64,000 nucleotides of DNA. Source: Nannocystis sp. Its GTDB lineage: Bacteria; Myxococcota_A; Polyangia; Nannocystales; Nannocystaceae. How positions within the stretch are numbered: the first letter of the stretch is position 1; the number at the start of each line of letters is the position of its first letter. Shown here piece after piece: positions 1 to 64,000 of this stretch. The stretch covers positions 1,058,522 through 1,122,521 of the forward strand of contig JADJRG010000022.1 of assembly GCA_016712315.1 (NCBI GenBank). Direction: 5' to 3'. A model generated the notes under the pieces. The model did no database searches. It saw only the letters and a list, made by a program, of their open reading frames with translations, and had not been told where the DNA came from. The translations under genes and the position numbers were made by a program.

Positions 1-261
1 GCCCCGCTGCGCCTACTTCCGCGGCGGAGGAGCGCATGACACTCTTGGAGGCCGCGGTACGCGAGGGACTCGAGGAGATACAACTCCTCCGGGACACTCT
101 GCGTGCGGCACTCGTCGCCGCCGCCGCTCCGACAAATGATCCTCGACCGCAGAATGTCAACGAGCCGCCGCCCCCGCCGCCGCGCCGCCCACACAGCCCT
201 TGATCCAGGAAGAGCTGGTCCTGCTGGCGCCACTCGCCCTCCCAGGAGTAGGCTCCCACCC

Positions 262-1351
262 ATGGCGCCACGGATCCGGCTCCTCCTCGCCTTCGGGCTC
301 GGGCTCGCCTGCCAGCCGACGCAGGGCGAGACGACGTCGTTCGCGTCGGTGCCGACGACGGCACCTCCTCCCTCGGGATCAGACTCCAGCGCGGCGGACA
401 CGAGCGGCGGCAGCGACGGGGGGGCGTCGCAAGGGAGCTCGGGCGGAGGGGCGAGCGACGCGAGCTCGTCCGCGGACCCGAGCGTGGGCACCGGCGACAC
501 GACGCTGCTCTACGACGTCGGCCCCGACACTGACACCGCCACCGGCAGCGACACGAAGCCGGCGGGGTGCGAGGGCAAGATCGACCTGCTCTTTGTCCTC
601 TCGCGCGACGCTTCGATGAAGAGCAGCCAAGAAAAACTGCTCGCGGCGTTTCCCGGCTTCATCGCCACCATCCAGGCGAAGTCGCGGATTTTGACTACCA
701 CATCATGGTCGTCGACGGTGACACCGAGTGGGGCCTGATCACCTGTGACCTGGCTTGCGCGATGGAGGGCTTCTGTGGCGGGGTCCCGGACTACCCTTGC
801 GATCTGCTTCACCTCGTCACCGACTGCGACCGCACGATCGGCGCCGGCAACGTCTTCGCCGCAGGTGGGAACGCGAGCAACAAGCCGTGCCAGATCGCGG
901 GCGGGCGGCGCTACCTGACCAACGAGCAGCCGAACCTCGCCGAGACCTTCGCCTGCGTCGCCAGGCTCGGCGTCAGCGGTCGCGATCTGATGGGCCAAGC
1001 GCTCAGCGCCGCGATGAAGCCGGAGATGAACGCCCCGGGCGGCTGCAACGCCGGCTTCCTCCGTGACGATGCGTTGCTGATGGTCACCTTTCTCGGCGGC
1101 TACGACTACGACTCGAAGGGCAACCCGGATCTGTGGGCAGATCGTGTGCTCTCGGCCAAGGGCGGTGATCCGGGCGCGGTGGTGATGCTGAGCATCCTCA
1201 ACCCCGACTGTCCAGCGCCCGATCGGATCTGCGAGCTCGTCAAAGAAATTCCCGTACCACATGGTTGCGGACGGCAACCTGGACTTCGTTGATGCGTTCG
1301 AGGCCGCGACCGATCTGGTCGCGGAGGCGTGCGCCGAGTTCATCCCGGGCT
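262..1351 (+). pseudogene. Lipoprotein (lipobox signal MAPRIRLLLAFGLGLAC) with S/G/D-rich linker and a VWA/Cys-rich C-terminal region; reading frame breaks twice (near nt 682 and nt 1260)
   Basis: Three consecutive protein-like ORF segments (103..738 frame 1, 567..1292 frame 0, then back to frame 1 ending at the TGA at 1349..1351). The segments join into one continuous polypeptide if 2 nt are skipped at ~682 and 1 nt at ~1260. ATG at 262 is followed by a signal peptide and lipobox. Could be genuine pseudogenisation or sequencing indels. Confidence 0.35.
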
Positions 1352-1361
1352 GAGCACGGGC

Positions 1362-3027
1362 TCAGCCGCCGATGTAAGCGACCGCGGGATACCCGCTGTT
1401 GCCGAGGCCGCCCGCGTACACCTCGCCGAAGGCGCCGATCGCGACGGCGATCGCCATGTGGAAGTTCTTGTTGTCCTCGCGACTGTAGGTCCACAGCGGC
1501 GCCGCTGATCCAGGCTTAAACGCTCGCACCCAGAAGGCGCCTTCGTTGCCCTTGGCCCCGCCCATCACGACGACGGCGTAGCCGGCCGGGCTCCAGGCGA
1601 TGTCATGTGGCCCATAGGACAGGCTCGGCAGATCACCGATCGGCGCGAACCAATCGTCGCCACCCTTCGGATCGTGGACGCGGAGAGTCGCCTTCGGATC
1701 GCAGTCATCGCCGCAGATAAATCCTGCGGTGATGTAGCGCCCTTGCTCGTCGATCGTGAGCGCCCGGCCGCCGGTCTGGGCGTCTCCCTCGATGCCGCCG
1801 ACCTTCCACTTGTGGGCCGTGGTGATCACATCGACCTCGAGGGTGAAGTGGCGGTCTCGCTTGAGTTGTAGGAATTTTTCATGCTTTCCGTTCGCCTCTC
1901 CGACCATCACGAGCGTGTCGCCCGCGAACGCGCAGTCGCGGACGATCTCGGTGAACTTGTGCGGCACCTCGTCGTCCTTTTTGGCCACGTAGTCGAAGGT
2001 CTGCGCTTCGCCGAACTGGTTCGGCCGATAGATCCACGCGGCGGCGTCCCAAGCGTCGGGGTGGCCGCTGGGAGCGGCGCCGCAGACGGCGATCAAGCCG
2101 GAGGGGTGGGCGCCGAGGGCGAGGGCGAGCTCGTCCTTTCCGCCGAGGCCGCGGGGGGTTACGCCAGCGTCCCACGAGCTGAGTTGCCCGAGCCACCACT
2201 CGGTTCCGCCGACACCTGTCCGGTAGGCCAGGAGGTTGATCGCGCCGTCGGCGTCGATCTTCATGTCGATGGGGGCGCAGGTTAACCCGGGCAGCACGCT
2301 GCGGAACGAACTCCATCCGCCCTGGTTGCGACGGCGCAGGTAGCAGCGGCTATCCCCGGCGAGCGTGTCTTGGCCGAACTCAACGGGATCGCCGCTCGGC
2401 AACACGCCGAGCGCCTTGACGATCCCGCTGCCGCTGAGCTCGTTGATCTCCCAAAAGATCTCCTCTCCGGGCGTCGGAAGGTCGATCGTGTAGCTCGTCG
2501 TCACTGCGTCGCCGGCCAGATCGCCGCGCCACGGGGTGAGCTTGAGAAACTGCGTGCCGTTGGCGAGGCCGGTGTTGACGGCGAGCTCGCCCTGAAAAAT
2601 AACGGGGTCCCGATCGTGCTCGAGGTCGGGGTCAAGGGCAGCGAGTTGGATCAAGGATCCATCTTCGAGCTGCATCGATACGCCTTCGGCCCCCTCGGCC
2701 GTGACCGTGACGGTGAGCGGCCCGTTTTTAAAGATGATCGGCCCGGGGGTGAGCTCGTACCCGACAATCCCCGGGGCGGGCAGGGCGCCTTCGGTGTCGT
2801 CGCCGGTGTCGCTAAGCGGATGAGGCGTCGCTGTCGCTGTCGGAGCCGTGAGGCGGCGGTTCGGTCGTGACGGTGCTGATCGGTGGGCTGCTGTTGGCGG
2901 AGTCGTCGCTGCCGCTGTCGCTGTCGCTGTCCTCGGTCGTGTAGTACTCCAGCAGGGTCTCGTACCCGCTCGGGTCGTAGCAGGCGGGCACAAGGGCGAG
3001 GAGGAGGACATGGGCGGGTCGACGCAT
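1362..3027 (-). pseudogene. Secreted lipoprotein (MRRPAHVLLLALVPAC signal) with D/S-rich linker and a large C-terminal domain; single-nucleotide frameshift near nt 2815
   Basis: ATG at 3027 opens a frame with a lipoprotein signal and a TEDSDSDSGSDDS linker that stops at 2812. The long ORF 1362..3011 continues in another frame (…LSDTGDDTEGALPAPGIVGYEL…). Removing one T in GCTTAGC restores one frame reading …SDSDASSASDTGDDTEG…. No family assigned. Confidence 0.4.
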
Positions 3028-3244
3028 GCGGAGATTTCCTGGACGCGCAGCGGTAGGCGCGGTTGCGAGCATGCGCTGATTCGCGCGCGCTAGGCAAGGG
3101 GCGCGCGTGCGACGGCTCGCCGCGAGCACGTTCTGACGCCGAGCACGGAAGCGGTCTCGGTCGTGGCCCCCCGAAGCGGGCCCATCCAACAAGCCCAGGC
3201 GTTGAGCACTGCCGCACCCTCGATCTCAGCGGAGACGTGCACGA

Positions 3245-4507
3245 GATCAGCTCGCCTTGATGCCGACAGGCGTTGAGCACATCTCGCAGGGCGGCAGCTC
3301 AGGCTCGCAGACACCTTCGGATCAGCTCGCCTTGATGCCGACAGGCGTTGAGCACCGCGCGGCGGCCGAGCTACAGGAGATCGCCCGCGAGATCAGCTCG
3401 CCTTGATGCCGACAGGCGTTGAGCACGCCAGCACCGCCCCAACCGATACGGTCCTGGAGCGATCAGCTCGCCTTGATGCCGACAGGCGTTGAGCACAAGA
3501 CGCTAACGATTTTGGGGGTGCTCGCGCTGCTGGGATCAGCTCGCCTTGATGCCGACAGGCGTTGAGCACCAGACCACCTCGCTCACCCTCCCCACCGATC
3601 TCAAGATCAGCTCGCCTTGATGCCGACAGGCGTTGAGCACGAGGAGGCCATGTTCGAGGCGAACTCGCGCATGTGAGATCAGCTCGCCTTGATGCCGACA
3701 GGCGTTGAGCACGCGCGCTTGCCCGGCGTGGAGGCCCTGCTTGCGGTCTGGGATCAGCTCGCCTTGATGCCGACAGGCGTTGAGCACCACCCGAGCCGCG
3801 AGATGTAGTCGGTCCGATCGCCGACCGATCAGCTCGCCTTGATGCCGACAGGCGTTGAGCACGGCGTCGGAGACCACGGCGAGATCTGGGCACATTTGAT
3901 CAGCTCGCCTTGATGCCGACAGGCGTTGAGCACGCCCGCAGCGAGTAGACGGTCGCGACGGCCTGCCCGTGATCAGCTCGCCTTGATGCCGACAGGCGTT
4001 GAGCACTCGTGTCGCTACTCGAGAGCTACGTGCGCGCACCCCCCCGGATCAGCTCGCCTTGATGCCGACAGGCGTTGAGCACTCGACGGCGCTCACCGGC
4101 TGGCCGGTGTAGGCGTGATCAGCTCGCCTTGATGCCGACAGGCGTTGAGCACAGTTCCGCAAGGTCTTCCTCGTCGGCGACTCTGCGATCAGCTCGCCTT
4201 GATGCCGACAGGCGTTGAGCACAGCGCGCGCGGGCCGGGGCCGGCGGAGATCTTGTGATCAGCTCGCCTTGATGCCGACAGGCGTTGAGCACTTGCACGT
4301 CGAGGTGGCCAGGGGTGAGATGAGCCCGATCAGCTCGCCTTGATGCCGACAGGCGTTGAGCACTCTTTCTTGCTCACTTGCGTGAGCCCTTCTGCTTCGT
4401 GATCAGCTCGCCTTGATGCCGACAGGCGTTGAGCACATCGCGGCCTCGCAGAGCTGGTGCAGGCCGAACAGGATCAGCTCGCCTTGATGCCGACAGGCGT
4501 TGAGCAC
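3245..4507 (+). CRISPR. CRISPR array: 18 identical 36-bp direct repeats (GATCAGCTCGCCTTGATGCCGACAGGCGTTGAGCAC) with 17 unique 34-40 bp spacers; degenerate partial repeats at 3174..3209 and 4544..4579
   Basis: Repeat start positions read directly: 3245, 3320, 3391, 3461, 3534, 3605, 3677, 3752, 3827, 3898, 3971, 4047, 4117, 4187, 4257, 4328, 4401, 4472. The repeat contains an internal hairpin (CGCCT-N10-AGGCG) followed by an 8-nt TTGAGCAC tail, resembling a 3'-handle if transcribed left to right. No cas genes in the window. Confidence 0.97.
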
Positions 4508-4708
4508 TCAATCCTCGATAGAGTACCAGGGGCGGGGAAGCGCGATCAGCTCACCGGCAAGAGCGGCACCGGCAAGAGGTCGGACGGATACGATTGCCTT
4601 GGCGACCACCGCTGTCGTGGGTCGCCGCCCTCACCGGCCCGTGACGTATCCGTGCCACACCCGTGCCAAATTCTGCGTACTCAGCCGCACTCACGCGTGA
4701 TCCGCGCG

Positions 4709-4745
4709 AAAAACAAAAAACCCCCTTACGGGGGCTGGGAGGGCT
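4709..4745 (-). terminator. Intrinsic-terminator-like hairpin (CCCCC-TTAC-GGGGG) followed on the minus strand by a TTTTTTGTTTTT tract
   Basis: Plus strand reads AAAAACAAAAAACCCCCTTACGGGGGCT, an A/T tract that is conspicuous in a ~70% GC background. The 5-bp GC stem is short and no minus-strand gene lies immediately to the right, so its function is uncertain. Confidence 0.3.
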
Positions 4746-4807
4746 CAGAACGGCGTCTTTGTTCTGTCTGGTTGGTTTCGCTGCTCGGGTCGGCGGTCTA
4801 CCTCGAC

Positions 4808-6190
4808 ATGATGACGGATCCCGGCACCTCGGGGATCACCGTCACAGGCACCACCACCGGAGACACCACCGGCGAACCCGATCCCTTCTGTGGCGACGGC
4901 GCCGTCGATCCAGGCGAAGAGTGCGACGAAGGGCCCGCCAACGACGACAACGGCGCCTGCACGACCACCTGCAAGCTCCCGATCTGCGGCGACGGCTACG
5001 TCCAAGCCGGCGAGGCGTGCGACGACGGCAACGATGACAACAACGACACCTGCGTCGAGGGCTGCGCCGCCAACGTCTGCGGCGACGGCTTCGTCGGGCC
5101 TGGCGAGGCCTGCGACGATCCTCGGGATCCCTCGTGCACGGACAAGTGCGCCCTCGCCACCTGCGGTGACGGCATCCTGCACCAGGGAGAGGAGTGCGAC
5201 GACGGTAACGGCGACGACGACGACGCCTGCATCAGCACCTGTCTGAACGCCGTGTGCGGCGACGGCCACGTCTACCTCGGCGTCGAGCTCTGCGACGACG
5301 GCGACCAGAACAACGCCAACGGCTGCACCACCCTCTGCGCGCCGCCGGCCTGTGATGATGGGATCAAGAGCGGCCTCGAGACCGACGTCGACTGCGGCGG
5401 CTCGTGCACCGACTGCTCTAAAGGACAGGCGTGTGCCAAGGGCAGCGATTGTGACACTGACGCCTGCGCGGACAACATCTGCGCCTTCGGCCGCCATTGT
5501 CAGGACATCCGCACCTCCTCACCCGAGGCGCCCACCGGCCTCTACACCGTCGACTTCGACGGCGACGGCCCCGAGCCGGAGGCGACCGTCTATTGTGAGA
5601 TGGACACGGACGGCGGTGGTTGGACCCTCCTCCAGCGCACCGTCTGGGACCCCACCAAGACCGCCGCCCTCTTCACCACCTACGCCGACTGGTACGGCAA
5701 GACCGTCGGCGCGCCGACCCCCGGAGAGGGCTACCGCCTCGCTGGCAAGTTTTGGAGCGACATCACCGTCGGCAAGCGTCACATGCTCGTCCACCGCGTC
5801 CGCAAGGCCCAGAGCGGCGAGTCCTGCGGCCCGCTCGCCTACGTCGGCACCGACGGCACGTTCTCGATCAACCAGAGCAGCGCCACCCTCACGGGCCTCC
5901 AGGCGACCGTGAACATGATCAACAACACCCTCCTCTCGACGACCAACAGCGGCCCCAGCACCTCCTGTATCAACGCCAACGGCGGCGTCCCGTGGTTCTA
6001 CTCGAGCTGCTGCACCACCTGCCCAACCTTCGCCGGCTCCTACTGGGCCCAGCCGCATCCCATGGCCAGCTACACCGCCGGGACCCCTGACTACTTTAAC
6101 AAGACCAGCCAAGACGTCTGCGACGGGGCCGCCGCGATCATCTCCAACGGCTACTACGGGATCAACGACATGGGCTACTTCGCCCGCTGA
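4808..6190 (+). CDS. Secreted protein with myxobacterial cysteine-rich repeats (CGDGxxxxGExCDDGN, about 7 copies) and a C-terminal fibrinogen-related domain (FReD)
   Basis: ORF 4457..6190 trimmed to ATG 4808, because the upstream part overlaps the CRISPR array; an alternative TTG lies at 4772. Repeats such as [24 protein letters not shown] occur several times. The C-terminus ([21 protein letters not shown]…YADWYGK…AGKFWSDIT) matches the fibrinogen C-terminal globular-domain signature (YCDM..DGGGWTV.QRR…W..YK.GFG…FWLGN). Confidence 0.8.
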
Positions 6191-6453
6191 TCGTCGGCGC
6201 ACGAGCGCGCGGGCGCTTATCACAGGGCACCCGCGCGTGAAGCTCGATCTCATGAGATCTGACACTTCATCACTCCTGAGCAATCGGCCTTGTCCGGAAG
6301 CAAGTCTTCTTGAGCTTGTCGTCGCGACTCGCCCCGAATATGTTCCGATCCAGGCGCCGATGTGGCGTCGATTCCCCGGGGACAGCGAGGCCTGCGCCGA
6401 GATCGGGGCCTGCGATTTATCGCTGGCCTCGGGGGTCAGCACGTGACCTCGCC

Positions 6454-6918
6454 ATGACCCTTCACGCATCCTCCTGGGGCTCTTACGAGCTCGACGACTC
6501 CTGGACCGACGATACAGCGCACGTACTCCGGCGCGCTGGCGCGGACGGCTCGATCGAGACCTTGGTCGTGCACCGCGATCCTGGAGGCGCGGGCTCGACG
6601 GCCATGGAGTACGCCGAGAAGCAAAAGCTGCTGCTCGCGAGCCTTCCAGGTTTCGTGCTGCAGCACTCGTTGCCCTGCCAGTTGGACGGGATCGAGGCGC
6701 ATGAGCTCGCCTTCGCCTGGACCACGCCGAACGGCCCAATCGAGCAGGTACAGATCCAGGTGCCCGGACCAGACGGAATGGTCATGTTCACATCGACCGG
6801 CGCGCCGCGCCTCACGCCGGGTGGACGCGACGCGCTCAAGCGAGCGCTGCTCAGCGCGCTCATCCCCCCAACCCCGTCAACCCTGGATCGATATGCCCCT
6901 GGCAGCGAGACTCGGTGA
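6454..6918 (+). CDS. Small protein encoded directly upstream of, and overlapping, the prePAAR effector; candidate Eag-family (DUF1795-like) effector chaperone
   Basis: ATG at 6454 within ORF 6310..6918, about 154 aa, overlapping the next start by 26 nt. Its size, position and the pattern SYELDDSWTDDT…TLVVHRD…MEYAEKQ…LPGFVL…LDG are consistent with DUF1795/EagR-like chaperones, which characteristically precede prePAAR effectors. The family call rests on context and loose similarity. Confidence 0.4.
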   Translation: MTLHASSWGSYELDDSWTDDTAHVLRRAGADGSIETLVVHRDPGGAGSTAMEYAEKQKLLLASLPGFVLQHSLPCQLDGIEAHELAFAWTTPNGPIEQVQIQVPGPDGMVMFTSTGAPRLTPGGRDALKRALLSALIPPTPSTLDRYAPGSETR

Positions 6919-8302
6919 TCCGGTCGGCCATGACTTCGACTTCGAGGGCTTCGGGGCGCAGCTCGGCGCGTCCTTCGGCGCGGCGCTCGGGGCGGCCGCC
7001 GTGAGCGAGGTGGCGACGCGCGGAAGTATCGTCGTCACCGGCATCGGGTTCGTGGCTGGTGGGCTCGTCGGCGGCTATCTCGCGGGCCGAGCGGCCGAAA
7101 GAGCGCGAGGTCTCGTGATCAGTGAGGCGCGCCAGGCCGGCGCATGGCTGGGCGAGAAGATGGGTCGAAGCATCGGCGCCTGGCTCGAAGAGCACCTTGG
7201 GAGCTTCAAGGTCACGACCGGCGCGATCGTGGTGGGAGACTTCACTGTGCTCATTGAATCGATGCCCGCAGCCCGCTCATGCGTCGACTTCGCGGCGTGC
7301 TCAGATCACCCCACTACGATTCCCCCCGCGATTATCAAGGGGAGCGAGACCGTGCGGATTGGCCGGCAACCCGCGGCACGGGTCGGGGACACGGGGGCCT
7401 GCACCTTCGAGATCCTATCCGGCGCGCGGACTGTATATGTCGGCGGGGCCTCACACTTGTGCGCATGCGCGGCGCTGTGGAAGAAGTACCAGGACGAGGC
7501 CGAGGCGATCATCGTTCCCCACGACGATGACCCCCGCGCCCGCAATCGAGCGATCAGCGCCGCCTACGCAGATCTTTACCTCAACAACCCAGACTTCGTG
7601 TGGGCTGGTCTCGCAGCATATGCGAGCAAGCAGGTCGGATGCGCGATGGACAGCGCCACCCACGCGATCGACGTGGGTGGCAAGCTCGTGGGCGCCGGGA
7701 CGCCAGCCGCGCTGGTGTCGCCTCTTTCTGGCCTCGGGTTGGCAGGATACGGCCTCGGCGCCGCAGGTGCCGCCGCGTACACCCGTGACATGCTCGGGAA
7801 GGGCAACCGAGACCTTTTCATGGACATCTACCCGATTCACCGCTTCTACCAGGAGGAGGGCTTCGAACGAATGAAGGCCTGCGCAGGCGCCCGAACGCCG
7901 CCGCTCGAGCCCGAGGCCCTCGCCGGCTTCGAGGCGTTGACGCGCGGCGATCGCCGTGAGAGCTTGCGGCAGATCGCGTTTCACGAGCAGATCAATGTGC
8001 TCCAACCCTTGATCTACGATGATTACCTGTTGCGCAAGATCCTCGTCGCTAACGAGACTGGCGCCCCGCTGACCAGCCCGGCGAAGCTGGTGCTCGGCAG
8101 CGGGTGCGAGGACGGCCCGACGACCCACTTCAGCCGCGGATGGTTCAACAGCGGCAGTCAGGGAGACGTGCCTGAGCTATATGACGCGAGCGAGCGCATG
8201 AACTGGATTCTTCAGGACGCGACGCCCCTGTACGAAGAAGTGTTAGGCACCGAGAAGCACCTCGAGGATCTGGAGCAGATCAAGGACCAGGCGCCACCAT
8301 GA
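6893..8302 (+). CDS. T6SS-type prePAAR effector: N-terminal prePAAR motif (AARLGDPVGH = AARxxDxxxH), Gly-rich transmembrane region, PAAR domain (two PAAR motifs), C-terminal ~270-aa domain of unknown function (putative toxin)
   Basis: ATG 6893 in ORF 6701..8302, with N-terminus MPLAARLGDPVGHDFDF. The hydrophobic GASFGAALGAAAVSEVATRGSIVVTGIGFVAGGLVGGYLAG stretch precedes …ESMPAARSCVDFAACSDH…RIGRQPAARVGDTGAC…, the PAAR spike-tip family. The C-terminal domain (from about WKKYQDEAEAIIVPHDDDP to the end) could not be assigned. The stop overlaps the start of the next gene (ATGA). Confidence 0.75.
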   Translation: MPLAARLGDPVGHDFDFEGFGAQLGASFGAALGAAAVSEVATRGSIVVTGIGFVAGGLVGGYLAGRAAERARGLVISEARQAGAWLGEKMGRSIGAWLEEHLGSFKVTTGAIVVGDFTVLIESMPAARSCVDFAACSDHPTTIPPAIIKGSETVRIGRQPAARVGDTGACTFEILSGARTVYVGGASHLCACAALWKKYQDEAEAIIVPHDDDPRARNRAISAAYADLYLNNPDFVWAGLAAYASKQVGCAMDSATHAIDVGGKLVGAGTPAALVSPLSGLGLAGYGLGAAGAAAYTRDMLGKGNRDLFMDIYPIHRFYQEEGFERMKACAGARTPPLEPEALAGFEALTRGDRRESLRQIAFHEQINVLQPLIYDDYLLRKILVANETGAPLTSPAKLVLGSGCEDGPTTHFSRGWFNSGSQGDVPELYDASERMNWILQDATPLYEEVLGTEKHLEDLEQIKDQAPP

Positions 8303-8844
8303 TCAAGTCCTCGTATCCTCGCGTCGTCGCGGCGCCGCAGATGCCCCTCAGCGAGGTCATGGCGCGCTCGTCCGCGCAGATGAGCGTCCCTCGGGCGACG
8401 GGCGGGCTGTGCGCGGCGCAGCCGCTGCAGCCTCATGCATTCGAGATCGGCGACGCCAACGTCGGCCTTCGCCTCGACCCCGGCTGTTTCACCCTGCTAG
8501 GGCTCCTCGACGCCACTGTCGTGAGCATTCGCGTCTCACCTCAGCTCGACTACGTCGACGCGTACGCTGGCGCTGCGTTGCTCGAGCGCTGCGCCGCCCT
8601 GCTCGACGCCGCGACCTGGGAGCGTGACGGCTTGTTCTCCGCGGAACAAGCGCGCGTCACAGCCACCATCACCGGAGAGGCCCTCGCCGGGACCTGGCAC
8701 GCCCGTACCTGGACAACGCAGCTCCGGCTTCGACGCGTCCACACAGCCGCGGGCTCACCTGCTCTGGCGCTCGGAAAGCATCACGATCTCTTTCTCGTGA
8801 CCCTGTCCGTGAGCGGCGCTCACTCGGGCTGCCGAGCGCCGTAA
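8299..8844 (+). CDS. Candidate cognate immunity protein, translationally coupled to the PAAR effector
   Basis: The ATG at 8299 overlaps the effector TGA (ATGA), 181 aa, no recognisable domain. The assignment rests purely on the effector-immunity gene-pair architecture. Confidence 0.45.
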   Translation: MIKSSYPRVVAAPQMPLSEVMARSSAQMSVPRATGGLCAAQPLQPHAFEIGDANVGLRLDPGCFTLLGLLDATVVSIRVSPQLDYVDAYAGAALLERCAALLDAATWERDGLFSAEQARVTATITGEALAGTWHARTWTTQLRLRRVHTAAGSPALALGKHHDLFLVTLSVSGAHSGCRAP

Positions 8845-8863
8845 ACCCCGTATGCAGTCGCGC

Positions 8864-10345
8864 TCACTGCGGCAGGATCGCGCTCTTGATCTGCCCGCCG
8901 GTCATATCTGAGTACGTGTAGTGCTGGTTCGCGATCGGCACGAATTGCTTCGCGTTCGGGTTCAGCGGATCGATCTTCCACGCCCCCTCCCACTCGTCCA
9001 CCACCCAGACGTAGCCCTCGAGGTCGACGCTGATCCCGACCGGCGTCGAGCACGGGTTCAACTGGTGCACTTGCACCACCGTCGCCGAGTCCGCGTCGAT
9101 CTGCATCACCGCGCACTCGAAGTTCATCGCCGTCCAGATGAAGCCCTCCTTGTCCGCGCCGATCCCGCGGAAGCAGTCGTTCGTCCCCGGCACCGCCGCG
9201 AAGCTCTCGGTCATCGGGTCGAAGCGGTACACCGGCCCGGCGCAGCCCGCCGTCCACGCTCGGCCCTTCGCGTCGACCGTCATGCCGTAGAACTGGCTGT
9301 CGCCGGGCGACGTGTACTCCTTCAGCGCGTTGTTGTTCTTCGTCTCGATCTTGTACAAGTTGCCGCGCAGCCCGGTGAACCACACCTGCTCCTTCGAGTC
9401 GAGCGCCGCCCCGTACGGCCCCCACCAGTTGTCGCCGACCGACCAATTGTTCAGCTCCACTGTCTGCTCGATCGCACCTGTCCCACCGTTCAGCTTCGCC
9501 ATGTGAGCCACCCCCCAGCTCGGCCGGTAGCCCACCCACACCTTCGGGTTGATGAACGAGCAGCTGTCTTGGTCCCAGTCGCCTGGCGTCCACGTCACAC
9601 CGCGCGGCCCCGCGCCGTTCTCGCCGTCGTAGGGCAGCACGATCGACCAGAGCGTGCACTCCTCTTGCCCCCACGCCCGCAGATCGTTCGGGCTCGTCGA
9701 CGTGTCGATCATCCCGTTGTTGTTCAGGTCCTTGCAGTCCTCTGGGTCCGCCGCGATCGCCGTCACCCGCCCGGTCTCGCGGTTGTTCACCACCACGAAG
9801 CGTCCGTCCACGCTCACCGCCGTCCGCGAAGGGTCCTCGAAGCCCGGCCCGCTGCGGTAGCGCGCCAGCTCCTTCATCGTTTGAGTGTCGACCTTCGCGA
9901 TGCTCGACTCGTCCGTGTTCGCCACCCACAGGAAGCTCTTCTCCACGTCGCCCATGCCCATGCCGTCGCCTGGCATACACGGCTCGACCCCTGTGTCCTC
10001 GGTCGTCGTCCCGTCGCTCGTCCCTTCGCTCGTCCCCTCCGTCGTCCCCTCCGTCGTCGCCGCCGTCGTCGCGTCGGTCGTCGACGTACCCGCGCTCGTG
10101 CTCGTCACGCCGTCCGTCGTCGTCCCGGCGCTCGAGCTCGCGTCGCTCTCCGAGCCTGATCCGTCGCTCTCCGAGGCGCTGCTCGACGAAGAGCTCCCTG
10201 AGCTGCTCGACGTCGACGACGACGACGACGTCGACGTATCGTTCGTCGTGCCCGCCGTCTCTGAAGCGGAGGAGGTGCTGTCATCGCCGCAAGCCGCGGC
10301 CACAAGCGAGAGCGTCGATGCGAGGATCCAAGGGCGTGTACGCAT
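8864..10345 (-). CDS. Lipoprotein with long S/T-rich linker and a C-terminal beta-propeller-like repeat domain
   Basis: ORF 8864..10348, with ATG at 10345 giving MRTRPWILASTLSLVAAAC (lipobox). The linker is rich in S/T/D. The C-terminal region carries repeated VDxxGxxWxxxxxG-type blades. Repeat family uncertain. Confidence 0.7.
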   Translation of the reverse strand: MRTRPWILASTLSLVAAACGDDSTSSASETAGTTNDTSTSSSSSTSSSSGSSSSSSASESDGSGSESDASSSAGTTTDGVTSTSAGTSTTDATTAATTEGTTEGTSEGTSDGTTTEDTGVEPCMPGDGMGMGDVEKSFLWVANTDESSIAKVDTQTMKELARYRSGPGFEDPSRTAVSVDGRFVVVNNRETGRVTAIAADPEDCKDLNNNGMIDTSTSPNDLRAWGQEECTLWSIVLPYDGENGAGPRGVTWTPGDWDQDSCSFINPKVWVGYRPSWGVAHMAKLNGGTGAIEQTVELNNWSVGDNWWGPYGAALDSKEQVWFTGLRGNLYKIETKNNNALKEYTSPGDSQFYGMTVDAKGRAWTAGCAGPVYRFDPMTESFAAVPGTNDCFRGIGADKEGFIWTAMNFECAVMQIDADSATVVQVHQLNPCSTPVGISVDLEGYVWVVDEWEGAWKIDPLNPNAKQFVPIANQHYTYSDMTGGQIKSAILPQ

Positions 10346-10438
10346 CACAACCCGATAACACGAAGCTGCGCCGACCGCACTCGCGTCGCCGCGCCGCTCC
10401 GGCGCGCCCCGAGCAGATCCGCGCCGAGCCAGCCGCCT

Positions 10439-12244
10439 TCAGCTCAGCGCGTAGCCGCGCGCCTGCTTGCGGAACATCGCCGCGTAGAGGCCATCCGCGG
10501 CCATCAGCGCCTCATGGCTGCCCGACTCGGCCACGCCGCTCGCCTCGAGCACGACGATCCGGTCGGCCATCCGCACATTGGCGAATCGATGCGAGATCAG
10601 CAGCAACGTGCGCCCGCGCGCCAGCGCACGCACCCGCGAGAACACCTCGCCCTCGGCGTCGATGTCGAGCGCCGCGGTCGGCTCGTCGAGGATCAAGACG
10701 TCGGCATCTTCGCGCATAAACGCCCGCGCCAGGCTGATCCGCTGCCACTCGCCGCCAGAGAGCTCGACCCCGCCTTGAAACCACCGACCGAGCTGCGTGT
10801 GGATCCCCGCCGGCAACCCCGCCACCACCTCCGTCGCGCCGCCATTGGCCACCGCCGCCGCGATCCGCCCCTCATCTTCGACGCGCGCCGGATCGCCGAA
10901 GCCGACGTTCTCGCGCGCGCTGAGCTGGTACTGGTTGAAGTCCTGAAACACCACCGCGAGCCGGCGACGCAGCTCCTCGCGCGGCAGCGTCCGCAGGTCG
11001 CGGCCATCGAGCAGGATCCGCCCCTCGGTCGGCTCGTAGAGGCCGGCCAGCAGCTTGATGAAGGTCGACTTACCGGCGCCGTTGTGGCCGACCAGCGCGA
11101 CCGTCTCGCCGCGGGCGATCTGCAGATCGATGTTACGGAGCGCGAACACCGATTGATCGGGGTAACGAAAGCCCACCCCTTCGAAGCGGATCCCCGACTC
11201 CTCGCGCTCCGGGGCCGCGGCCAGCATCAGCGGCGCCTGCCCCCTCGAGATCGCCAGGAAGCTCAGCAGGTTCGACATATAGAGGTCGTGCTCATAGAGG
11301 CCGCCGACCGCCATCAAGATCCCCTGAAACGACCCCTGCCCCTGGCGAAACGCGAACGCGTACATTGTCATATCGCCGAGGCCGAGCGCCCCCGACGCCG
11401 CCTGCACCGCGATATATGCATAACAGCCGTAGAAAGACAGCGTCCCGAGCTGCGACAACAGGGCCACCCACCGCATCCGCCGGAGCGCCAGCGCACGCTC
11501 CTCGACCCACAGCTTCTCGCTCACCCCTTCATAACGCTCCAGCAGCGTCGGCGCGAGGCCCAACATCATCACCTCTTTGGCGTGCTCATCGCTCGCGAGC
11601 ACGTACTCGAGGTAGCCGAGCAGGCGGGCGTCGGTCGCCCGACGGTTACGCAGATCGAAGGCCGCCCTTGAGAAGCGCACCTCGGCGAGCGCCGCGGGGA
11701 TCGCCGCGACCAGCAGCAGCAGCACCGCCGCCGCGCTGTAGCTGAAGAGCAGCGCCGCGAAGCCGACGAAGGTCAGCGTCGCGCTGGCGAGCCCGAGCAG
11801 CTCCGACGCGACCGCCAGCGGCCGATGGCCCGCCTCACGCCGCGCCCGCGTCAGTTGGTCGTAGAACTCCGGGTCCTGAAAGTCGCGCAGCTCGAGCGTC
11901 TGCGTCTTGCGCAGGATCTCGAGGTTGACCGCGAGCCCGAGGCGCACCCCCAGCAGCGCCCGCAGCATGCTCCCGCCGCGGCTCGCGGTCATCATCAGCG
12001 CCGCCAGCATCATCTCGACCAGCACCCAGGTCAGCGCGAGCTCGACGTCCGCCGCGACCACCGCGTCGACGATCGCCTTGCCGACCCACGCCATCGCGAT
12101 CGGCGTCGCCGCCGCGACCGCGAGCACGCCGATCCACAGCGACGCCGTCGCCGGCGAGCTGCGCCAGGCCATCCGCACCGCCGTGGCCCCGCGCCCGAGC
12201 CGCGCCCGCAGGCCGCCTCCGTCGATCGGCGTCGCCTCACGCAT
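10439..12244 (-). CDS. ABC transporter, fused permease/ATP-binding protein (exporter family); probable export component of the adjacent graspetide cluster
   Basis: 601 aa, with an N-terminal TMD of six predicted helices. The C-terminal NBD has Walker A GHNGAGKST, signature LSGGEWQRISLARAF and Walker B ILDEPTAALD. Stop is 12 nt from the start of the ATP-grasp gene. Confidence 0.9.
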   Translation of the reverse strand: MREATPIDGGGLRARLGRGATAVRMAWRSSPATASLWIGVLAVAAATPIAMAWVGKAIVDAVVAADVELALTWVLVEMMLAALMMTASRGGSMLRALLGVRLGLAVNLEILRKTQTLELRDFQDPEFYDQLTRARREAGHRPLAVASELLGLASATLTFVGFAALLFSYSAAAVLLLLVAAIPAALAEVRFSRAAFDLRNRRATDARLLGYLEYVLASDEHAKEVMMLGLAPTLLERYEGVSEKLWVEERALALRRMRWVALLSQLGTLSFYGCYAYIAVQAASGALGLGDMTMYAFAFRQGQGSFQGILMAVGGLYEHDLYMSNLLSFLAISRGQAPLMLAAAPEREESGIRFEGVGFRYPDQSVFALRNIDLQIARGETVALVGHNGAGKSTFIKLLAGLYEPTEGRILLDGRDLRTLPREELRRRLAVVFQDFNQYQLSARENVGFGDPARVEDEGRIAAAVANGGATEVVAGLPAGIHTQLGRWFQGGVELSGGEWQRISLARAFMREDADVLILDEPTAALDIDAEGEVFSRVRALARGRTLLLISHRFANVRMADRIVVLEASGVAESGSHEALMAADGLYAAMFRKQARGYALS

Positions 12245-12256
12245 CAGCGAGGAGCC

Positions 12257-13273
12257 CTACGCGCGGAGCGTCCGCCGCGCCCCCGGCTCGCCGAGCAGCA
12301 CGTCCGCGAGCGCCTCGGAGAGGGGAAAATTCGGCGAATTGTACTGTAGCCAGAAGCACTCGCCGGCCGGGTTCGCCTCGAGGAACACGTGGCGCCCGCT
12401 CGGCTCGACGATCATGTCGATCGCGCTGTACTGCATCTCGATCCGCTCCATGTAGCGCTCGATCGCCCGCTCGATCTCCGCCGGCAAGGTATAGCCGATC
12501 CACGACTGTAGCAGCGTCACCCCGCGCTCACGCCAGTCGATCTCCGCGCCACTGGTCCGCTGCGAGTCGACCGCCGCCGTGAAGATCCGCCCGCCGATCA
12601 CCGTGATCCGCAGCTCCAGCGCCTTCTCCACCTTCTCTTGAAACACCATCGGCGAGTAGCGCAGGCCGTCCAGCTTGCCCAGGTGCTCGCGCGACAGCGC
12701 CGTCGTGAAGACCACCTGCTCGACCCCCTGCTCGTCGATGATCGGGAACGCCGACAGCATCTTCGCCACCACCCCGTGCGGGCACGACTCGATGAACGCG
12801 CGCGCCTCCGCCGGATCGTTCGTCATCAGCGTCCGCGGGGTCGCCATCCCCAGCTCCCGCGCGAGCCGCAATTGAAACGGCTTATGCCCGCGCGCGCGCA
12901 CCCGCTCTGGCGGGTCGAGCACGAACCCCGGCGCCGCCGCCATCAGCCCGAAGAGCAGCGCCTTCGACTCGGTGACGCAGCCGTGGCGGAGCTGCTTGTC
13001 CATCGACATCGGCAGCCGCTCGGCGATCCGCGCGCGGCGGTACCAGATCGCGTCCTCCGGGCCCACCCGCAGCTCCTCCGCGCCGCAGCGAAATCGCAGC
13101 GCCTCGCCGTCGTCGTCGAGCGCCAGCGACGCGTGCGCCTCCATCGGGAAGCGATCCGTATCAAAGCGCATGACCTCGGCCCCGCGCCGCTCCAGCAGCC
13201 CGCGCAGCTCCTTGAGCATCCCGGTGATGTCCTCCGAGTGCGTCACCATCACGACCTTCTTCTTCGTCTTCAT
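12257..13273 (-). CDS. ATP-grasp ligase, microviridin MdnB/MdnC-like (graspetide macrocyclase)
   Basis: 338 aa, MKTKKKVVMVTHSEDITG…, of the same family as the adjacent ORF. The start overlaps the upstream stop (ATGA at 13270-13273). Belongs to a precursor–grasp–grasp–ABC operon on the minus strand. Confidence 0.8.
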   Translation of the reverse strand: MKTKKKVVMVTHSEDITGMLKELRGLLERRGAEVMRFDTDRFPMEAHASLALDDDGEALRFRCGAEELRVGPEDAIWYRRARIAERLPMSMDKQLRHGCVTESKALLFGLMAAAPGFVLDPPERVRARGHKPFQLRLARELGMATPRTLMTNDPAEARAFIESCPHGVVAKMLSAFPIIDEQGVEQVVFTTALSREHLGKLDGLRYSPMVFQEKVEKALELRITVIGGRIFTAAVDSQRTSGAEIDWRERGVTLLQSWIGYTLPAEIERAIERYMERIEMQYSAIDMIVEPSGRHVFLEANPAGECFWLQYNSPNFPLSEALADVLLGEPGARRTLRA

Positions 13274-14253
13274 CGCTCGCTCCTCTCACGCAGCTTCGCT
13301 CGCGCCAGCCCGAGCAGGGCCTGCGCGATGGCCTCACCGATCGGCAGGCCGAGGTCTCGCTCCAACATCCCCCACTCGCCGTGGGGGTTGACTTCAAGGA
13401 ACACGTAGTCGCCGCTCGGCGTGACGATCATGTCGATCGCCCCCTGTCGCAGCCCGAGCTGGCGCATCAACGCCGCGAGGCGCTCGTGCACCGCCGTCGG
13501 CAGCGCGTGCGCCTCCCAGCTCGCCGTCGACTCGTGGCGCCAGTCGACGCCGCATCGGGCCCCGTCGAGGCCGCCGACCAGCGCGCGGCCGTCCACCCAG
13601 GCGATCCTCAGCTCCATGGCCTTTGGGACATATCGCTGGAACATCATCGGGCAGTGGCGCAACCCGCCGAGCGCCTCTAGATCTGCGGGCCCGATCATCC
13701 GGGTCGGCAAGCCGCCGCCGCCCGCCATCGAGTAGCCGAGCGACGTCTGCAGCTTCGCCACCACCTGCCCGTCGTGCGCGCCCCAGAAGCGCCGCGCCGC
13801 CGCCGGATCGGCGGTGATCAGCGTCGGCGGGATCGCCAGCCCCAGCCCCTGCGCCAGCCGGAGCTGACGCGCCTTGTTCTCGGCGCACCGATTCGCGTCG
13901 ATCCCGTCGATCCACGGCGCGTCGTCGAGCAGGTCCAGCAGCCCGCGCAGCGCCGTCATCGACTCGCGCAGCGCCGCCTCGCGGTGAGGCGCGGCGAGGC
14001 CCGCGTCTAGGCGCGGCGGCCACAGCCGCCACAGCCACACCGCGTCGACCGTCAGCGCCTCCCCGTCGAGCAGCAGCCGCCCGCCCGCCGCAGGGTCGAG
14101 CTCGCCGCTCAGCGCGAGCGCGAGCGGGAAATCGTCCGTATCGAGCCGCAGCGGCCGCGCGCCGGCCCGCAAAAGGGCGCCCGCGACCCTCTCGGTGCAG
14201 AATGGCTCCTGGCTGTGCGTGAGCAGCAGGACGCAGGGTTGTTCGCGCATCAT
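13270..14253 (-). CDS. ATP-grasp ligase, microviridin MdnC/MdnB-like (graspetide macrocyclase)
   Basis: 327 aa, MMREQPCVLLLTHSQEPF…, paralogous to 12257..13273. Lies immediately downstream (36-nt gap) of the precursor peptide gene. Confidence 0.8.
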   Translation of the reverse strand: MMREQPCVLLLTHSQEPFCTERVAGALLRAGARPLRLDTDDFPLALALSGELDPAAGGRLLLDGEALTVDAVWLWRLWPPRLDAGLAAPHREAALRESMTALRGLLDLLDDAPWIDGIDANRCAENKARQLRLAQGLGLAIPPTLITADPAAARRFWGAHDGQVVAKLQTSLGYSMAGGGGLPTRMIGPADLEALGGLRHCPMMFQRYVPKAMELRIAWVDGRALVGGLDGARCGVDWRHESTASWEAHALPTAVHERLAALMRQLGLRQGAIDMIVTPSGDYVFLEVNPHGEWGMLERDLGLPIGEAIAQALLGLARAKLRERSER

Positions 14254-14289
14254 GTCACCTCAAGAGAGATCGGGGGCGCCCGGCTCACC

Positions 14290-14493
14290 TTACCCGTCGC
14301 TGTCTTTGAACCAGGTCGTCGACTCGTCGTCGTCGCTCGGGTACTTCTTCGTGCACGGCGAGTCGAGGCAGTGGTACGTGGGCGCACCGCCGCCGTTGGT
14401 GCTCTGCGCCGGGTCGCTCTGCGACGTCAGGAGGTGCGCGAAGAAGGGCAGGTCAGCCCCTTCGCTCTGTGGATCCATGATTTTCTTCGACAT
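14290..14493 (-). CDS. Graspetide (microviridin-class) precursor peptide, 67 aa: leader with PFFAHLL recognition motif, core TKKYPSDDDE
   Basis: MSKKIMDPQSEGADLPFFAHLLTSQSDPAQSTNGGGAPTYHCLDSPCTKKYPSDDDESTTWFKDSDG. The leader motif matches the conserved microviridin PFFARFL. The core matches T-x-K-Y-P-S-D-x-(D/E)-(D/E), with the residues that form the T1-D7 and S6-D9 esters and the K3-E10 amide. There is an AGGA ribosome-binding site 7 nt upstream of the ATG. It is the C-terminal third of ORF 14290..14721. Confidence 0.75.
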   Translation of the reverse strand: MSKKIMDPQSEGADLPFFAHLLTSQSDPAQSTNGGGAPTYHCLDSPCTKKYPSDDDESTTWFKDSDG

Positions 14494-14628
14494 TGTTCGT
14501 CCTTCTCTCTTACTTCCCCACGTGGAGGGCACAATCGCCCGCCACAACTTGACGGAGCGCCCCACGCGTAACCAACAGGCCACGCGCGTAGGAGCGCCCC
14601 GACACCCTTCCAAAAGAGTGAAGAGCGT

Positions 14629-14655
14629 CGATCCGCGCGTCGCCGGCGCGGATCG
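14629..14655 (-). promoter_or_regulatory. Perfect 10-bp GC-rich inverted repeat (CGATCCGCGC-N7-GCGCGGATCG) between the 14796..15119 gene and the precursor gene; possible terminator, attenuator or operator
   Basis: Read directly from sequence. On the minus strand it is followed by a moderately U-rich stretch (ACGCUCUUCACUCUUUUGG). Confidence 0.25.
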
Positions 14656-14795
14656 GGGCCCATGACTCGCCCGCCCCTCGTGCCCGCACCATACGCCCAA
14701 GCTGTCGCTCCCCGACCCCACCTGGATCTAACAGCGCACATACGCGCGGCGACGGCCCCTACCGCGCGCCCGGCGATTGAGCCGCCGCCGCGCCC

Positions 14796-15119
14796 TCAGC
14801 CCTCTTGCTCGCCGATCATCTCCTCGCCGCTGAGGATGCTGCCCCAGTTGTTGGCGTCGTTGAAGGTGAGGCTGAGCGGCTTCTCGTAGCGCAGCGTCCC
14901 GATCACCTCGCCGAAGCGCGCCTCGTGGAAGCGCAGGTACAGCGCGCCGTTCGCGATCTTCTGGCTCGGCGGCGCCGTGAACCCGTCGCGATAGAAGTAG
15001 AGCGTGCCGCGGTGCGTCCTGCCCTCGAAGCAGTTGATGACCGCGGTCAGGCCGTTCGTGGTGTCGAGGGTGTTGTGAAACACCGAGTAGCGGTCGATCG
15101 TGTAGTTGGTGGTAGCCAT
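14796..15119 (-). CDS. Hypothetical small protein (107 aa) with N/Y/T/F-rich composition atypical for the locus
   Basis: ORF MATTNYTIDRYSVFHNTLDTTNGLTAVINCFEGRTHRGTLYFYRDGF… has no out-of-frame-type low complexity. Immediately upstream of the graspetide operon on the same strand. Confidence 0.5.
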   Translation of the reverse strand: MATTNYTIDRYSVFHNTLDTTNGLTAVINCFEGRTHRGTLYFYRDGFTAPPSQKIANGALYLRFHEARFGEVIGTLRYEKPLSLTFNDANNWGSILSGEEMIGEQEG

Positions 15120-15255
15120 CGCCGCGATCCTGGCGCAGACCGCAGAGGGCCGTCAAACCGGCGGCCTCATACCGCTCAAGGGCGCAAAAAAGAGCGGACC
15201 GCTGGGGCCCGCTCTCGTGTTTGTTCTTGTTGCAACTTTGAGCGGCGAGCGCCGC

Positions 15256-16545
15256 TCAGCGCATCGTCGGCTCATCGCGGCGCCGCAGGAACGCTGGGAT
15301 CTCGCTCGGATCCGCCGCCGCCTCGCTGCGCGCCCACCGATCGGCCGCTGGCGCCTCACGCGTCGGCCGCGCCGCCGCCGCCTCGCGTGCATACGCCCCC
15401 GAGCTCTGCGACCCGCCGAGCAGCGCCGCCGCCTGCGCCCCGCGCACCGCGCTGGCCGCGGACGTCGCCCGCGCCGACGGACCACCAGGCACCTGCACCT
15501 GGATCACCCCGCCGCTCGCGCTCTGGCGGCGGCGACCTTGGTGGCTGCGGATCACCTGCTCCAGCTCCTCTTCGGCTGGCGCGTGGCGATCGAAGCCGGT
15601 CGCGATCACCGTCAGCCGCAGCATATCGCCCATATTCGGGTCGATCACCGCGCCGAAGATGATGTTGCAGTCCTCGTGCGCCGCCTCTTGGATCAGCGAA
15701 GCCGCCTCCTCCACCTCGTGCAGGCGCAGGTCGGGGCCGGCCGTAATGTTGATCAGGATCCCTTGAGCCCCGTGGATCGTCACGTCCTCGAGCAGCGGCG
15801 ACGAGATCGCCTGCTGCGCCGCGGCCAGCGCCCGCCCCTCGTCGGACGCGATCCCCATGCCCATCAACGCCCGCCCTTGGCCCGACATGATCGTGCGCAC
15901 GTCCGCGAAGTCGACGTTGATGATCCCCGGCACTGTGATCAGGTCGGACACCCCTTGCGTCGCGTGCTGCAGCACCTCGTCCGCGAGGCGGAACGAGTCG
16001 AGCAAGCTCGTGTTCGCCGAGGTCACTGACAGCAGCCGATCGTTCGGGATCGTGATCAGCGTGTCGACCGCCTTCTCCAGCTTCTCGATCCCCATCTCCG
16101 CGAAGCGCATCCGCCTCCGGCCTTCGAAGCGGAACGGCTTCGTCACCACGCCCACCGTCAGCGCCCCGAGCTCGCGGGCCACCTGCGCGATGATCGGCGC
16201 CGCCCCCGTGCCCGTGCCGCCGCCCATACCACCTGTCACAAAGACCATGTCTGCGCCTTGCAGCGCCTCCGCGATCGCGTCGATGCTCTCGAGCGCCGCC
16301 TCGCGCCCCTTCTCCGGGTTCGCGCCGGCGCCCAGGCCGCGCGTGATCTCCTTGCCGAGCTGGATCGTGATCCCGGCCAAGCTCTTCTCGAGCGCCTGCA
16401 CATCGGTGTTGGCGACGATGAACTCGACCCCCTCCACCTTGTTATTGATCATCGTATTGACGGCGTTGCCGCCCGCGCCTCCCACGCCGATCACCTTGAT
16501 CTTGGCGGCTGGGGGCAGAGATTCGTCGAGGTCGAAGTACGCCAT
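15256..16545 (-). CDS. ftsZ: Cell division GTPase FtsZ
   Basis: MAYFDLDE…[15 protein letters not shown]…[13 protein letters not shown]…, the full tubulin/FtsZ signature with a C-terminal variable tail. An AT-richer promoter-like region lies upstream (16546..16810). Confidence 0.95.
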
Positions 16546-16814
16546 AGCTGGGTTCCCTTGCTTGCTTGCTCGCTGCTCAGGCGAGGAGTTGCTCCACGCG
16601 TGCCCTTATCTGAGGCGATCTCGCGAGGCAAAAAACTTGGGATTTTAAGAGATCCGCCCGGCCAAAACGCCTACCTTATCCTACACTGTAGGCAACGCCA
16701 AATTCCCTCACACAACCCCTAGAACCCGCCTCTACAGGCCAATTCCTGCCCATCCTCGCAGGAGCACGCCTCCGCGCCAACGCTCTGGCGCCGCGAGCCG
16801 TTGATCTGCCTCGG

Positions 16815-17585
16815 TCATCTCGGCCACAGCATCGAGACCCCCCCGATCGCCACCATCACCAGCACCGCCCAGCGCACCAGCCCTGCGCCTGCACGGATCT
16901 GCCAGCGCGCCCCCAGCCAACCGCCCAGCGCCGTCCCCACCGCGAGCGCCAGCCCCTCCTTCCACGCGATCTGCCCCGCCAACCCGAAGATCGGCAGCGT
17001 CAGCGCGCTATAGACCAGCACCGCGCGCACCTTGATCGCGTTCGCCACCACCGCCGGATAGCCCAGCCCCGGCACCAGCAGCGCCAGCAGCGGGAAGCCC
17101 ACCCCTGCCTGCAAGAAGCCCCCGTACACCCCGATCACCCCCGCCACCAGATCCGCCCGCCACGACATCGGCGTCGGCGCCGGAGGAGGCCGCAAGAAAC
17201 GACCTGGCCGTAAGGCCAGGATCACAGCCCACACCACCAGCACGCCGCCGATCAGCGGCCCAAACATCGCGTCCGCCACCCTCGTCGCCAGCCAAGCCCC
17301 GCCGATCGCCCCGACTGTCATCGGCAGCGCCACCCGCAGCGTCGCCGTGTACTCCCCGATCCCATCGCGATGGAACGCCCACGAGGAGCCGATCCCTTGC
17401 AGCAGCACCCCCACCCGGCTCGTCCCGTTCGCCACCGTCGGAGGCAGCCCCAGCCCGATCAGCAGCGGCAAAATTAAGAAACTCCCCCCGCCCGCCAGCG
17501 TATTCACCACCCCCGCGAAGATCCCCGCCGCCACCAGCAGCCCGATCCCCACCCAAGGGCTCAGGCCCCACATCTCCAAGCTCAC
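16815..17585 (-). CDS. TauE/SafE family (DUF81) sulfite/anion exporter, integral membrane protein
   Basis: 256 aa, 7-8 hydrophobic helices. Conserved TSRVGVLLQG and GAGGG-type motifs typical of TauE/SafE. Start is GTG 17585 or ATG 17573. Confidence 0.8.
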   Translation of the reverse strand: MSLEMWGLSPWVGIGLLVAAGIFAGVVNTLAGGGSFLILPLLIGLGLPPTVANGTSRVGVLLQGIGSSWAFHRDGIGEYTATLRVALPMTVGAIGGAWLATRVADAMFGPLIGGVLVVWAVILALRPGRFLRPPPAPTPMSWRADLVAGVIGVYGGFLQAGVGFPLLALLVPGLGYPAVVANAIKVRAVLVYSALTLPIFGLAGQIAWKEGLALAVGTALGGWLGARWQIRAGAGLVRWAVLVMVAIGGVSMLWPR

Positions 17586-17598
17586 CCGCCCTCCCCCC

Positions 17599-20500
17599 TC
17601 ACTCCGCCGAGGCCTCCGCCACCTCGACCGCCCGCCGAGCCTGCGCCGGCCGCATCACCGCGCCGGCCGCCATCATCGACACCAATTCCCCGTCCACCTC
17701 CGTCAGCAGCCGTTCCCGACAGAACCAGTGATCAGGCACAGCCGCCCCCAGCAGCCCCTCGACCACCTCACGTGGCCGCGCGCCCCCGTCGCCGCTCCCC
17801 AAGTTCAGCCGCAGCATCAGCGCCCCCCGCTCGCGGTCCACCCGAGCCGACAAGATCCGCCCACGCGCGTCCACCACCCGCGGCGCCTCGTTCTTACTCC
17901 GCCCTGGTTTCCCGCCTGAGCGTCGCACCACCGGCAGCTCGGCCGCCGCCAAGCTCGCCATCAGCTTCTGCTCCGCCGCTGCCACCCCCTCCGGGTCCAG
18001 CGTCACCGCGTACTCTGCCGCCGCGATCATCTCCCCGATCCGCTTCTCGCCTGGCCCCACCAGCCGCAGCCCCACGATCTCCAGCCCGGGGGGCGCCACC
18101 GCGCGAAGTCGCGCCTCCAGCGCTGCCCCGATCTCCGCCCGCTGCGCCGCGCTCCAGCCCCCTGTCATATCCGCCAGGGCGTCCGCCACGATCAGATCGA
18201 TCTCCACAACCTCCTCGAGCGCGGCTGTCCCGAGGGGCAGGGCGGGACCGAAGCTCATCCGCGGCACTGGGTTGAAGCCTCGCGTGAACGCCACCTCCAG
18301 CCCTGCGCGCCGCAGCATGCGCGGGATCACCCGCAGCAGGTCCAGGTGGCCCATAAACGCCATCGCCCCTTGTTTCGTAAAAAACACCCGAGCCCGGCTA
18401 TACGGCGCCTCCGCCGCCTCCTTGAACGCCGAATCCGCCGCCAAATTGGAGCGCCCGGTCAGCCCGGTCAGCCCGCTCGGCCGCCCCTCCTTCACCCGGC
18501 TCACCAGCCGCTCCGCCGGGATGAACTCCTCGCCCAGCAGCGGCGGATCCGCCGTCCCATCCTCTAGATCCTCCGCGTCATCCGCCGCCAGCGCCCACGC
18601 CTCGGCCGCCGCCGCCTCGCGCTCCTGGCGCGCCTCTCGGAGCCGATTCAGCTCACGCAGCGCGACCAGCCGCTCGCCGCGCATCTCGCTCATATCGCAG
18701 GCGATCCCGCAGTCGTAGCAGACCAGCCGTCGCTGCTCCGCCGCCGCGTCCGCCTCGTTCGTGTGGTGCACCTTCGCCCCGAACGGCTTCCCGCACGGCG
18801 GCGAGCTGCGCCCCTTCAGCGCCTTACGGTACTCGCTCGCCAAGAAGTCCGGATCCAGCCCCATGTCCAGGTGGTCCCACGGCAGCCGCGCGTCCACCGG
18901 GATCGTCCTCGTATACCGCTCCGGCTCGATCCCTGCCGCTTGCAGCGCCGCCAGCCAGCGGTCGAACGAGAACACCTCTTTCCACCCGTCGAAGCGCGCA
19001 CCTGCCCGATAGGCCAGCTCAAGCGCCTCCCCCATCCGCCGGTCGCCGCGCGCGAACAGGCACTCCAGCCAGCTCTCGCGCGGCGCGTGCGTCTTCAGGC
19101 TCAGCTTGTAGCGGCGCGCCAGCCCCTTGAGCAGATCGATCTTCCCATAAAGATCCTCCACCGACTCCATCGCCGCCCATTGGAACGGCGTATGAGGCTT
19201 CGGCACGTGCTGCGACACGGACACCGTCACCGTCGGCATCCTCGCCACCCGCATCTCCCGGGCCACCTCGCGCACTCGGTTCCCCGTCTCCGCGATCCCG
19301 ACCACGTCCTCCTCGGTCTCGGTCGGCAGCCCCATGATGAAGTACATCTTGATCCGGTCGTAGCCGCGCTCGAAGATCCGCCGCGCCGACGCCAGGATGT
19401 CCTCGTCGCTGACGTTCTTGTTGATCACGTCGCGCATCCGCTGCGTGCCTGCTTCTGGCGCGAAGGTCAGGCCGCTGATGCCCACCGTCTTGATCGCGTC
19501 GAGCAGCTCGTTGTTCAGCCCGTACGCGCGCAGGCTCGCCACCCCCAGCTTCACCTTCCGCTTGTACAGCTCCGGCACCAGCTCCTTGATCAGCGGATCG
19601 ATACAAGACACGTCGGCCGTGCTCAGCGCTGTCAGGCTCGTCTCGGAGAACCCGCCCTTGTCCACCCCTTCCAGCACCGCCTTCACCACCGCCGCCGGCG
19701 ATCGCTCCCGCACCGGCCGATAGATGATCCCCGCCTGGCAGAAGCGGCACCCCTCCGTGCACCCGCGCGTGATCTCCACCGCCGCGCGATCGAAGATCGC
19801 CTCCGCGTACGGCACCGGGAATTCTGTCGGGAACGGGAACTGATCCAGATCGCGCACCCACACCCGCTCCACCCGCTCAGGCGCCCCAGCGGCCACCCCA
19901 GCGGCGCTGCGCCCGATCACCACCTCGAGCTCCGATCGCGGGTCCACCGCGACCTCATAGAATTCTGGCACATAGATCCCTGGCAGCTTGACCGCCGCCG
20001 CCAGCACCGCCGCGCGCGACGCCCCTGCCCGCCGCAGCCCGCCGATCGTCCGCAGCAGCGCCGGCAGCACCTCCTCCGCCTCGCCCACCAGAAAAAGATC
20101 CACGAACGAGCTCAGCGGCTCTGGGTGTGTCGCCGTCGGCCCGCCCGCGATCACGATCGGATCGTGATCACCGCGGTCACGCGAGCGGATCGGGATCCCC
20201 CCCAGCTCCAGGTTCAGCAGCACGTTCGAGTAGCTCAGCTCGTACTGGAGGCTCACCCCCACCACGTCGAAGTCGCGCAGCGGCCGCTGGCTCTCCATGC
20301 TGATCAGCGGCAGGCCTCGCGCCCGCAGCTCCGCCTCCATATCGCTCCACGGGCTGAACGCCCGCTCGCACGCCAGATCGGGGGCCTTATTGATCAGCGA
20401 GTACAAGATCCGCGTGCCCAAGTGGCTCATCCCGATCTCGTAGATGTCGGGGAACGCCAGCACGAAGCGGCACGTGAGCGGCTCCGACCACGGCTTACAG

Positions 20501-20634
20501 ATCTGCTGCTCCTCACCGCCGAGGTAGCGGCCGGGCTTGCTCACGCGCGCGAGAAAGCCCGCGTACGGGTGTGAAGAAGCCGCGCCGAGGGCCGCCTTTG
20601 CGATCCGGTCTTGGACTGAAGTCTCGTCGAACAT
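17599..20634 (-). CDS. Large fused radical SAM protein: B12-binding-like N-terminal region, radical SAM core (CTEGCRFCQAG), and a C-terminal radical-SAM-linked (DUF2344-like) domain
   Basis: ORF 17599..20661; the likely start is ATG 20634 (MFDETSVQDRIAKAAL…KPGRYLGGEE, resembling the N-terminus of TIGR03960-type proteins). CxxxCxxC cluster present; 1011 aa. Confidence 0.8.
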   Translation of the reverse strand: MFDETSVQDRIAKAALGAASSHPYAGFLARVSKPGRYLGGEEQQICKPWSEPLTCRFVLAFPDIYEIGMSHLGTRILYSLINKAPDLACERAFSPWSDMEAELRARGLPLISMESQRPLRDFDVVGVSLQYELSYSNVLLNLELGGIPIRSRDRGDHDPIVIAGGPTATHPEPLSSFVDLFLVGEAEEVLPALLRTIGGLRRAGASRAAVLAAAVKLPGIYVPEFYEVAVDPRSELEVVIGRSAAGVAAGAPERVERVWVRDLDQFPFPTEFPVPYAEAIFDRAAVEITRGCTEGCRFCQAGIIYRPVRERSPAAVVKAVLEGVDKGGFSETSLTALSTADVSCIDPLIKELVPELYKRKVKLGVASLRAYGLNNELLDAIKTVGISGLTFAPEAGTQRMRDVINKNVSDEDILASARRIFERGYDRIKMYFIMGLPTETEEDVVGIAETGNRVREVAREMRVARMPTVTVSVSQHVPKPHTPFQWAAMESVEDLYGKIDLLKGLARRYKLSLKTHAPRESWLECLFARGDRRMGEALELAYRAGARFDGWKEVFSFDRWLAALQAAGIEPERYTRTIPVDARLPWDHLDMGLDPDFLASEYRKALKGRSSPPCGKPFGAKVHHTNEADAAAEQRRLVCYDCGIACDMSEMRGERLVALRELNRLREARQEREAAAAEAWALAADDAEDLEDGTADPPLLGEEFIPAERLVSRVKEGRPSGLTGLTGRSNLAADSAFKEAAEAPYSRARVFFTKQGAMAFMGHLDLLRVIPRMLRRAGLEVAFTRGFNPVPRMSFGPALPLGTAALEEVVEIDLIVADALADMTGGWSAAQRAEIGAALEARLRAVAPPGLEIVGLRLVGPGEKRIGEMIAAAEYAVTLDPEGVAAAEQKLMASLAAAELPVVRRSGGKPGRSKNEAPRVVDARGRILSARVDRERGALMLRLNLGSGDGGARPREVVEGLLGAAVPDHWFCRERLLTEVDGELVSMMAAGAVMRPAQARRAVEVAEASAE

Positions 20635-20774
20635 GACCTTCGGGCAGGTGTGCCACAACAACCATCAAAGGTCACCCGTAGCCGCCCGCGCCTCGCGCTC
20701 CTCCAAGCGAGGACGCTCGTCGCGCCTCACCGCCGCCCTTGCCGCCCGCGCTCTGGGCGTTACCATGCCCGCTC

Positions 20775-21758
20775 GTGAAGGACCTCTACGACTCCTTGGG
20801 CGTCTCCAAGACCGCCGACGCGGCCGAGATCAAGCGCGCCTACCGCAAGCTCACCCAGCAGTTTCACCCGGACAAGAACCCGGGCGACAAGGCCGCTGAG
20901 GAGCGCTTTAAGGACATCTCCGTCGCCTACGAAGTCATCGGCGACCCAGACAAGCGCAAGCTCTACGACGAGTTCGGTGAGATCAGCCTCACGCAAGGCT
21001 TTGATCCTGCCCGCGCCCGCGCCTACAAGCAGGCCCGCGGCGGCTTCCCTGGCGGCGCGGGCGGCGGCCGCGGCGCCCCTGGCTTCGGCGGCAGCTACGG
21101 CTTCTCCAGCTCCTCGGACGCCCGCGGAGCCTCCTTCGACGACATCCTCTCCCAACTCTTCGGCGGAGGCCGCGTCCGCGACGCCGACGATCTCTTCGGC
21201 GCGCAGGGCCGCGGCGGCCCGCGGCAGCCCACCACCCAAGACATCAGCGGCGAGATCACCATCGACTTCACCGACGCCTTGCTCGGCGCCACCGTCCCCT
21301 TGCGGATCGAGTCTCGCGGCGGCGCGGCGCGCACCCTCGACGTCAAGGTCCCGCAAGGAGTCGCCGACAACTCCAAGCTCCGCCTCCGCGGCCAAGGCAG
21401 CGGCAACCCGCCTGGCGACATCCTGCTCACCATCCGCGTCCGCGAGCACCGTCACCTCCAGCGCGACGGCAACAACCTCATCTTGCCCCTGCCAGTCACC
21501 GCCCTCGAGGCCTACCGCGGCGGCCCCATCGACGTCCCCACCCCCTGGGGTGAGCTCACCATCAAGCTCGCCCCTGGCTCTCAGAACGGCCAGACCCTCC
21601 GCCTCAAGGGCAAGGGAGTGCAAGCGCCAGGAAGGGACGCTGGCGATCTCCTCATCAAGCTCGACGTCCGCCTCCCGCGCGCCGGCGATCCAGCGCTGCT
21701 CGCCGCCCTCGAGGCCCTGCAAGCCGAAGAAGACCCGCGCGCCGGCTTCACCCTCTGA
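20775..21758 (+). CDS. DnaJ (J-domain) chaperone of the CbpA/DjlA-like class (no zinc-finger region)
   Basis: N-terminal J-domain KDLYDSLGVSKTADAAEIKRAYRKLTQQFHPDKNPGD…YEVIGDPDKRKLYD with the HPD motif. A Gly-rich linker and C-terminal DnaJ-type substrate-binding domains follow. Start is GTG 20775, within ORF 20739..21758. Confidence 0.85.
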   Translation: MKDLYDSLGVSKTADAAEIKRAYRKLTQQFHPDKNPGDKAAEERFKDISVAYEVIGDPDKRKLYDEFGEISLTQGFDPARARAYKQARGGFPGGAGGGRGAPGFGGSYGFSSSSDARGASFDDILSQLFGGGRVRDADDLFGAQGRGGPRQPTTQDISGEITIDFTDALLGATVPLRIESRGGAARTLDVKVPQGVADNSKLRLRGQGSGNPPGDILLTIRVREHRHLQRDGNNLILPLPVTALEAYRGGPIDVPTPWGELTIKLAPGSQNGQTLRLKGKGVQAPGRDAGDLLIKLDVRLPRAGDPALLAALEALQAEEDPRAGFTL

Positions 21759-21808
21759 GCGCGCAGCCGCTCACGATCGCGCCCGCCGCCCGTGCTACAC
21801 CCGAACGC

Positions 21809-22774
21809 GTGACCATCCGCCTGCCGATCGTCGACGCCGCCGCCCCCACCGAAGCGCAGCCGCAGCCGCGCCGTCGCCACCCCGAGTGGCTGCGCGTCAA
21901 GATGCCTGGCGGCGATGGTTATCGCGAGATCCACGGCAAGCTCAGGCAGCTCGGCCTCAACACCGTCTGCCAGAGCGCGAGCTGCCCCAACATCGGCGAG
22001 TGTTGGAACCACCGCGCGCTCACCATCATGATCTTGGGCGACATCTGCACCCGCTCCTGCCGCTTCTGCGACGTCAAGACCGGCCGCCCCCTGCCCGTCG
22101 ATCTCGACGAGCCCCGCCGCGTCGCCGCCATGCTCGCCCCCTTGGAGCTCACCCACACCGTCATCACCTCCGTCGATCGCGACGATCTCGCCGACGGAGG
22201 CGCCGCGATCTGGGCCGCCACCCTCGAGGCCTGTCATCGCGCGGCGCCGAGCATGACCGTCGAGGTCTTGGTCCCCGACTTCAAGGGCGCCCTCCACGAC
22301 GTCGACACCGTGCTCGACGCGGATCCTGACGTCTTCGCCCACAACCTCGAGACCGTGCCCCGCCTCAGCCGCGAGGTCCGCGTCCAAGCCCGCTACGATC
22401 GCAGCTTCGCCGTCCTGCGCCGCGCGCGCGGGCGCGGCGCCCTCACCAAGACCGGCCTCATGCTCGGCCTCGGCGAAGAGATCGCCGAGGTCAAGGACGT
22501 CATCGATCAGCTCGGCGATCTCGGCCTCACCATCCTCACCCTCGGCCAGTACCTCCAGCCCAGCAAGAAGCACCTCGAGATCGCCCGCTACGTGCACCCC
22601 GACGAGTTCGCCGATCTCAAAGATTACGCCCTCGCTCGCGGCATCGCCCACGTCGAGAGCGGCCCGCTCGTCCGCTCCAGCTACCACGCCGAGGGCCAGG
22701 CCCAGCTCATCCGTCGTCTTCAGGCCGATCGGGGCCAGATCGGCTTCGCCAGCCTCGGCAAGCACCTCGCCTAG
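21809..22774 (+). CDS. lipA: Lipoyl synthase
   Basis: …TVCQSASCPNIGECWNHRALTIMILGDICTRSCRFCDVKTGRP… contains both LipA cysteine clusters, and the radical SAM core and C-terminal region are typical. Confidence 0.93.
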   Translation: MTIRLPIVDAAAPTEAQPQPRRRHPEWLRVKMPGGDGYREIHGKLRQLGLNTVCQSASCPNIGECWNHRALTIMILGDICTRSCRFCDVKTGRPLPVDLDEPRRVAAMLAPLELTHTVITSVDRDDLADGGAAIWAATLEACHRAAPSMTVEVLVPDFKGALHDVDTVLDADPDVFAHNLETVPRLSREVRVQARYDRSFAVLRRARGRGALTKTGLMLGLGEEIAEVKDVIDQLGDLGLTILTLGQYLQPSKKHLEIARYVHPDEFADLKDYALARGIAHVESGPLVRSSYHAEGQAQLIRRLQADRGQIGFASLGKHLA

Positions 22775-23505
22775 CCGCTCACCTGGACGATCCGGTCCTC
22801 CTCCTGGCACCACGCCGTCAGCGGCCCCCCGTACACGCAGCCCGAGTCCAGGCCGATCGTCCGGGAGCCGCGATAGAAGCCGCGGCGAGCCCAGTGCCCG
22901 TGCACCACCCGCGTCGAGCCCGTGTACAGCGCGTCCCACGGTCGATACGGCGGCGGGCAGCCCTCCGGCCCCTCGTCGTAGCGGCTGCGCTCCCCCGCGG
23001 CCGTACAGCAGCGCACGCGCGTCGCGAAGCTCACCGCCTCCGAGCGCAGCCACGCGTCGTCATGCGGCCCCGCGTTGATCGCCGCCGCCGCCGCGTGCAG
23101 ATCCAACCACCCCGGGTGCAGCCCCGCGTGCACACACCACGCGTCCGAATAACCTGCCCCTCCAGACAGGTACACAAGCACAGGCAGCGCGCGCAGGCGA
23201 GCCAGCAGCGCCTCCCCGTCGGGCGCCGCGAACAGCGCGTCCAGCGTGTCGCTCTTACGCGGCCAGCTCCCGCCGCGGGCCAGCAACGCGTACACCTCAT
23301 GGTTGCCGATCACCCCCCGCCCGCCGACATCGCGCCACAGCCGCAGCGTCGCCAGCGACTCAGGCCCGCGGTTGATCAGATCCCCCAGGCACCACAGCTC
23401 ATCGCGCCCGGGATCGAATTTGACCGCGCGCAGCAGCCGCTCGAGCGGTCGCACACAGCCCTGAAGATCGCCCACCAGCCAACGCAAAGGAGCACCTCGA
23501 TTCAC
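22771..23505 (-). CDS. Metallophosphoesterase, ApaH-like (symmetrical diadenosine tetraphosphatase / PPP-family phosphatase)
   Basis: VGDLQGC…GDLINRGPES…GNHE motifs of calcineurin-like phosphoesterases. 244 aa, GTG start at 23505. Confidence 0.75.
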   Translation of the reverse strand: MNRGAPLRWLVGDLQGCVRPLERLLRAVKFDPGRDELWCLGDLINRGPESLATLRLWRDVGGRGVIGNHEVYALLARGGSWPRKSDTLDALFAAPDGEALLARLRALPVLVYLSGGAGYSDAWCVHAGLHPGWLDLHAAAAAINAGPHDDAWLRSEAVSFATRVRCCTAAGERSRYDEGPEGCPPPYRPWDALYTGSTRVVHGHWARRGFYRGSRTIGLDSGCVYGGPLTAWCQEEDRIVQVSG

Positions 23506-23526
23506 CGACGATCAGCGCGAGCGGGC

Positions 23527-23600
23527 GCGCCTGGCAGGTCTCGAACCTGCGACCCTCGGCTTAGAAGGCCGATGCTCTATCCGGCTGAGCTACAGGCGCG
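23527..23600 (-). tRNA. tRNA-Arg (anticodon TCT)
   Basis: Reverse complement GCGCCTGTAGCTCAGCCGGATAGAGCATCGGCCTTCTAAGCCGAGGGTCGCAGGTTCGAGACCTGCCAGGCGCG folds as a cloverleaf. It has a 7-bp acceptor stem, a D-arm GCTC/GAGC, the anticodon loop CTTCTAA and a T-arm GCAGG-TTCGAGA-CCTGC. Confidence 0.9.
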
Positions 23601-23603
23601 AGT

Positions 23604-23679
23604 GGTCGGGGCGAGAGGATTCGAACCTCCGGCATCCTGCTCCCAAAGCAGGCGCGCTACCAGGCTGCGCTACGCCCCG
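23604..23679 (-). tRNA. tRNA-Pro (anticodon TGG), 3'-CCA encoded
   Basis: Reverse complement CGGGGCGTAGCGCAGCCTGGTAGCGCGCCTGCTTTGGGAGCAGGATGCCGGAGGTTCGAATCCTCTCGCCCCGACCA. It has a 7-bp acceptor stem, the anticodon loop TTTGGGA and a T-loop TTCGAAT. Confidence 0.9.
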
Positions 23680-23734
23680 AAGGCCCGCGGACATACCGCA
23701 AAAGCCCCTGCCGCGTCCAGCCCTTCACCGCCTG

Positions 23735-24394
23735 TTACGCTCGCGGCAGCAGCTCGGGCAGCGCCGCCAGCAGCGCCTGCGTCGCCGCCCCGCGGTGAGA
23801 GCGCGCCCCTTTGGCCTCTGCGCTCAGCTCTGCCACCGTACGCGCGCCACCATCGAGCCAGAAGTGCGGATCATACCCAAACCCTCCCTCACCGCGCCGG
23901 GCCGCCCGCACCTCCCCGTGCCAGCGCCCTTCAAAGCAGCGCACCGGCTCGCCGCCCGCCAGCGGCCCCCCGTCGACCCTGCGCAGCGCCAGCACGCACA
24001 CATAGTGCGCCGCCGAGCGATCGAGCCCCAAGCTCGCCAGCGCCGCCACCAGCCGCGCGTTGTTCTCCGCGTCGGTCGCCCCTGGCCCCGCGAAGCGCGC
24101 CGAGAGCACCCCAGGTGCCCCCTCGAGCGCGTCCACACAGATCCCTGAGTCATCCGCGAGCACCAGCGACTCGCCCTCCAGCCCGCGCTCCTCCAGCCAC
24201 CCGGCGAAGCCACGCGCCTTCAGGATCGCGTTCCCGCGGAACGTCGAGGCGTCCTCCACGATCGCCGGCAGCGCGCCGAGCTCGCTCGCCGCGCTCACGC
24301 GGAGCGGCAGCCCTGCGGCCGCCACCAACCGCGCCAGCTCCGCGACCTTGTGGAGGTTCCCGGAGGCCAACACCAGCCGCCGAGCCGCGCTCAC
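23735..24394 (-). CDS. rdgB: Non-canonical purine NTP pyrophosphatase (dITP/XTPase, Ham1/RdgB family)
   Basis: Begins with a GTG start overlapping the rph stop (GTGA). VSAARRLVLASGNLHKVAEL… resembles the Ham1 N-terminus. The C-terminus carries …FGYDPHFWL…SHRG. It is the 3' part of ORF 23735..24790. Confidence 0.85.
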   Translation of the reverse strand: MSAARRLVLASGNLHKVAELARLVAAAGLPLRVSAASELGALPAIVEDASTFRGNAILKARGFAGWLEERGLEGESLVLADDSGICVDALEGAPGVLSARFAGPGATDAENNARLVAALASLGLDRSAAHYVCVLALRRVDGGPLAGGEPVRCFEGRWHGEVRAARRGEGGFGYDPHFWLDGGARTVAELSAEAKGARSHRGAATQALLAALPELLPRA

Positions 24395-25119
24395 ATCGCC
24401 TCCGCCAGCGCCTGCTGCTGCAGCACGAACAGCGCCTCGCACCCGATCTCCGCCAAGTCCAGCATCGCCGCCAGCTCTGGCCGAGAGAACGTCCCCTGCT
24501 CCCCCGTCCCTTGCACCTCCACCAGCCCGCCGGAGCCGAGCTGCACCACGTTCAGATCCACCGCAGCGCGGCTGTCCTCCGCATAGGGCAAGTCCAGCAT
24601 CGCCACCGGCGCCGCCGAGTCTAGCGCCACCATGCCCACCGACACCGCCGCCACCGGCGCGAGGATCGCCTCTCCGACCAGCAGCCCCTGCGTCCGCAGC
24701 CGCCGCAGCGCGATCGCCAGCGCCACAAAGCCCCCCGTGATCGCCGCCGTCCGCGTCCCGCCGTCCGCCTCGATCACATCGCAGTCGCACACCAGCGACA
24801 GCCCCCCGCTCGGCCCGACGAGCCGCTTCAAATCGATCGCCGCCCGCAGCGAGCGGCCGACAAGGCGCTGGATCTCCTTGCCGCGCCCGCCGGGATCTCT
24901 GCGTCCACGCGGCGAAGTCGCCCCTGGCAACATCGAGTACTCCGCCGTCACCCAGCCGCCGCTCGTCAGCCAGCTCGGCGCCCGTGGCTCCAGGCTCGCC
25001 GTACAGATCACCCGGGTCCGCCCCGCCGTGATCAGCGCCGAACCCAGCGCTTGGCCGATGAACCCCGGTGAGATCGAATAGGAGCGAAGCTCATCAAACC
25101 GCCGGCCGTCCGCGCGCAT
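24391..25119 (-). CDS. rph: Ribonuclease PH
   Basis: MRADGRRFDELRSYSISPGF…GGTRTAAITG…VDLNVV… is the canonical RNase PH. Start is ATG 25119 inside ORF 24391..25410. Conserved rph-rdgB pairing. Confidence 0.92.
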   Translation of the reverse strand: MRADGRRFDELRSYSISPGFIGQALGSALITAGRTRVICTASLEPRAPSWLTSGGWVTAEYSMLPGATSPRGRRDPGGRGKEIQRLVGRSLRAAIDLKRLVGPSGGLSLVCDCDVIEADGGTRTAAITGGFVALAIALRRLRTQGLLVGEAILAPVAAVSVGMVALDSAAPVAMLDLPYAEDSRAAVDLNVVQLGSGGLVEVQGTGEQGTFSRPELAAMLDLAEIGCEALFVLQQQALAEAM

Positions 25120-25216
25120 GCGCGACCCTAGCGATCCTTGGAACCAAAAAACAAGGCGCTCCTTGAAGCGCCTCGTCCAGGAGGCCCGAGAGGGCCCGAT
25201 CGTTGGGAAAGAAAGC

Positions 25217-25435
25217 TCACTCCGCGGCGGGAGCGGCAGGTGCTTCTTCCTTCTTTGCCTCGGCGGGAGCTTCTTCCTTCTTCTCCTCGGCGGGCTTCGC
25301 GGCCTCGTCCTTCTTCTCTTCGGGCTTCGCCTCTTCTTTCTTGGGGTCCTCCTTCTTGGCGTCGCCGCCGCAGGCAGGAGCAGTGAAAGAAAGTGCGGTA
25401 AGCGCCGCAACCAGGAACTTGCTGTTGAGCTTCAT
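25217..25435 (-). CDS. Small secreted lipoprotein with Lys/Glu/Pro-rich repeats (72 aa)
   Basis: MKLNSKFLVAALTALSFTAPAC (lipobox) followed by the low-complexity GGDAKKEDPKKEEAKPEEKK…. Confidence 0.6.
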   Translation of the reverse strand: MKLNSKFLVAALTALSFTAPACGGDAKKEDPKKEEAKPEEKKDEAAKPAEEKKEEAPAEAKKEEAPAAPAAE

Positions 25436-25734
25436 GAGCGGGTCTCCTACCGACCGGATTCACGGTTCGGATCGTCTGCGGACGATACGCCACGATGAGG
25501 CAAATTCACAATATTCCGCAGCTACACGCCCCTGGCGCCCCTTCCTGCGCGAGAGCGCGCCCGGCCTGCGCGCTCTCGCACCGTCACCACGAACGCCAAC
25601 GCCCTGGCCACGCCGCTTAAACCACCAAAAATCCACAAAAAAACCAAAACTGCTCCACACCGTGGGGAAGCTCAAAGAGCGCACCCTCGCCCGTGCTGGC
25701 GCCCTGGCCGCCCCCCCTCCTATCCTCCCGGCCC

Positions 25735-35496: not shown

Positions 35497-36663
35497 GTGT
35501 TTTTTGCCCCGGCCCCCCCTCTCATGGCATGCCCGCTCGGTCCCTCGGCCATGCCCACCACCACCGCCCAGCGAAACGCGCGCCGCGCGAACCCGCGCCG
35601 CGCCCCGGTGATCGCGGCCCAACGCGCCCCTCAGCCCGCGTTACGACTCAGCGCCCTCTTTCGCCCTCGCGCGAGCGCCAGGCCTCGCCCGAACGCGAGG
35701 GCCCGCGGCGCCAACCGCCGCCGCCGCGACGCCGACACCAGCGCAGCTCCAACCCAGCGCCTCACCCCCGCCGTCGCCCCCCGCCTCGCGCGCCGTGCCC
35801 GCGACCTCAGCTCCTTGCTCGGCCGCTTCGGCGTCGCCCTCTGCCTCGCCTACGGCCTCCTCGTCGGCGCTCAAGCCTTCGCCGCCTACGTCACCACCGC
35901 CCCGCGCTTCGAGGCCGCCCAACTCCTCGTCAAGCCTACGCCCCACCTCAGCGCCGAGCGGATCGCCGCCCTCATGGCGATCGAACCCGGCACCAACATC
36001 CTCGCCCTCGATCTCCGCGAGCTCGAGCGCCGGATCGCCGCCGACGGCTGGGTCAGCGCCGTCGAGCTCCGCCGCGAGCTGCCCGACACCCTCCGGATCG
36101 CCGTCACCGAGCACCAGCCCGCCGCCGTACTCCTCCTCGCCGGCCGCTTCTTCCTCGTCGATCGCGCCGGTCACCCCTTCAAAATTCTCGGCCCTGGCGA
36201 GCGCGGCGACCTGCCTGTGATCACCGGCGCCTCCGCGGCCGCGCTCACCAGCGGCGACAGCGGCCCGATCCAGCGCGCCCTCGCTGCCAGCGACGCCTGG
36301 TCCGCCGCCGCGCGCCCGCCCCTCGGCGAGATCCACCTCGGCGAAGCCGGCGAGCTCACCCTCTACCCCGCCACCGGCCAGAGCGAGCTCCGCCTCGGCC
36401 GCGGCCCGATCGAAGGCAAGCTCGCCCGCTACGACGCCTTACGCGCCGCCCTCGGCGATCGCGCCGATCGCCTCGCCGTCGTCCACCTCGACGCCACCTC
36501 TGCGCCTGGCGCAGCCGAGCGGATCGTCGCCAGCTTCCTCACCCCAGAAGATGAGGCCGCAGTCTTAGGGCGCGGCGAGGCGGCCGTCGCCGCCCGCGAG
36601 GCCCCCACCACCAAGCCGGGCAAGCGCCCGAAGAAAAAAGCGCGGATCCCCCGCTACGAGTGA
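35497..36663 (+). CDS. ftsQ: Cell division protein FtsQ/DivIB (POTRA domain) with Arg/Pro-rich N-terminal extension
   Basis: TM segment LGRFGVALCLAYGLLVGAQAFAAYV, then POTRA (…LLVKPTPHLSAERIAALMAIEPGTNILALDLRELERRIAADGWVSAVELRRELPDTLRIAVTEHQP…). Start uncertain: GTG 35497 or ATG 35524/35551. It precedes ftsA by 12 nt. Confidence 0.8.
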   Translation: MFFAPAPPLMACPLGPSAMPTTTAQRNARRANPRRAPVIAAQRAPQPALRLSALFRPRASARPRPNARARGANRRRRDADTSAAPTQRLTPAVAPRLARRARDLSSLLGRFGVALCLAYGLLVGAQAFAAYVTTAPRFEAAQLLVKPTPHLSAERIAALMAIEPGTNILALDLRELERRIAADGWVSAVELRRELPDTLRIAVTEHQPAAVLLLAGRFFLVDRAGHPFKILGPGERGDLPVITGASAAALTSGDSGPIQRALAASDAWSAAARPPLGEIHLGEAGELTLYPATGQSELRLGRGPIEGKLARYDALRAALGDRADRLAVVHLDATSAPGAAERIVASFLTPEDEAAVLGRGEAAVAAREAPTTKPGKRPKKKARIPRYE

Positions 36664-36675
36664 ACGGAGCAGCGT

Positions 36676-37941
36676 ATGGCTGAGGTCGGAGAAGTCATCG
36701 TCGGTCTCGATATCGGCACCACCAAGGTCGCCGCGATCATCGCTGAAGTCACCGAGAGTGGCCTCGAGATCATCGGCGTCGGCACCAGCCCCTCCGAGGG
36801 GCTGCGTCAAGGCGTGGTCGTCAACATCGAAGCCACCACGGGCAGCATCGCCGCTGCGATCCAAGAGGCCGAGCAGATGGCCGCCGTCGACGTCCAGTCC
36901 GTCTACGTCGGCATCGCCGGCGGCCACGTCCGCGGCTTTCGCAGCCTCGGTCAGGTCAGCATGCGCAACCGCGAGGTCACCGAAGCGGACGTCGCCCGCG
37001 TGCTCGAGCAAGCCAAGGCGGTCAACATCCCCCTCGATCGGCAGATCCTCCACACCTTACCGCTCGAGTACATCATCGACGGCCAGGGCCAGATCCGCGA
37101 CCCGATCGGCATGAGCGGCGTCCGCATGGAGGTGCGCGCGCACGTCATCACCGCCGCCACCACCAGCGTCCAGAACATCATCAAGTGCTGCAACCGCGCC
37201 GGCCTCGACGTCATCGAGGTCGTCTTGGAGCCCCTCGCCAGCGCCCTCGCCGTCCTCCACGACGACGAGCGCGACCTCGGCGTCGCCGTCATTGACATCG
37301 GCGGCGGCACCACCGACCTCGCGATCTACAGCGAAGGCACCAACGTCTTCTCCTCCGTCATTGTCATGGGAGGGCACCGCATCACCCAAGACATCGCCCA
37401 CGGCCTGCACACCAGCGTCGCCGAGGCCGAGCAGATCAAGCGCAAACACGGCTGCGCGCTCGTCTCCATGGTCCAAGGCGACGAGCGGATCGAAGTCCCC
37501 GGCGTCGGTCCTCGTCCGCCGCGCGAATTCCAGCGCCGCTTCCTCGCCGAGATCATCGAGCCCCGCGTCGAAGAGATCCTCCTCCTCGCCCACGAAGAGC
37601 TCGTCCAGAGCGGCATGACCGAGCTCGCCGGCAGCGGCATCGTGCTCACTGGCGGCGCCGCCACCCTCGACGGCATGGCCGAGATCACCGAAGACATCTT
37701 TCAGATGCCCGTACGGATCGGCGTCCCTGGCCACGGGATCGGCGGCCGCCGCGGCCTCCGTCTCACCGAAGGAGGCTTCGCCGGCGTCATCCAGAACCCC
37801 AAGTTCGCCACCGGCGTCGGCCTCGCCCTCTACGGCGCCACCCACGAGCCCCTCTTAGAGACCCTCGCCGAAGCCCACGCCCGCAGCGACCGCCCCGGCA
37901 TCGGCCGCCGCCTCGCCACCTGGGTCCGCGAGATCTTCTAG
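36676..37941 (+). CDS. ftsA: Cell division protein FtsA
   Basis: MAEVGEVIVGLDIGTTKVAAII…DIGGGTTDLAIY…, the actin-like ATPase fold typical of FtsA, 421 aa. Confidence 0.93.
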   Translation: MAEVGEVIVGLDIGTTKVAAIIAEVTESGLEIIGVGTSPSEGLRQGVVVNIEATTGSIAAAIQEAEQMAAVDVQSVYVGIAGGHVRGFRSLGQVSMRNREVTEADVARVLEQAKAVNIPLDRQILHTLPLEYIIDGQGQIRDPIGMSGVRMEVRAHVITAATTSVQNIIKCCNRAGLDVIEVVLEPLASALAVLHDDERDLGVAVIDIGGGTTDLAIYSEGTNVFSSVIVMGGHRITQDIAHGLHTSVAEAEQIKRKHGCALVSMVQGDERIEVPGVGPRPPREFQRRFLAEIIEPRVEEILLLAHEELVQSGMTELAGSGIVLTGGAATLDGMAEITEDIFQMPVRIGVPGHGIGGRRGLRLTEGGFAGVIQNPKFATGVGLALYGATHEPLLETLAEAHARSDRPGIGRRLATWVREIF

Positions 37942-37975
37942 TTACTTCCAGTTCGTAACTTTCGATCAGGCCCTC

Positions 37976-39343
37976 ATGACCGCCGACGAGCAAGACCCAC
38001 TGCACCCACACGATAGGAGCGCAGAGGGCCCCTATCGTCGGCTCAAGCGCCTCACCATCGACGATCTCTTCGGCCCCAGCACCCCCCAGATCGACATCCT
38101 CTTAAGGCTCGACCAGCGCGTCACTGTGCTGCACGGCCGCAACGGCTCCGGCAAGACGATCACCCTCAACCTGCTCGCCGCCCTCTGCCGCGGCCACTTC
38201 GAGCAACTCGATCGTTACCCCTTCAGCCGCCTCGAGCTCGAGACCACCGACGGCGCCACCCTCACGATCTCCAAAGCGCTCGGGCTCATCCGTCGGCGCG
38301 CTGGAGTCGGGGAGGAATCCATCGCCACCACTCACCGCTACAAGCTCTCGCTGCCCGGCCGACCGCCCGAAGAAGGAGAGATCCCTCGCGTCCCCCCTGA
38401 GGATCTCGCCAACATCGCCAAGAAGCGCGGATTTCAGCGCAATCATCGCCATCAGTGGGACCACCTCACCGGTGATCGCGAGCGCGACGACGTCGATCTA
38501 ATCCAGGAGATCCGCGAGATCTACGGCGAGGAGGCTCTCCCGTCGCTCATCCCAGAAGACTCGCAACTCGCGTCCTTTCTCCGCACCTTGGCCCCGATCA
38601 AGTTCATCCGCGCCGATCGGCTCTACGAGCGCAACCGGCTCGGCGATCCTGAGCTGACCATCGAGCGCCTCGGCCGCGGGCTCCGACGGGTCATCGTCGC
38701 CGCGGACCGGCAGTACCGCGCGATCTCGTCGCAACTCGACTCCAGCCTCGCCAAGCGCCTCTTCGCCGCCCACAAAGATCTACCCACCCTCGACCAGCTC
38801 CGTAAGCGCTCCAGGCACCTCCACGAGCGCACGGAGCACCTCATCGAGATCGGCCTGCTACGCGAGCAGCTCGACCCCATCGACGAAGCCGCCCTCACCG
38901 AGGACCAAAAAAAGACCTTCTTTATCATCCTCAAGGATCGTGAAGAGAAGCTCGCGCCCCTCTTCCCGGTCGCGGACAAGGCTCAACGCCTGCTCGAGAG
39001 CCTCAACCGCAAGCTCGCGCCCAAGGTCGTACGCCTCGACGTCGACAGCGGCTACCAGGTCCTCAGCGCCAGCGGCGCCCCCCTCAAGCTGCGAGACCTC
39101 TCCTCCGGCGAGCAGCACGAGCTCGTGCTCTTCCACGAGCTGCTCTTCGACGTCCAGCCAGGCAGCCTGATCCTCATCGACGAGCCCGAGCTCTCGTTAC
39201 ACGTCACCTGGCAGGTCGACCTGCTCGCCGACCTGATCGCGATCGCCCGGCTCGCCGACCTCGACATCATGCTCGCCACCCACTCGCCCTACATCGTCGG
39301 AGATCATACCGATCTCATGGTCCGCCTAGGTGAGCCTGTATGA
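37976..39343 (+). CDS. ABC-type/AAA_15-21 family ATPase, PARIS AriA-like defence ATPase
   Basis: Walker A LHGRNGSGKT, signature/Q region LSSGEQHELVLFHEL, Walker B LILIDEPELSLH, H-loop LATHSP. 455 aa. The stop overlaps the start of the next gene (ATGA at 39340). Confidence 0.6.
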   Translation: MTADEQDPLHPHDRSAEGPYRRLKRLTIDDLFGPSTPQIDILLRLDQRVTVLHGRNGSGKTITLNLLAALCRGHFEQLDRYPFSRLELETTDGATLTISKALGLIRRRAGVGEESIATTHRYKLSLPGRPPEEGEIPRVPPEDLANIAKKRGFQRNHRHQWDHLTGDRERDDVDLIQEIREIYGEEALPSLIPEDSQLASFLRTLAPIKFIRADRLYERNRLGDPELTIERLGRGLRRVIVAADRQYRAISSQLDSSLAKRLFAAHKDLPTLDQLRKRSRHLHERTEHLIEIGLLREQLDPIDEAALTEDQKKTFFIILKDREEKLAPLFPVADKAQRLLESLNRKLAPKVVRLDVDSGYQVLSASGAPLKLRDLSSGEQHELVLFHELLFDVQPGSLILIDEPELSLHVTWQVDLLADLIAIARLADLDIMLATHSPYIVGDHTDLMVRLGEPV

Positions 39344-40239
39344 ACCACCCCGAGTGGGGTGTACCTCAGCCGCCCCCGCGCACCGAGTCGAAATTCTTCA
39401 ACGCCGCCCGTCGCACCGTCTCCTTGCTCGTCGAGGCCGGCATCGACGCCCGCTTCTGGCGGATCCACTGCGTCCGCGACTGTCACGTCCGCCACCACGA
39501 CCAAGGCGGCCGCGACGCCGTCTTACGCGCCCTCGACCAAGCCCGCGGCGACCCCGAGGCCGTCCTGCTCGCCGTGCTCGACGCCGACCTCGACCGCCTC
39601 GAAGGCCGCCTCGAAGACCGCGATGACGTCATCTGGACCGACGCCCACGACCTCGAGACCACCCTCTTCACCACCCCAGCCCTCGAGAAACTCGCCAACT
39701 TTCACCTCGACCCCGACAAGCTCCAGGCCGCCGAGCAGCGCTGGAGAGAGACCTTCCGAGTCCGACTCTTCCGCCACGCCGCCGGCTTCGGCCGCCTCCG
39801 CTGGTTAAAGAACCGGAGTCACGACGAGCTCGATCTCCTCGTCTTTAAAAAGATCTCAAAGCGCCAGCTCTCCTACTTCGACCGCTACAGCGAGTGCGCC
39901 GCCGCCGACTGGACCCCAGATCTCAAGATCGCGATCCGCAAGATCATCGACTACAGCAGCGCTCACTCCCTCCTCGAGCGCGACCTCGCCGCCGAGTGTG
40001 AGGCCCTCCCTGCGGCCGATCTCCACCAGCTCTGCAACGGTCACGATCTCCTCGGTCTGCTCGCGGCTGGCCTCGCCGCCCTGGGCTCCGGCAACAAGCC
40101 CAAGGCCGACGCGCTCGCCGAAGCCCTCGCGACCGCCTGCGAGCGCGCCTGGCTGCTCACCACCGCCATGTGGCGCGCCATCGAGTCATGGGAGCGCGCC
40201 CACCCTGGCTACCAGGTTCTCCGCCAGGATCCCGACTAG
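39340..40239 (+). CDS. DUF4435/TOPRIM-like protein, PARIS AriB-like putative nuclease partner
   Basis: 299 aa. It has an N-terminal LLVEAGIDARFW (TOPRIM-type conserved Glu) and AVLDADLD (DxD metal site), as in OLD-family/DUF4435 TOPRIM modules. It is translationally coupled to the ATPase. Confidence 0.5.
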   Translation: MNHPEWGVPQPPPRTESKFFNAARRTVSLLVEAGIDARFWRIHCVRDCHVRHHDQGGRDAVLRALDQARGDPEAVLLAVLDADLDRLEGRLEDRDDVIWTDAHDLETTLFTTPALEKLANFHLDPDKLQAAEQRWRETFRVRLFRHAAGFGRLRWLKNRSHDELDLLVFKKISKRQLSYFDRYSECAAADWTPDLKIAIRKIIDYSSAHSLLERDLAAECEALPAADLHQLCNGHDLLGLLAAGLAALGSGNKPKADALAEALATACERAWLLTTAMWRAIESWERAHPGYQVLRQDPD

Positions 40240-40325
40240 CCTCGCCACCCCGTGGCCACTGCGTTAGGCCGGCGCCAATTCTTCTTGAGTACCGAACCCG
40301 AGGCCGGCGCCGCAGACTCGTGCGC

Positions 40326-40745
40326 ATGTCTGAGACCGTCCACATCCCCAGCGCCATCAACAACGTCACGATCGAGTTCGCCGCCACCGTCGACCGTGAG
40401 GTCGACGAGCGGCTGGTCGAGGGGCTGCGCCACTGCATCAAGACGGACATCGCCCCGGGCTACACCTTGCACACCATCTACATCTCCTCTGCCAGCGACT
40501 CGCACGTCGCGCCGAGCCGGCACGCGCAGTCCAAGGCCGTCGACATCTCGCGGATCAACGGCAAGCGCATGTCGGAGCACTACGGCGCGGGGGGAGAGGT
40601 CACCGAGATCACCCAAGCGATCCAGAGCAGCTTTGAGACCTTCGGTCACCGCCGCGAGAATTTCGGCCCCAGCATCAAGCACAAGCTCGGCGAGTCGTAC
40701 AGCGTCGGCGGCCACGCGGATCACATCCACCTCTCCGTCGACTGA
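40326..40745 (+). CDS. Small zinc peptidase of the LAS/M15 superfamily (VanX/endolysin-like D,D- or L,D-peptidase), 139 aa
   Basis: ATG 40326 in ORF 40170..40745; the competing frame 40252..40833 is Arg/Pro/Ser low-complexity and was rejected. Motifs SRHAQSKAVD (H-x6-D) and HADHIH (H-x-H) match the LAS zinc-binding arrangement. Confidence 0.45.
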   Translation: MSETVHIPSAINNVTIEFAATVDREVDERLVEGLRHCIKTDIAPGYTLHTIYISSASDSHVAPSRHAQSKAVDISRINGKRMSEHYGAGGEVTEITQAIQSSFETFGHRRENFGPSIKHKLGESYSVGGHADHIHLSVD

Positions 40746-40846
40746 GCGCGCTGAACGCGCGCGATCTCGCCCGTCGCTGCGGGCGCCGTCGGAGCGGCCG
40801 AAGCGCTGGAGAATTTTCGCCGCGCGGGCATGATCCACCCGCCGCC

Positions 40847-42088
40847 ATGTCGTTAGCCACCCGAGAGCCCCGCGTCCTCTTCGTCATCCCTTTTTTTAGC
40901 GCCAACATGCTGCGCTGCGTCGACGCCTTGCTCGCGCTCGACGGCGTCCGCCTCGGCGTCATCTCGCACGAACCAGCCGAGCGCCTGCCGCCCGCCTATC
41001 GCGGCAAGATCGCTGGCCACTATCAGATCGCCGACTGCCTCGACGTCGACCAGCTCAGCGCCGCCGCTGCTGCCTTTAAGAAGGAGTGGGGCGGCGTCGA
41101 TCGCCTCCTTGGTTTCCTCGAGCAGATGCAGCTCCCCATCGCCGTCGTCCGCGATCGCCTCGCGATCCCTGGCATGGGCGCCGCGATCGCCCGCAACTTC
41201 CGCGAGAAGAATCAAATGAAGCGCGTCCTCGCGGACGCCGGCTTGCCCGTCGCGCGCCAGCGCCTGCTCACCAGCGGAGACGAGGCCCGTCGCTTCGTCG
41301 CCGAGGTCGGCTACCCGATCATCCTCAAGCCGCCCGCGGGCCTCGGCTCGCGCGGCACCGTCCGCGTCGGCAGCGACGACGAGCTCAGCGCCGCCCTCGA
41401 GTCGCACTTCGTCACCCCGTCCAACCCCGTCCAAGCCGAGGAGTTCGTCACCGGCGACGAGCACACCTTCGAGACCGTCAGCATCGCCGGCCAGGCGGTC
41501 TGGAGCTCCTCCAGCTACTACCTACCGCGCCCGCTCGAGGTGCTCGAGAACCCCTGGATCCAGTACTGCGTGCTCCTCCCCCGCGAGCAGCTCCAGCCCC
41601 ACGCCGCCGCCTTCCGCCCCCTCAACGCCGCCGCGCTCACCGCCCTCGGCATGGTCACGGGCCTCTCCCACATGGAGTGGTTCCTCCGCCGAGACGGCTC
41701 CATGGTCATCTCCGAGGTCGGCGCGCGCCCGCCTGGTGTTCACCTCATGCCGATGATGGGCCTCTGCCACGACGTCGACATGTGGGCCAAGTGGGCGCGT
41801 CTTATGGTGAACGGCGAGTTCAGCATGCCTGAGCGGCGCTGGTCCTGCGGCGCCGCCTTCCTCCGCGGTCAAGGCCGCGGCGGCACCGTCCGCGCCGTCG
41901 ACGGGGTCGCCCGCGCCAACGAAGCCGCCGGTCACCTCGTCGTTGAGAGCAAGCTCCCCAAGGTCGGCCAGATGAAGGCCGACGGCTATGAGGGCGAGGG
42001 ATACGTGATCGTCAAGGCGGCCACCACCCGCGAGGTCGTCGACGCCCTCCGCGCGATCGTCACCAACATCCAAGTCCAGCTCGGCTGA
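40847..42088 (+). CDS. ATP-grasp domain protein (carboxylate-amine / L-amino-acid ligase-like)
   Basis: 413 aa. The central region (…KNQMKRVLADAGLPVARQRLLTSGDEARRFVAEVGYPIILKPPAGLGSRGTVRV…) is a typical ATP-grasp B/C-domain. It is unrelated to the graspetide ligases elsewhere in the window. Confidence 0.65.
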   Translation: MSLATREPRVLFVIPFFSANMLRCVDALLALDGVRLGVISHEPAERLPPAYRGKIAGHYQIADCLDVDQLSAAAAAFKKEWGGVDRLLGFLEQMQLPIAVVRDRLAIPGMGAAIARNFREKNQMKRVLADAGLPVARQRLLTSGDEARRFVAEVGYPIILKPPAGLGSRGTVRVGSDDELSAALESHFVTPSNPVQAEEFVTGDEHTFETVSIAGQAVWSSSSYYLPRPLEVLENPWIQYCVLLPREQLQPHAAAFRPLNAAALTALGMVTGLSHMEWFLRRDGSMVISEVGARPPGVHLMPMMGLCHDVDMWAKWARLMVNGEFSMPERRWSCGAAFLRGQGRGGTVRAVDGVARANEAAGHLVVESKLPKVGQMKADGYEGEGYVIVKAATTREVVDALRAIVTNIQVQLG

Positions 42089-42138
42089 GCCCGCGCCCCG
42101 CTCTTGCGGCGCTCCGCGGGCGATGCGAGCCTCATCCG

Positions 42139-42765
42139 ATGCTCCACCGCGCCCGCCCGCACCACCACGCGCTGCCGCTCCTCTTGGCCGCCGCCTGCGG
42201 CTGGAACGATCCCGACTACGTCTACGACACCGACACCACCTCGTCATCCTCCAGCGGCGCGAGCTCGACCACCACCGACGCGAGCACCACCGCCGACGCG
42301 ACCACCGACGCGACCACCACCGAAGCGACCACCGACGCCGCCACCACCGCGGAGACCACCGGCGACGACACCACCGACAGCGGCCAAGACCAAGCCGTAT
42401 GCGCCGCGGCCGCCCCGATCGCTCTCATCGATCCGACCGCCGAACCCCAGCCCGCCCCATGGCTCCCTGGCGGCAGCATCGAGGTCGGCGTCACCCTGCA
42501 CAACACAGGAGGCGCCGACTTCTCTTGGTACCCGGGCATCGAGGTCAGCGCCGACCACCCCCTCGTCACCTCGGGCGCGCCCGCCAACTGGCTCTACGCG
42601 ATCTTCGCCGGCATGAAGACCCCGATCGCCGTCGTCTTCACCGCCGATCCTGCGATCGAGCCTGGCACCCTCGTCACCTTCACGATCCGCGGCGTCGTGC
42701 TCGGCAAGCAGTGCGAGGGCCTCGCCGAGACCACCGTGCAGGCGACGGTCACCGGCGAACCCTAG
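42139..42765 (+). CDS. Lipoprotein with Thr/Asp-rich linker, unknown function
   Basis: MLHRARPHHHALPLLLAAAC (lipobox), 208 aa. Confidence 0.65.
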   Translation: MLHRARPHHHALPLLLAAACGWNDPDYVYDTDTTSSSSSGASSTTTDASTTADATTDATTTEATTDAATTAETTGDDTTDSGQDQAVCAAAAPIALIDPTAEPQPAPWLPGGSIEVGVTLHNTGGADFSWYPGIEVSADHPLVTSGAPANWLYAIFAGMKTPIAVVFTADPAIEPGTLVTFTIRGVVLGKQCEGLAETTVQATVTGEP

Positions 42766-42809
42766 CGCGCCGCTCTCGTCGCCGATTGAGCTCCTCTCAA
42801 GGCTGCGAA

Positions 42810-43460
42810 TTACTTCGGGCAGGTCGTCTTCGAGAACCACCAGTCGGTGACCTCGTACTTCGACTGCATGCGCTGCTCCGCCGCCGCCTGTGTGAGCGGC
42901 GGCGGCACGATGCACGCGTCGCCAGGCTGCCAGCCCTCGGGCGTCGCCAAGCTGTGCTTGGCGTTGAGCTGCAGCGCCTCGACCAGCCGCACCACCTCGC
43001 CGATCACCCGCCCTGTCGTCAGCGGGTAGTAGATCATCGCCCGGACATTTTGCGCCGGATCGATCACAAACACCGCCCGCACCGCCGCCGTCGCGCTCGC
43101 GCCTGGGTGGATCATCCCGTACTTCGACGCCACGTTCATGCTCAGGTCGGCGATCACCGGAAACGTCACCGACACCCCGAAGTGGCGCTCGATCGCCCGG
43201 ATCCAGGCGATGTGGCTGTACACCGAGTCGATGCTCAGGCCGATGAGCTGCGTCTCGAGCCGGGCGAAGTCCGCCGCTGCCTTCGCGAAGCCGACGAACT
43301 CGGTCGTGCACACCGGGGTGAAGTCCGCGGGGTGGCTGAAGAGCACCACCCACTTCCCCTTAAAATCGCTGAGGCTGATCTCGCCGTGCGTTGACGGCGC
43401 CGTGAACTGCGGCGCAGGCTCATTGATCCGGGGGATTGTCGTTTGCAGAGACTCTGACAT
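42810..43460 (-). CDS. Peroxiredoxin (1-Cys/Prx6-like thiol peroxidase)
   Basis: ATG 43460 (MSESLQTTIPRINEPAPQF…) in ORF 42810..43550. Contains the peroxidatic Cys motif FTPVCTTE. Confidence 0.88.
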   Translation of the reverse strand: MSESLQTTIPRINEPAPQFTAPSTHGEISLSDFKGKWVVLFSHPADFTPVCTTEFVGFAKAAADFARLETQLIGLSIDSVYSHIAWIRAIERHFGVSVTFPVIADLSMNVASKYGMIHPGASATAAVRAVFVIDPAQNVRAMIYYPLTTGRVIGEVVRLVEALQLNAKHSLATPEGWQPGDACIVPPPLTQAAAEQRMQSKYEVTDWWFSKTTCPK

Positions 43461-43746
43461 GAACCGGGCATAACCCAGCCGCGAAGGCCCATCAAGGCGC
43501 AGAAGCGCCTCGCCCACGCCACAATGGGGGTGACAAGCCACACCCGCCACACCGACGCGACATCTGTGACACCCCTGACCTCTTTGTCATGAAGGAATCG
43601 ATGACCGCTGTAGGTGCATGAACGTCAACCTGCGATCAACACTCGCAGCAAACGACGCCTCAATAACCAAAATTACAGCTCTAGACGATGCACCCTCAAC
43701 CTTCGCGCTTGCGCCTCGCGATCGTTTTCTTCTACACCAGAAGGTG

Positions 43747-45621
43747 ATGATGCTCCGCCTTCAGCCGTCGCCCCTGCTCCTGAGCGTCGCCCTCCTCGCC
43801 CCCCTCACCGCGTGCAACCTCTTCGACACGCAGCTCGGCGACGACGGCGAGGCCGAGCTCACCGACAGCGACAGCGACACCAGCGCGACCACCACCGCCG
43901 CCGCCACCACCGCCGCCGTCACCACCGACGCAGGGGACGCCGGCGGGTGCGCCTCCACCTGCACCGAAGTCGGGCAGAGCGAGTGTCGGGACGGCGGCGT
44001 CGTCACCTGCGAGGCCAGCGACGACGGCTGCCTGCGCTGGAGCGATCTCGCCCCCTGCGGCGACCGTGAGATCTGCCTCGAAGGCGCCTGCGCCGCGGAG
44101 ACCAGCGCGAGCTTCGGCCCTGGCGCGGCCTGGGCGGTACCCCAGGGCGGCCACGTCGACCAAGGCTTCGTCACCCCCGAAGGCGCCCCCCTCGCCTTGG
44201 GCGACGAATTCTGGACCTCCACCCACGATCTCAACGGCGACGGCTACCTCGATCTCCTCATCACCGGCCGCGCCGTCAGCAAGCAGGGCTACAAGTGGTT
44301 CCCGAGGACCCCCGGCTACCCCAGCGATCCGCACTGGGACGTCTATTGGGGCGGCCCCTCCGGCTTCGTGCTCACCCCGCACGCCTGGCCCGTACCCGCG
44401 GGGGGCCTCCAAGACCACGGCTTCGTGACCACCGAAGGCGCGCCCCAGACCGCCGGAGACGACTCCTGGAGCCTCCTCGACGTCGACGACGACGGCCGCC
44501 CGGATCTCGTCATCACCGGACGCGCGGTCGCCAAGGGCGACGGGTGGACCCACCGCGCGATCGGCTACCCCGCGACCCCTTTGTGGGAGATCTACAAGAA
44601 CCTCGGCGACGGCTTCGCCCCCGCGCCCACCGCCTGGCACCTGCCGCCCGGGGGCTCCCCGGAGCGCGGCTTCGCGGGCAGCAGCGCGGTGCCGGCTGCG
44701 GTCGGCGATCTCGCCTGGGTCACCCGCGACCTCAACGACGACGGCGCCCTCGATCTCATCGTCACCGGCGCGGGCGTGCTCGCCCCCGACCAGAGCGTCC
44801 AGCCGCGCGTCATCGGCTCCCTCCAAAACCCCTACTGGGAGGTCTATTTCGGCGATCTCGCGGCCAAGACCTTCGCCGAGGCCCCCAAACCGTGGATGGT
44901 CCCGATCGGCGGCAGCAAGTCGCGCGGCATCGCCACGCCAGACGGCGCGCCCACCCAGGTCGGCGACAACAACTGGTCCATGCTCGACTTCGACGCCGAC
45001 GGCCGCGATGACATCGTCATCACCGCTACCGCCACCGAGATCACCGAAGACGGCTGGCGCGGCGAGGTCCCCGGCTTCGAGGGCGGCCCCCACTGGCAGG
45101 TCTTCAAGAACCAGGGCAACGGCTTCCGCCGCCAGGTGGACATCTGGCGCTTACCTGCGGGAGGCCGCGTCGGCGAGGGGTTTGTCGAGCTACGCGGCGC
45201 CGCCAAGGCGGTCGGCGACCTCTCGTGGGACACCCTCGACCTCGACGGAGACGGCCACCTCGACCTCGTCCTCACCTCGACATGGACCGCCGAGCAGCCC
45301 TCGAACTGCGCGGGCCAGGTCTTCGGCCACAGCGTCGGCGATCCTCACTGGCAGATCTTCTCCGCCGACCAAGCCGGCTTCGCCACCACCTGGTGGCGCT
45401 TCACCGTGCCCGCGTCTGGCCACCCCGACTGCGGCCTCTGGGCCACCCAGGGCGCCCCTGCCGCCCTCGAAGAGCAAGGCTGGCACACCCGCGATCTCGA
45501 CGCCGACGGCCTCCCCGACCTCGTGATCACCAGCGCCGCCGTCGACGCCCCGTGGGCCAGCGAGGTCTTCGGCCTCAGCGACGGAGCGCCCTTCTGGTGG
45601 CACCATCGCGGCCAACCGTGA
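43747..45621 (+). CDS. Lipoprotein with FG-GAP/VCBS-like repeats (six DxDxDGxxD calcium-binding blades), predicted beta-propeller
   Basis: ATG 43747 (MMLRLQPSPLLLSVALLAPLTAC). Repeats include DLNGDGYLDLLITG, DVDDDGRPDLVITG, DLNDDGALDLIVTG, DFDADGRDDIVIT, DLDGDGHLDLVLT and DLDADGLPDLVITS. Confidence 0.8.
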   Translation: MMLRLQPSPLLLSVALLAPLTACNLFDTQLGDDGEAELTDSDSDTSATTTAAATTAAVTTDAGDAGGCASTCTEVGQSECRDGGVVTCEASDDGCLRWSDLAPCGDREICLEGACAAETSASFGPGAAWAVPQGGHVDQGFVTPEGAPLALGDEFWTSTHDLNGDGYLDLLITGRAVSKQGYKWFPRTPGYPSDPHWDVYWGGPSGFVLTPHAWPVPAGGLQDHGFVTTEGAPQTAGDDSWSLLDVDDDGRPDLVITGRAVAKGDGWTHRAIGYPATPLWEIYKNLGDGFAPAPTAWHLPPGGSPERGFAGSSAVPAAVGDLAWVTRDLNDDGALDLIVTGAGVLAPDQSVQPRVIGSLQNPYWEVYFGDLAAKTFAEAPKPWMVPIGGSKSRGIATPDGAPTQVGDNNWSMLDFDADGRDDIVITATATEITEDGWRGEVPGFEGGPHWQVFKNQGNGFRRQVDIWRLPAGGRVGEGFVELRGAAKAVGDLSWDTLDLDGDGHLDLVLTSTWTAEQPSNCAGQVFGHSVGDPHWQIFSADQAGFATTWWRFTVPASGHPDCGLWATQGAPAALEEQGWHTRDLDADGLPDLVITSAAVDAPWASEVFGLSDGAPFWWHHRGQP

Positions 45622-46445
45622 GCAGCACCTCGGATCTCCCGCGCCTCTACGCGCTCCTCGGCGACCCTGTCCATCACTCCCGCTCGCCCGCGCTCCATCA
45701 GGCCGCCTTCACCGCACTCGGCCTGCCGCACCGCTACTTCGCCCTCCGAGTCCCGCCCGAGCGCCTCGGGGCGGCCCTCATCGGCGCCCGCGCCCTCGGC
45801 CTCGCCGGCCTCAACCTGACGATCCCCCACAAACAGGCGGCGCTCCCCCACCTCGACGATCTCAGCCCGAGCGCCGCGCGGATCGGCGCCGTCAACACCG
45901 TCATCCTCCGCGGCGATCGTCTCTACGGCGACAACACCGACAGCCCCGGCTTCGCGGCGGCCCTCGGCCAGCTCCGCGCGCGCACCCCGAGCGCCGCGAT
46001 CGTGCTCGGCGCGGGCGGGGCGGCGCGCGCCGTCGTCGACGCCCTCCTCCACCAGGTCGGCGTCGACCAGCTCCGCTGGGTCAGCCGCGCCGGCGTGCCC
46101 CCGCCTCACGACCCACGGATCCGCGCCCTCACCTATCCACAGCTCGCTGCCGGCCCCTTGGCCGCCGACCTGCTCGTCCACTGCACGAGCGTCGGCATGG
46201 CGGGCGGCCCCGCAGAGCTCCCGATCCCCCTCGATCTCACCACCATGCCCGCCGGCGCCGCCGTCCTTGACCTCGTATACCCGCGCCCCCCGGGCGGCCT
46301 GCTCGATCGCGCCGAAGCGCGCGGCCTCGCCGTCCAAGACGGCCTGGAGACCCTCTTATGGCAGGCCGTCTACGCCCAAGAGCGCTGGCAGGGGCGGCCC
46401 CTGCCAGCCCCTGTCATCGAGGCGATGCGCGCCGCGCTTCGCTGA
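45618..46445 (+). CDS. aroE: Shikimate dehydrogenase
   Basis: GTG 45618 overlapping the upstream stop (GTGA). …LYALLGDPVHHSRSPALHQAAF…LNLTIPHKQAA…NTD…GAGGAARAV… is characteristic of AroE. Confidence 0.85.
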   Translation: MSSTSDLPRLYALLGDPVHHSRSPALHQAAFTALGLPHRYFALRVPPERLGAALIGARALGLAGLNLTIPHKQAALPHLDDLSPSAARIGAVNTVILRGDRLYGDNTDSPGFAAALGQLRARTPSAAIVLGAGGAARAVVDALLHQVGVDQLRWVSRAGVPPPHDPRIRALTYPQLAAGPLAADLLVHCTSVGMAGGPAELPIPLDLTTMPAGAAVLDLVYPRPPGGLLDRAEARGLAVQDGLETLLWQAVYAQERWQGRPLPAPVIEAMRAALR

Positions 46446-46455
46446 GCCGCCGGCG

Positions 46456-47814
46456 CTACAACGCGTCCTCGCCGTCGACGCTCGTCACTGCACTCAACTC
46501 CGAGATCTGCTCATCCACGTCGGTCAGCCGGATGAGCTGGCTACTGCTGCTCTGCGGCCGCAGACGGCAAAGCTGCGCCTCGACCTCACGGCTCACCCCC
46601 AGCTCGACCCTCGAATCGACGCTCGTCCCGAGCGAGAAGAGCGCGAACGAGGCGTAGTCGTGCAGCAGCTCCGCCACGTGGGCGTAGGCCTCGTCCTCAC
46701 CGACCAACGCGACCGCGTTCGCCGCGAGCCGACGCCCCCCGAAGGATCCGTCTTCAAACGGACCGGCGCCGACGATCAGCCGGCCGAAGCGCCCCTGAGC
46801 GAAGCTCGCGAGGGTCGTCCGAAACGAGGTCCCGCGGCCCGCGAGATCGGCCTCTTGGTGGATCCGCACCAGGATCACATTCGCCGTCTCGACCAGCTCA
46901 CCGACCCCGCCGCGGAAGCGAGGCGCCGTGATCGTCACCGCCTTCGCCTGCACCAGCCGGTAGATCTGTTTGGTCACCTCGAAGTCCCCCAGGCCGGTCA
47001 AACGGCCGAGCTCCTCGACGCTGCGGCGCCCGTTGATCAGCGGCCACAGCGGCGCCAGCTCTGGGTCGACCTGAACGATCTCACCGATCCGCTCCGGCAC
47101 GTGCTCCCCCGAGGGGATCCGCGCGCGGAAGTACCGCATCTCATCGAGCCTCGCGGTCGCGCTCATCAACACCGACAGCGCCGGCACCGTCCGCCGATAG
47201 CCGATCGAAGCCTCCTCAAAGCCGTCCAGGAAGCAGTACGCGCCGTCCGCGATCAGCAGCATCGAGTGTACGACCTCATCGATCTGCCGTTGTAGGTGCT
47301 CGAACACCTGGGCCTCGCTGACGAAGCCCAGCGCCACCGCGGCCGCGCCGAAGCGCTCCCCGTGGGCGATCCGCGCGAGGATCGACGCGAGCTGCTCCTC
47401 ATCCACCAGCCCGTAGCGGAAGAGCAGGCTGCCGAGGCTCTCCTCATCGACGTCCGTACGCGCGCCGACGATGTTGCCGTGCTCGAAGAAGACCCCGCGG
47501 CAACGAGCGCCGTCGCGGACGACCAGCTCGCCGCGCCAGCCCGAGCTCGCGATGAGCGCGAGCACATCGCCCATCACCCCGGGACCGACGATCTCACCGG
47601 CCATGCGGACGATCGCCCCGTCCTCTGCGTCGCGCCGACCGTCCTCACCGGTGAAGCGCATAAACACCAAGTGGTCGGGCGTCGGCAGCAGGCGAAAGGC
47701 GCCCTCACGCGCGCGCATACGCTTGATCGCGTTGTCACCGAGGGGATGGGCCACCCCCTTCCCGTCGATCCAGACCAGCTCATCTTCCGCGTGCCGCATA
47801 GTGATCTGCGCCAC
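46456..47814 (-). CDS. DUF4388 domain-containing protein (myxobacterial regulatory/PatA-N-like domain)
   Basis: 452 aa. The N-terminal segment (…GDVLALIASSGWRGELVVRDGARCRGVFFEHGNIVGARTD…SLGSLLFRYGLVDEEQL…) has the DUF4388 pattern. Start is GTG 47814 or ATG 47799. Confidence 0.6.
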   Translation of the reverse strand: MAQITMRHAEDELVWIDGKGVAHPLGDNAIKRMRAREGAFRLLPTPDHLVFMRFTGEDGRRDAEDGAIVRMAGEIVGPGVMGDVLALIASSGWRGELVVRDGARCRGVFFEHGNIVGARTDVDEESLGSLLFRYGLVDEEQLASILARIAHGERFGAAAVALGFVSEAQVFEHLQRQIDEVVHSMLLIADGAYCFLDGFEEASIGYRRTVPALSVLMSATARLDEMRYFRARIPSGEHVPERIGEIVQVDPELAPLWPLINGRRSVEELGRLTGLGDFEVTKQIYRLVQAKAVTITAPRFRGGVGELVETANVILVRIHQEADLAGRGTSFRTTLASFAQGRFGRLIVGAGPFEDGSFGGRRLAANAVALVGEDEAYAHVAELLHDYASFALFSLGTSVDSRVELGVSREVEAQLCRLRPQSSSSQLIRLTDVDEQISELSAVTSVDGEDAL

Positions 47815-48093
47815 TCTACCAGCACGCGCGCGGCCGTACCTAGAGACCAGATCGCGCGGCCGCGTCCGGATCGAAATCGATCGCCGATCGAGGAGTCCTC
47901 CTGCGCACAGCGCATGCGCGACGCGTCTGCTCCGATTGCATGACAGCGCGCCGCGATCAGTCTATAGGCCCTTCGCGCACCCGCGCGATCGCGACGACAA
48001 TTCATCGGCCGATGGGCCGCCACAACGCCCGCAGCTTTGCGCCAGCGAAGAACCAGACCAACGGCGATACACTCTTTGACCGGAGACCTAAAA

Positions 48094-50625
48094 ATGCTTA
48101 TTTCGACCCCTAGCGCACGGATCCTGACCCTCGCCTCGTTGAGCGTCCTCGTCGGCCTCGCCGCCTGCAACGGAGACGACGTCGGGACCTCGGAGGCGAC
48201 GACCACCTCGGACAGCACCACCGACACCACGTCGACCAGCACCACGAGCACCTCGTCCGAGTCAGACACCGAGGTGTCGACGACCTCGACCTCCACCTCG
48301 ACCTCCACCTCCACCACGAGCGAGAGCACGAGCACCACCGTCGACACCACCACCGACGGCGTCACCACCAGCACGACGACCGACGGCACCACCACCGACG
48401 ACACCACCACCGGCGGCTTCCAGTGCGGCGACGTGCTCTGCCCCGACAACTACCTCTGCCTGTACGACGCTTGTATCCCCGACCTCGGCCCCTGCGCCTC
48501 CTACGACGACTGCCCCGGCGACTCCTACTGCGACAACGACGGCCAGTGCATCCCGTACGGCGTGCCGCCCGACAAGATCAACGACGAGAACTGCCAGAAG
48601 CCCGACTTCCCCGCCGGCGTCACCCCGGTCGTCCAGTGCGAGTGGACCGGCCCCAACAACGTCAACGACCTCACCAACCTCTCGCACTACATCTACACGA
48701 CCCCGCTGGTCGCCGACCTCAACCTCGACGACGACCCTGACAAGCTCCAGCCCTCGGTCATCGTCACCACCTGGCGCACGATCACCGGCGGTCGCCTCGG
48801 CATGCTGCGCGTCTTCGACGGCCGCACCTGCGAGGAGCAGATGCGGATCGGCGGCGAGGACGAGATGGGCACCGCCAACCGGCTCGCCTACGGCGCCCAG
48901 ATCGCGGTCGCCGACCTCGACGGCGACGTCGCCAACGGCGGCCACCCCGAGATCATCGCGCTCCACCGCGACGAGTCCGTGAACCCGCCGACCACCCGCC
49001 TCATCGCCTTCGGGATCGACAACACCGACCTCGACAACCCCAAGCTCAACCGGCTCTGGTACGGCCGCGACTGCGGCAACAACAACCTCCCGGTCAACTT
49101 CGGCTCGCAGTGGGTGAACCACGGCCCCAGCGTCATCGACCTCAACGACGACGGCATCCCCGAGATCGTCCACGACGAGATGGTCTTCGCCGCCAACGGC
49201 TGCATCCAGAACGCGCCGAGCTACCTCCACTACCTCGACCTCGGCGTCCAGAGCGCGGTCGTCGACGTCGACCTCGACAGCCTCCCGGATCTCGTCCGCT
49301 TCAACCGGATCGCCGGCTGGAACAACAACACCAAGATGTGGGAGACCAAGCCCTGGTTCTTCCAGAACGCCAACCAGAAGTCCGGCCACGTCGCGATCGC
49401 CAACGCCGGCACCTACTCCTCGGTGGTCGGCAAGGACATCAACGAGCTCCCCGAGATCGTCGTCGTCTCGGCGCCCGACAACAACGCCCCCGCGAGCACC
49501 ACCGGCGAGGTCCGCATGATGGCCCTCAACGGCTCGACCGTCTGGGGTCCCACGCCGATCTACAAGGGCAACCAAGTCTACGGCGGCCGCGGCGGCCCGC
49601 CCACCGTCAGCGACTTCGACGGCGACGGCCAGGTCGAGTTCGCGGTCGCGGGCGCCTACTTCTACACCGTCTACGACCCCGACTGCGCCAACGTGGTGCC
49701 CGCGCAGCGCCCCGGCGGCAAGTGCGAGCGCGCCCCGGACATGCTGAACATGCCCAACGGCGTGCTCTGGGCGCAGCCTGCCAGCGACTGGAGCTCGAAC
49801 ATCACCGGCTCCTCGATCTTCGACTTCGACGGCGACGGCAAGCCCGAGGTCGTCTACCGCGACGAGTGCTGGGCGCGCGTCTACGACGGCAGCAGCGGCA
49901 AGGTGATCTTCAGCGCCCCCGGCTTCAGCCTCACCGGCATGGAGAACCCCGTCGTCGCCGACGTCGACGGCGACTTCGCCTCCGAGATCGTCGTCCCGCG
50001 CACCCTCGGCAACATCACCTGCCCCGCCGTCGACCCGCTCTTCGCCGAGTCGGGCACGCACGTGAAGAAGTCCGGGTTCGTCGTCTACCGCGACCCCGAG
50101 GATCGCTGGGCCAACTCCCGCCCCGTGTGGAACCAGCACTCCTACTCGATCACCCACATCACCGATCAAGCGACCGTCCCCAAGTCGACGGAGATCGCCC
50201 AAAACTGGCTGGTCGAGGGCCTGAACAACTACCGCCAGAACACCCAGGGCGGCTTCGGCAACCTCGACATCGCCGACCTCACCGTCGAGATGCTCGACCT
50301 CGGCTCGCTGTGCATGTTCGGCGACGGCGAGAAGGTGCTCACCGCTGAGGTGTGCAACCGCGGCACCGCGCCGGTGCAGGACGGCGCCATCGTCGCCTTC
50401 TACGAGACCGCCAACAAGCAAGACGGCTTCGATCAGGCCAAGCTCGCCTGCTCGACCTCCACCCAGAAGCTGCTCAACGTCGGCGACTGCGAGGTCGTCG
50501 ACTGCCTCGCCGTGCTCAAGGGCGACGGCAACATCTTCGTGAAGGTCGACCCTGACAGCCTGATCTCGGACTGCCACCCCGGCAACAACCTCGGCGCCGA
50601 CGCGTTCGAGATCTGCCCGGGCTGA
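48094..50625 (+). CDS. Large lipoprotein: Thr/Ser-rich linker, Cys-rich module, FG-GAP-like calcium-binding repeats (beta-propeller) and a C-terminal domain
   Basis: ATG 48094 (MLISTPSARILTLASLSVLVGLAAC). Repeats include ADLDGDVANGGHPEII, IDLNDDGIPEIV, FDGDGQVEFAV, FDFDGDGKPEVVY and ADVDGDFASEIVV. Confidence 0.8.
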   Translation: MLISTPSARILTLASLSVLVGLAACNGDDVGTSEATTTSDSTTDTTSTSTTSTSSESDTEVSTTSTSTSTSTSTTSESTSTTVDTTTDGVTTSTTTDGTTTDDTTTGGFQCGDVLCPDNYLCLYDACIPDLGPCASYDDCPGDSYCDNDGQCIPYGVPPDKINDENCQKPDFPAGVTPVVQCEWTGPNNVNDLTNLSHYIYTTPLVADLNLDDDPDKLQPSVIVTTWRTITGGRLGMLRVFDGRTCEEQMRIGGEDEMGTANRLAYGAQIAVADLDGDVANGGHPEIIALHRDESVNPPTTRLIAFGIDNTDLDNPKLNRLWYGRDCGNNNLPVNFGSQWVNHGPSVIDLNDDGIPEIVHDEMVFAANGCIQNAPSYLHYLDLGVQSAVVDVDLDSLPDLVRFNRIAGWNNNTKMWETKPWFFQNANQKSGHVAIANAGTYSSVVGKDINELPEIVVVSAPDNNAPASTTGEVRMMALNGSTVWGPTPIYKGNQVYGGRGGPPTVSDFDGDGQVEFAVAGAYFYTVYDPDCANVVPAQRPGGKCERAPDMLNMPNGVLWAQPASDWSSNITGSSIFDFDGDGKPEVVYRDECWARVYDGSSGKVIFSAPGFSLTGMENPVVADVDGDFASEIVVPRTLGNITCPAVDPLFAESGTHVKKSGFVVYRDPEDRWANSRPVWNQHSYSITHITDQATVPKSTEIAQNWLVEGLNNYRQNTQGGFGNLDIADLTVEMLDLGSLCMFGDGEKVLTAEVCNRGTAPVQDGAIVAFYETANKQDGFDQAKLACSTSTQKLLNVGDCEVVDCLAVLKGDGNIFVKVDPDSLISDCHPGNNLGADAFEICPG

Positions 50626-50752
50626 TCCTCAGCGCCGCGGCGCGAGCGAGACAAAGGAGGGCGTCGCGGCCGCGGCGCCCTCCCTCTTTTTGTCGCGTCC
50701 CCGCCCGCCCGCGGGCGCGTCGCCTCGCGAGCGACCACGAAGGCGCGCGCGC

Positions 50753-51973
50753 TCAGCCGACGTAGCGCAGCAGCCAGAACTGGATCTGCCGGCCGTGACA
50801 GAGCCGAGCGACCCCATCGCGCTGCACGAGGGCGCAGTCATAACGAGCTTGAGCGAAGATCGGCGCCAGATCCGGGTCACCCGGCGCCGCCGCCTCGACG
50901 CAGATCCGCGTGTGCCCGCCGTCATGACCAGGCGGCCCCGGGTTGTCCGCGAAAAAGACGTCCCCCGGCTGGATCTGCCGCAGCAGCGCCCGGATCTCCT
51001 CGTTCTGCGCCTCCCCGGTCACCGCCACCTCCGTGTTCGCCGGATCCCGGTGATCCAAGCGCGCGATCATCTTCCACCCGCGCGAGCGCGCGAGCGCCTC
51101 GCCGAAGCGCTCTGCCCGCGGGAAGTGGCGGAAGTTCCCGACCGAGTGCGTCGGCACCGGCACCTCCGCCAGCGCCAGGACCACCCCGCCGAAGATGTTG
51201 CACTTCCAATAATCGCGGCCGCTGCGCACGCTGTAGCCGATCCCGCCCGGGGCCCGCAGCATGCCGTTGAACGCCGGCTCGACGCCGAAGTCACGCGCCT
51301 TATAGCTGTAGCGCGCGCCGCCGACTTCGATGACGAACGGCTGCTCCAGCGCGCCCGCGATCCCCTCCGCGATCGCCACGATCCGCCCCACGGGCCCCGC
51401 CCCTTGCGGCGGCGCGCTCACCTCCCCGCGCAGCGGCGCCGCGAACAGATCGGGCGCCGGTCGCCCCGCGAGCAGGTCGATCAGCGCCCGCGCGTCCGCC
51501 TGCGCGAACACATACGGGTTCTCGACCGCATAGCCGCCGAGCTCGCGCAGCCCCGCCGACCCGGCGAGCATCTCGCCCCCGAAGACCCCGTCCGCGCCCC
51601 AACGGGGCAGCGTCAGCGCCGCGGGCGCCCCAGCGCTCCGCCCCGCCAGCGCCTGGAGGCCCCCCTGGATCTGGCCGATCAGCGCCCCGTCGCGCTCTCC
51701 CGGGCTCAGCTCGCGTGTCCCCGCGAGCAGGTCTGAAAAGCCAGGCGTCGCCGCCAACCTCTCCGCCGTGATCGGCGCCGGGATCGCCGCGCGCGGCGCC
51801 CCCAGCTCGACCATCGCCGCGCCCCAGCCGCGGCCGAGCAGGTTCACCGCCTGCCTCGCGATCAGCACCAGCTCAGCGGCGGAGAATTCCGCCAACGGCT
51901 CGACGAAGTCGTCATCGAGGGGCAGCTCAAGGGACGCGATCAGCTCGGTGAATTGCGGGGGAAGTCGGGGCAT
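50753..51973 (-). CDS. Hypothetical protein (406 aa); possible Cys/His hydrolase fold (YWKCNIFGG … GGHTRIC)
   Basis: Clean ORF with an ATG start. No confident family, and the hydrolase suggestion is speculative. Confidence 0.45.
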   Translation of the reverse strand: MPRLPPQFTELIASLELPLDDDFVEPLAEFSAAELVLIARQAVNLLGRGWGAAMVELGAPRAAIPAPITAERLAATPGFSDLLAGTRELSPGERDGALIGQIQGGLQALAGRSAGAPAALTLPRWGADGVFGGEMLAGSAGLRELGGYAVENPYVFAQADARALIDLLAGRPAPDLFAAPLRGEVSAPPQGAGPVGRIVAIAEGIAGALEQPFVIEVGGARYSYKARDFGVEPAFNGMLRAPGGIGYSVRSGRDYWKCNIFGGVVLALAEVPVPTHSVGNFRHFPRAERFGEALARSRGWKMIARLDHRDPANTEVAVTGEAQNEEIRALLRQIQPGDVFFADNPGPPGHDGGHTRICVEAAAPGDPDLAPIFAQARYDCALVQRDGVARLCHGRQIQFWLLRYVG

Positions 51974-52048
51974 CGAGGCTCTCCGGCCGGCAGTGTCCCG
52001 CGCGCTGCGGCCAGAGGCAAGCGCGCGCGGGACCGCCCGCCTACGCGC

Positions 52049-53191
52049 TTAGAACGGCTGCTCCGCCTGGAGCATCAGCTTCTCCGAGAGCTGGTACAGC
52101 GGGCTCTGCACGGTGACCAACCGCGGCGAGCCCTGCACCACCTCCTCGAGCGACAGCACGACCGGGAACGGCCCATGGATCCCCACCACCGCGTCGCCCT
52201 CGATCACCGGCTCTCCCCCGACCGATCCGGTCTGGATCACGTCGGCGGCCGCCGCCCCGAGCAGCCCCGCCAGCGTATTATCAAGCGCGCTCGGGCTGCC
52301 GCCGCGCGCCAAGTGGCCGATCGAATTCAGGCGCACCTCCATCGCCCCCCCGAGCGCCTCGCGGATCCGCGGGTCCGCCTCGATCCGGGCCCCCAAGCGG
52401 ATCGACCAGTCCGCGCCCGCGCGCTTGTGCACCCCCTCCGCCACGACGATGATGAAGTAGCGGTAGTCGCGGCGGATCCCCGCCGCCAAGCGCTGCAAGA
52501 TCAGATCGTGATCGTAGCTGGCCTCCACCTCGGGGATCGCCACGATCGCCGCGCCGCCGGCGATCGCTGACTGTAGCGCCAACCACCCGGAGGTGTTCCC
52601 CATCACCTCGAGGATGATCGCGCGCTTGTGCGACTCCACCGTGTCGCGGATCTTCCGGATCGCGTCGACCACGTTGTTGAGCGCGCTGTCGAAGCCGATC
52701 GAGTACTGGCTGCCGAAGATGTCATTGTCGATCGAAGCGGGCACGCCGATCACCCGAAACGGCCGCCGCGGGAACGCCGAGCGGAAGCTCTCCGCGATCA
52801 GCTTCGCCCCGCGGAACGAGCCGTCGCCGCCGATCACCACCAAGTGGTCCACCTGCATCTGGTACAGGTTCGCGACCGCCACCCGTAAGAACGCCTCTCG
52901 CGCGGCCAGCCGCTCCTCGAGATCCGCCACCGGCCCCTCCGGCAAGCGCAGCTCCGGCACCCTGCCCGTGCCGAGGAAGGTCCCGCCGCGGTGGATGATG
53001 TCGCGGATCGCCCGCCGATCGACGTTGCGATCCGACGCCGAGTCGAGGCGGCGCGCGAGGCCGCGGAAGCCGTCGCGAAAGAACAGGATCTCGCGATCCG
53101 GCTCGCGCATCTTGAGCGCGCGAAACGCCGCCCGTACGGCCGTGTTCATGCCGGGCGCGTCGCCGCCTGAGGTCAAAATTCCTACGGTCAT
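52049..53191 (-). CDS. pfkA: 6-phosphofructokinase (ATP- or PPi-dependent PFK family)
   Basis: MTVGILTSGGDAPGMNTAVRAA…VVIGGDGSFRGA…GNTSGWLAL… are classic PFK motifs. Confidence 0.9.
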   Translation of the reverse strand: MTVGILTSGGDAPGMNTAVRAAFRALKMREPDREILFFRDGFRGLARRLDSASDRNVDRRAIRDIIHRGGTFLGTGRVPELRLPEGPVADLEERLAAREAFLRVAVANLYQMQVDHLVVIGGDGSFRGAKLIAESFRSAFPRRPFRVIGVPASIDNDIFGSQYSIGFDSALNNVVDAIRKIRDTVESHKRAIILEVMGNTSGWLALQSAIAGGAAIVAIPEVEASYDHDLILQRLAAGIRRDYRYFIIVVAEGVHKRAGADWSIRLGARIEADPRIREALGGAMEVRLNSIGHLARGGSPSALDNTLAGLLGAAAADVIQTGSVGGEPVIEGDAVVGIHGPFPVVLSLEEVVQGSPRLVTVQSPLYQLSEKLMLQAEQPF

Positions 53192-53300
53192 CAGCAGTGG
53201 CTCCTGGGCCGCGCCGTCGCGGCGCAGGCGACAAGCTAGCCTGGATCCTCGCCGTGGTCACTCACGCTCAGCCGCTTGACCGCGCTCCGCGGCCCCGCGC

Positions 53301-54635
53301 ATGCTCACCGCGGTGTCGACCCCTGAGGCCGCGCGTCCGCCTCCACCCGCGGCCCCTTGGGCGGCCTCCTGGTGCACCGTCGGCGTCACCGGCACCAACG
53401 GCAAGTCCTCCACCACCGCCCTGCTCGCCGCGGCCCTCGCCAGCGACGGCGAGCCGGTGCTCGCGGCCACCACCCTCGGCTACCGCCTCGCCGATCGCCC
53501 CCTGCCGACCCCCTCGAGCTGGCGCGACTTCCTCGACCTCTGCGCCCTCGCCGACCGCCGCGGGTGCCGCCGCGCCGCCGTCGAGCTCACCAGCCAAGCC
53601 CTCGCCCGCGGCCACGCGCGCCGCTGGCGCTTCGACCACGCCATCTTCACCAACCTCTCCGAGGATCACCTCAGCGCCCACGGCTCCTGGGAGCACTACC
53701 TCGCCAGCAAGGCGCAGCTCTTCATCAACCTCGGACCTGGCCGAAGGGCCATCCTCAACGCCGCCGATCCGGCCGCGCTCCTCCTCGATCAAGTCATCCC
53801 CGGCGACGTCGAGCGCCTCTGGTACGGCGCGCCCAGCCGCGGCGAATTTCACACCGCACCTGCCCTCGCCGCCGAACGTATCGACGTTAGCGCCCGCGGC
53901 ACCGAGATCCACCTCCAGCCCTCGCCGCTGGCCGCCGCCCTCGGCGCGCGCCTCCACCTCCAGATGATCGGCGAGATCTACGCCGAGAACGCCCTCGCCG
54001 CGGCCGCCGCCGCCCTCACCTGCGGCCTCCCCGGCGCGGCGATCGCCGCCGCCCTCGCCGCCACGCCGCCGCTCCCTGGCCGCTTCGAGCTCCTCTGCGC
54101 CGCCCCGCTGATCGCCATCGACTACGCCCACACCCCTGACGCCCTCACCCGCACCATGGCGACCGCCCGGCGCCTCGCCGGTGACGGCCGCGTGATCGTC
54201 GTCTTCGGCGCCGGCGGCGGCGCCGATCCTGGCAAGCGCCCCGCGATGGGCGCCGCCGTCGGCGACGCCGCGGACCTCGCGATCATCACCAACGACAACC
54301 CCCGCGACGAGCCACCAGAGCAGATCGCCGCCGCCTTGCACGCCGGCGCGATCGGACGCAGGGCCGAGCTCATGCGCCAGCTCGACCGGGCTCAAGCGAT
54401 CTCCGCCGCCCTCGCCGCGGCGCAGCCGAGCGATATCGTCGTTATCGCCGGGAAGGGCCACGAGCGCGGCCAGAGCGCCCGAGGTACGATCTCGCCCTTC
54501 TCCGATCATGACGTTGTAGCAGCCCTCATCGGTGAGCGAGAGATCGGCCTTTGTCCCAGCCATTCGACCTCGCGCGGCCCCGATAGCGACTTACTGTTGG
54601 GATCCGCTCGAGGCGATCCACATGGCGAACACTAA
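53301..54635 (+). CDS. Mur ligase family protein, MurE-like (short N-terminus)
   Basis: VGVTGTNGKSSTTALLAAAL (P-loop), IDYAHTPDAL, ITNDNPRDE and GKGHE are as in MurE. It is not in a dcw context and lacks the usual N-terminal domain, so it may be a paralogue with a different substrate. Confidence 0.6.
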   Translation: MLTAVSTPEAARPPPPAAPWAASWCTVGVTGTNGKSSTTALLAAALASDGEPVLAATTLGYRLADRPLPTPSSWRDFLDLCALADRRGCRRAAVELTSQALARGHARRWRFDHAIFTNLSEDHLSAHGSWEHYLASKAQLFINLGPGRRAILNAADPAALLLDQVIPGDVERLWYGAPSRGEFHTAPALAAERIDVSARGTEIHLQPSPLAAALGARLHLQMIGEIYAENALAAAAAALTCGLPGAAIAAALAATPPLPGRFELLCAAPLIAIDYAHTPDALTRTMATARRLAGDGRVIVVFGAGGGADPGKRPAMGAAVGDAADLAIITNDNPRDEPPEQIAAALHAGAIGRRAELMRQLDRAQAISAALAAAQPSDIVVIAGKGHERGQSARGTISPFSDHDVVAALIGEREIGLCPSHSTSRGPDSDLLLGSARGDPHGEH

Positions 54636-55920
54636 AAACCAAACACGCGCCATGCTGGTCGAAGACGAGGAGAACGCCCGGTCGGCGCTCGTCGCCCTGC
54701 TCGAGGACGAAGGCTTCGCCGTGCGCGCCGCCGCTGACGGAGCAGAGGCGCTCCTCATCCTCAAGGCCTGGCACCCCGACGTCATCCTCACGGACATCAA
54801 GATGCCGCGCGTCGACGGCCTCGAGCTGCTCACCCTCCTCGAGACCCAGCTCGCGGCGGTGCCGGTCATCGTCATGACCGCCTACGGATCGATCGACGAC
54901 GCCGTCGACGCCATGCGCCGCGGCGCCGCCGACTACATCACCAAGCCGATCGCGCTGGATCGACTGCTCCCGGCGATCCAGCGGGTGCTCACCCGCGCCG
55001 CGGCGCAGGCCGCCACCGGCGATCTGATCGGCGGGCGCTACCGGCTCGAGGGCAAGCTCGGCGAGGGGGCCATGGGCGCCGTGTATCGCACCACACAGTT
55101 GGAGCTCCGACGACCCGCCGCGATCAAGATGTTGAACCGCGGCCACGACCTCCCCAAGGCGCGCGCGCGGCTCCTCCGCGAGGCGAAGGCGTGCGCCGCG
55201 CTCCACCACCCGCACGCCGTCCAGATCTACGACGTCGGCGAGGACGACGGCCGCCCCTACATCGTCATGGAGCTGCTCGACGGCGAGGATCTCTGGTCGC
55301 GGATGAGCGCCCGCGAGGGCCCGCTCGGCGTCGCCGCGGCGCTCTCGATCGGCCAGCAGATCGCCTCCGTGCTGATCGCCGCCCACCGCGTCGGCCTCGT
55401 CCACCGCGACATCAAGCCGGAGAACATCTTCCTCGAGCGCTTTGGGGGCGCCGAGCGGGTGCGGATCCTCGACTTCGGCGCCGCCTTGATCGCCGAGCCG
55501 AGCGCCCACGCGCCCCGCCTCACCCAAGAGGGCGCCGTGATCGGCACCCCCCTCTACATCGCCCCCGAGCAGGCCCTTTGCCGCGACGTCGGCCCTCCCG
55601 CTGACATCTACGCCTTCGGCTGCGTGCTCTACGAGATCGTCACCGGCGCCTTGCCGTTCGCGGGCAGCAACATCGAGGTGATGGCCGCGCATATCCAAGC
55701 GGCACCCTCGCGCCCGAGCGAGCGCCGCGTCGCGCTCCCGCACGCGCTCGATCGCCTGATCATGGAGATGCTCGCCAAGGCGCCCGAGCTTCGCCCCACC
55801 GCCGCCGACGTCGAGTCCCAGCTCGCCGCGATCGCCGCGGGCGAAGGGCTCGCTCCCGCCCCGTGGGATCTCCACGCTGCGCCCCGGCACGCGGCCGCGC
55901 GCGTCGAAGGGCCCACCTGA
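54622..55920 (+). CDS. Response-regulator receiver domain fused to a Ser/Thr protein kinase
   Basis: REC domain with MLVEDEENARSALVALLEDEGF…DVILTDIKMPRVDGLEL. Hanks-type kinase with GEGAMGAVYR…AIK…HRDIKPENIF…DFG…APE. Confidence 0.85.
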   Translation: MANTKNQTRAMLVEDEENARSALVALLEDEGFAVRAAADGAEALLILKAWHPDVILTDIKMPRVDGLELLTLLETQLAAVPVIVMTAYGSIDDAVDAMRRGAADYITKPIALDRLLPAIQRVLTRAAAQAATGDLIGGRYRLEGKLGEGAMGAVYRTTQLELRRPAAIKMLNRGHDLPKARARLLREAKACAALHHPHAVQIYDVGEDDGRPYIVMELLDGEDLWSRMSAREGPLGVAAALSIGQQIASVLIAAHRVGLVHRDIKPENIFLERFGGAERVRILDFGAALIAEPSAHAPRLTQEGAVIGTPLYIAPEQALCRDVGPPADIYAFGCVLYEIVTGALPFAGSNIEVMAAHIQAAPSRPSERRVALPHALDRLIMEMLAKAPELRPTAADVESQLAAIAAGEGLAPAPWDLHAAPRHAAARVEGPT

Positions 55921-56031
55921 CCCACGAGCCACCTCCAGCGCCCTCGGGGCGCCAACAAAAAAAGATCCCACAAGGTGTCAGCCCCCGGCGATCCTCGGCG
56001 TTACGGTCCTCGTCACCCAAGAGAGTCCCCC

Positions 56032-58260
56032 ATGCGAAGCTGGCTCCCCTCGCTCCTCCTCGTCGCCCCCCTCGCCTTCACCGGCTGCCGCCCCAGCGCG
56101 CCTGTCACCCCGATCGTCGGCGGAGGAGGAGGCGCCGTCGATCCGCTCCCCCCGCAGAACACCGCCTACAACGCCCCGCCGCACCTCTTTAGCCCGCGCC
56201 CACACCCCCCGCGGCAGCGCATCATCGCCCCGCCGCCGCCGATGGGGGCGCTGCCGCCGCTCGTGAACAACCTCGAGCTCTGCTACCCCGAGCTCCGCCG
56301 CCCCTCGCCCGTCATCGCTCAGGGCAAATCCAAGCCCAAGCCCGTCGCCAAGGGAGGGAGCAGCAGCGGCGTCGGCTCCGGGTACGGCTCCGGCAGCGGC
56401 AGCGGCGGCTACAAGAACGTCCCCTATCAGCCGGCGCCGTCGTCGACCCCGCCGCAGCCCGAGCCGCCCAGGGAGTCGAAGCAGGCCGCCGCCAGCAAGC
56501 GGCCCGGCGACAGCAACAGCGGCGGAGGTCGAGCAGGCGGCGCCGTCAGCGGCAGCCTCGGCGGCGTCGCGGGCGGCGTCGCGGGCGGCGTGCTCGGCGG
56601 AGCCACCGCGGCAGACGACGCAGGATCCGGCGGCGAGGTCGCAAAAAAGACCGCCCAGCCCAGCAAGCGGGCCGAAGCCGAGCCGAAGAAGAAGCTCGCG
56701 GACATGCAGCGACACGCCGAAGACGAGCGCGCGCGCCCCTCCGCCCCGTCGCCCGCGGGCGCCCCTGCCGCCGACTACGAGTCGGTCGCCGCCGAGGAGG
56801 CCCCTCTGATCGCCACCGCGCCCCCCTACAACTACAAGGACGACTTCCAAGACTGGGGCCAAGCCACCTATCTCTCCAACGACGACACGATGAGCCTCAG
56901 CTCCGCGCAGCGGATCATCTACGCGATCGATCGTTACCTCCCGATCGCCCCGAGCCACATCCGCCAGCACGAGCTCCTCAATTATTTCAGCTTTGAGACC
57001 GCCCCCGTCGCCCCCCAGGACGACTTCTCTGTGCTCCCCAACCTCGCGCCGAGCCCGGGCAAGCCGGGCCTCTTCGACCTCACCCTCGCCGTGCAAGGCA
57101 AGCCCGTCGATCGAGACAGCCGGCGCAACGCCAACGCCACCTTCGTCATCGATCGCTCTGGGTCGATGAGCGCTGAGGGCCGCATGGAGTACCTCAAGCG
57201 CGGCCTGCGGCGTATGACCTCCGAGCTCAAGACCGGCGACGTCGTCAACATCGTCCTCTTCGACCACGAGGTCTGCGCCCCGCTCGAGAGCTTCGTCGTC
57301 GGCCGCGACCGCCCCGAGCTGCTCGCCCAAGCGATCGACGCGATGCGCCCGCGCGGCGCCACCGACGTCTACAGCGGGCTCAGCCGCGGCTACCAGCTCG
57401 CCGATCACGCCTATCAGCCCAGCTACAACAACCGCGTCGTCCTCATCACCGACGCGCTCACCAACACCGGCGTCACCGACGCCCGCACGATCGCCCTCGT
57501 CGGCAAGTTCTACGACGATCGCCGGATCCGCCTCTCCGGCGTCGGCGTCGGCGCGGACTTCAACGACGAGCTCCTCGACCGCCTCACCGAGCGGGGCAAG
57601 GGCGCCTACGTCTTCCTCGGCTCCGAGGCGGAGGTCGACGCCGTCTTCGGCGGCCGCTTCATCTCCTTGCTCGAGACCACCGCCCTCGACGTCCACTTCC
57701 AGCTCCACCTGCCGCCCTCGCTGCGCCTCAACGTCTTCCACGGCGAGGAGTCCTCCGCGATCAAAGAGGAGGTCCAAGCGATCCACTACTTCGCCAACAC
57801 CGCGCAGCTCTTCGCCTCGGAGCTGATGGCCCGCGGCGACGCGCTGCGGCCGCAGGACTCGATCATGTTGACTATCGAGTACCAAGATCCTGAGACCGGC
57901 GCGGCGATGGTCGAGGAGCGCGCCTGGACGCTCGGTGAGATCTCCGGTGAGTCCACCAACACCCGCAAGGCCCGGCTCTTGCTCGGCTTCGTCCAGCGGG
58001 TCGGCGCCCTCGCCATGAGGTCACCTCCCCCCTCCTACCAGCGGCGCGAGCTCGGGTGGGTCGATGAAGACGCCTGGCAGATCTGCGACGAGGGCGCGAG
58101 CGCGCTCCAGAGCCTCAGCGACGGCCTCAGCGACGATCCCGAGGCGGCCCGCGTGCGCGCCCTGTGGAGCAAGCTCTGCTCGCGCTACGCCCCGCCGACG
58201 CGGCCCGTGCAGACGCGGCCGCAGCCGCAGCCGCAGGGTTGGCCCGCCGCCCGCGAGTGA
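56032..58260 (+). CDS. Lipoprotein with Gly/Ser-rich region and a von Willebrand factor type A (VWA) domain
   Basis: ATG 56032 (MRSWLPSLLLVAPLAFTGC lipobox). The VWA domain carries the MIDAS motif ATFVIDRSGSMSAEGR…VVNIVLFDHEV…VVLITDALTNTG. Confidence 0.8.
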   Translation: MRSWLPSLLLVAPLAFTGCRPSAPVTPIVGGGGGAVDPLPPQNTAYNAPPHLFSPRPHPPRQRIIAPPPPMGALPPLVNNLELCYPELRRPSPVIAQGKSKPKPVAKGGSSSGVGSGYGSGSGSGGYKNVPYQPAPSSTPPQPEPPRESKQAAASKRPGDSNSGGGRAGGAVSGSLGGVAGGVAGGVLGGATAADDAGSGGEVAKKTAQPSKRAEAEPKKKLADMQRHAEDERARPSAPSPAGAPAADYESVAAEEAPLIATAPPYNYKDDFQDWGQATYLSNDDTMSLSSAQRIIYAIDRYLPIAPSHIRQHELLNYFSFETAPVAPQDDFSVLPNLAPSPGKPGLFDLTLAVQGKPVDRDSRRNANATFVIDRSGSMSAEGRMEYLKRGLRRMTSELKTGDVVNIVLFDHEVCAPLESFVVGRDRPELLAQAIDAMRPRGATDVYSGLSRGYQLADHAYQPSYNNRVVLITDALTNTGVTDARTIALVGKFYDDRRIRLSGVGVGADFNDELLDRLTERGKGAYVFLGSEAEVDAVFGGRFISLLETTALDVHFQLHLPPSLRLNVFHGEESSAIKEEVQAIHYFANTAQLFASELMARGDALRPQDSIMLTIEYQDPETGAAMVEERAWTLGEISGESTNTRKARLLLGFVQRVGALAMRSPPPSYQRRELGWVDEDAWQICDEGASALQSLSDGLSDDPEAARVRALWSKLCSRYAPPTRPVQTRPQPQPQGWPAARE

Positions 58261-58329
58261 TCCTCGCTGGAAAAACTTGCCGGCGCGCGGGCGCTGGATC
58301 TCCGCCGGGGCGTATGCGAACCTCAGAAC

Positions 58330-59799
58330 ATGAACTACAACGCCGTTCTTTGGCCCGTCGCCTCGCTCACGCTGGTCAGCCTCCTTTGTAGCCCGGCCAG
58401 CGCCGCGGACGAGCCCGGACGGCGGCTCTTCGGCGCCCCTGTCGTTGAGGCGCCGGAGCTCAGCGAACAAGAGCAGGCCGAGCGCCGCGCCGACTTTGAG
58501 GCGATGCTCGAGGAGCGCGGCTGGCAGGTCCAAGGCGACGTCGTCGGCCCAGCCGAGCTCTTCGCCGCCCCCGATCCGCAGGCCACCCAGGCCGCGGAGT
58601 GGCAGTACGAGCCCCACCGCGCCACCATCTTCCTCAACTTCTTCGGCGGCCCGATGACCCCCGGCACCAACTCCGCCAAGATGCAGTCCACCTGCCTCAA
58701 GGGCGGCACCCTCGAGTACCCCGGCTTCAACGGCACCGAGGCGCAGGCGCTCGCGATCATCGAGACCTTCCAGAGCCAGCTCGCCCCCTACGGGGTCCGC
58801 CTCGCCTACGAGCAGGCCCCCCCGCCCGAGCTCCCGTACGCCATGGTGATGATGGGCGGCACCCCCGGCCTGCTCGGCATGCAGAACGGCGTACTCGGCG
58901 TCTCGTGCAGCAGCGACTGCGGCGATCGATGGTGGCGCGACGCGACCTTCGCCTTCACCGCCGCCGCCTCCGCCAGCCAGACCAACACCCTCGCCACCAC
59001 CGCCCTACACGAGGCCGCCCACGCCTTCGGCCTCGCCCACATCGACAAGAGTTTCAACTCTGGCTACATCATGCACCCCTACGTCGACCAGAAGCCGCGC
59101 GTCTGGGCGCAGGACTGCATCGGCTACAACGACGCCACCGGCGGGATCAACTGCCAGTCGACCCACGACATCTTCTGCGGCGGCGGCGCGCAGAACACCC
59201 ACGCCGAGCTGCTCGCCTACTTCGGCGTCAACGGCCCCGACACCGAGGCCCCGACCGTCTCGATCCTCACCCCCACGGACGGCCAAGAGCTCCCCGCCGG
59301 CACCGACATCTCGATCGAGGCCGACATCACCGACAACTTCGAGGGCGTCGGCTGGAAGCTCTTGATCTACCAAGACGGCAACCTCATCGACGAGCGCCCC
59401 GCCTTCGTCTTCGAGCGCAAGTGGGGGTTCAGCAAGCTCCCCGCCGGCACCTATCGCTTCGTCGTGCAAGCCATCGATCACGACCGCAACATCGGCGCCG
59501 ACGAGGTCACCGTCTTCGTCGGCAACGCCACCCCCGAGACCGGCTCGGACACGGACAGCACCGGCGGCACGGACGGCACCGGCGGCACCGGCGGCACCGG
59601 CGGCACCGGGGACACCGCGGGCACCGGCGGCGTCACCGGCGTCACCGGCGGCACCGCAGGCGCCACCGACACCGCGACCGACACGGCCGGCATCGATGAG
59701 GACGACGGCTGCGGCTGCACCAGCGCCCCGCGCCCCGCCGACAGCCTCTGGCTGCTCACCGGCCTGCTCGGCCTCTTCGCCCGCCGCCGCCGCCGCTAG
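58330..59799 (+). CDS. Secreted metzincin-type zinc metalloprotease (HEAAHAFGLAH) with Ig-like domain, Thr/Gly linker and MYXO-CTERM
   Basis: Signal peptide; HExxHxxGxxH motif; C-terminus DDGCGCTSAPRPADSLWLLTGLLGLFARRRRR. Confidence 0.85.
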   Translation: MNYNAVLWPVASLTLVSLLCSPASAADEPGRRLFGAPVVEAPELSEQEQAERRADFEAMLEERGWQVQGDVVGPAELFAAPDPQATQAAEWQYEPHRATIFLNFFGGPMTPGTNSAKMQSTCLKGGTLEYPGFNGTEAQALAIIETFQSQLAPYGVRLAYEQAPPPELPYAMVMMGGTPGLLGMQNGVLGVSCSSDCGDRWWRDATFAFTAAASASQTNTLATTALHEAAHAFGLAHIDKSFNSGYIMHPYVDQKPRVWAQDCIGYNDATGGINCQSTHDIFCGGGAQNTHAELLAYFGVNGPDTEAPTVSILTPTDGQELPAGTDISIEADITDNFEGVGWKLLIYQDGNLIDERPAFVFERKWGFSKLPAGTYRFVVQAIDHDRNIGADEVTVFVGNATPETGSDTDSTGGTDGTGGTGGTGGTGDTAGTGGVTGVTGGTAGATDTATDTAGIDEDDGCGCTSAPRPADSLWLLTGLLGLFARRRRR

Positions 59800-61340
59800 C
59801 CGAGGCGGTCCAAACACACGCCTTGCCGGCGCGGATCGCCCGCGCCGTGCAGCGCTCCGTCCGGCTCGCGCACCACCGCGTGCACCCCGCCGAAGAACAT
59901 GTTCGTCGCCGGCCAGAACGTGTGCTCGGTGAAGAGCGCGGCCAGGCGCTCGTAGGCCGCCGCCGAGAGCCCCGGCTCGACGTTGAGGTGCCCGTCGTCG
60001 AAGTGCAGGCGCGGCGCCGCGACCGCCTCCGCGATCGACATCCCATGATCGAGGCGATTCACCAGCACCTGCAAGATCGCCGAGCGGATCCGCTTGGAGC
60101 CGCCGCTGCCGAGCACCATCAGCCCGCCGTCGTCGCCCAGCACCGCCGTCGGCGACATCATCGACGCCATCCGCGTCGCCGGCGCCCACGCGTGGAAGCC
60201 GCCCGGGTTCAGGTCCTCCTCGCCGAGCATATTGTTCAGCATCGTACCTGTCCCTGGGACCATATAGCCGCAGCCCTCGCCGTTCGACGCCGTGATCGCG
60301 GCCGCGTTGCCGTCGCGATCGATCACGCTCAGGTGCGTCGTCCCGCGCGTGGCCAGCGGCGCCGCCTCGAGCTCCGCCATCGCCTCCGCGATCACCTCAG
60401 GGTCGAGCAAGATCGGGATCGCCCCGTGCCGACCGCGCGCCCGCTGCGTCGCCGCCTGCACCTCCGCCAGCAGCGCCGCGTACTCAGCCTGTCCGAAGGG
60501 CAAGGCCTTGAGATCCCGCCCCGCCAGCAGCGCCAGGCCGAACGCGATCAGCAGCCCGCCAGAGGACGGCGGCGGGTTCGTAAGCAGCTCCGCGCCGCGG
60601 TAGCGCAGGCGCAGCGGCTCGCGCACGATCACCTGATAAGCGCGCAGATCCTCGCGCGTCAGGTGCCCGCCGTGCTCCCGGCTCAGCCGCTCGATCGACG
60701 CCGCGATCTCGCCCTCGTAGAAGAGCCGATCGCCCTCGTAGGCCATCGCCTCGAAGAGCCCGCCCAGCTCCGCGTTCGCGAAGAAGTCGCCCGCCTGGAG
60801 GATCGTCCCCGCCGCGTCGCCGCGGGTGAAGATCGCCCGCGACGCCGCGCTGTGCCGCAAGATCGGCGCGATCACCTGCATGATGTACGACTGGAACGAC
60901 GTGAGGATCATGCCCTTGCGCGCCGCCGCGATCGCGGGCGCCATCACCTCCGCCATCGGCAGCGCCCCGTGCGCCCGATGCACCGCGAAGATCCCCCGCG
61001 CCAGCCCCGGCGTCGCCGCGGATCCGAGGCCGATATGAAACTCCTGCTGCGCCGCCCCGAAGTCGGCGACGATCGGCTGAAAGTCCAGCCCCTCGCGCTC
61101 GCGCTTGCAGATCGGCGTATGCACGAAGAAGTCGTAGAGCCGCGCCTCACCGTCGGCCGTGCGCACCAGGCAGAACGCGCCGCCCCCGAGCGAGCACAGC
61201 GACGGCTCGGCCACGCAGCTCATACAGAGCGCGGCGATCGCCGCGTCGACCGCGTTACCGCCGGCCTCGAGGACCTTCAGCGCGGCCTCTGCCGTGAGGG
61301 GGTGTCCAGCGGCGACGCAGCCGCGAGGCGAGCTCGACAT
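59796..61340 (-). CDS. ggt: Gamma-glutamyltranspeptidase
   Basis: …TTHLSVIDRDGNAAAITASNGEGCGYMVPGTGTMLNNMLGEED… contains the catalytic Thr and conserved GGT motifs. The start is taken as the MSSSPRG… Met inside ORF 59796..61433, but the exact coordinate is uncertain by a few nt. Confidence 0.85.
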   Translation of the reverse strand: MSSSPRGCVAAGHPLTAEAALKVLEAGGNAVDAAIAALCMSCVAEPSLCSLGGGAFCLVRTADGEARLYDFFVHTPICKREREGLDFQPIVADFGAAQQEFHIGLGSAATPGLARGIFAVHRAHGALPMAEVMAPAIAAARKGMILTSFQSYIMQVIAPILRHSAASRAIFTRGDAAGTILQAGDFFANAELGGLFEAMAYEGDRLFYEGEIAASIERLSREHGGHLTREDLRAYQVIVREPLRLRYRGAELLTNPPPSSGGLLIAFGLALLAGRDLKALPFGQAEYAALLAEVQAATQRARGRHGAIPILLDPEVIAEAMAELEAAPLATRGTTHLSVIDRDGNAAAITASNGEGCGYMVPGTGTMLNNMLGEEDLNPGGFHAWAPATRMASMMSPTAVLGDDGGLMVLGSGGSKRIRSAILQVLVNRLDHGMSIAEAVAAPRLHFDDGHLNVEPGLSAAAYERLAALFTEHTFWPATNMFFGGVHAVVREPDGALHGAGDPRRQGVCLDRLG

Positions 61341-61431
61341 GGCCGCAGGGTGCCACAGCCGGCGCCTCTGCGGCGACCTGCGGCGGAGAATCGGCTTGGC
61401 CGCCCGCGCCCCCCCCGTTATCCTCCGCCGC

Positions 61432-62346
61432 ATGACCGCGCCCCACCCCGCCTCACCCGCCGCCCGCGCAGAGATCGTGCTCGGAGTGCTCGGCGGCTCT
61501 GGCCTCTACGCCATGAGCACCCTGCAAAACGTCCGCGCGGTGGAGCTTAGCACCCCCTTCGGCGCCCCCTCGGGCCCCTACACCGTCGGCGAGCTGCCGC
61601 GCCCTGGCCTGCCGCCGCTGCGCGCCGCCTTCCTCCCGCGCCACGGCGCCGGCCACGTGCTCTTGCCTGGCGAGATCAACTACCGCGCCAACATCCACGG
61701 CTTCAAGCAGCTCGGCGTCACCCACCTCCTCAGCGTCTCCGCCGTCGGCTCCTTGCGCGAGGAGATCGTCCCTGGCCACGTCGTCCTCCCCGATCAGCTC
61801 ATCGATCGCACCCGCGGCCGCCACAGCACCTACTTCGGCGGCGGCGTCGTCGCCCACATCCAGTTCGGCGACCCGATCGACGAGCGCCTGCGGGCCCGCG
61901 TCCTCGCCGCGGCCGAGGCCGAGGGCGCCACCGTGCACGATCGCGGCGCCCTCGTCGTCATGGAGGGCCCCGCCTTCTCCACCCGCGCCGAGTCGGAGCG
62001 TTACCGCGGCATGGGCGCCCGGATCATCGGCATGACCGCCTTACCGGAGGCCAAGCTCGCCCGCGAGGCCGAGATCAGCTACGCGATCCTCGCCCTCGCC
62101 ACCGACTACGACTGCTGGCGCGTCGGCGAGGAGGAGGTGAGCGTCCAGGCCGTCATGGCCGTCCTCCAGCGCAACGTCGCCCTGGCCCAAGCGGTCGTCC
62201 TGCGCCTCGCCGCCGGCCTGCCCTACGGCGAGGCCGATCTGCCCTACCCGCGCGCCTTGGCGCACGCGATCAACACCGCGCCCGCCAGCATCACCGCCGA
62301 GGCCCGTCAGCGGCTCGACCTCATCATCGGCCACTACCTGGCCTAA
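61432..62346 (+). CDS. mtnP: S-methyl-5'-thioadenosine phosphorylase
   Basis: ATG 61432 (MTAPHP…EIVLGVLGGSGLY…) in ORF 61159..62346; PNP/MTAP family motifs. Confidence 0.85.
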   Translation: MTAPHPASPAARAEIVLGVLGGSGLYAMSTLQNVRAVELSTPFGAPSGPYTVGELPRPGLPPLRAAFLPRHGAGHVLLPGEINYRANIHGFKQLGVTHLLSVSAVGSLREEIVPGHVVLPDQLIDRTRGRHSTYFGGGVVAHIQFGDPIDERLRARVLAAAEAEGATVHDRGALVVMEGPAFSTRAESERYRGMGARIIGMTALPEAKLAREAEISYAILALATDYDCWRVGEEEVSVQAVMAVLQRNVALAQAVVLRLAAGLPYGEADLPYPRALAHAINTAPASITAEARQRLDLIIGHYLA

Positions 62347-62377
62347 GAGCCACCCTAGCCAGAGAGCACAAGACACC

Positions 62378-63322
62378 ATGAGCGTTGAACGCCCGGATCT
62401 CCTCGTCGTCGGCAGCGTCGCTATCGACTGGATCATCACCCCCAGCGCCGAGCGCGAGGAGTCCGTCGGCGGCTCCGCGACCTTCTTCGCGATGGCCGCC
62501 GCCTACTTCGCCTCGGTGCGCCTGGTCGGCGTCGTCGGCGCTGACTTCCCGCAGCGCACCCTCGCCGACTTCCGCGCCGCCGGCGTCGACGCCGCTGGCC
62601 TGCGGATCGTCGAGGACGGCCTCACCTTCCGTTGGAAGGGCCGCTACCACGAGAACATGAACGACAGGACCACCCTAGAGACGCACCTCAACGTCTTCGA
62701 GAGCTTCGTCCCCAGCCTGCCGCCTGGCTATGAGAGCAGCGAGTACCTCTTCCTCGCCAACATCCAGCCGCAGCTCCAGCTCCAGGTCTTCGAGCGTATG
62801 GTCGGCCCGCGCCTCTGCGGCATGGACACCATGAACCTCTGGATCGACGTCGCCCGCGACGATCTCCTCCGCGTGATCGCCAAGGTCGACGTGCTCACGA
62901 TCAACGAGGAGGAGGCGCGCCTGCTCACCGGCGAGCACAACCTCGTCAAGGCCGCCCGCGGGATCCAGCGCATGGGCGCGCGCAACCTCGTCATTAAGCG
63001 CGGCGAGTACGGCGCGCTGCTCTTCGACGAGTCCGGCGACTTCTTCGTCGCGCCCGCGCTCCCCCTCGAGGAGGTCATCGATCCCACCGGCGCGGGCGAC
63101 TCCTTCGCCGGCGGATTTATGGGCTACCTCGCCCGCCGCGGCGTACCACCCAGCGGCGCGTCCTTGCGCACCGCCATGATCTACGGCTCCGTCATGGCCT
63201 CCTTCTGCGTCGAGGGCTTCTCGTACGATCGCCTCCGCGAGCTCGACGCCGCCGCGATCCAGGCCCGCTTCCGCCGCTTCGCCCAGCTCACCGACTTCGC
63301 CCACGCCCACCTCTTGAGCTGA
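62378..63322 (+). CDS. PfkB-family carbohydrate/nucleoside kinase (ribokinase-like)
   Basis: C-terminal DPTGAGDSFAGGF anion-hole motif and an N-terminal GG-containing region; 314 aa. Confidence 0.8.
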   Translation: MSVERPDLLVVGSVAIDWIITPSAEREESVGGSATFFAMAAAYFASVRLVGVVGADFPQRTLADFRAAGVDAAGLRIVEDGLTFRWKGRYHENMNDRTTLETHLNVFESFVPSLPPGYESSEYLFLANIQPQLQLQVFERMVGPRLCGMDTMNLWIDVARDDLLRVIAKVDVLTINEEEARLLTGEHNLVKAARGIQRMGARNLVIKRGEYGALLFDESGDFFVAPALPLEEVIDPTGAGDSFAGGFMGYLARRGVPPSGASLRTAMIYGSVMASFCVEGFSYDRLRELDAAAIQARFRRFAQLTDFAHAHLLS

Positions 63323-63337
63323 GCGCCGCCGAGCGGG

Positions 63338-64000
63338 CTACACGCGCCGATCGCCGGTCGCCGCCGCCACGGCGACGGCGATCCGCCAGAGCTGGAGGCC
63401 GACCCCCAGCGCCGCGATCAGCCGAGCAGCCCAGATCACCCACCCGTAGCCCAGCCCGCGGCTCACCACCGCCACCGCGGCCACCGCCAGGCCGGCGGCC
63501 GCCGACCACAGCAGCACCGCGCCCAGCGAGCGACGAGGCGCCGAGAACACCGCGGAGAACGCCCCCACCAGCGCCCGCGGGTGATACGCCCCGCCGCCGC
63601 ACAACACCGCGCGAGCCCGCGCGAGCTCGAGCGCGTGCGCGCAGATCGCCAGCCCCAACCCACCGATCACCAAGCGCGGCGTCGCGCCGATCTCCAGCGG
63701 ATCCGCCAAGACCAGCCCCAGCACCACCGCCCGCGGCACCCAGCCATAGAGCGCCAGCGCCGCGAAGCGCGGCACATAACGCGCGCTCTCGGCCGCCATC
63801 TCGGCGATCGACGCGGGCCCAGCCAGCCGCCGGATGATCCCGCCCGCCAACACGAGCTGCAAGAGGCCGCCGAGCAGCGCGCTCGCGATCCAAGCCGTCG
63901 CGAAGGCCACCACCACCGGCGGCTGAGCGACCAGCAGCTCCGCCAGCGCGGGCACCAACGCCCCGCGGTCGCTGAAGTGGTACGGCTGCAGCGCCGCCCC
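63338..64000 (-). CDS. Integral membrane protein, unknown function (5' end probably beyond the window)
   Basis: Hydrophobic ORF running to the window edge. Confidence 0.4.
   Translation of the reverse strand, partial: GAALQPYHFSDRGALVPALAELLVAQPPVVVAFATAWIASALLGGLLQLVLAGGIIRRLAGPASIAEMAAESARYVPRFAALALYGWVPRAVVLGLVLADPLEIGATPRLVIGGLGLAICAHALELARARAVLCGGGAYHPRALVGAFSAVFSAPRRSLGAVLLWSAAAGLAVAAVAVVSRGLGYGWVIWAARLIAALGVGLQLWRIAVAVAAATGDRRV

Follow-up and report, generated by a model that had tools for sequence, protein, structure and literature searches.

A probable truncated and leaderless fragment of a type I-B Myxan CRISPR array between two rearrangement junctions in a Nannocystis sp. genome

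A CRISPR array in a 64,000-nt stretch of a Nannocystis sp. metagenome-assembled genome (MAG) is probably what remains of a type I-B Myxan array that has lost its 5′ part and its leader and now lies in a variable region, with a rearrangement junction on each side. The whole stretch that was analysed is termed here the window. It is best read as an orphan remnant in decay, situated at a defence hot spot of variable content, and not as a new system. Positions 3197–4801 appear to be an array fragment of 1.6 kb bounded by two rearrangement junctions, because homology to relatives breaks at 3196/3197 and at 4801/4802. The features of the locus are:

223–3196, no strand assigned: conserved block A, with two divergent lipoprotein genes at about 259–1292 (+) and 1362–3027 (-) (homology to contigs L005–L008)
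3197–3209, + strand: left junction, the 3′-terminal 13 nt of the repeat, AGGCGTTGAGCAC (sequence; alignment with L007 and L005)
3210–3244, + strand: first retained spacer, 35 nt
3245–4507, + strand: array core, 18 identical 36-nt repeats and 17 unique spacers (34–40 nt)
4508–4544, + strand: last spacer, 37 nt
4545–4580, + strand: remnant of the terminal (trailer-end) repeat (sequence; decay polarity as in L139 and in Leptospira terminal repeats)
4581–4801, no strand assigned: trailer flank, 221 nt, without homology to close relatives
4802–6190, + strand: DUF4215/Fibrinogen_C gene with which conserved block B begins (Pfam; homology to L162–L165)
6238–8856, + strand: cassette of a DcrB-like gene, a PAAR+DUF2515 toxin gene and a 181-aa putative immunity gene, an insertion relative to related contigs

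The repeat GATCAGCTCGCCTTGATGCCGACAGGCGTTGAGCAC is present in 18 exact copies on the + strand, where none is expected by chance, and the distance from one repeat start to the next is 70–76 nt. There are 19 spacers in total and no 12-mer is common to any two of them. These are the generic properties of a CRISPR array, i.e. near-identical direct repeats of 23–55 nt and unique spacers of similar length. The exact repeat count and the spacer comparison thus bear out an earlier sequence-only reading, which had taken the array to be genuine. The identity of all 18 repeats fits a recent loss and equally an array kept in use.

Degenerate repeats had been proposed at both ends, and this is correct for the right end. 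There the first 13 nt of the remnant (GATCAGCTCACCG) match the repeat at 12 of 13 positions and the other 23 nt match at chance level. Decayed terminal repeats are likewise found at the ends of Leptospira arrays and of the related array L139, where the 5′ 22 nt are kept. The left end is not degenerate. It shows a clean 3′ fragment of the repeat of 13 nt, or of 14 nt if C3196 is counted, (C)AGGCGTTGAGCAC. The supposed degenerate repeat at 3174–3209 is a truncation junction in which repeat sequence begins only at 3196/3197; the 22 nt that precede the fragment display a chance-level match to the repeat and are homologous to relatives that have no array.

The repeat belongs to a known family, type I-B Myxan (NCBIfam I-MYXAN), and is not unusual, contrary to what had been thought. 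Its 3′ 22 nt match the family core GATGCCGnnAGGCGTTGAGCAC, a hairpin with a GNNA loop followed by a GAGCAC tail, and only two loop bases differ. The identity is 25–34 of 36 positions with repeats found beside I-MYXAN cas genes and with the Leptospira I-B repeat; the closest repeat found, in L152, is 34/36 identical, with no cas gene in view on that contig. Related arrays share the 22-nt core and have a repeat-spacer period of 69–77 nt (70–76 nt here), although the sharing of the core is partly built in, as the search patterns fixed part of it. L131 and L135, however, were found with a pattern that needs only GTTGAGCAC three times. A pattern of three copies of TTGAGCAC was unspecific (more than 120 matches to collagen-like Gly-X-Y repeats in viral contigs) and the preceding G was added. 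The repeat-spacer unit, with spacers of about 35 nt, is also that of I-B Myxan arrays. The exact 36-mer gave no match in the metagenome contig collection. A search of genome contigs with the pattern GCTCGCCTN10AGGCGTTGAGCAC yielded just three single chance matches within genes, in a collection that apparently does not contain the source MAG. A repeat that is odd to the eye can therefore be a textbook family member.

Four other array types were considered and set aside. Processing of the Cas6e or Cas5d type had been suggested, but the repeat family implies Cas6/Cmx6 (Cas6b) as the cognate nuclease. Type I-E arrays (Cas6e) have repeats of about 28–29 nt, spacers of about 32–33 nt and a period of about 61 nt, and lie beside cas3-cse1-cse2-cas7-cas5-cas6e-cas1-cas2; the repeat here is 36 nt with a period of 70–76 nt, and tblastn with the L007 proteins shows no I-E genes in the window. 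Type I-C arrays (Cas5d; cas5d-cas8c-cas7) have a repeat of about 32 nt ending in ...ATTGAAAC, and both the repeat length and the 3′ end differ. The cas1 next to arrays homologous to the present one is cas1_MYXAN, for which the score is much higher than for cas1_DVULG (447 vs 220 bits). Type V-B arrays (Cas12b) have a 36-nt repeat ending in ...GCAC and are located near cas12b and a tracrRNA anti-repeat; the window shows no anti-repeat or other repeat-like match, and the homologous arrays adjoin I-MYXAN genes. Type III was prompted by the 36-nt repeat and the variable spacers and was dropped once the homologous arrays proved to be I-MYXAN.

The cas genes next to the related arrays indicate the family and also the orientation. 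In L155 the order is cas7 (DevR), cas5 (Cmx5/DevS), cas4-cas1, cas2, a 253-nt leader and then an array whose repeat is 30/36 identical to that of the window. The L155 scores are 119 bits for Cmx5/DevS (cutoff 111.5) and 447 bits for cas1_MYXAN (cutoff 358). L144 displays cas6_cmx6 (6.8e-60), cas3, Cas8a1/Cmx1, DevR and DevS ahead of the array. L135 carries upstream, on the same strand, the C-terminal half of Cas1 (TIGR03983 cas1_MYXAN, 1.6e-88) followed by cas2, L131 has cas2 upstream of its array, and L150 (repeat 32/36) and L140 have cas1_MYXAN C-termini upstream. Proteins on the trailer side of L131 and L135 were examined as candidates for novel effectors. No family match was obtained for them, and they are on the side opposite to cas1 and cas2, which adjoin the leader; these proteins are mere neighbours.

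Transcription of the array from left to right, in the ...GTTGAGCAC direction, is predicted because the homologous loci place cas1, cas2 and the leader upstream of repeats in this orientation. The proposal of left-to-right transcription is in this way upheld as a prediction. The fold of the repeat hairpin, -12.4 kcal/mol on the + strand and -9.7 on the - strand, points to the same orientation.

The region to the left of the array is not a CRISPR leader. Block A is 93% identical to Nannocystis-like metagenome contigs from JGI (L005–L008), none of which has this array. The homology ends at position 3146 in L005 and L006 and at 3196 in L007 and L008, and in L007 it stops exactly at the start of the 13–14-nt repeat fragment. 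A leader had been placed at 3030–3173; this segment is conserved upstream DNA of a lipoprotein gene and is present at 93% identity in the relatives without an array. The leader motif of related arrays is absent from both strands of the window, and there is no sigma-70-like promoter at 2900–4900. In I-B Myxan loci a leader of about 250–300 nt follows cas2 and ends at a complete first repeat, and this arrangement is not found here. Thus the array has no leader. As had been noticed earlier, both lipoprotein genes are frameshifted; comparison with intact orthologs (552–554 aa and 360–364 aa) places the 1-bp indels responsible at 684, 1244 and 2813. No homology to L005–L008 is found in positions 1–222, where an anonymous open reading frame on the + strand has its 3′ end.

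At the right end, block B is 98% identical to L162–L165 from position 4802 on, which sets the right breakpoint at 4801/4802. The DUF4215/Fibrinogen_C gene lacks its native first ~75 codons, comprising the start codon, signal peptide and Thr-rich linker; BLASTP aligns residues 112–577 of the window sequence with residues 75–540 of a 540-aa DUF4215 ortholog. The trailer flank between the array and this gene may be a relic of the original locus. It has a terminator-like hairpin with a T-run on the - strand (4736–4710), where there is no gene to terminate. The toxin module reported on this side is present (PAAR-DUF2515) but is not immediately next to the array, as the DUF4215/Fibrinogen_C gene comes first. 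The toxin cassette is outside the CRISPR element but shows local flux. Blastn and tblastx searches of L162 and L163 against L005–L008 show no link between blocks A and B in the relatives, so that a deletion in situ and a fragment that moved in both stand.

The absence of cas genes from the window, also stated in the sequence-only reading, is supported by two types of search over the 64 kb. Profile scans of the open reading frames (Pfam, NCBIfam, PADLOC) found none. Six-frame tblastn for cas genes or pseudogenes, using I-MYXAN Cas proteins from L144 and L155 and I-E Cas proteins from L007, gave a best E-value of 0.002, to short low-complexity segments. The cas-free stretch extends 59 kb to the right of the array and over the 3.2 kb visible to the left; the usual definition of an orphan array is 10 kb on either side. 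The adjacent I-B Myxan set (cas6/cmx6, cas3, cas8, devR, devS, cas4, cas1_MYXAN, cas2) is not present, and the locus, although its repeat places the array in the family, is not an I-B Myxan CRISPR-Cas system.

Searches for protospacers were negative as well. BLAST with the complete array as query against plasmid and phage collections yielded matches at chance level only (E-values 0.1–0.4), five spacers used as seed-style patterns had no match in IMG/VR, and no credible protospacer was found within the window or in the related loci that were fetched. The array had been described as active or recently active. This is not supported, because the leader and a complete first repeat are missing and new spacers cannot be added by the normal route. 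The fragment has no dedicated promoter, and it is probably inactive at present.

An intact I-B Myxan locus has the order cas6(cmx6)-cas3-cas8-cas7(devR)-cas5(devS)-cas4/cas1-cas2, followed by a leader of about 250–300 nt and the array. The pre-crRNA runs in the ...GTTGAGCAC direction, and Cas6b recognises the conserved hairpin (U)GCC-GNNA-GGC(G) and presumably cuts at its 3′ base to form crRNAs of about 71 nt, with a predicted handle of about 8 nt (UUGAGCAC). These load a Cas8b-Cas7b7-Cas5b-Cas6b-Cas11b3 Cascade, with Cas3 recruited to DNA targets flanked by AYG. In the proposed history, a deletion or recombination event that broke within a repeat at 3196/3197 took away the cas operon together with the leader and the repeats nearest to it, and a second breakpoint at 4801/4802 cut the neighbouring gene. 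Left over would be the 18 repeats, 19 spacers, a terminal repeat in its natural state of decay and the old trailer flank of 221 nt. Such a fragment could represent immune memory only if there were both read-through transcription and an I-B Myxan Cas6/Cascade encoded elsewhere. That the site is a hot spot is suggested by the relatives, in which the corresponding place beside the orthologous lipoprotein gene is taken up by a complete I-E operon (L007, L008) or by an integrase and unknown genes (L005). Local decay is seen in the frameshifts, the truncated DUF4215 gene and the inserted toxin cassette.

An orphan remnant and an array served in trans had both been put forward, and these are indeed the two live options, with the remnant favoured. 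It is unlikely that the array still serves interference by way of a complete I-B Myxan cas locus elsewhere in the genome. By this explanation, read-through or a fortuitous promoter would provide the transcript, Cas6b would process it, and 19 extra guides would result. The perfect conservation of the 18 repeats and the intact Cas6-binding hairpin agree with such use, I-B Myxan Cas7 homologs are found in Nannocystis and other Myxococcota (P0174, P0185, P0198, P0253), and service of orphan arrays by remote cas loci is a recognised possibility (discussion in PMC9372919). It is opposed by the lack of a leader, of a promoter-like site and of a complete first repeat, and by rearrangement and gene decay in both flanks. 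A weak negative is that among the best 120 Cas7/DevR homologs (67–100% identity to the L155 protein) none is labelled as this MAG. The narrower form, in which a distant I-B Myxan cas locus of the same Nannocystis genome keeps the fragment alive via a read-through transcript, is quite doubtful. If true, the array would be a bank of 19 guides that cannot be updated and was kept after loss of the local cas operon. Memory would then have outlived the adaptation machinery, at a site of variable defence genes that has taken up a I-E system in relatives.

Two further explanations have very little probability. An assembly artefact, in which an array from another activated-sludge organism or strain was chimerically joined between two Nannocystis segments and the breakpoints are mis-joins, is highly improbable. 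The MAG was assembled from ONT reads and polished with Illumina (Fredericia WWTP), and ONT errors that escaped polishing could account for the 1-bp indels of the left block. Both junctions coincide with the loss of homology to close relatives, no short-read contig was found across either of them, and their sole source is the ONT-based assembly; an Illumina (Logan) contig with 100% identity to the window begins at 5378, short of both. However, the fragment is just 1.6 kb, well inside single ONT reads, G+C is equal across both junctions (0.66–0.67), and the repeat is a high-GC variant like those of Myxococcota. Two independent chimeras 1.6 kb apart would be needed, one exactly within a repeat and the other within a gene. 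There is also hardly any chance that this is an ordinary cas-adjacent array with its operon just past the left edge of the window, even though only 3.2 kb are visible there and the first 222 nt are not homologous to relatives. Every intact relative has cas2 within about 250–300 nt of a complete first repeat, but any such genes would here be separated from the array by two unrelated lipoprotein genes and by a truncated repeat, and 223–3196 is common to contigs without such an array. Cas genes at positions below 1 would still leave the array leaderless. A truncated fragment is thus the preferred explanation.

For annotation, the value of the analysis is that the repeat is typed as I-B Myxan, the array is placed on the + strand and the locus is described as a leaderless orphan fragment, with little beyond this. 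The presence of a I-E system or an integrase island at the same site in relatives illustrates CRISPR-Cas turnover in activated-sludge Nannocystaceae.

The I-B repeat of Leptospira interrogans (LIC_Cr2/LA_Cr6-12; PMC9372919, PMC4758666), CTGAATATAACTTTGATGCCGTTAGGCGTTGAGCAC, is also 36 nt long. It is identical to the window repeat at 25 of 36 positions overall and at 22 of 24 in the 3′ part (TTGATGCCGnnAGGCGTTGAGCAC). The two arrays have in common a unit of about 71 nt, the sense orientation and 3′ decay of the terminal repeat. In Leptospira the sense orientation was determined by RT-PCR and LinCas6 forms 71-nt crRNAs (PMC9372919); its repeats are listed with the Myxan system (PMC4758666), and Leptospira genomes are likewise rich in orphan arrays. 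Unlike the Leptospira repeat, that of the window has a GC-rich 5′ third (GATCAGCTCGCC), and the array has no neighbouring cas operon, no leader and a truncated first repeat.

The effector for crRNAs of this family is the I-B Myxan Cascade, as in Synechocystis sp. PCC 6714, with a 71-nt crRNA and an AYG PAM (PMC11096372). Its 35-nt spacers are fitted by those of the window (34–40 nt). In this complex Cas5b holds the 5′ handle and Cas6b the 3′ hairpin; the window has no effector genes.

The metagenomic I-MYXAN loci (L155, L144, L135, L150, L140) have repeats 25–32/36 identical to that of the window and the same period and orientation. Unlike the window, they display cas6/cmx6, cas3, cas8, devR, devS, cas4-cas1 and cas2; a leader that carries a common gaaaaag...gcgaagg-like motif then precedes a complete first repeat. 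The I-E CRISPR-Cas of L007 and L008 is on that side of the orthologous lipoprotein gene where the window has its array, and its cas operon points away from that gene, as does the window array, but it is of another family (repeat ~29 nt and period ~61 nt vs 36 nt and 70–76 nt).

Orphan (isolated) arrays are a recognised class (Zhang and Ye 2017, as cited in PMC9372919). The window array resembles them in that cas genes are more than 10 kb away, here on the visible side, and in its uncertain function. Unlike orphan arrays as a class, the cause of its orphanhood is directly visible in breakpoints within a repeat and within a neighbouring gene, and this gives the locus its modest interest.

The segment at positions 3197–4801 is a piece (1.6 kb) of a type I-B Myxan CRISPR array located between two rearrangement junctions; the leader, the first repeats and the cas genes are gone. 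It is probably a decaying orphan remnant.

A scan of the window sequence shows the repeat GATCAGCTCGCCTTGATGCCGACAGGCGTTGAGCAC in 18 exact copies on the + strand at positions 3245–4507 (zero copies in shuffled sequence), with a start-to-start interval of 70–76 nt. The 19 spacers, a count that takes in two flanked by partial repeats, are 34–40 nt long and no 12-mer is common to any two of them. Thus the identical repeats and unique spacers described in the sequence-only reading are confirmed. Degenerate repeats had been described at both ends, and this is correct for the right end: positions 4545–4557 correspond to repeat nucleotides 1–13 (12/13 agreement), and the 23 nt that follow agree at chance level (6/23). 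It does not hold for the left end, where only the 3′ fragment (C)AGGCGTTGAGCAC at 3196/3197–3209 agrees with the repeat; the 22 nt on its 5′ side show a chance-level 5/22.

Two genes are found to the left of the array:
259–1292, + strand: vWA-like lipoprotein gene (intact orthologue 360 aa)
1362–3027, − strand: lipoprotein gene of a 552-aa family (intact orthologue 552 aa)

Both are frameshifted, as had been proposed, by 1-bp indels at 684, 1244 and 2813 relative to two sets of relatives. These may reflect true pseudogenisation, or errors left over from ONT assembly. The source MAG, a Nannocystis sp. (locus tag IPK80) whose GenBank entries MBK82646xx are matched exactly by the window's proteins, is from activated sludge of the Fredericia WWTP (ONT reads assembled with Illumina run SRR11674035); for window positions 5378–13477 that Illumina run provides a Logan contig of 100% identity. 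Paralogues of the 552-aa family gene are numerous in this MAG (IPK80_16150, IPK80_28535, IPK80_30155, IPK80_14870).

Positions 223–3196 display 93% identity to JGI metagenome contigs from Nannocystis-like relatives (L005–L008), in which no repeat of the window array's family was found. In the alignment, homology reaches ...CCAACAAGCCC and ends exactly at the start of AGGCGTTGAGCAC. The stretch once taken for the leader, 3030–3173, is inside this block shared with array-less relatives, and is not a leader. In four related loci (L155, L135, L150, L140) the leader ends with the motif gaaaaag...gcgaagg followed by a complete repeat; neither this motif (both strands searched) nor a sigma-70-like promoter was found in 2900–4900. 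At the equivalent position, L007 (1–8918) and L008 have a complete type I-E operon (cas3, cse1, cse2, cas7, cas5, cas6e, cas1, cas2) reading away from the lipoprotein gene; in L005 the site is taken by an integrase/DUF4096 gene together with unknown proteins of 810 aa and 522 aa. The site beside the lipoprotein gene is a variable defence hot spot.

On the right, relatives L162–L165 match window positions 4802–6237 and 8857–22252 with 98% identity. The features are:
4697–6190, + strand: DUF4215 (Cys-rich repeat)/Fibrinogen_C gene
4736–4710, − strand: strong intrinsic-terminator-like hairpin with a T-run
6238–8856, + strand: insertion relative to L162–L165, which have about 100 nt there
within 6238–8856, + strand: DcrB-like gene
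6701–8302, + strand: PAAR+DUF2515 toxin gene
8299–8844, + strand: putative immunity gene (181 aa)

In L162–L165 the DUF4215/Fibrinogen_C protein has 540 aa, and its alignment with the window begins at residue 75; about 75 native N-terminal codons have been lost. The 221 nt after the array stand in for the native start, signal peptide and Thr-rich linker, and a fortuitous in-frame extension from GTG 4697 supplies a hydrophobic stretch. Expression and export of the truncated protein may have persisted or ceased. The 221-nt flank, which has no homologue in the relatives, also contains the hairpin, and no − strand gene lies upstream for it to terminate. Most simply, the flank is explained as a remnant of the surroundings that the array once had.

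The exact repeat was not found in the metagenome collection, and across 185,579 genomes a stem-anchored pattern produced no genuine match. A viral-contig scan requiring only three copies of GTTGAGCAC at CRISPR spacing yielded two large arrays (L131, L135), and a metagenome scan with CCTTGATGCCGNNAGGCGTTGAGCAC yielded 19 loci with repeats of the form GTCnnnCTCGCCTTGATGCCGnnAGGCGTTGAGCAC. The closest among these 19, L152, is identical to the window repeat at 34/36 positions.

Table. Arrays of the repeat family
L131: repeat GTTCCTCTACCTTAGATGCCGTAAGGCGTTGAGCAC, 39 copies
L135: repeat GTGCTGACCTCTCCGATGCCGCAAGGCGTTGAGCAC, 54 copies
L155: repeat 30/36 vs window; cas7/DevR, cas5, cas4-cas1 fusion, cas2, 253-nt leader, then array
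L144: cas6_cmx6 (6.8e-60), cas3, Cas8a1/Cmx1, DevR, DevS, then array
L150: repeat 32/36 vs window; cas1_MYXAN C-terminus upstream
L140: cas1_MYXAN C-terminus upstream

The L131 and L135 arrays have the same 36-nt repeat length as the window array and a matching period (69–75 nt), and their repeats contain its 3′ 22 nt, two loop bases excepted. In both, cas2 is about 250–300 nt upstream, on the strand where the repeat reads ...GTTGAGCAC; in L135 it is preceded by the C-terminal half of Cas1 (TIGR03983 cas1_MYXAN, 1.6e-88). In L155, cas5 matches Cmx5/DevS above the curated cutoff and the cas4-cas1 fusion matches cas1_MYXAN with 447 bits (cutoff 358). The subtype I-B repeat of Leptospira interrogans is CTGAATATAACTTTGATGCCGTTAGGCGTTGAGCAC; its sense orientation was determined by RT-PCR, and recombinant Cas6 cleaves it to give 71-nt crRNAs (PMC9372919). 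For Leptospira genomes, a published table lists these repeats alongside the Myxan system (PMC4758666). In Synechocystis 6714, the I-B Myxan Cascade has a crRNA of ~71 nt and prefers an AYG PAM (PMC11096372). Because related arrays adjoin cas genes of this type (I-MYXAN in NCBIfam) and the published repeats agree, the window repeat, earlier considered unusual, is an ordinary type I-B Myxan member. Its predicted nuclease is Cas6/Cmx6 (Cas6b), and not Cas6e or Cas5d, whose processed repeats its tail had been said to resemble. As + strand RNA the repeat folds into GAUGCC-GACA-GGCGUU (−12.4 kcal/mol; opposite strand, −9.7). Across the family, variation is confined to the two middle loop bases; the stem is invariant, in part imposed by the search patterns, and thus gives no covariation evidence for the hairpin.

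Other loci of the family were noted. Six successive + strand genes in L131 (85–9557; IMG/VR UViG 2509276030; 220, 1106, 181, 399, 630 and 537 aa) adjoin the trailer end of the array; the first four overlap in an operon-like manner, and all six lack significant matches in Pfam, NCBIfam and PADLOC (the 537-aa protein shows a weak, sub-threshold DUF4957). L144 (1539–10430) has the I-MYXAN interference module cas6-cas3-cas8-cas7-cas5 with the array directly after it, a ParB-like gene upstream, and no cas4, cas1 or cas2; it may be a plasmid-borne system without an adaptation module. L148 and L157 (WBZL/WBZM metagenome contigs) have 2–3 copies of the family repeat, GTCGACCTCGCC..., one interval being exceptionally long (~190 nt); an IS5/DUF4096-like transposase ORF adjoins them and no cas genes are visible. 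They add to the orphan mini-arrays of this family in high-GC genomes.

As the sequence-only reading stated, the window has no cas genes: its ORFs gave no Cas family match in Pfam, NCBIfam or PADLOC, and six-frame tblastn with the L144 and L155 I-MYXAN and L007 I-E proteins gave a best E of 0.002, the matches at this level or weaker being short and of low complexity. That cas genes sit just past the left edge is very improbable. An assembly chimera is equally improbable as the source of the array's context. The fragment could still provide guides in trans, given a compatible system in the genome, but this is unlikely. Among the 120 top homologues of L155 Cas7, none is attributable to the source MAG, which is weak evidence against a I-B Myxan cas locus elsewhere in it. 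The target search proposed earlier gave no credible protospacer in phage and plasmid collections, IMG/VR (5 spacers), the comparison loci or elsewhere in the 64-kb window. A decaying orphan remnant remains the probable reading.

Three other window loci were observed. Within the cell-division cluster, at 37976–40239 (+) and directly following ftsA, a 455-aa AAA_21/AAA_15 ATPase and a 299-aa DUF4435 protein match PADLOC AriA (2.4e-19) and AriB (6.4e-14), and thus are a PARIS-like anti-phage pair; the 90% cluster of the DUF4435 protein includes JGI metagenome sequences, so relatives have it too. At 10439–15152 (−), two MvdD-type ATP-grasp ligases, an ABC exporter and small upstream ORFs look like a microviridin-like RiPP cluster, which adjoins ftsZ and is kept in relatives. 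The gene at 30702–33305 (−) encodes a bacterial vault-protein-like product (867 aa; Major Vault Protein shoulder and Vault_3 repeat domains, weak Band_7 match).

The left-to-right orientation proposed for the array agrees with related systems. Intact relatives have cas1-cas2-leader upstream of the array, and the right-end decay has the polarity seen in the terminal repeat of L139, a related array, which keeps its 5′ 22 nt and has lost its 3′ end, and in Leptospira terminal repeat variants, which also lose the 3′ end (PMC9372919). Nothing in the window array departs from known CRISPR biology; where L007 and L008 have a type I-E operon, the window has, at the equivalent position, the I-B Myxan fragment.

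Follow-up and report, generated by a model that had tools for sequence, protein, structure and literature searches.

Gene layout and conservation of the cassette

Four genes lie together on the minus strand of the 64-kb stretch of DNA that we analysed (the window), which comes from a Nannocystis sp. MAG: a gene for a 67-aa precursor of the microviridin/marinostatin family (14290..14493), an MdnB/MvdC-type ATP-grasp ligase of 327 aa (13270..14253), an MdnC/MvdD-type ATP-grasp ligase of 338 aa (12257..13273) and a 601-aa ABC exporter with fused permease and ATPase (10439..12244). A gap of 36 nt separates the precursor stop (14290) from the start of the first ligase (14253), the ligases overlap by 4 nt, and 12 nt lie between the end of the second ligase (12257) and the exporter start (12244); re-reading the coordinates on the minus strand reproduced the four ORFs and three junctions of the initial annotation. 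The purine-rich stretch AGAGAGAAGG (14501..14510, minus strand), read from the sequence as a putative ribosome-binding stretch, ends 7 nt 5′ of the precursor ATG. A scan of positions 8500..15400 returned no promoter or terminator above shuffled expectation, and a sigma-54 promoter, which related loci do have, was not found 5′ of the precursor in the window. Only one precursor gene was found in the 64 kb, a second being absent.

Across 23 genome loci, which came from Nannocystis, Enhygromyxa, Nannocystaceae, Polyangia and Polyangium, conservation was confined to the cassette. Precursor homologues formed 118 clusters at 90% identity, and the small ORF was conserved as a protein, always beside the ligases. 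The exporter, which holds the position of MdnE, matched ABC_tran (3e-33) and was MsbA-like over residues 41-594, and the domain search detected no Peptidase_C39 domain in its 601 aa. Of the 23 related loci, 17 have a full-length exporter homologue (alignment over 50% or more of the query) beside their ligases, and most of the remaining six contigs stop short of it. Flanks of the related loci contained only lineage-specific Ser/Thr kinases, a sigma-54 activator and shadow ORFs, and neither a tailoring enzyme nor a leader peptidase was found in them. The absence of an MdnD-type GNAT N-acetyltransferase, reported initially for the cassette, extended to its flanks and to the cassettes and flanks of all 23 related loci; this enzyme (MdnD/MvdB) is common in cyanobacterial clusters, though not universal. 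A 107-aa ORF (14796..15119), a 494-aa secreted beta-propeller protein (8864..10348) and ftsZ were considered as cluster members and rejected, each lying beside the cassette in 0 of the 23 related loci.

Precursor, leader and predicted cage

The precursor product, MSKKIMDPQSEGADLPFFAHLLTSQSDPAQSTNGGGAPTYHCLDSPCTKKYPSDDDESTTWFKDSDG, is identical to NCBI MBK8264664.1 (‘microviridin/marinostatin family tricyclic proteinase inhibitor’) and scored 36.6 bits against NF033738 (cutoff 26, E = 6e-9) over residues 16-57. Its computed mass is 7252.23 Da, or 7198.20 Da after loss of three H2O. The leader contains PFFAHLL (residues 16-22; 14428..14448, minus strand), the counterpart of the PFFARFL-type helix that serves as the leader recognition motif in microviridins (PMC8939145, PMC12848669). 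This likeness, already pointed out from the sequence, was borne out by the NF033738 match, which begins at residue 16, and by retention of PFFAHLL in 111 of 122 clade precursors. The linker between leader and core varied in length and sequence among the same 122 precursors; it was Gly-rich, with no fixed GG site ahead of the conserved core.

Residues 48-57, TKKYPSDDDE (14323..14352, minus strand), follow the core motif TxKxPSDx(D/E)(D/E). The core T, K, Y, P, S, D7 and D9 were invariant across the 122 clade precursors and E10 was present in 119, so that the predicted ring-forming residues are all invariant or nearly so and leave no covariation signal to use. We infer all cross-links from conservation and homology: the cage is predicted to comprise the esters T48-D54 and S53-D56 and the amide K50-E57, by comparison with microviridins and myxomiditides (PMC12848669). 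The myxomiditides have been shown to contain both the Ser-Asp small lactone and the Lys-Glu lactam; experiment places the former at Ser14-Asp17, with Asp at core position 9 (PMC12848669). The T1-D7, S6-D9 and K3-E10 topology proposed earlier is thus upheld as a prediction. The acidic D8/D9 substitutions noted with it are present, yet they are usual outside cyanobacteria, and an unrelated multi-core precursor, P0316, holds three copies of the identical decapeptide. A microviridin-class cluster with a tricyclic cage is, in our assessment, highly probable.

Conserved elements on either side of the cage

The core had been given as CTKKYPSDDDESTTWF with a tricyclic topology. Its cage motif stands, but a TxxxxD element on each side was overlooked, ‘tricyclic’ is probably an undercount, and the product probably carries more cross-links than the three first predicted. 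N-terminal of the cage lies T39-Y-H-C42-L-D44-S-P-C47 (14353..14379, minus strand), in which T/S39 and D44 were each conserved in 122 of 122 clade precursors. The conserved PTYHCLDSPC, continuing directly into TKKYPSDDDE, agrees with TxxxxDxxxTxKxPSDxD[DE] throughout, down to the 3-residue spacer. This is the motif of chryseoviridin and chitinoviridin, with the TxxxxD part forming an extra lactone (PMC8939145, PMC12848669); ‘class 2’ microviridins bear the element, and for chitinoviridin A2A experiments have established its lactone (PMC12848669). An extra T39-D44 lactone is therefore fairly likely, on motif and conservation.

These observations bear on the simplest alternative, a plain tricyclic microviridin in which only T48-D54, S53-D56 and K50-E57 are linked and the flanks PTYHCLDSPC and STTWFKDSD act as uncross-linked recognition, follower or target-contact segments, with a disulfide at most. 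The exact TxxxxDxxxT spacing of the invariant T/S39 and D44 speaks against it, as does the precedent of CdnC, a single MdnC-type ester ligase that makes many rings, namely six esters in chryseoviridin (PMC10125368). It draws support from the ligases themselves, since two is the canonical number for three rings and both score nearer cyanobacterial MdnC/MdnB (267 and 265 bits) than CdnC (205 bits), and from myxomiditide precursors, whose follower peptides are dispensable for modification (PMC12848669).

The C-terminal element, T59-T-W-F-K-D64 (14302..14319, minus strand), adds a further argument against the plain tricyclic reading, because T59 and D64 are retained across two otherwise unrelated tail types. 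T/S at core +12 and D at core +17 were each found in 119 of 122 clade precursors, while positions +14 to +16 (residues 61-63) varied freely among 73 different tails. The three exceptions, from a Polyangium/Sorangium subclade, have C-x6-C at the same place, a swap that would be expected if the segment must be a closed loop. Similar terminal xT[ST]xxxD elements also occur in non-myxobacterial precursors. The extra TxxxxD rings of characterised class-2/III systems lie N-terminal of the cage, and our literature search found no demonstration of a ring C-terminal of a microviridin cage. The conserved T and D might have a different function, in protease contacts, in export or in leader/follower recognition. 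A T59 (or T60)-D64 lactone is accordingly a tentative proposal, with the odds slightly against it, and we regard the plain tricyclic structure as rather unlikely.

Cysteine pair

C42 and C47 were each present in 122 of 122 clade precursors, and the pair is specific to the Nannocystaceae/Polyangia clade. The two Cys of the initial annotation do not flank the core: both lie N-terminal of TxK. The chances that they form a C42-C47 disulfide appear evenly balanced from sequence, and the invariant Cys could have another role. One such role would be participation in enzyme-made cross-links (ATP-grasp omega-thioesters or thioethers) in place of a spontaneous or Dsb-made disulfide. Invariance of both residues and the position of C42 within the TxxxxD element would suit this, and a role as thioether donors has been suggested for conserved Cys in precursors of other graspetides (PMC8939145); yet related loci share no radical-SAM/SPASM gene or other tailoring gene beside the cassette, we found no report of ATP-grasp thioester rings in the literature, two Cys five residues apart in an exported peptide would readily form a disulfide, and the second Cys pair added in the Polyangium subclade fits pairwise disulfides. 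We consider enzyme-made Cys links very improbable.

Assignment of the ATP-grasp ligases

The MvdD pre-ATP-grasp domain PF21068 is found in both ligases (E = 4e-22 in the 13270..14253 ligase and 3e-24 in the 12257..13273 ligase), and their type assignments were reciprocal in NCBIfam and PDB. The former scored 333 bits against TIGR04185 (MvdC) versus 208 bits against MvdD, with MdnB as its best PDB match (5IG8, 1.3e-77; 45% identity), and is the predicted K50-E57 omega-amide ligase. The latter scored 361 bits against TIGR04184 (MvdD) versus 238 bits against MvdC, matched MdnC best (5IG9, 2e-78; 41% identity) and CdnC next (7MGV, 1e-59), and is the predicted omega-ester ligase for all lactones. 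As many as five rings would fall to only these two ligases, which counts against extra rings. Both scores miss the NCBIfam equivalog cutoffs (333 vs 425 and 361 vs 475), which marks the enzymes as divergent members. The leader-contact residue D192 of MdnC is His in the Nannocystis ligase, and the leader Arg of PFFARFL is likewise His in PFFAHLL, suggesting that recognition details differ.

Primary-metabolism ligases of the RimK/GshB type beside a chance small ORF in GC-rich DNA, a reading echoed in the automatic JGI/IMG name of cluster members (‘glutathione synthase/RimK-type ligase-like ATP-grasp enzyme’), are refuted by NCBIfam scores (RimK TIGR00768 at 23 bits, cutoff 143, against 333-361 bits for MvdC/MvdD), by PDB matches (RimK-like at 1.6e-4 against MdnC at 2e-78) and by synteny, the small ORF passing a curated family model and being conserved as a protein beside ligases in 118 clusters. 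The MdnB/MdnC-like identity of the pair thus holds, and clustering with RimK, named at the outset as what would overturn it, is excluded. With the NF033738 score, PF21068 in both ligases and the 118 precursor homologue clusters, the four-gene match is far above chance; the MvdC/MvdD models and MdnB/MdnC structures agree with the gene roles first assigned, and a four-gene cluster for a microviridin-family peptide is confirmed.

Proposed pathway and product

Gene content, family membership, conservation pattern and synteny are observed directly, and by homology we propose, with a probability of roughly 85%, that the four genes form a self-contained cassette of the microviridin class (graspetide group 1). 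The PFFAHLL helix of the 67-aa precursor would be bound by the two paralogous ATP-grasp ligases. The MdnC/MvdD-type enzyme would phosphorylate side-chain carboxylates to form the T48-D54 and S53-D56 omega-ester rings; it most likely also closes the upstream T39-D44 ring and possibly the downstream ring between T59 (or T60) and D64. The MdnB/MvdC-type enzyme would then make the K50-E57 omega-amide. The peptidase-less exporter would carry the peptide out of the cytoplasm, where C42 and C47 could oxidise to a disulfide, and the leader would be cleaved by a protease encoded elsewhere. The product, expected to lack N-acetylation, would be a substrate-mimicking serine-protease inhibitor.

The x of TxK, which we take to be the P1 residue from the microviridin J-trypsin complex, is Lys49 here, so that trypsin-like proteases are the expected targets. 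Microviridin J, with Arg at the P1-equivalent position, inhibits trypsin (PMC12848669), and trypsin-type specificity has about an even prospect. The predicted product is a Lys-P1 inhibitor in which the tricyclic cage is joined by one or two extra lactones and perhaps by a disulfide. The fullest version, in which two ligases build a new topology of five ATP-grasp rings, with the cage bearing a TxxxxD lactone on each side and the disulfide interlocked with the N-terminal lactone, is doubtful. If true, neither a ring C-terminal of the cage nor a native disulfide would have a precedent among microviridins, and evolution would have exchanged the C-terminal lactone for a second disulfide in the Polyangium/Sorangium subclade.

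Distribution and significance

The prediction of a new congener from a myxobacterium held in part: the product is uncharacterised, but its recognition is not new, as all four genes already carry corresponding names in the NCBI PGAP annotation of the Nannocystis sp. MAG and microviridin clusters in myxobacteria are listed by antiSMASH-type surveys (PMC12766979). A literature search on the core sequences, the leader motif and graspetides in Nannocystis found no paper on this clade. The cassette alters no concept in the field, belonging to a well-known RiPP class already detected by annotation pipelines; it stands for a large, strongly conserved and uncharacterised clade. To our knowledge, characterised microviridins are almost all cyanobacterial, with a few from Bacteroidetes, and the myxomiditides (2026), of a different subtype, are the only myxobacterial examples reported. 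Microviridins are potent, engineerable serine-protease inhibitors, and a conserved exported one would be a reasonable lead for the biology of predatory, protease-secreting myxobacteria. The minimal cassette of four genes without tailoring enzymes should be easy to reconstitute, and cultivable carriers include Nannocystis punicea FL3, N. pusilla Na p29 and Polyangium fumosum DSM 14668. Extra lactones and a disulfide, if true, would show the reach of a single MdnC-type ligase and add a new scaffold.

Comparison with known systems

The cyanobacterial microviridins (mdnA-E in Microcystis, mvdA-F in Planktothrix) share with the Nannocystis cassette the PFFxxxL leader helix, the TxKYPSDx(D/E)(D/E) core and an ABC transporter that lacks a peptidase domain. 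Both systems also pair an ester-forming with an amide-forming ATP-grasp ligase; these ligases all contain a pre-ATP-grasp domain and are 41-45% identical between the systems. The mdn gene order, mdnA-B-C-(D)-E, matches the Nannocystis order of precursor, MdnB, MdnC and ABC. Unlike them, the Nannocystis cassette lacks a GNAT, has PSDDDE in place of PSDWEE, His for the leader Arg and His for MdnC Asp192 in the ligase, extends the core by 10 residues N-terminally and about 10 C-terminally with extra T..D pairs and the Cys pair, and resides in a myxobacterium.

The core fits exactly the motif (PMC8939145) of chryseoviridin (CdnA3/CdnC, Chryseobacterium) and chitinoviridin A2A (Chitinophaga), which constitute Ahmed class III, the ‘class 2’ of Li et al. 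2026, and whose extra lactone N-terminal of the cage is made by an MdnC-type ligase (PMC12848669, PMC10125368). These Bacteroidetes systems have double-glycine leaders and C39-peptidase transporters (PMC13039773), whereas the Nannocystis exporter lacks C39; they have no Cys pair, the Nannocystis ligases score nearer MdnC than CdnC, and chryseoviridin lacks the lactam, whereas the Nannocystis cassette has K50, E57 and an MdnB-type ligase.

Marinostatin (Alteromonas/Algicola) belongs to the same NF033738 family, with xTMRYPSDSDE in which Asp 7 and 9 form two esters (PMC10125368); it is bicyclic, with Arg replacing the lactam Lys and Met at P1, and lacks the flanking TxxxxD elements and Cys of the Nannocystis precursor. 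The myxomiditides A/B (myx cluster, deep-sea Myxococcota MAG) are likewise of the microviridin class and from Myxococcota, and share the cage of Ser-Asp small lactone and Lys-Glu lactam predicted here; their additional rings outside the cage and their C-terminal follower sequence (PMC12848669) resemble predicted Nannocystis features. Their N-terminal lactams, however, are formed at (KxxE)2 by MyxF, which represents a third ligase clade, and their ligases number four (PMC12848669), whereas the Nannocystis precursor has no KxxE repeat, is served by two ligases and carries TxxxxD elements and a Cys pair instead.

Cassette organization and family assignment

The cassette consists of four minus-strand ORFs, headed by a 67-aa precursor (14290..14493, −; translation MSKKIMDPQSEGADLPFFAHLLTSQSDPAQSTNGGGAPTYHCLDSPCTKKYPSDDDESTTWFKDSDG) that starts with ATG 7 nt downstream of the end of a purine-rich stretch, AGAGAGAAGG. 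It adjoins an MvdC/MdnB-type (lactam) ligase ORF of 327 aa (13270..14253, −), followed by an MvdD/MdnC-type (lactone) ligase ORF of 338 aa (12257..13273, −) and an ABC exporter ORF of 601 aa (10439..12244, −), a fused permease/ATPase without a C39 peptidase domain. Along this run, gaps of 36 and 12 nt lie on either side of a 4-nt overlap, in full agreement with the junctions that the initial annotation had reported, and its observation of a precursor, two ATP-grasp ligases and an ABC exporter was confirmed by the ORF coordinates and family models.

Within the 64-kb window, the precursor is the only ORF carrying either a TxKxPSD core or a PFF leader motif. It passed the curated NCBI model NF033738, titled ‘microviridin/marinostatin family tricyclic proteinase inhibitor’ (36.6 bits, cutoff 26, E = 6e-9), and matched Pfam Inhibitor_I10 below threshold. 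The MvdD pre-ATP-grasp domain PF21068 was found in both ligases. The 327-aa ligase was assigned to the MvdC/MdnB type (333 bits for TIGR04185 vs. 208 bits for TIGR04184), with MdnB as the nearest solved structure (5IG8, E = 1e-77, 45% identity), and the 338-aa ligase to the MvdD/MdnC type (361 vs. 238 bits), with MdnC nearest (5IG9, E = 2e-78, 41% identity), then CdnC (7MGV). RimK-type models gave ~23 bits at most; since grouping with RimK/GshB enzymes had been named as evidence against a microviridin assignment, this result favors the microviridin reading. There is no GNAT acetyltransferase in the cassette, as the initial annotation had noted. At the sequence level, the cluster has the leader, the core, both types of ligase and the transporter that define the microviridin class; the optional acetyltransferase is absent.

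All the proteins are identical to Nannocystis sp. MAG entries MBK8264661 to MBK8264666, in which NCBI PGAP names the precursor ‘microviridin/marinostatin family tricyclic proteinase inhibitor’, the ligases ‘MvdC family...’ and ‘MvdD family’ ATP-grasp ribosomal peptide maturase, and the exporter ‘ABC transporter ATP-binding protein’, so the type of cluster had already been recognised. In 2025, a pan-genome survey likewise listed the antiSMASH ‘microviridin’ clusters of Archangium, Cystobacter and Sorangium as conserved yet uncharacterised (PMC12766979). Our literature search returned no paper with these core strings or with a graspetide or microviridin from Nannocystis, and no report of a natural microviridin carrying a disulfide. 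The cluster is real and already flagged by standard annotation; the clade itself is uncharacterised.

Distribution and genomic neighborhood

Precursor homologues formed 118 clusters at 90% identity, with all named sources belonging to Nannocystis, Enhygromyxa, Nannocystaceae, Polyangia, Polyangiaceae or Sorangium, and the ester ligase had more than 120 relatives at 60–99% identity. A scan with one genome per species recovered 23 cassette loci, including those of the cultured strains N. punicea FL3, N. pusilla Na p29, N. radixulma, N. bainbridge, Nannocystaceae ST9 and three Polyangium species. Wherever a locus had sufficient length for assessment, it kept the unit of precursor, MvdC-type ligase, MvdD-type ligase and ABC gene, with the ABC gene lying upstream instead in Polyangium. 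No conserved GNAT, protease or radical-SAM gene was found beside the cassette in these 23 loci, nor were the features flanking it in the window (ftsZ, a 107-aa ORF and a 494-aa secreted propeller protein) conserved with it. The cassette is thus the whole of the conserved unit.

Polyangium spp. (loci L020–L023) and Sorangium (precursors P0140, P0144 and P0145) form a subclade in which the leader is PLFA(H/Y)LL, the ABC gene precedes the precursor gene and the ligases are only 43–51% identical to those of the window. In one lineage of related loci (L003, L007, L008, L009, L011 and L013), a good sigma-54 −24/−12 element (TGGYGCR-N4-TTGCS) lies 96–136 nt upstream of the precursor genes, and directly upstream are genes for an FHA-domain sigma-54 activator (L007:8346-9755) and a Ser/Thr kinase-TPR protein (L007:5630-8341). 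This arrangement suggests that precursor expression in that lineage is under kinase/EBP control. The window itself lacks the element as well as the activator and kinase genes.

Between ftsZ and the precursor gene lies the 107-aa ORF (14796..15119, −), annotated as hypothetical in the MAG, without a Pfam or NCBIfam match and with homologues in close relatives only. Downstream of the ABC gene and on the same strand, the 494-aa protein (8864..10348, −) combines a lipoprotein-like signal (…SLVAAAC) with a long linker rich in Ser/Thr and a beta-propeller that weakly resembles Vgb lyase and NHL repeats. Elsewhere in the window, a 533-aa protein with PAAR motifs and a DUF2515 domain (6701..8302, +) overlaps by 4 nt a 181-aa ORF without a family match (8299..8844, +); the two genes resemble a secreted, PAAR-tipped toxin accompanied by a possible immunity gene.

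Conserved elements flanking the core

We assessed conservation across 122 clade precursors aligned by anchoring on the core. The variable part of the precursors ends in a Gly/Pro/Ala-rich linker of inconstant length, beyond which the sequence is near-frozen: P38, T/S39, C42, D44 and C47 each occur in 122/122, with Y, H, L, S and P/E also conserved between them. Residues forming the rings are essentially invariant in the core that follows (T48, K49, K50, Y, P, S53, D54, x, D56, E57). The P38–E57 stretch fits exactly, spacer included, the motif TxxxxDxxxTxKxPSDxD[DE] derived for the chryseoviridin family (PMC8939145), and also agrees with the ‘class 2’ microviridins of Li et al. 2026 (PMC12848669). 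In chitinoviridin A2A, TxxxxD is reported to give a further lactone on the N-terminal side of the cage (PMC12848669). Profile searching against 1.84 billion representatives showed the N-terminal TxxxxDxxx to be common among non-cyanobacterial precursors and the Cys pair to be limited to the myxobacterial clade. It also showed acidic residues at core positions 8 and 9, to which the initial annotation had drawn attention, to be the norm outside cyanobacteria. The decapeptide TKKYPSDDDE is not unique either, as P0316, a non-myxobacterial multi-core precursor, holds three identical copies.

Beyond E57, the window precursor carries a second TxxxxD, T59-T-W-F-K-D64. Tails in the clade are of two quite different types, STTWF(K/G/N)D(S/A/R)D(G/W) and PTS(P/T)(T/L)WD(K/R), that share T/S at +12 (119/122), T/S at +13 (121/122) and D at +17 (119/122), with positions +14 to +16 varying freely over 73 distinct tails. 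The three exceptions to the T/D pair all fall in the Sorangium/Polyangium subclade, where the segment reads C-Y-(S/T)-Y-K-P-Y-C. In this tail (CY(S/T)YKPYCD), T and D are both lost and a C-x6-C pair, a second Cys pair, occupies the same site, as expected if the segment has to be a closed loop. That a putative disulfide pair has taken the place of a putative lactone pair is suggestive of such a requirement, not proof. A few precursors from outside the myxobacteria likewise end in xT[ST]xxxD behind their last core, among them the multi-core precursors P0271 (...PSDGDEVTSPKLDNY), P0274 (...PSDREEVTSPKMDLY) and P0338 (...PSDSDEATSKFLDDFRR).

Leader–ligase interface

The leader motif PFFAHLL (14428..14448, −) is the counterpart of PFFARFL, whose Arg is replaced by His in 111 of the 122 precursors. 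At the position corresponding to MdnC Asp192, 119/120 clade ligases have His (H197 in the MvdD-like ligase of the window), and Asp192 and Glu191 of MdnC have been named as leader-recognition residues (PMC12848669). These paired His changes may reflect co-adaptation at the leader–enzyme interface.

Predicted biosynthesis and product

By homology, the PFFAHLL leader helix would dock on the ligases, after which the MdnC-type enzyme would close the T48–D54 ester and then the S53–D56 ester, probably also T39–D44 and possibly T59/T60–D64, and the MdnB-type enzyme would close the K50–E57 amide. The ABC protein would export the peptide, C42 and C47 could then oxidise to a disulfide interlocked with the T39–D44 ring, and a protease encoded elsewhere would cut off the leader. 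In myxomiditides, MS and NMR gave the connectivity T1-(D/E)7, S6-D9 and K3-E10 (Thr9-Glu15, Ser14-Asp17 and Lys11-Glu18), Asp at position 9 included (PMC12848669). In chryseoviridin, a single MdnC-type ligase, CdnC, forms six esters (PMC10125368), and two ligases are therefore no bar to more than three rings.

The initial interpretation, a microviridin-class cluster with a tricyclic product, is supported in outline but is incomplete, having overlooked the conserved TxxxxD elements beside the core. Instead of three rings, the peptide made by this clade probably carries four or five ATP-grasp rings and a disulfide. The calculated monoisotopic mass of the unmodified precursor with Met1 is 7252.227 Da; loss of three H2O (plain tricyclic form) would give 7198.195 Da, of four (one TxxxxD lactone more) 7180.185 Da and of five (both) 7162.174 Da, and a predicted 30-mer beginning at P38, with five rings and a disulfide, is calculated at 3345.366 Da. 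For the full architecture, a cage with lactones on both flanks and an interlocked disulfide, produced with two ligases, our estimate is tentative, with a probability of about 0.3; if true, its interest would be solid but confined to specialists. The core position flanked by T and K, which we take from the microviridin J–trypsin complex to be the P1 residue, is Lys in 121/122 clade sequences. Because microviridin J with Arg at this position inhibits trypsin (PMC12848669), we predict trypsin-type specificity.

Comparison with known systems

The extended-core motif of the window precursor is also that of chryseoviridin and chitinoviridin, whereas their double-glycine/C39 export-cleavage system (PMC13039773) is absent from the cassette, and its ligases are nearer to cyanobacterial ligases than to theirs. 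The cassette differs from the myxomiditide type in having neither the KxxE motif nor the third ligase clade.

Follow-up and report, generated by a model that had tools for sequence, protein, structure and literature searches.

The closest described relatives of the locus analysed here belong to PARIS (E. coli B185, P4-like satellites), characterised by Rousset et al. 2022, Burman et al. 2024 and Deep et al. 2024 (PDB 8UX9, 8V45-8V49). In E. coli, a hexamer of the ATPase AriA, with phenylalanines at its CC interface, sequesters up to three monomers of the nuclease AriB, and the system is activated when the phage anti-restriction and DNA-mimic protein Ocr binds AriA; released AriB dimerises (dimer residues F137 and E285) and cleaves tRNA Lys-UUU, Thr-UGU and Asn-GUU, leading to translation arrest. 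AriA needs the Walker A lysine K39 and the Walker B glutamate E393, mutation of K39 blocks Ocr binding (PMC11464382), and R116/R119 and R168/R172 mark pore loops implicated in trigger sensing. The two-metal acidic set of AriB consists of E26, D30, D88, E90 and E122, the substitution E26A abolishes defence, and K60/K64 of the effector are named in connection with tRNA cleavage. Reviews group with PARIS the lactococcal AbiL (AbiLi/AbiLii) and Campylobacter RloAB systems, which likewise consist of two genes for a Rad50-like ATPase and a TOPRIM/OLD nuclease (PMC13064643).

We analysed a 64,000-nucleotide stretch of Nannocystis DNA (the window) and found two ORFs exactly where an earlier note on this DNA had placed them, on the plus strand and overlapping by 4 nt:

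37976..39343, plus strand: ariA-like gene, 455 aa, ABC/SMC-Rad50-type ATPase, presumed sensor and antitoxin subunit
39340..40239, plus strand: ariB-like gene, 299 aa, DUF4435/TOPRIM nuclease, presumed effector and toxin
39340..39343, plus strand: ATGA overlap of stop and start codons (translational coupling), seen in the sequence itself as gtATGAac

Each protein carries all the motifs that the note lists for it. Because both proteins lie above Pfam gathering thresholds, an identical AriA-like protein has already been deposited from a Nannocystis sp. MAG, and homologues number in the thousands (with clusters drawn at 50% identity, the protein-2 profile finds 4093 representatives at E ≤ 1e-3), the ORFs are, as judged from sequence, real genes and not chance ORFs of high-GC DNA. 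In the homologous pairs L005 and L086 the AriA match likewise stops at the start of AriB.

We consider it highly probable that this Nannocystis species carries the pair on its chromosome as an abortive-infection system of the PARIS (AriA/AriB) type. This was also the reading of the earlier note, and it was upheld by a published detection rule, PADLOC, catalytic motifs and fold similarity. The rule of Rousset et al. 2022 calls for adjacent genes with AAA_15 at ≥32 or AAA_21 at ≥27 bits plus DUF4435 at ≥27 bits (PMC9122126); here the scores were 44.0, 64.4 and 33.8 bits, respectively, the last exceeding its threshold by 7 bits. PADLOC AriA models matched protein 1, and AriB was the sole match of protein 2, as it was for 7 of 8 sampled distant relatives of protein 2 (the eighth had no match). 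Gene order is the same as in E. coli, ATPase then nuclease, the proteins measure 455 and 299 aa compared to 464 and about 305 aa, and both systems combine AAA_15/AAA_21 with DUF4435. E. coli AriA was the best sequence-profile match, and AriA and AriB were the best fold matches of the pair.

The ATPase has Walker A, Walker B, signature and H-loop motifs in common with PARIS, on the following segments:

38135..38158, plus strand: Walker A/P-loop GRNGSGKT (K60), read directly from the sequence
39098..39184, plus strand: from the ABC signature LSSGEQ (375-380) to Walker B LILIDE (D402/E403), these residues being invariant among the aligned homologues

K60 is the counterpart of E. coli AriA K39 and was invariant, together with G54, N56, G57 and G59, in an alignment of 36 homologues. 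Walker B reads LILIDEPELSLH, and its residues D402/E403, the signature residues S376-Q380 and H436, which lies in the LATHSP motif, were likewise invariant across the 36 AriA homologues; the segment from signature to Walker B aligned to residues 357-439 of E. coli AriA, with Walker B E393 included. The ATPase site is therefore predicted to be intact, in a Rad50/SMC-type ABC ATPase with a short coiled-coil/helical insertion whose nearest solved structure is AriA.

The TOPRIM character that the earlier note had given to protein 2 was borne out by the predicted structure, in which strands defined by DSSP on the model precede the acidic motifs. DUF4435, a TOPRIM fold and the E...D / DxD / E acidic set of PARIS were all found, with the key residues in four short segments:

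39433..39447, plus strand: TOPRIM E32 and D36 (LLVEAGID), directly after strand beta1 (residues 27-31)
39580..39588, plus strand: TOPRIM DxD D81-A-D83 (DADLD), directly after strand 76-80 of the model, both aspartates invariant
39640..39657, plus strand: second acidic cluster D101-A-H103-D104-L-E106, with D101, H103, D104, L105 and E106 invariant
40039..40047, plus strand: G234-H235-D236 motif in the C-terminal helical domain, invariant in 34 homologues

E32 and D36, invariant in 34 AriB homologues, have the same spacing as E26/D30 of E. coli AriB, D81/D83 are the counterpart of D88/E90, and the D101-E106 cluster is likely the counterpart of E122 in the two-metal site. Altogether K60, D402/E403 and H436 of the ATPase and E32, D36, D81, D83 and E106 of the nuclease match residues essential in E. 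coli.

Overall similarity was low. Identity to the E. coli AriA and AriB proteins was only 12-20%, the Foldseek global TM-score against AriB was only 0.43-0.49, and a profile of the AriB clade did not reach E. coli AriB by sequence. Searches of PDB chains with protein 2, singly and as a 34-sequence profile, did not find AriB; the connection had to be made through HMM libraries and a comparison of folds. The pair is a divergent yet recognisable PARIS copy, an ordinary addition to a known family and a matter of routine annotation, not discovery. It extends PARIS to a large-genome, high-GC myxobacterial genus, where the retention of fold and catalytic residues despite the divergence helps to define the truly conserved features of the family. 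Standard detection rules barely catch this clade, given the narrow DUF4435 margin and the several relatives that have no precomputed Pfam hit.

Assignment to another ATPase-nuclease family, namely Septu PtuAB, OLD/Gabija or AbiL/RloAB, with DNA nicking or degradation in place of tRNA cleavage, is unlikely. The best single PADLOC match of protein 1 was a PtuA model (7.8e-20), ahead of the AriA models by a narrow margin over the last 80 residues, and numerous models of the PtuA, PDC and ATPase-Toprim types matched as well; however, the PtuA similarity was confined to common ABC motifs. Septu and retron-associated PtuA-PtuB pairs carry an HNH nuclease, whereas the partner here matched DUF4435/AriB alone, with no HNH match, and AriA is clearly the nearer relative of protein 1. 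The TOPRIM fold is common to OLD and GajA nucleases, but the ATPase and TOPRIM parts lie on separate proteins here and are not fused as in OLD or in GajA with its UvrD-like GajB. AbiL differs in that protein 2 drew no match from the AbiL models of PADLOC, and the sequences of AbiLii and AriB are not significantly similar (PMC13064643). In favour of such an assignment, identity to E. coli AriB is just 12-16%, and substrate specificity is therefore not safely transferable.

The pair sits at a site that differs from those of E. coli PARIS, between ftsA and an ATP-grasp gene and away from any satellite, prophage or integrase context:

36676..37941, plus strand: ftsA, upstream flank (Pfam FtsA 155 bits, SHS2_FTSA 102 bits)
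37942..37975, plus strand: ftsA-ariA spacer of 34 nt, too short for an obvious independent promoter
40847..42088, plus strand: ATP-grasp ligase gene, downstream flank (Pfam ATP-grasp), conserved in genomes that have no pair
15256-16545, minus strand: ftsZ in the window

The earlier note was right to place the pair after ftsA, which ends 34 nt ahead of the first ORF, and wrong to take this as the place where ftsZ would be expected, since ftsZ lies upstream of ftsQ in all Nannocystaceae examined; displacement of ftsZ by the insertion was rejected from 80 ftsA loci. Comparison with relatives that lack the pair upheld the insertion itself. Five genomes (L006-L010) with FtsA 87-89% and ATP-grasp protein 71-74% identical covered the site fully and had 620-700 bp of unrelated DNA between the two genes, indicating that the pair was gained in this lineage. 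At none of the 61 other Nannocystaceae loci recovered, these five included, did the pair follow ftsA; some of the loci extend just a few hundred bases past that gene. Adjacency of the ATPase and DUF4435 genes was kept in every homologous locus examined and the flanks were unrelated, as in an accessory module that moves horizontally; homologous pairs occupied four unrelated contexts, including one with many mobile-element genes, and the L005 pair had resolvase, IS21, rve integrase and DndB genes as neighbours.

Around the Nannocystis pair itself, we found no mobile-element hallmark, flanking repeat or further defence gene. Searches for repeats, integrase genes and insertion scars around 37.7-41.0 kb gave just short chance-level matches; a 13-nt inverted repeat (37878/40773) was rejected as an element boundary because its left arm lies inside conserved ftsA. 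The nine neighbouring proteins had no PADLOC match, and the locus is therefore not a defence island. A 139-aa ORF (p139, 40326-40745) was rejected as a third component, having no family or PDB match and being absent beside other AriAB pairs. Scans of viral contigs with the AriB profile and of plasmids with tblastn returned no relatives. A sigma-70-type scan detected no promoter-like site in the 34-nt spacer, and scanning for promoters and terminators produced no convincing candidate; the one terminator-like hairpin, after ariB (40261-40275), is weak and within shuffle expectation.

We also compared the locus with near-identical metagenome strains (L001-L004) and observed strong divergence in a single tract:

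37938..39393, no strand: recombination tract, the sole stretch strongly diverged from L001-L004, comprising the last codon and stop of ftsA, all of ariA and ariB to about codon 18
38276..38575, plus strand: most divergent ariA segment, codons 101-200, including the low-confidence basic loop LIRRRAGVGEE

DNA identity to these strains was 49-93% inside the tract and 95-100% outside. AriA shared 70% amino acid identity compared to 97-100% in the flanks, FtsA being identical (100%), and dS was 0.47 in ariA compared to 0.03-0.12 in ftsA, ariB, p139 and the ATP-grasp gene. Upstream, the break coincides with the stop codon of ftsA (TAG vs. TAA), the spacer differs from that of L002, with a 10-nt indel, and 14 of the 36 nucleotide differences in ariB fall within its first 55 nt. 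Codons 101-200 had pN of 0.35-0.41 and pS of 0.53-0.60, compared to pN of 0.07-0.21 in the remainder of ariA. Model confidence (pLDDT) dips at AriA residues 101-120, and the profile alignment places the region approximately at R116/R119 of E. coli AriA; the counterpart position for R168/R172 is extrapolated past the aligned stretch. On the evidence of these alignments, the divergence results from exchange of the sensor allele by recombination and peaks in the segment roughly aligned with the trigger-sensing loops of E. coli AriA. Positive selection in situ was rejected as its only cause, since synonymous sites have diverged too, 4-15 times as much as in the flanking genes. The dN/dS of 0.16 in ariB and 0.41 in ariA shows both genes to be under purifying selection.

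The most likely effect of the replacement is a change in the phage trigger that the system recognises. A tentative extension, which we regard as possible and somewhat short of probable, is that in one Nannocystis species the PARIS locus is a cassette fixed in the chromosome, with homologous recombination exchanging ariA alone and leaving ariB in place. Read-through of the cassette from the ftsQA operon, with expression tied to cell division, is less likely. If the two alleles recognise different triggers, they would represent natural sensor-only reprogramming of an abortive-infection system and a ready allele pair for mapping PARIS trigger specificity; with two natural ariA alleles sharing a single ariB, the question is easy to approach by experiment.

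[quoted passage not shown] Least probable of all is domestication for a host function linked to cell division, with the pair possibly co-transcribed with ftsQA and acting like the archaeal OLD-family ATPase Cran1, for which a cell-cycle role is reported (PMC12796447). This would fit the tight spacing after ftsA with no promoter-like site detected, the same position in all strains of this species-level lineage and the lack of mobile-element genes nearby, but not the absence of the pair at the other Nannocystaceae loci, the unrelated contexts of homologous pairs, or the allele replacement and raised dN/dS of ariA, a pattern characteristic of immune sensors rather than of division proteins.

For the PARIS reading, we infer complex formation, trigger, RNA target and anti-phage phenotype by analogy with E. 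coli. The ABC ATPase AriA would oligomerise and keep the TOPRIM nuclease AriB inactive until a phage-encoded protein bound AriA, when ATP binding and hydrolysis would release AriB; freed AriB would then dimerise and cut host tRNA, or possibly other RNA, stopping translation and aborting the infection. Both the trigger and the target of the Nannocystis pair may differ from those in E. coli. In this lineage, the two genes were inserted between ftsA and the ATP-grasp gene; homologous recombination later exchanged the sensor ariA for a divergent allele and left ariB in place. Compared to E. coli PARIS, the pair in this high-GC myxobacterial host also has the invariant residues W40, H103 and G234-H235-D236, which may be additional to those of the E. 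coli proteins.

The two open reading frames that an earlier note had described as a PARIS-like ATPase and DUF4435 pair placed directly after ftsA were both recovered exactly on the plus strand, with each quoted motif present, in a window with a G+C content of ~69%:

35497-36663: ftsQ (POTRA_1 and FtsQ_DivIB_C domains)
36676-37941: ftsA (FtsA and SHS2_FTSA domains), its 3' end 34 nt before ariA
37976-39343, plus strand: ariA-like ORF, protein 1, 455 aa
39340-40239, plus strand: ariB-like ORF, protein 2, 299 aa
40326-40745, plus strand: p139, an orphan 139-aa ORF between ariB and an ATP-grasp gene
15256-16545, minus strand: ftsZ (Tubulin and FtsZ_C domains)

Stop and start codons of the pair overlap in the sequence gtATGAac, the ATGA through which the genes had been proposed to be coupled. 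A deposited protein from a Nannocystis sp. MAG is identical to protein 1, which places the window in Nannocystis. Protein 1 carries GRNGSGKT (K60), LSSGEQ (375-380), LILIDEPELSLH (D402/E403) and LATHSP (H436), and protein 2 carries LLVEAGID (E32, D36) and DADLD (D81, D83). GC3 of the two genes dropped only slightly, to 0.84-0.87 compared to 0.87-0.93 in neighbouring genes.

The gene pair is a standard, if divergent, PARIS system. PARIS is present in 5.2% of genomes and is detected as adjacent genes scoring at least 32 bits for AAA_15 or at least 27 bits for AAA_21, together with at least 27 bits for DUF4435 (Rousset et al. 2022, PMC9122126). Protein 1 scored 64.4 bits for AAA_21 and 44.0 bits for AAA_15 and protein 2 scored 33.8 bits for DUF4435, such that all three domains suggested for checking exceeded their thresholds. 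PADLOC, also suggested, matched protein 2 to AriB alone (6.4e-14) and protein 1 to both AriA models (2.4e-19, 5.3e-19) and to PtuA models (best 7.8e-20), the latter confined to generic C-terminal ABC motifs. E. coli AriA was the top PDB sequence match of protein 1 (1.6e-14), and a 36-sequence profile clearly separated AriA (3.8e-27) from PtuA (2.3e-10), with the AriA alignment spanning both lobes, N-terminal (E. coli residues 6-158) and C-terminal (357-439). Septu (PtuAB) was ruled out because the partner of the ATPase is not an HNH nuclease, and OLD and Gabija because in them ATPase and TOPRIM domains share one polypeptide, with folds that are much more distant.

Divergence was too great for E. 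coli AriB to be reached from protein 2 by sequence, with either a single query or a profile. The confident predicted structure of protein 2 (pLDDT 94.6) had two AriB chains as its only significant PDB matches in Foldseek (E 7e-5 and 2e-4, probability 1.0, TM 0.43-0.49). In the model, strand 27-31 is directly followed by E32 and strand 76-80 by D81xD83, a predicted arrangement that is the canonical TOPRIM layout, and the acidic residues match the metal ligands of E. coli AriB (E26, D30, D88, E90, E122; PMC11464382) in order and spacing. This layout and the AriB fold matches thus argue against the lack of a TOPRIM fold and agree with the identity first proposed. Across 34 homologues of protein 2, E32, D36, W40, G57, D81, D83, D101, H103, D104, L105, E106, L109, R154 and G234-H235-D236 were invariant. 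The AriB-like family is large: a profile search retrieved 4093 representatives of 50%-identity clusters at E<=1e-3, of which 823 remained at E<=1e-30; when 8 distant members were sampled, PADLOC assigned 7 to AriB only and 1 had no match.

Homologous pairs elsewhere retained the adjacency of ATPase then DUF4435, with the AriA match terminating at the AriB start in two loci (L005 and L086), and their genomic surroundings were unrelated to one another:

L005 (JGI Ga0558717_01464, 2245-16894; pair 52% and 57% identical): resolvase, IS21 IstB fragment, rve integrase, HTH regulators, DndB
L087: DNA methylase and PLD-like gene
L086 and L088: miscellaneous metabolic genes

Because these pairs share no context, a consistent association with a non-defence operon was not seen. 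The surroundings of L005 are of a mobile-element and defence-island type, which is missing at the window locus, and no relatives were found in viral-contig and plasmid collections.

We mapped the window proteins onto 80 ftsA loci from reference genomes. In the five closest genomes without the pair (L006-L010; FtsA 87-89% and ATP-grasp protein 71-74% identical), ftsA and the ATP-grasp gene are separated by 620-700 bp with unrelated small ORFs, compared to 2.9 kb holding ariA, ariB and p139 in the window. AriA/AriB were absent downstream of ftsA from all recovered ftsA loci except those of the window's species (L001-L004), making the pair accessory. The insertion between ftsA and the ATP-grasp gene is real, but the argument for a rearrangement junction, that the pair occupies the place expected for ftsZ, did not hold. 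In every Nannocystaceae locus with ftsZ inside the examined stretch (Nannocystis, Enhygromyxa, Plesiocystis and MAGs), ftsZ preceded ftsQ on the same strand, 1-9 kb upstream where seen in others of the family (order ftsZ-ftsQ-ftsA), and in none of the Nannocystaceae loci examined did it follow ftsA; the order ftsQ-ftsA-ftsZ was confined to outgroups with ~50% identical FtsA. The missing ftsZ after ftsA therefore reflects an ancestral gene order shared across the family and does not indicate this insertion. In the window, ftsZ lies ~19 kb from ftsQA on the opposite strand, so the division cluster was reordered family-wide in Nannocystaceae, with a further inversion or insertion in the window's lineage.

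Around the pair we found neither flanking repeats nor integrase genes nor tRNA-type attachment signatures, and neighbouring genes had no defence-family matches. The slightly lower GC3, together with closest named homologues labelled Myxococcota or Deltaproteobacteria, agrees with an older acquisition from a different bacterium of high GC. The 3' flank of ftsA is a variable slot with different small ORFs in related genomes (e.g. L006 11266-11907; L008 11340-11774): L009 and L010 have a conserved minus-strand ORF of ~85 aa, L006 and L007 have related longer ORFs, and L008 has an unrelated 144-aa ORF.

The sole point beyond routine annotation is a clean replacement of the ariA allele alone between near-identical strains. 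In four metagenome contigs of the same species-level lineage (L001-L004) the pair occupies this position too, with protein identities to the window of 100% for FtsA and p139, 99% for ATP-grasp, 97% for FtsQ and AriB, and only 70% for AriA. DNA identity was 95-100% except in one tract at 49-93% (window 37938-39393, L002 8630-10055), which runs from the final codon and stop of ftsA (TAG versus TAA) across the spacer, ariA and the first ~18 ariB codons, to ~55 nt into ariB. As dS was high in ariA (0.47) compared to ftsA (0.077), ariB (0.118), p139 (0.03) and the ATP-grasp gene (0.087), the allele was imported by homologous recombination and did not merely evolve fast in place; ariA is under purifying selection (dN/dS = 0.41). 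We read this as an exchange of the sensor allele with the effector ariB retained. Divergence was maximal at codons 101-200 (pN 0.35-0.41), which include a low-confidence basic loop, LIRRRAGVGEE, present in the other allele in a shorter and less basic form. By profile alignment, an approximate mapping, these codons lie roughly opposite R116/R119 of E. coli AriA, while the counterpart of R168/R172 is extrapolated from the alignment offset. In E. coli, mutating the positively charged pore loops formed by these arginines affects the sensing of Ocr (PMC11464382), and the exchange may have altered trigger specificity. In L001, a 1-bp insertion at ~8775 disrupts ariA, annotated there as a 330-aa ORF together with a spurious antisense ORF, whereas the gene is intact in L002-L004; the break reflects either a misassembly or a strain whose antitoxin/sensor gene is disrupted.

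The best-supported mechanism would be a carry-over from E. coli PARIS, in which the hallmarks are an AriA hexamer that sequesters AriB, release of AriB by a trigger, its dimerisation and the cleavage of tRNA (PMC11464382, PMC10802264). For the present pair, the analysis established architecture, folds, catalytic residues, purifying selection and accessory status. By analogy in assembly, trigger, substrate and phenotype, AriA oligomers would keep AriB inactive until a phage protein binds AriA, and AriB, freed with ATP turnover, would dimerise and cut tRNA, stopping translation. The ftsA-ariA spacer is only 34 nt and has no promoter-like site in a scan that covers myxobacterial promoters poorly, which suggests putative expression by ftsQA read-through or from a promoter within ftsA.

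The orphan p139 had no Pfam, NCBIfam, PADLOC or PDB match and was not found alongside other AriAB pairs; it was confined to the species-level lineage of the window, with 100% identity to L001-L004. Its motifs SRHAQSKAVD and GGHADHIHLS are putative counterparts of the H-x-D / H-x-H zinc sites in LAS-type peptidases. Elsewhere in the window, 30702-33305 (minus strand) encodes an 867-aa vault-like bacterial protein that is conserved in sister contigs; it matched the shoulder domain of major vault protein at 96 bits, a Vault_3 repeat and, weakly, SPFH/Band 7. Between ftsZ and ftsQA, 17599-20661 (minus strand) encodes a 1020-aa protein in which Radical_SAM_N2, Radical_SAM and DUF2344 domains are fused.
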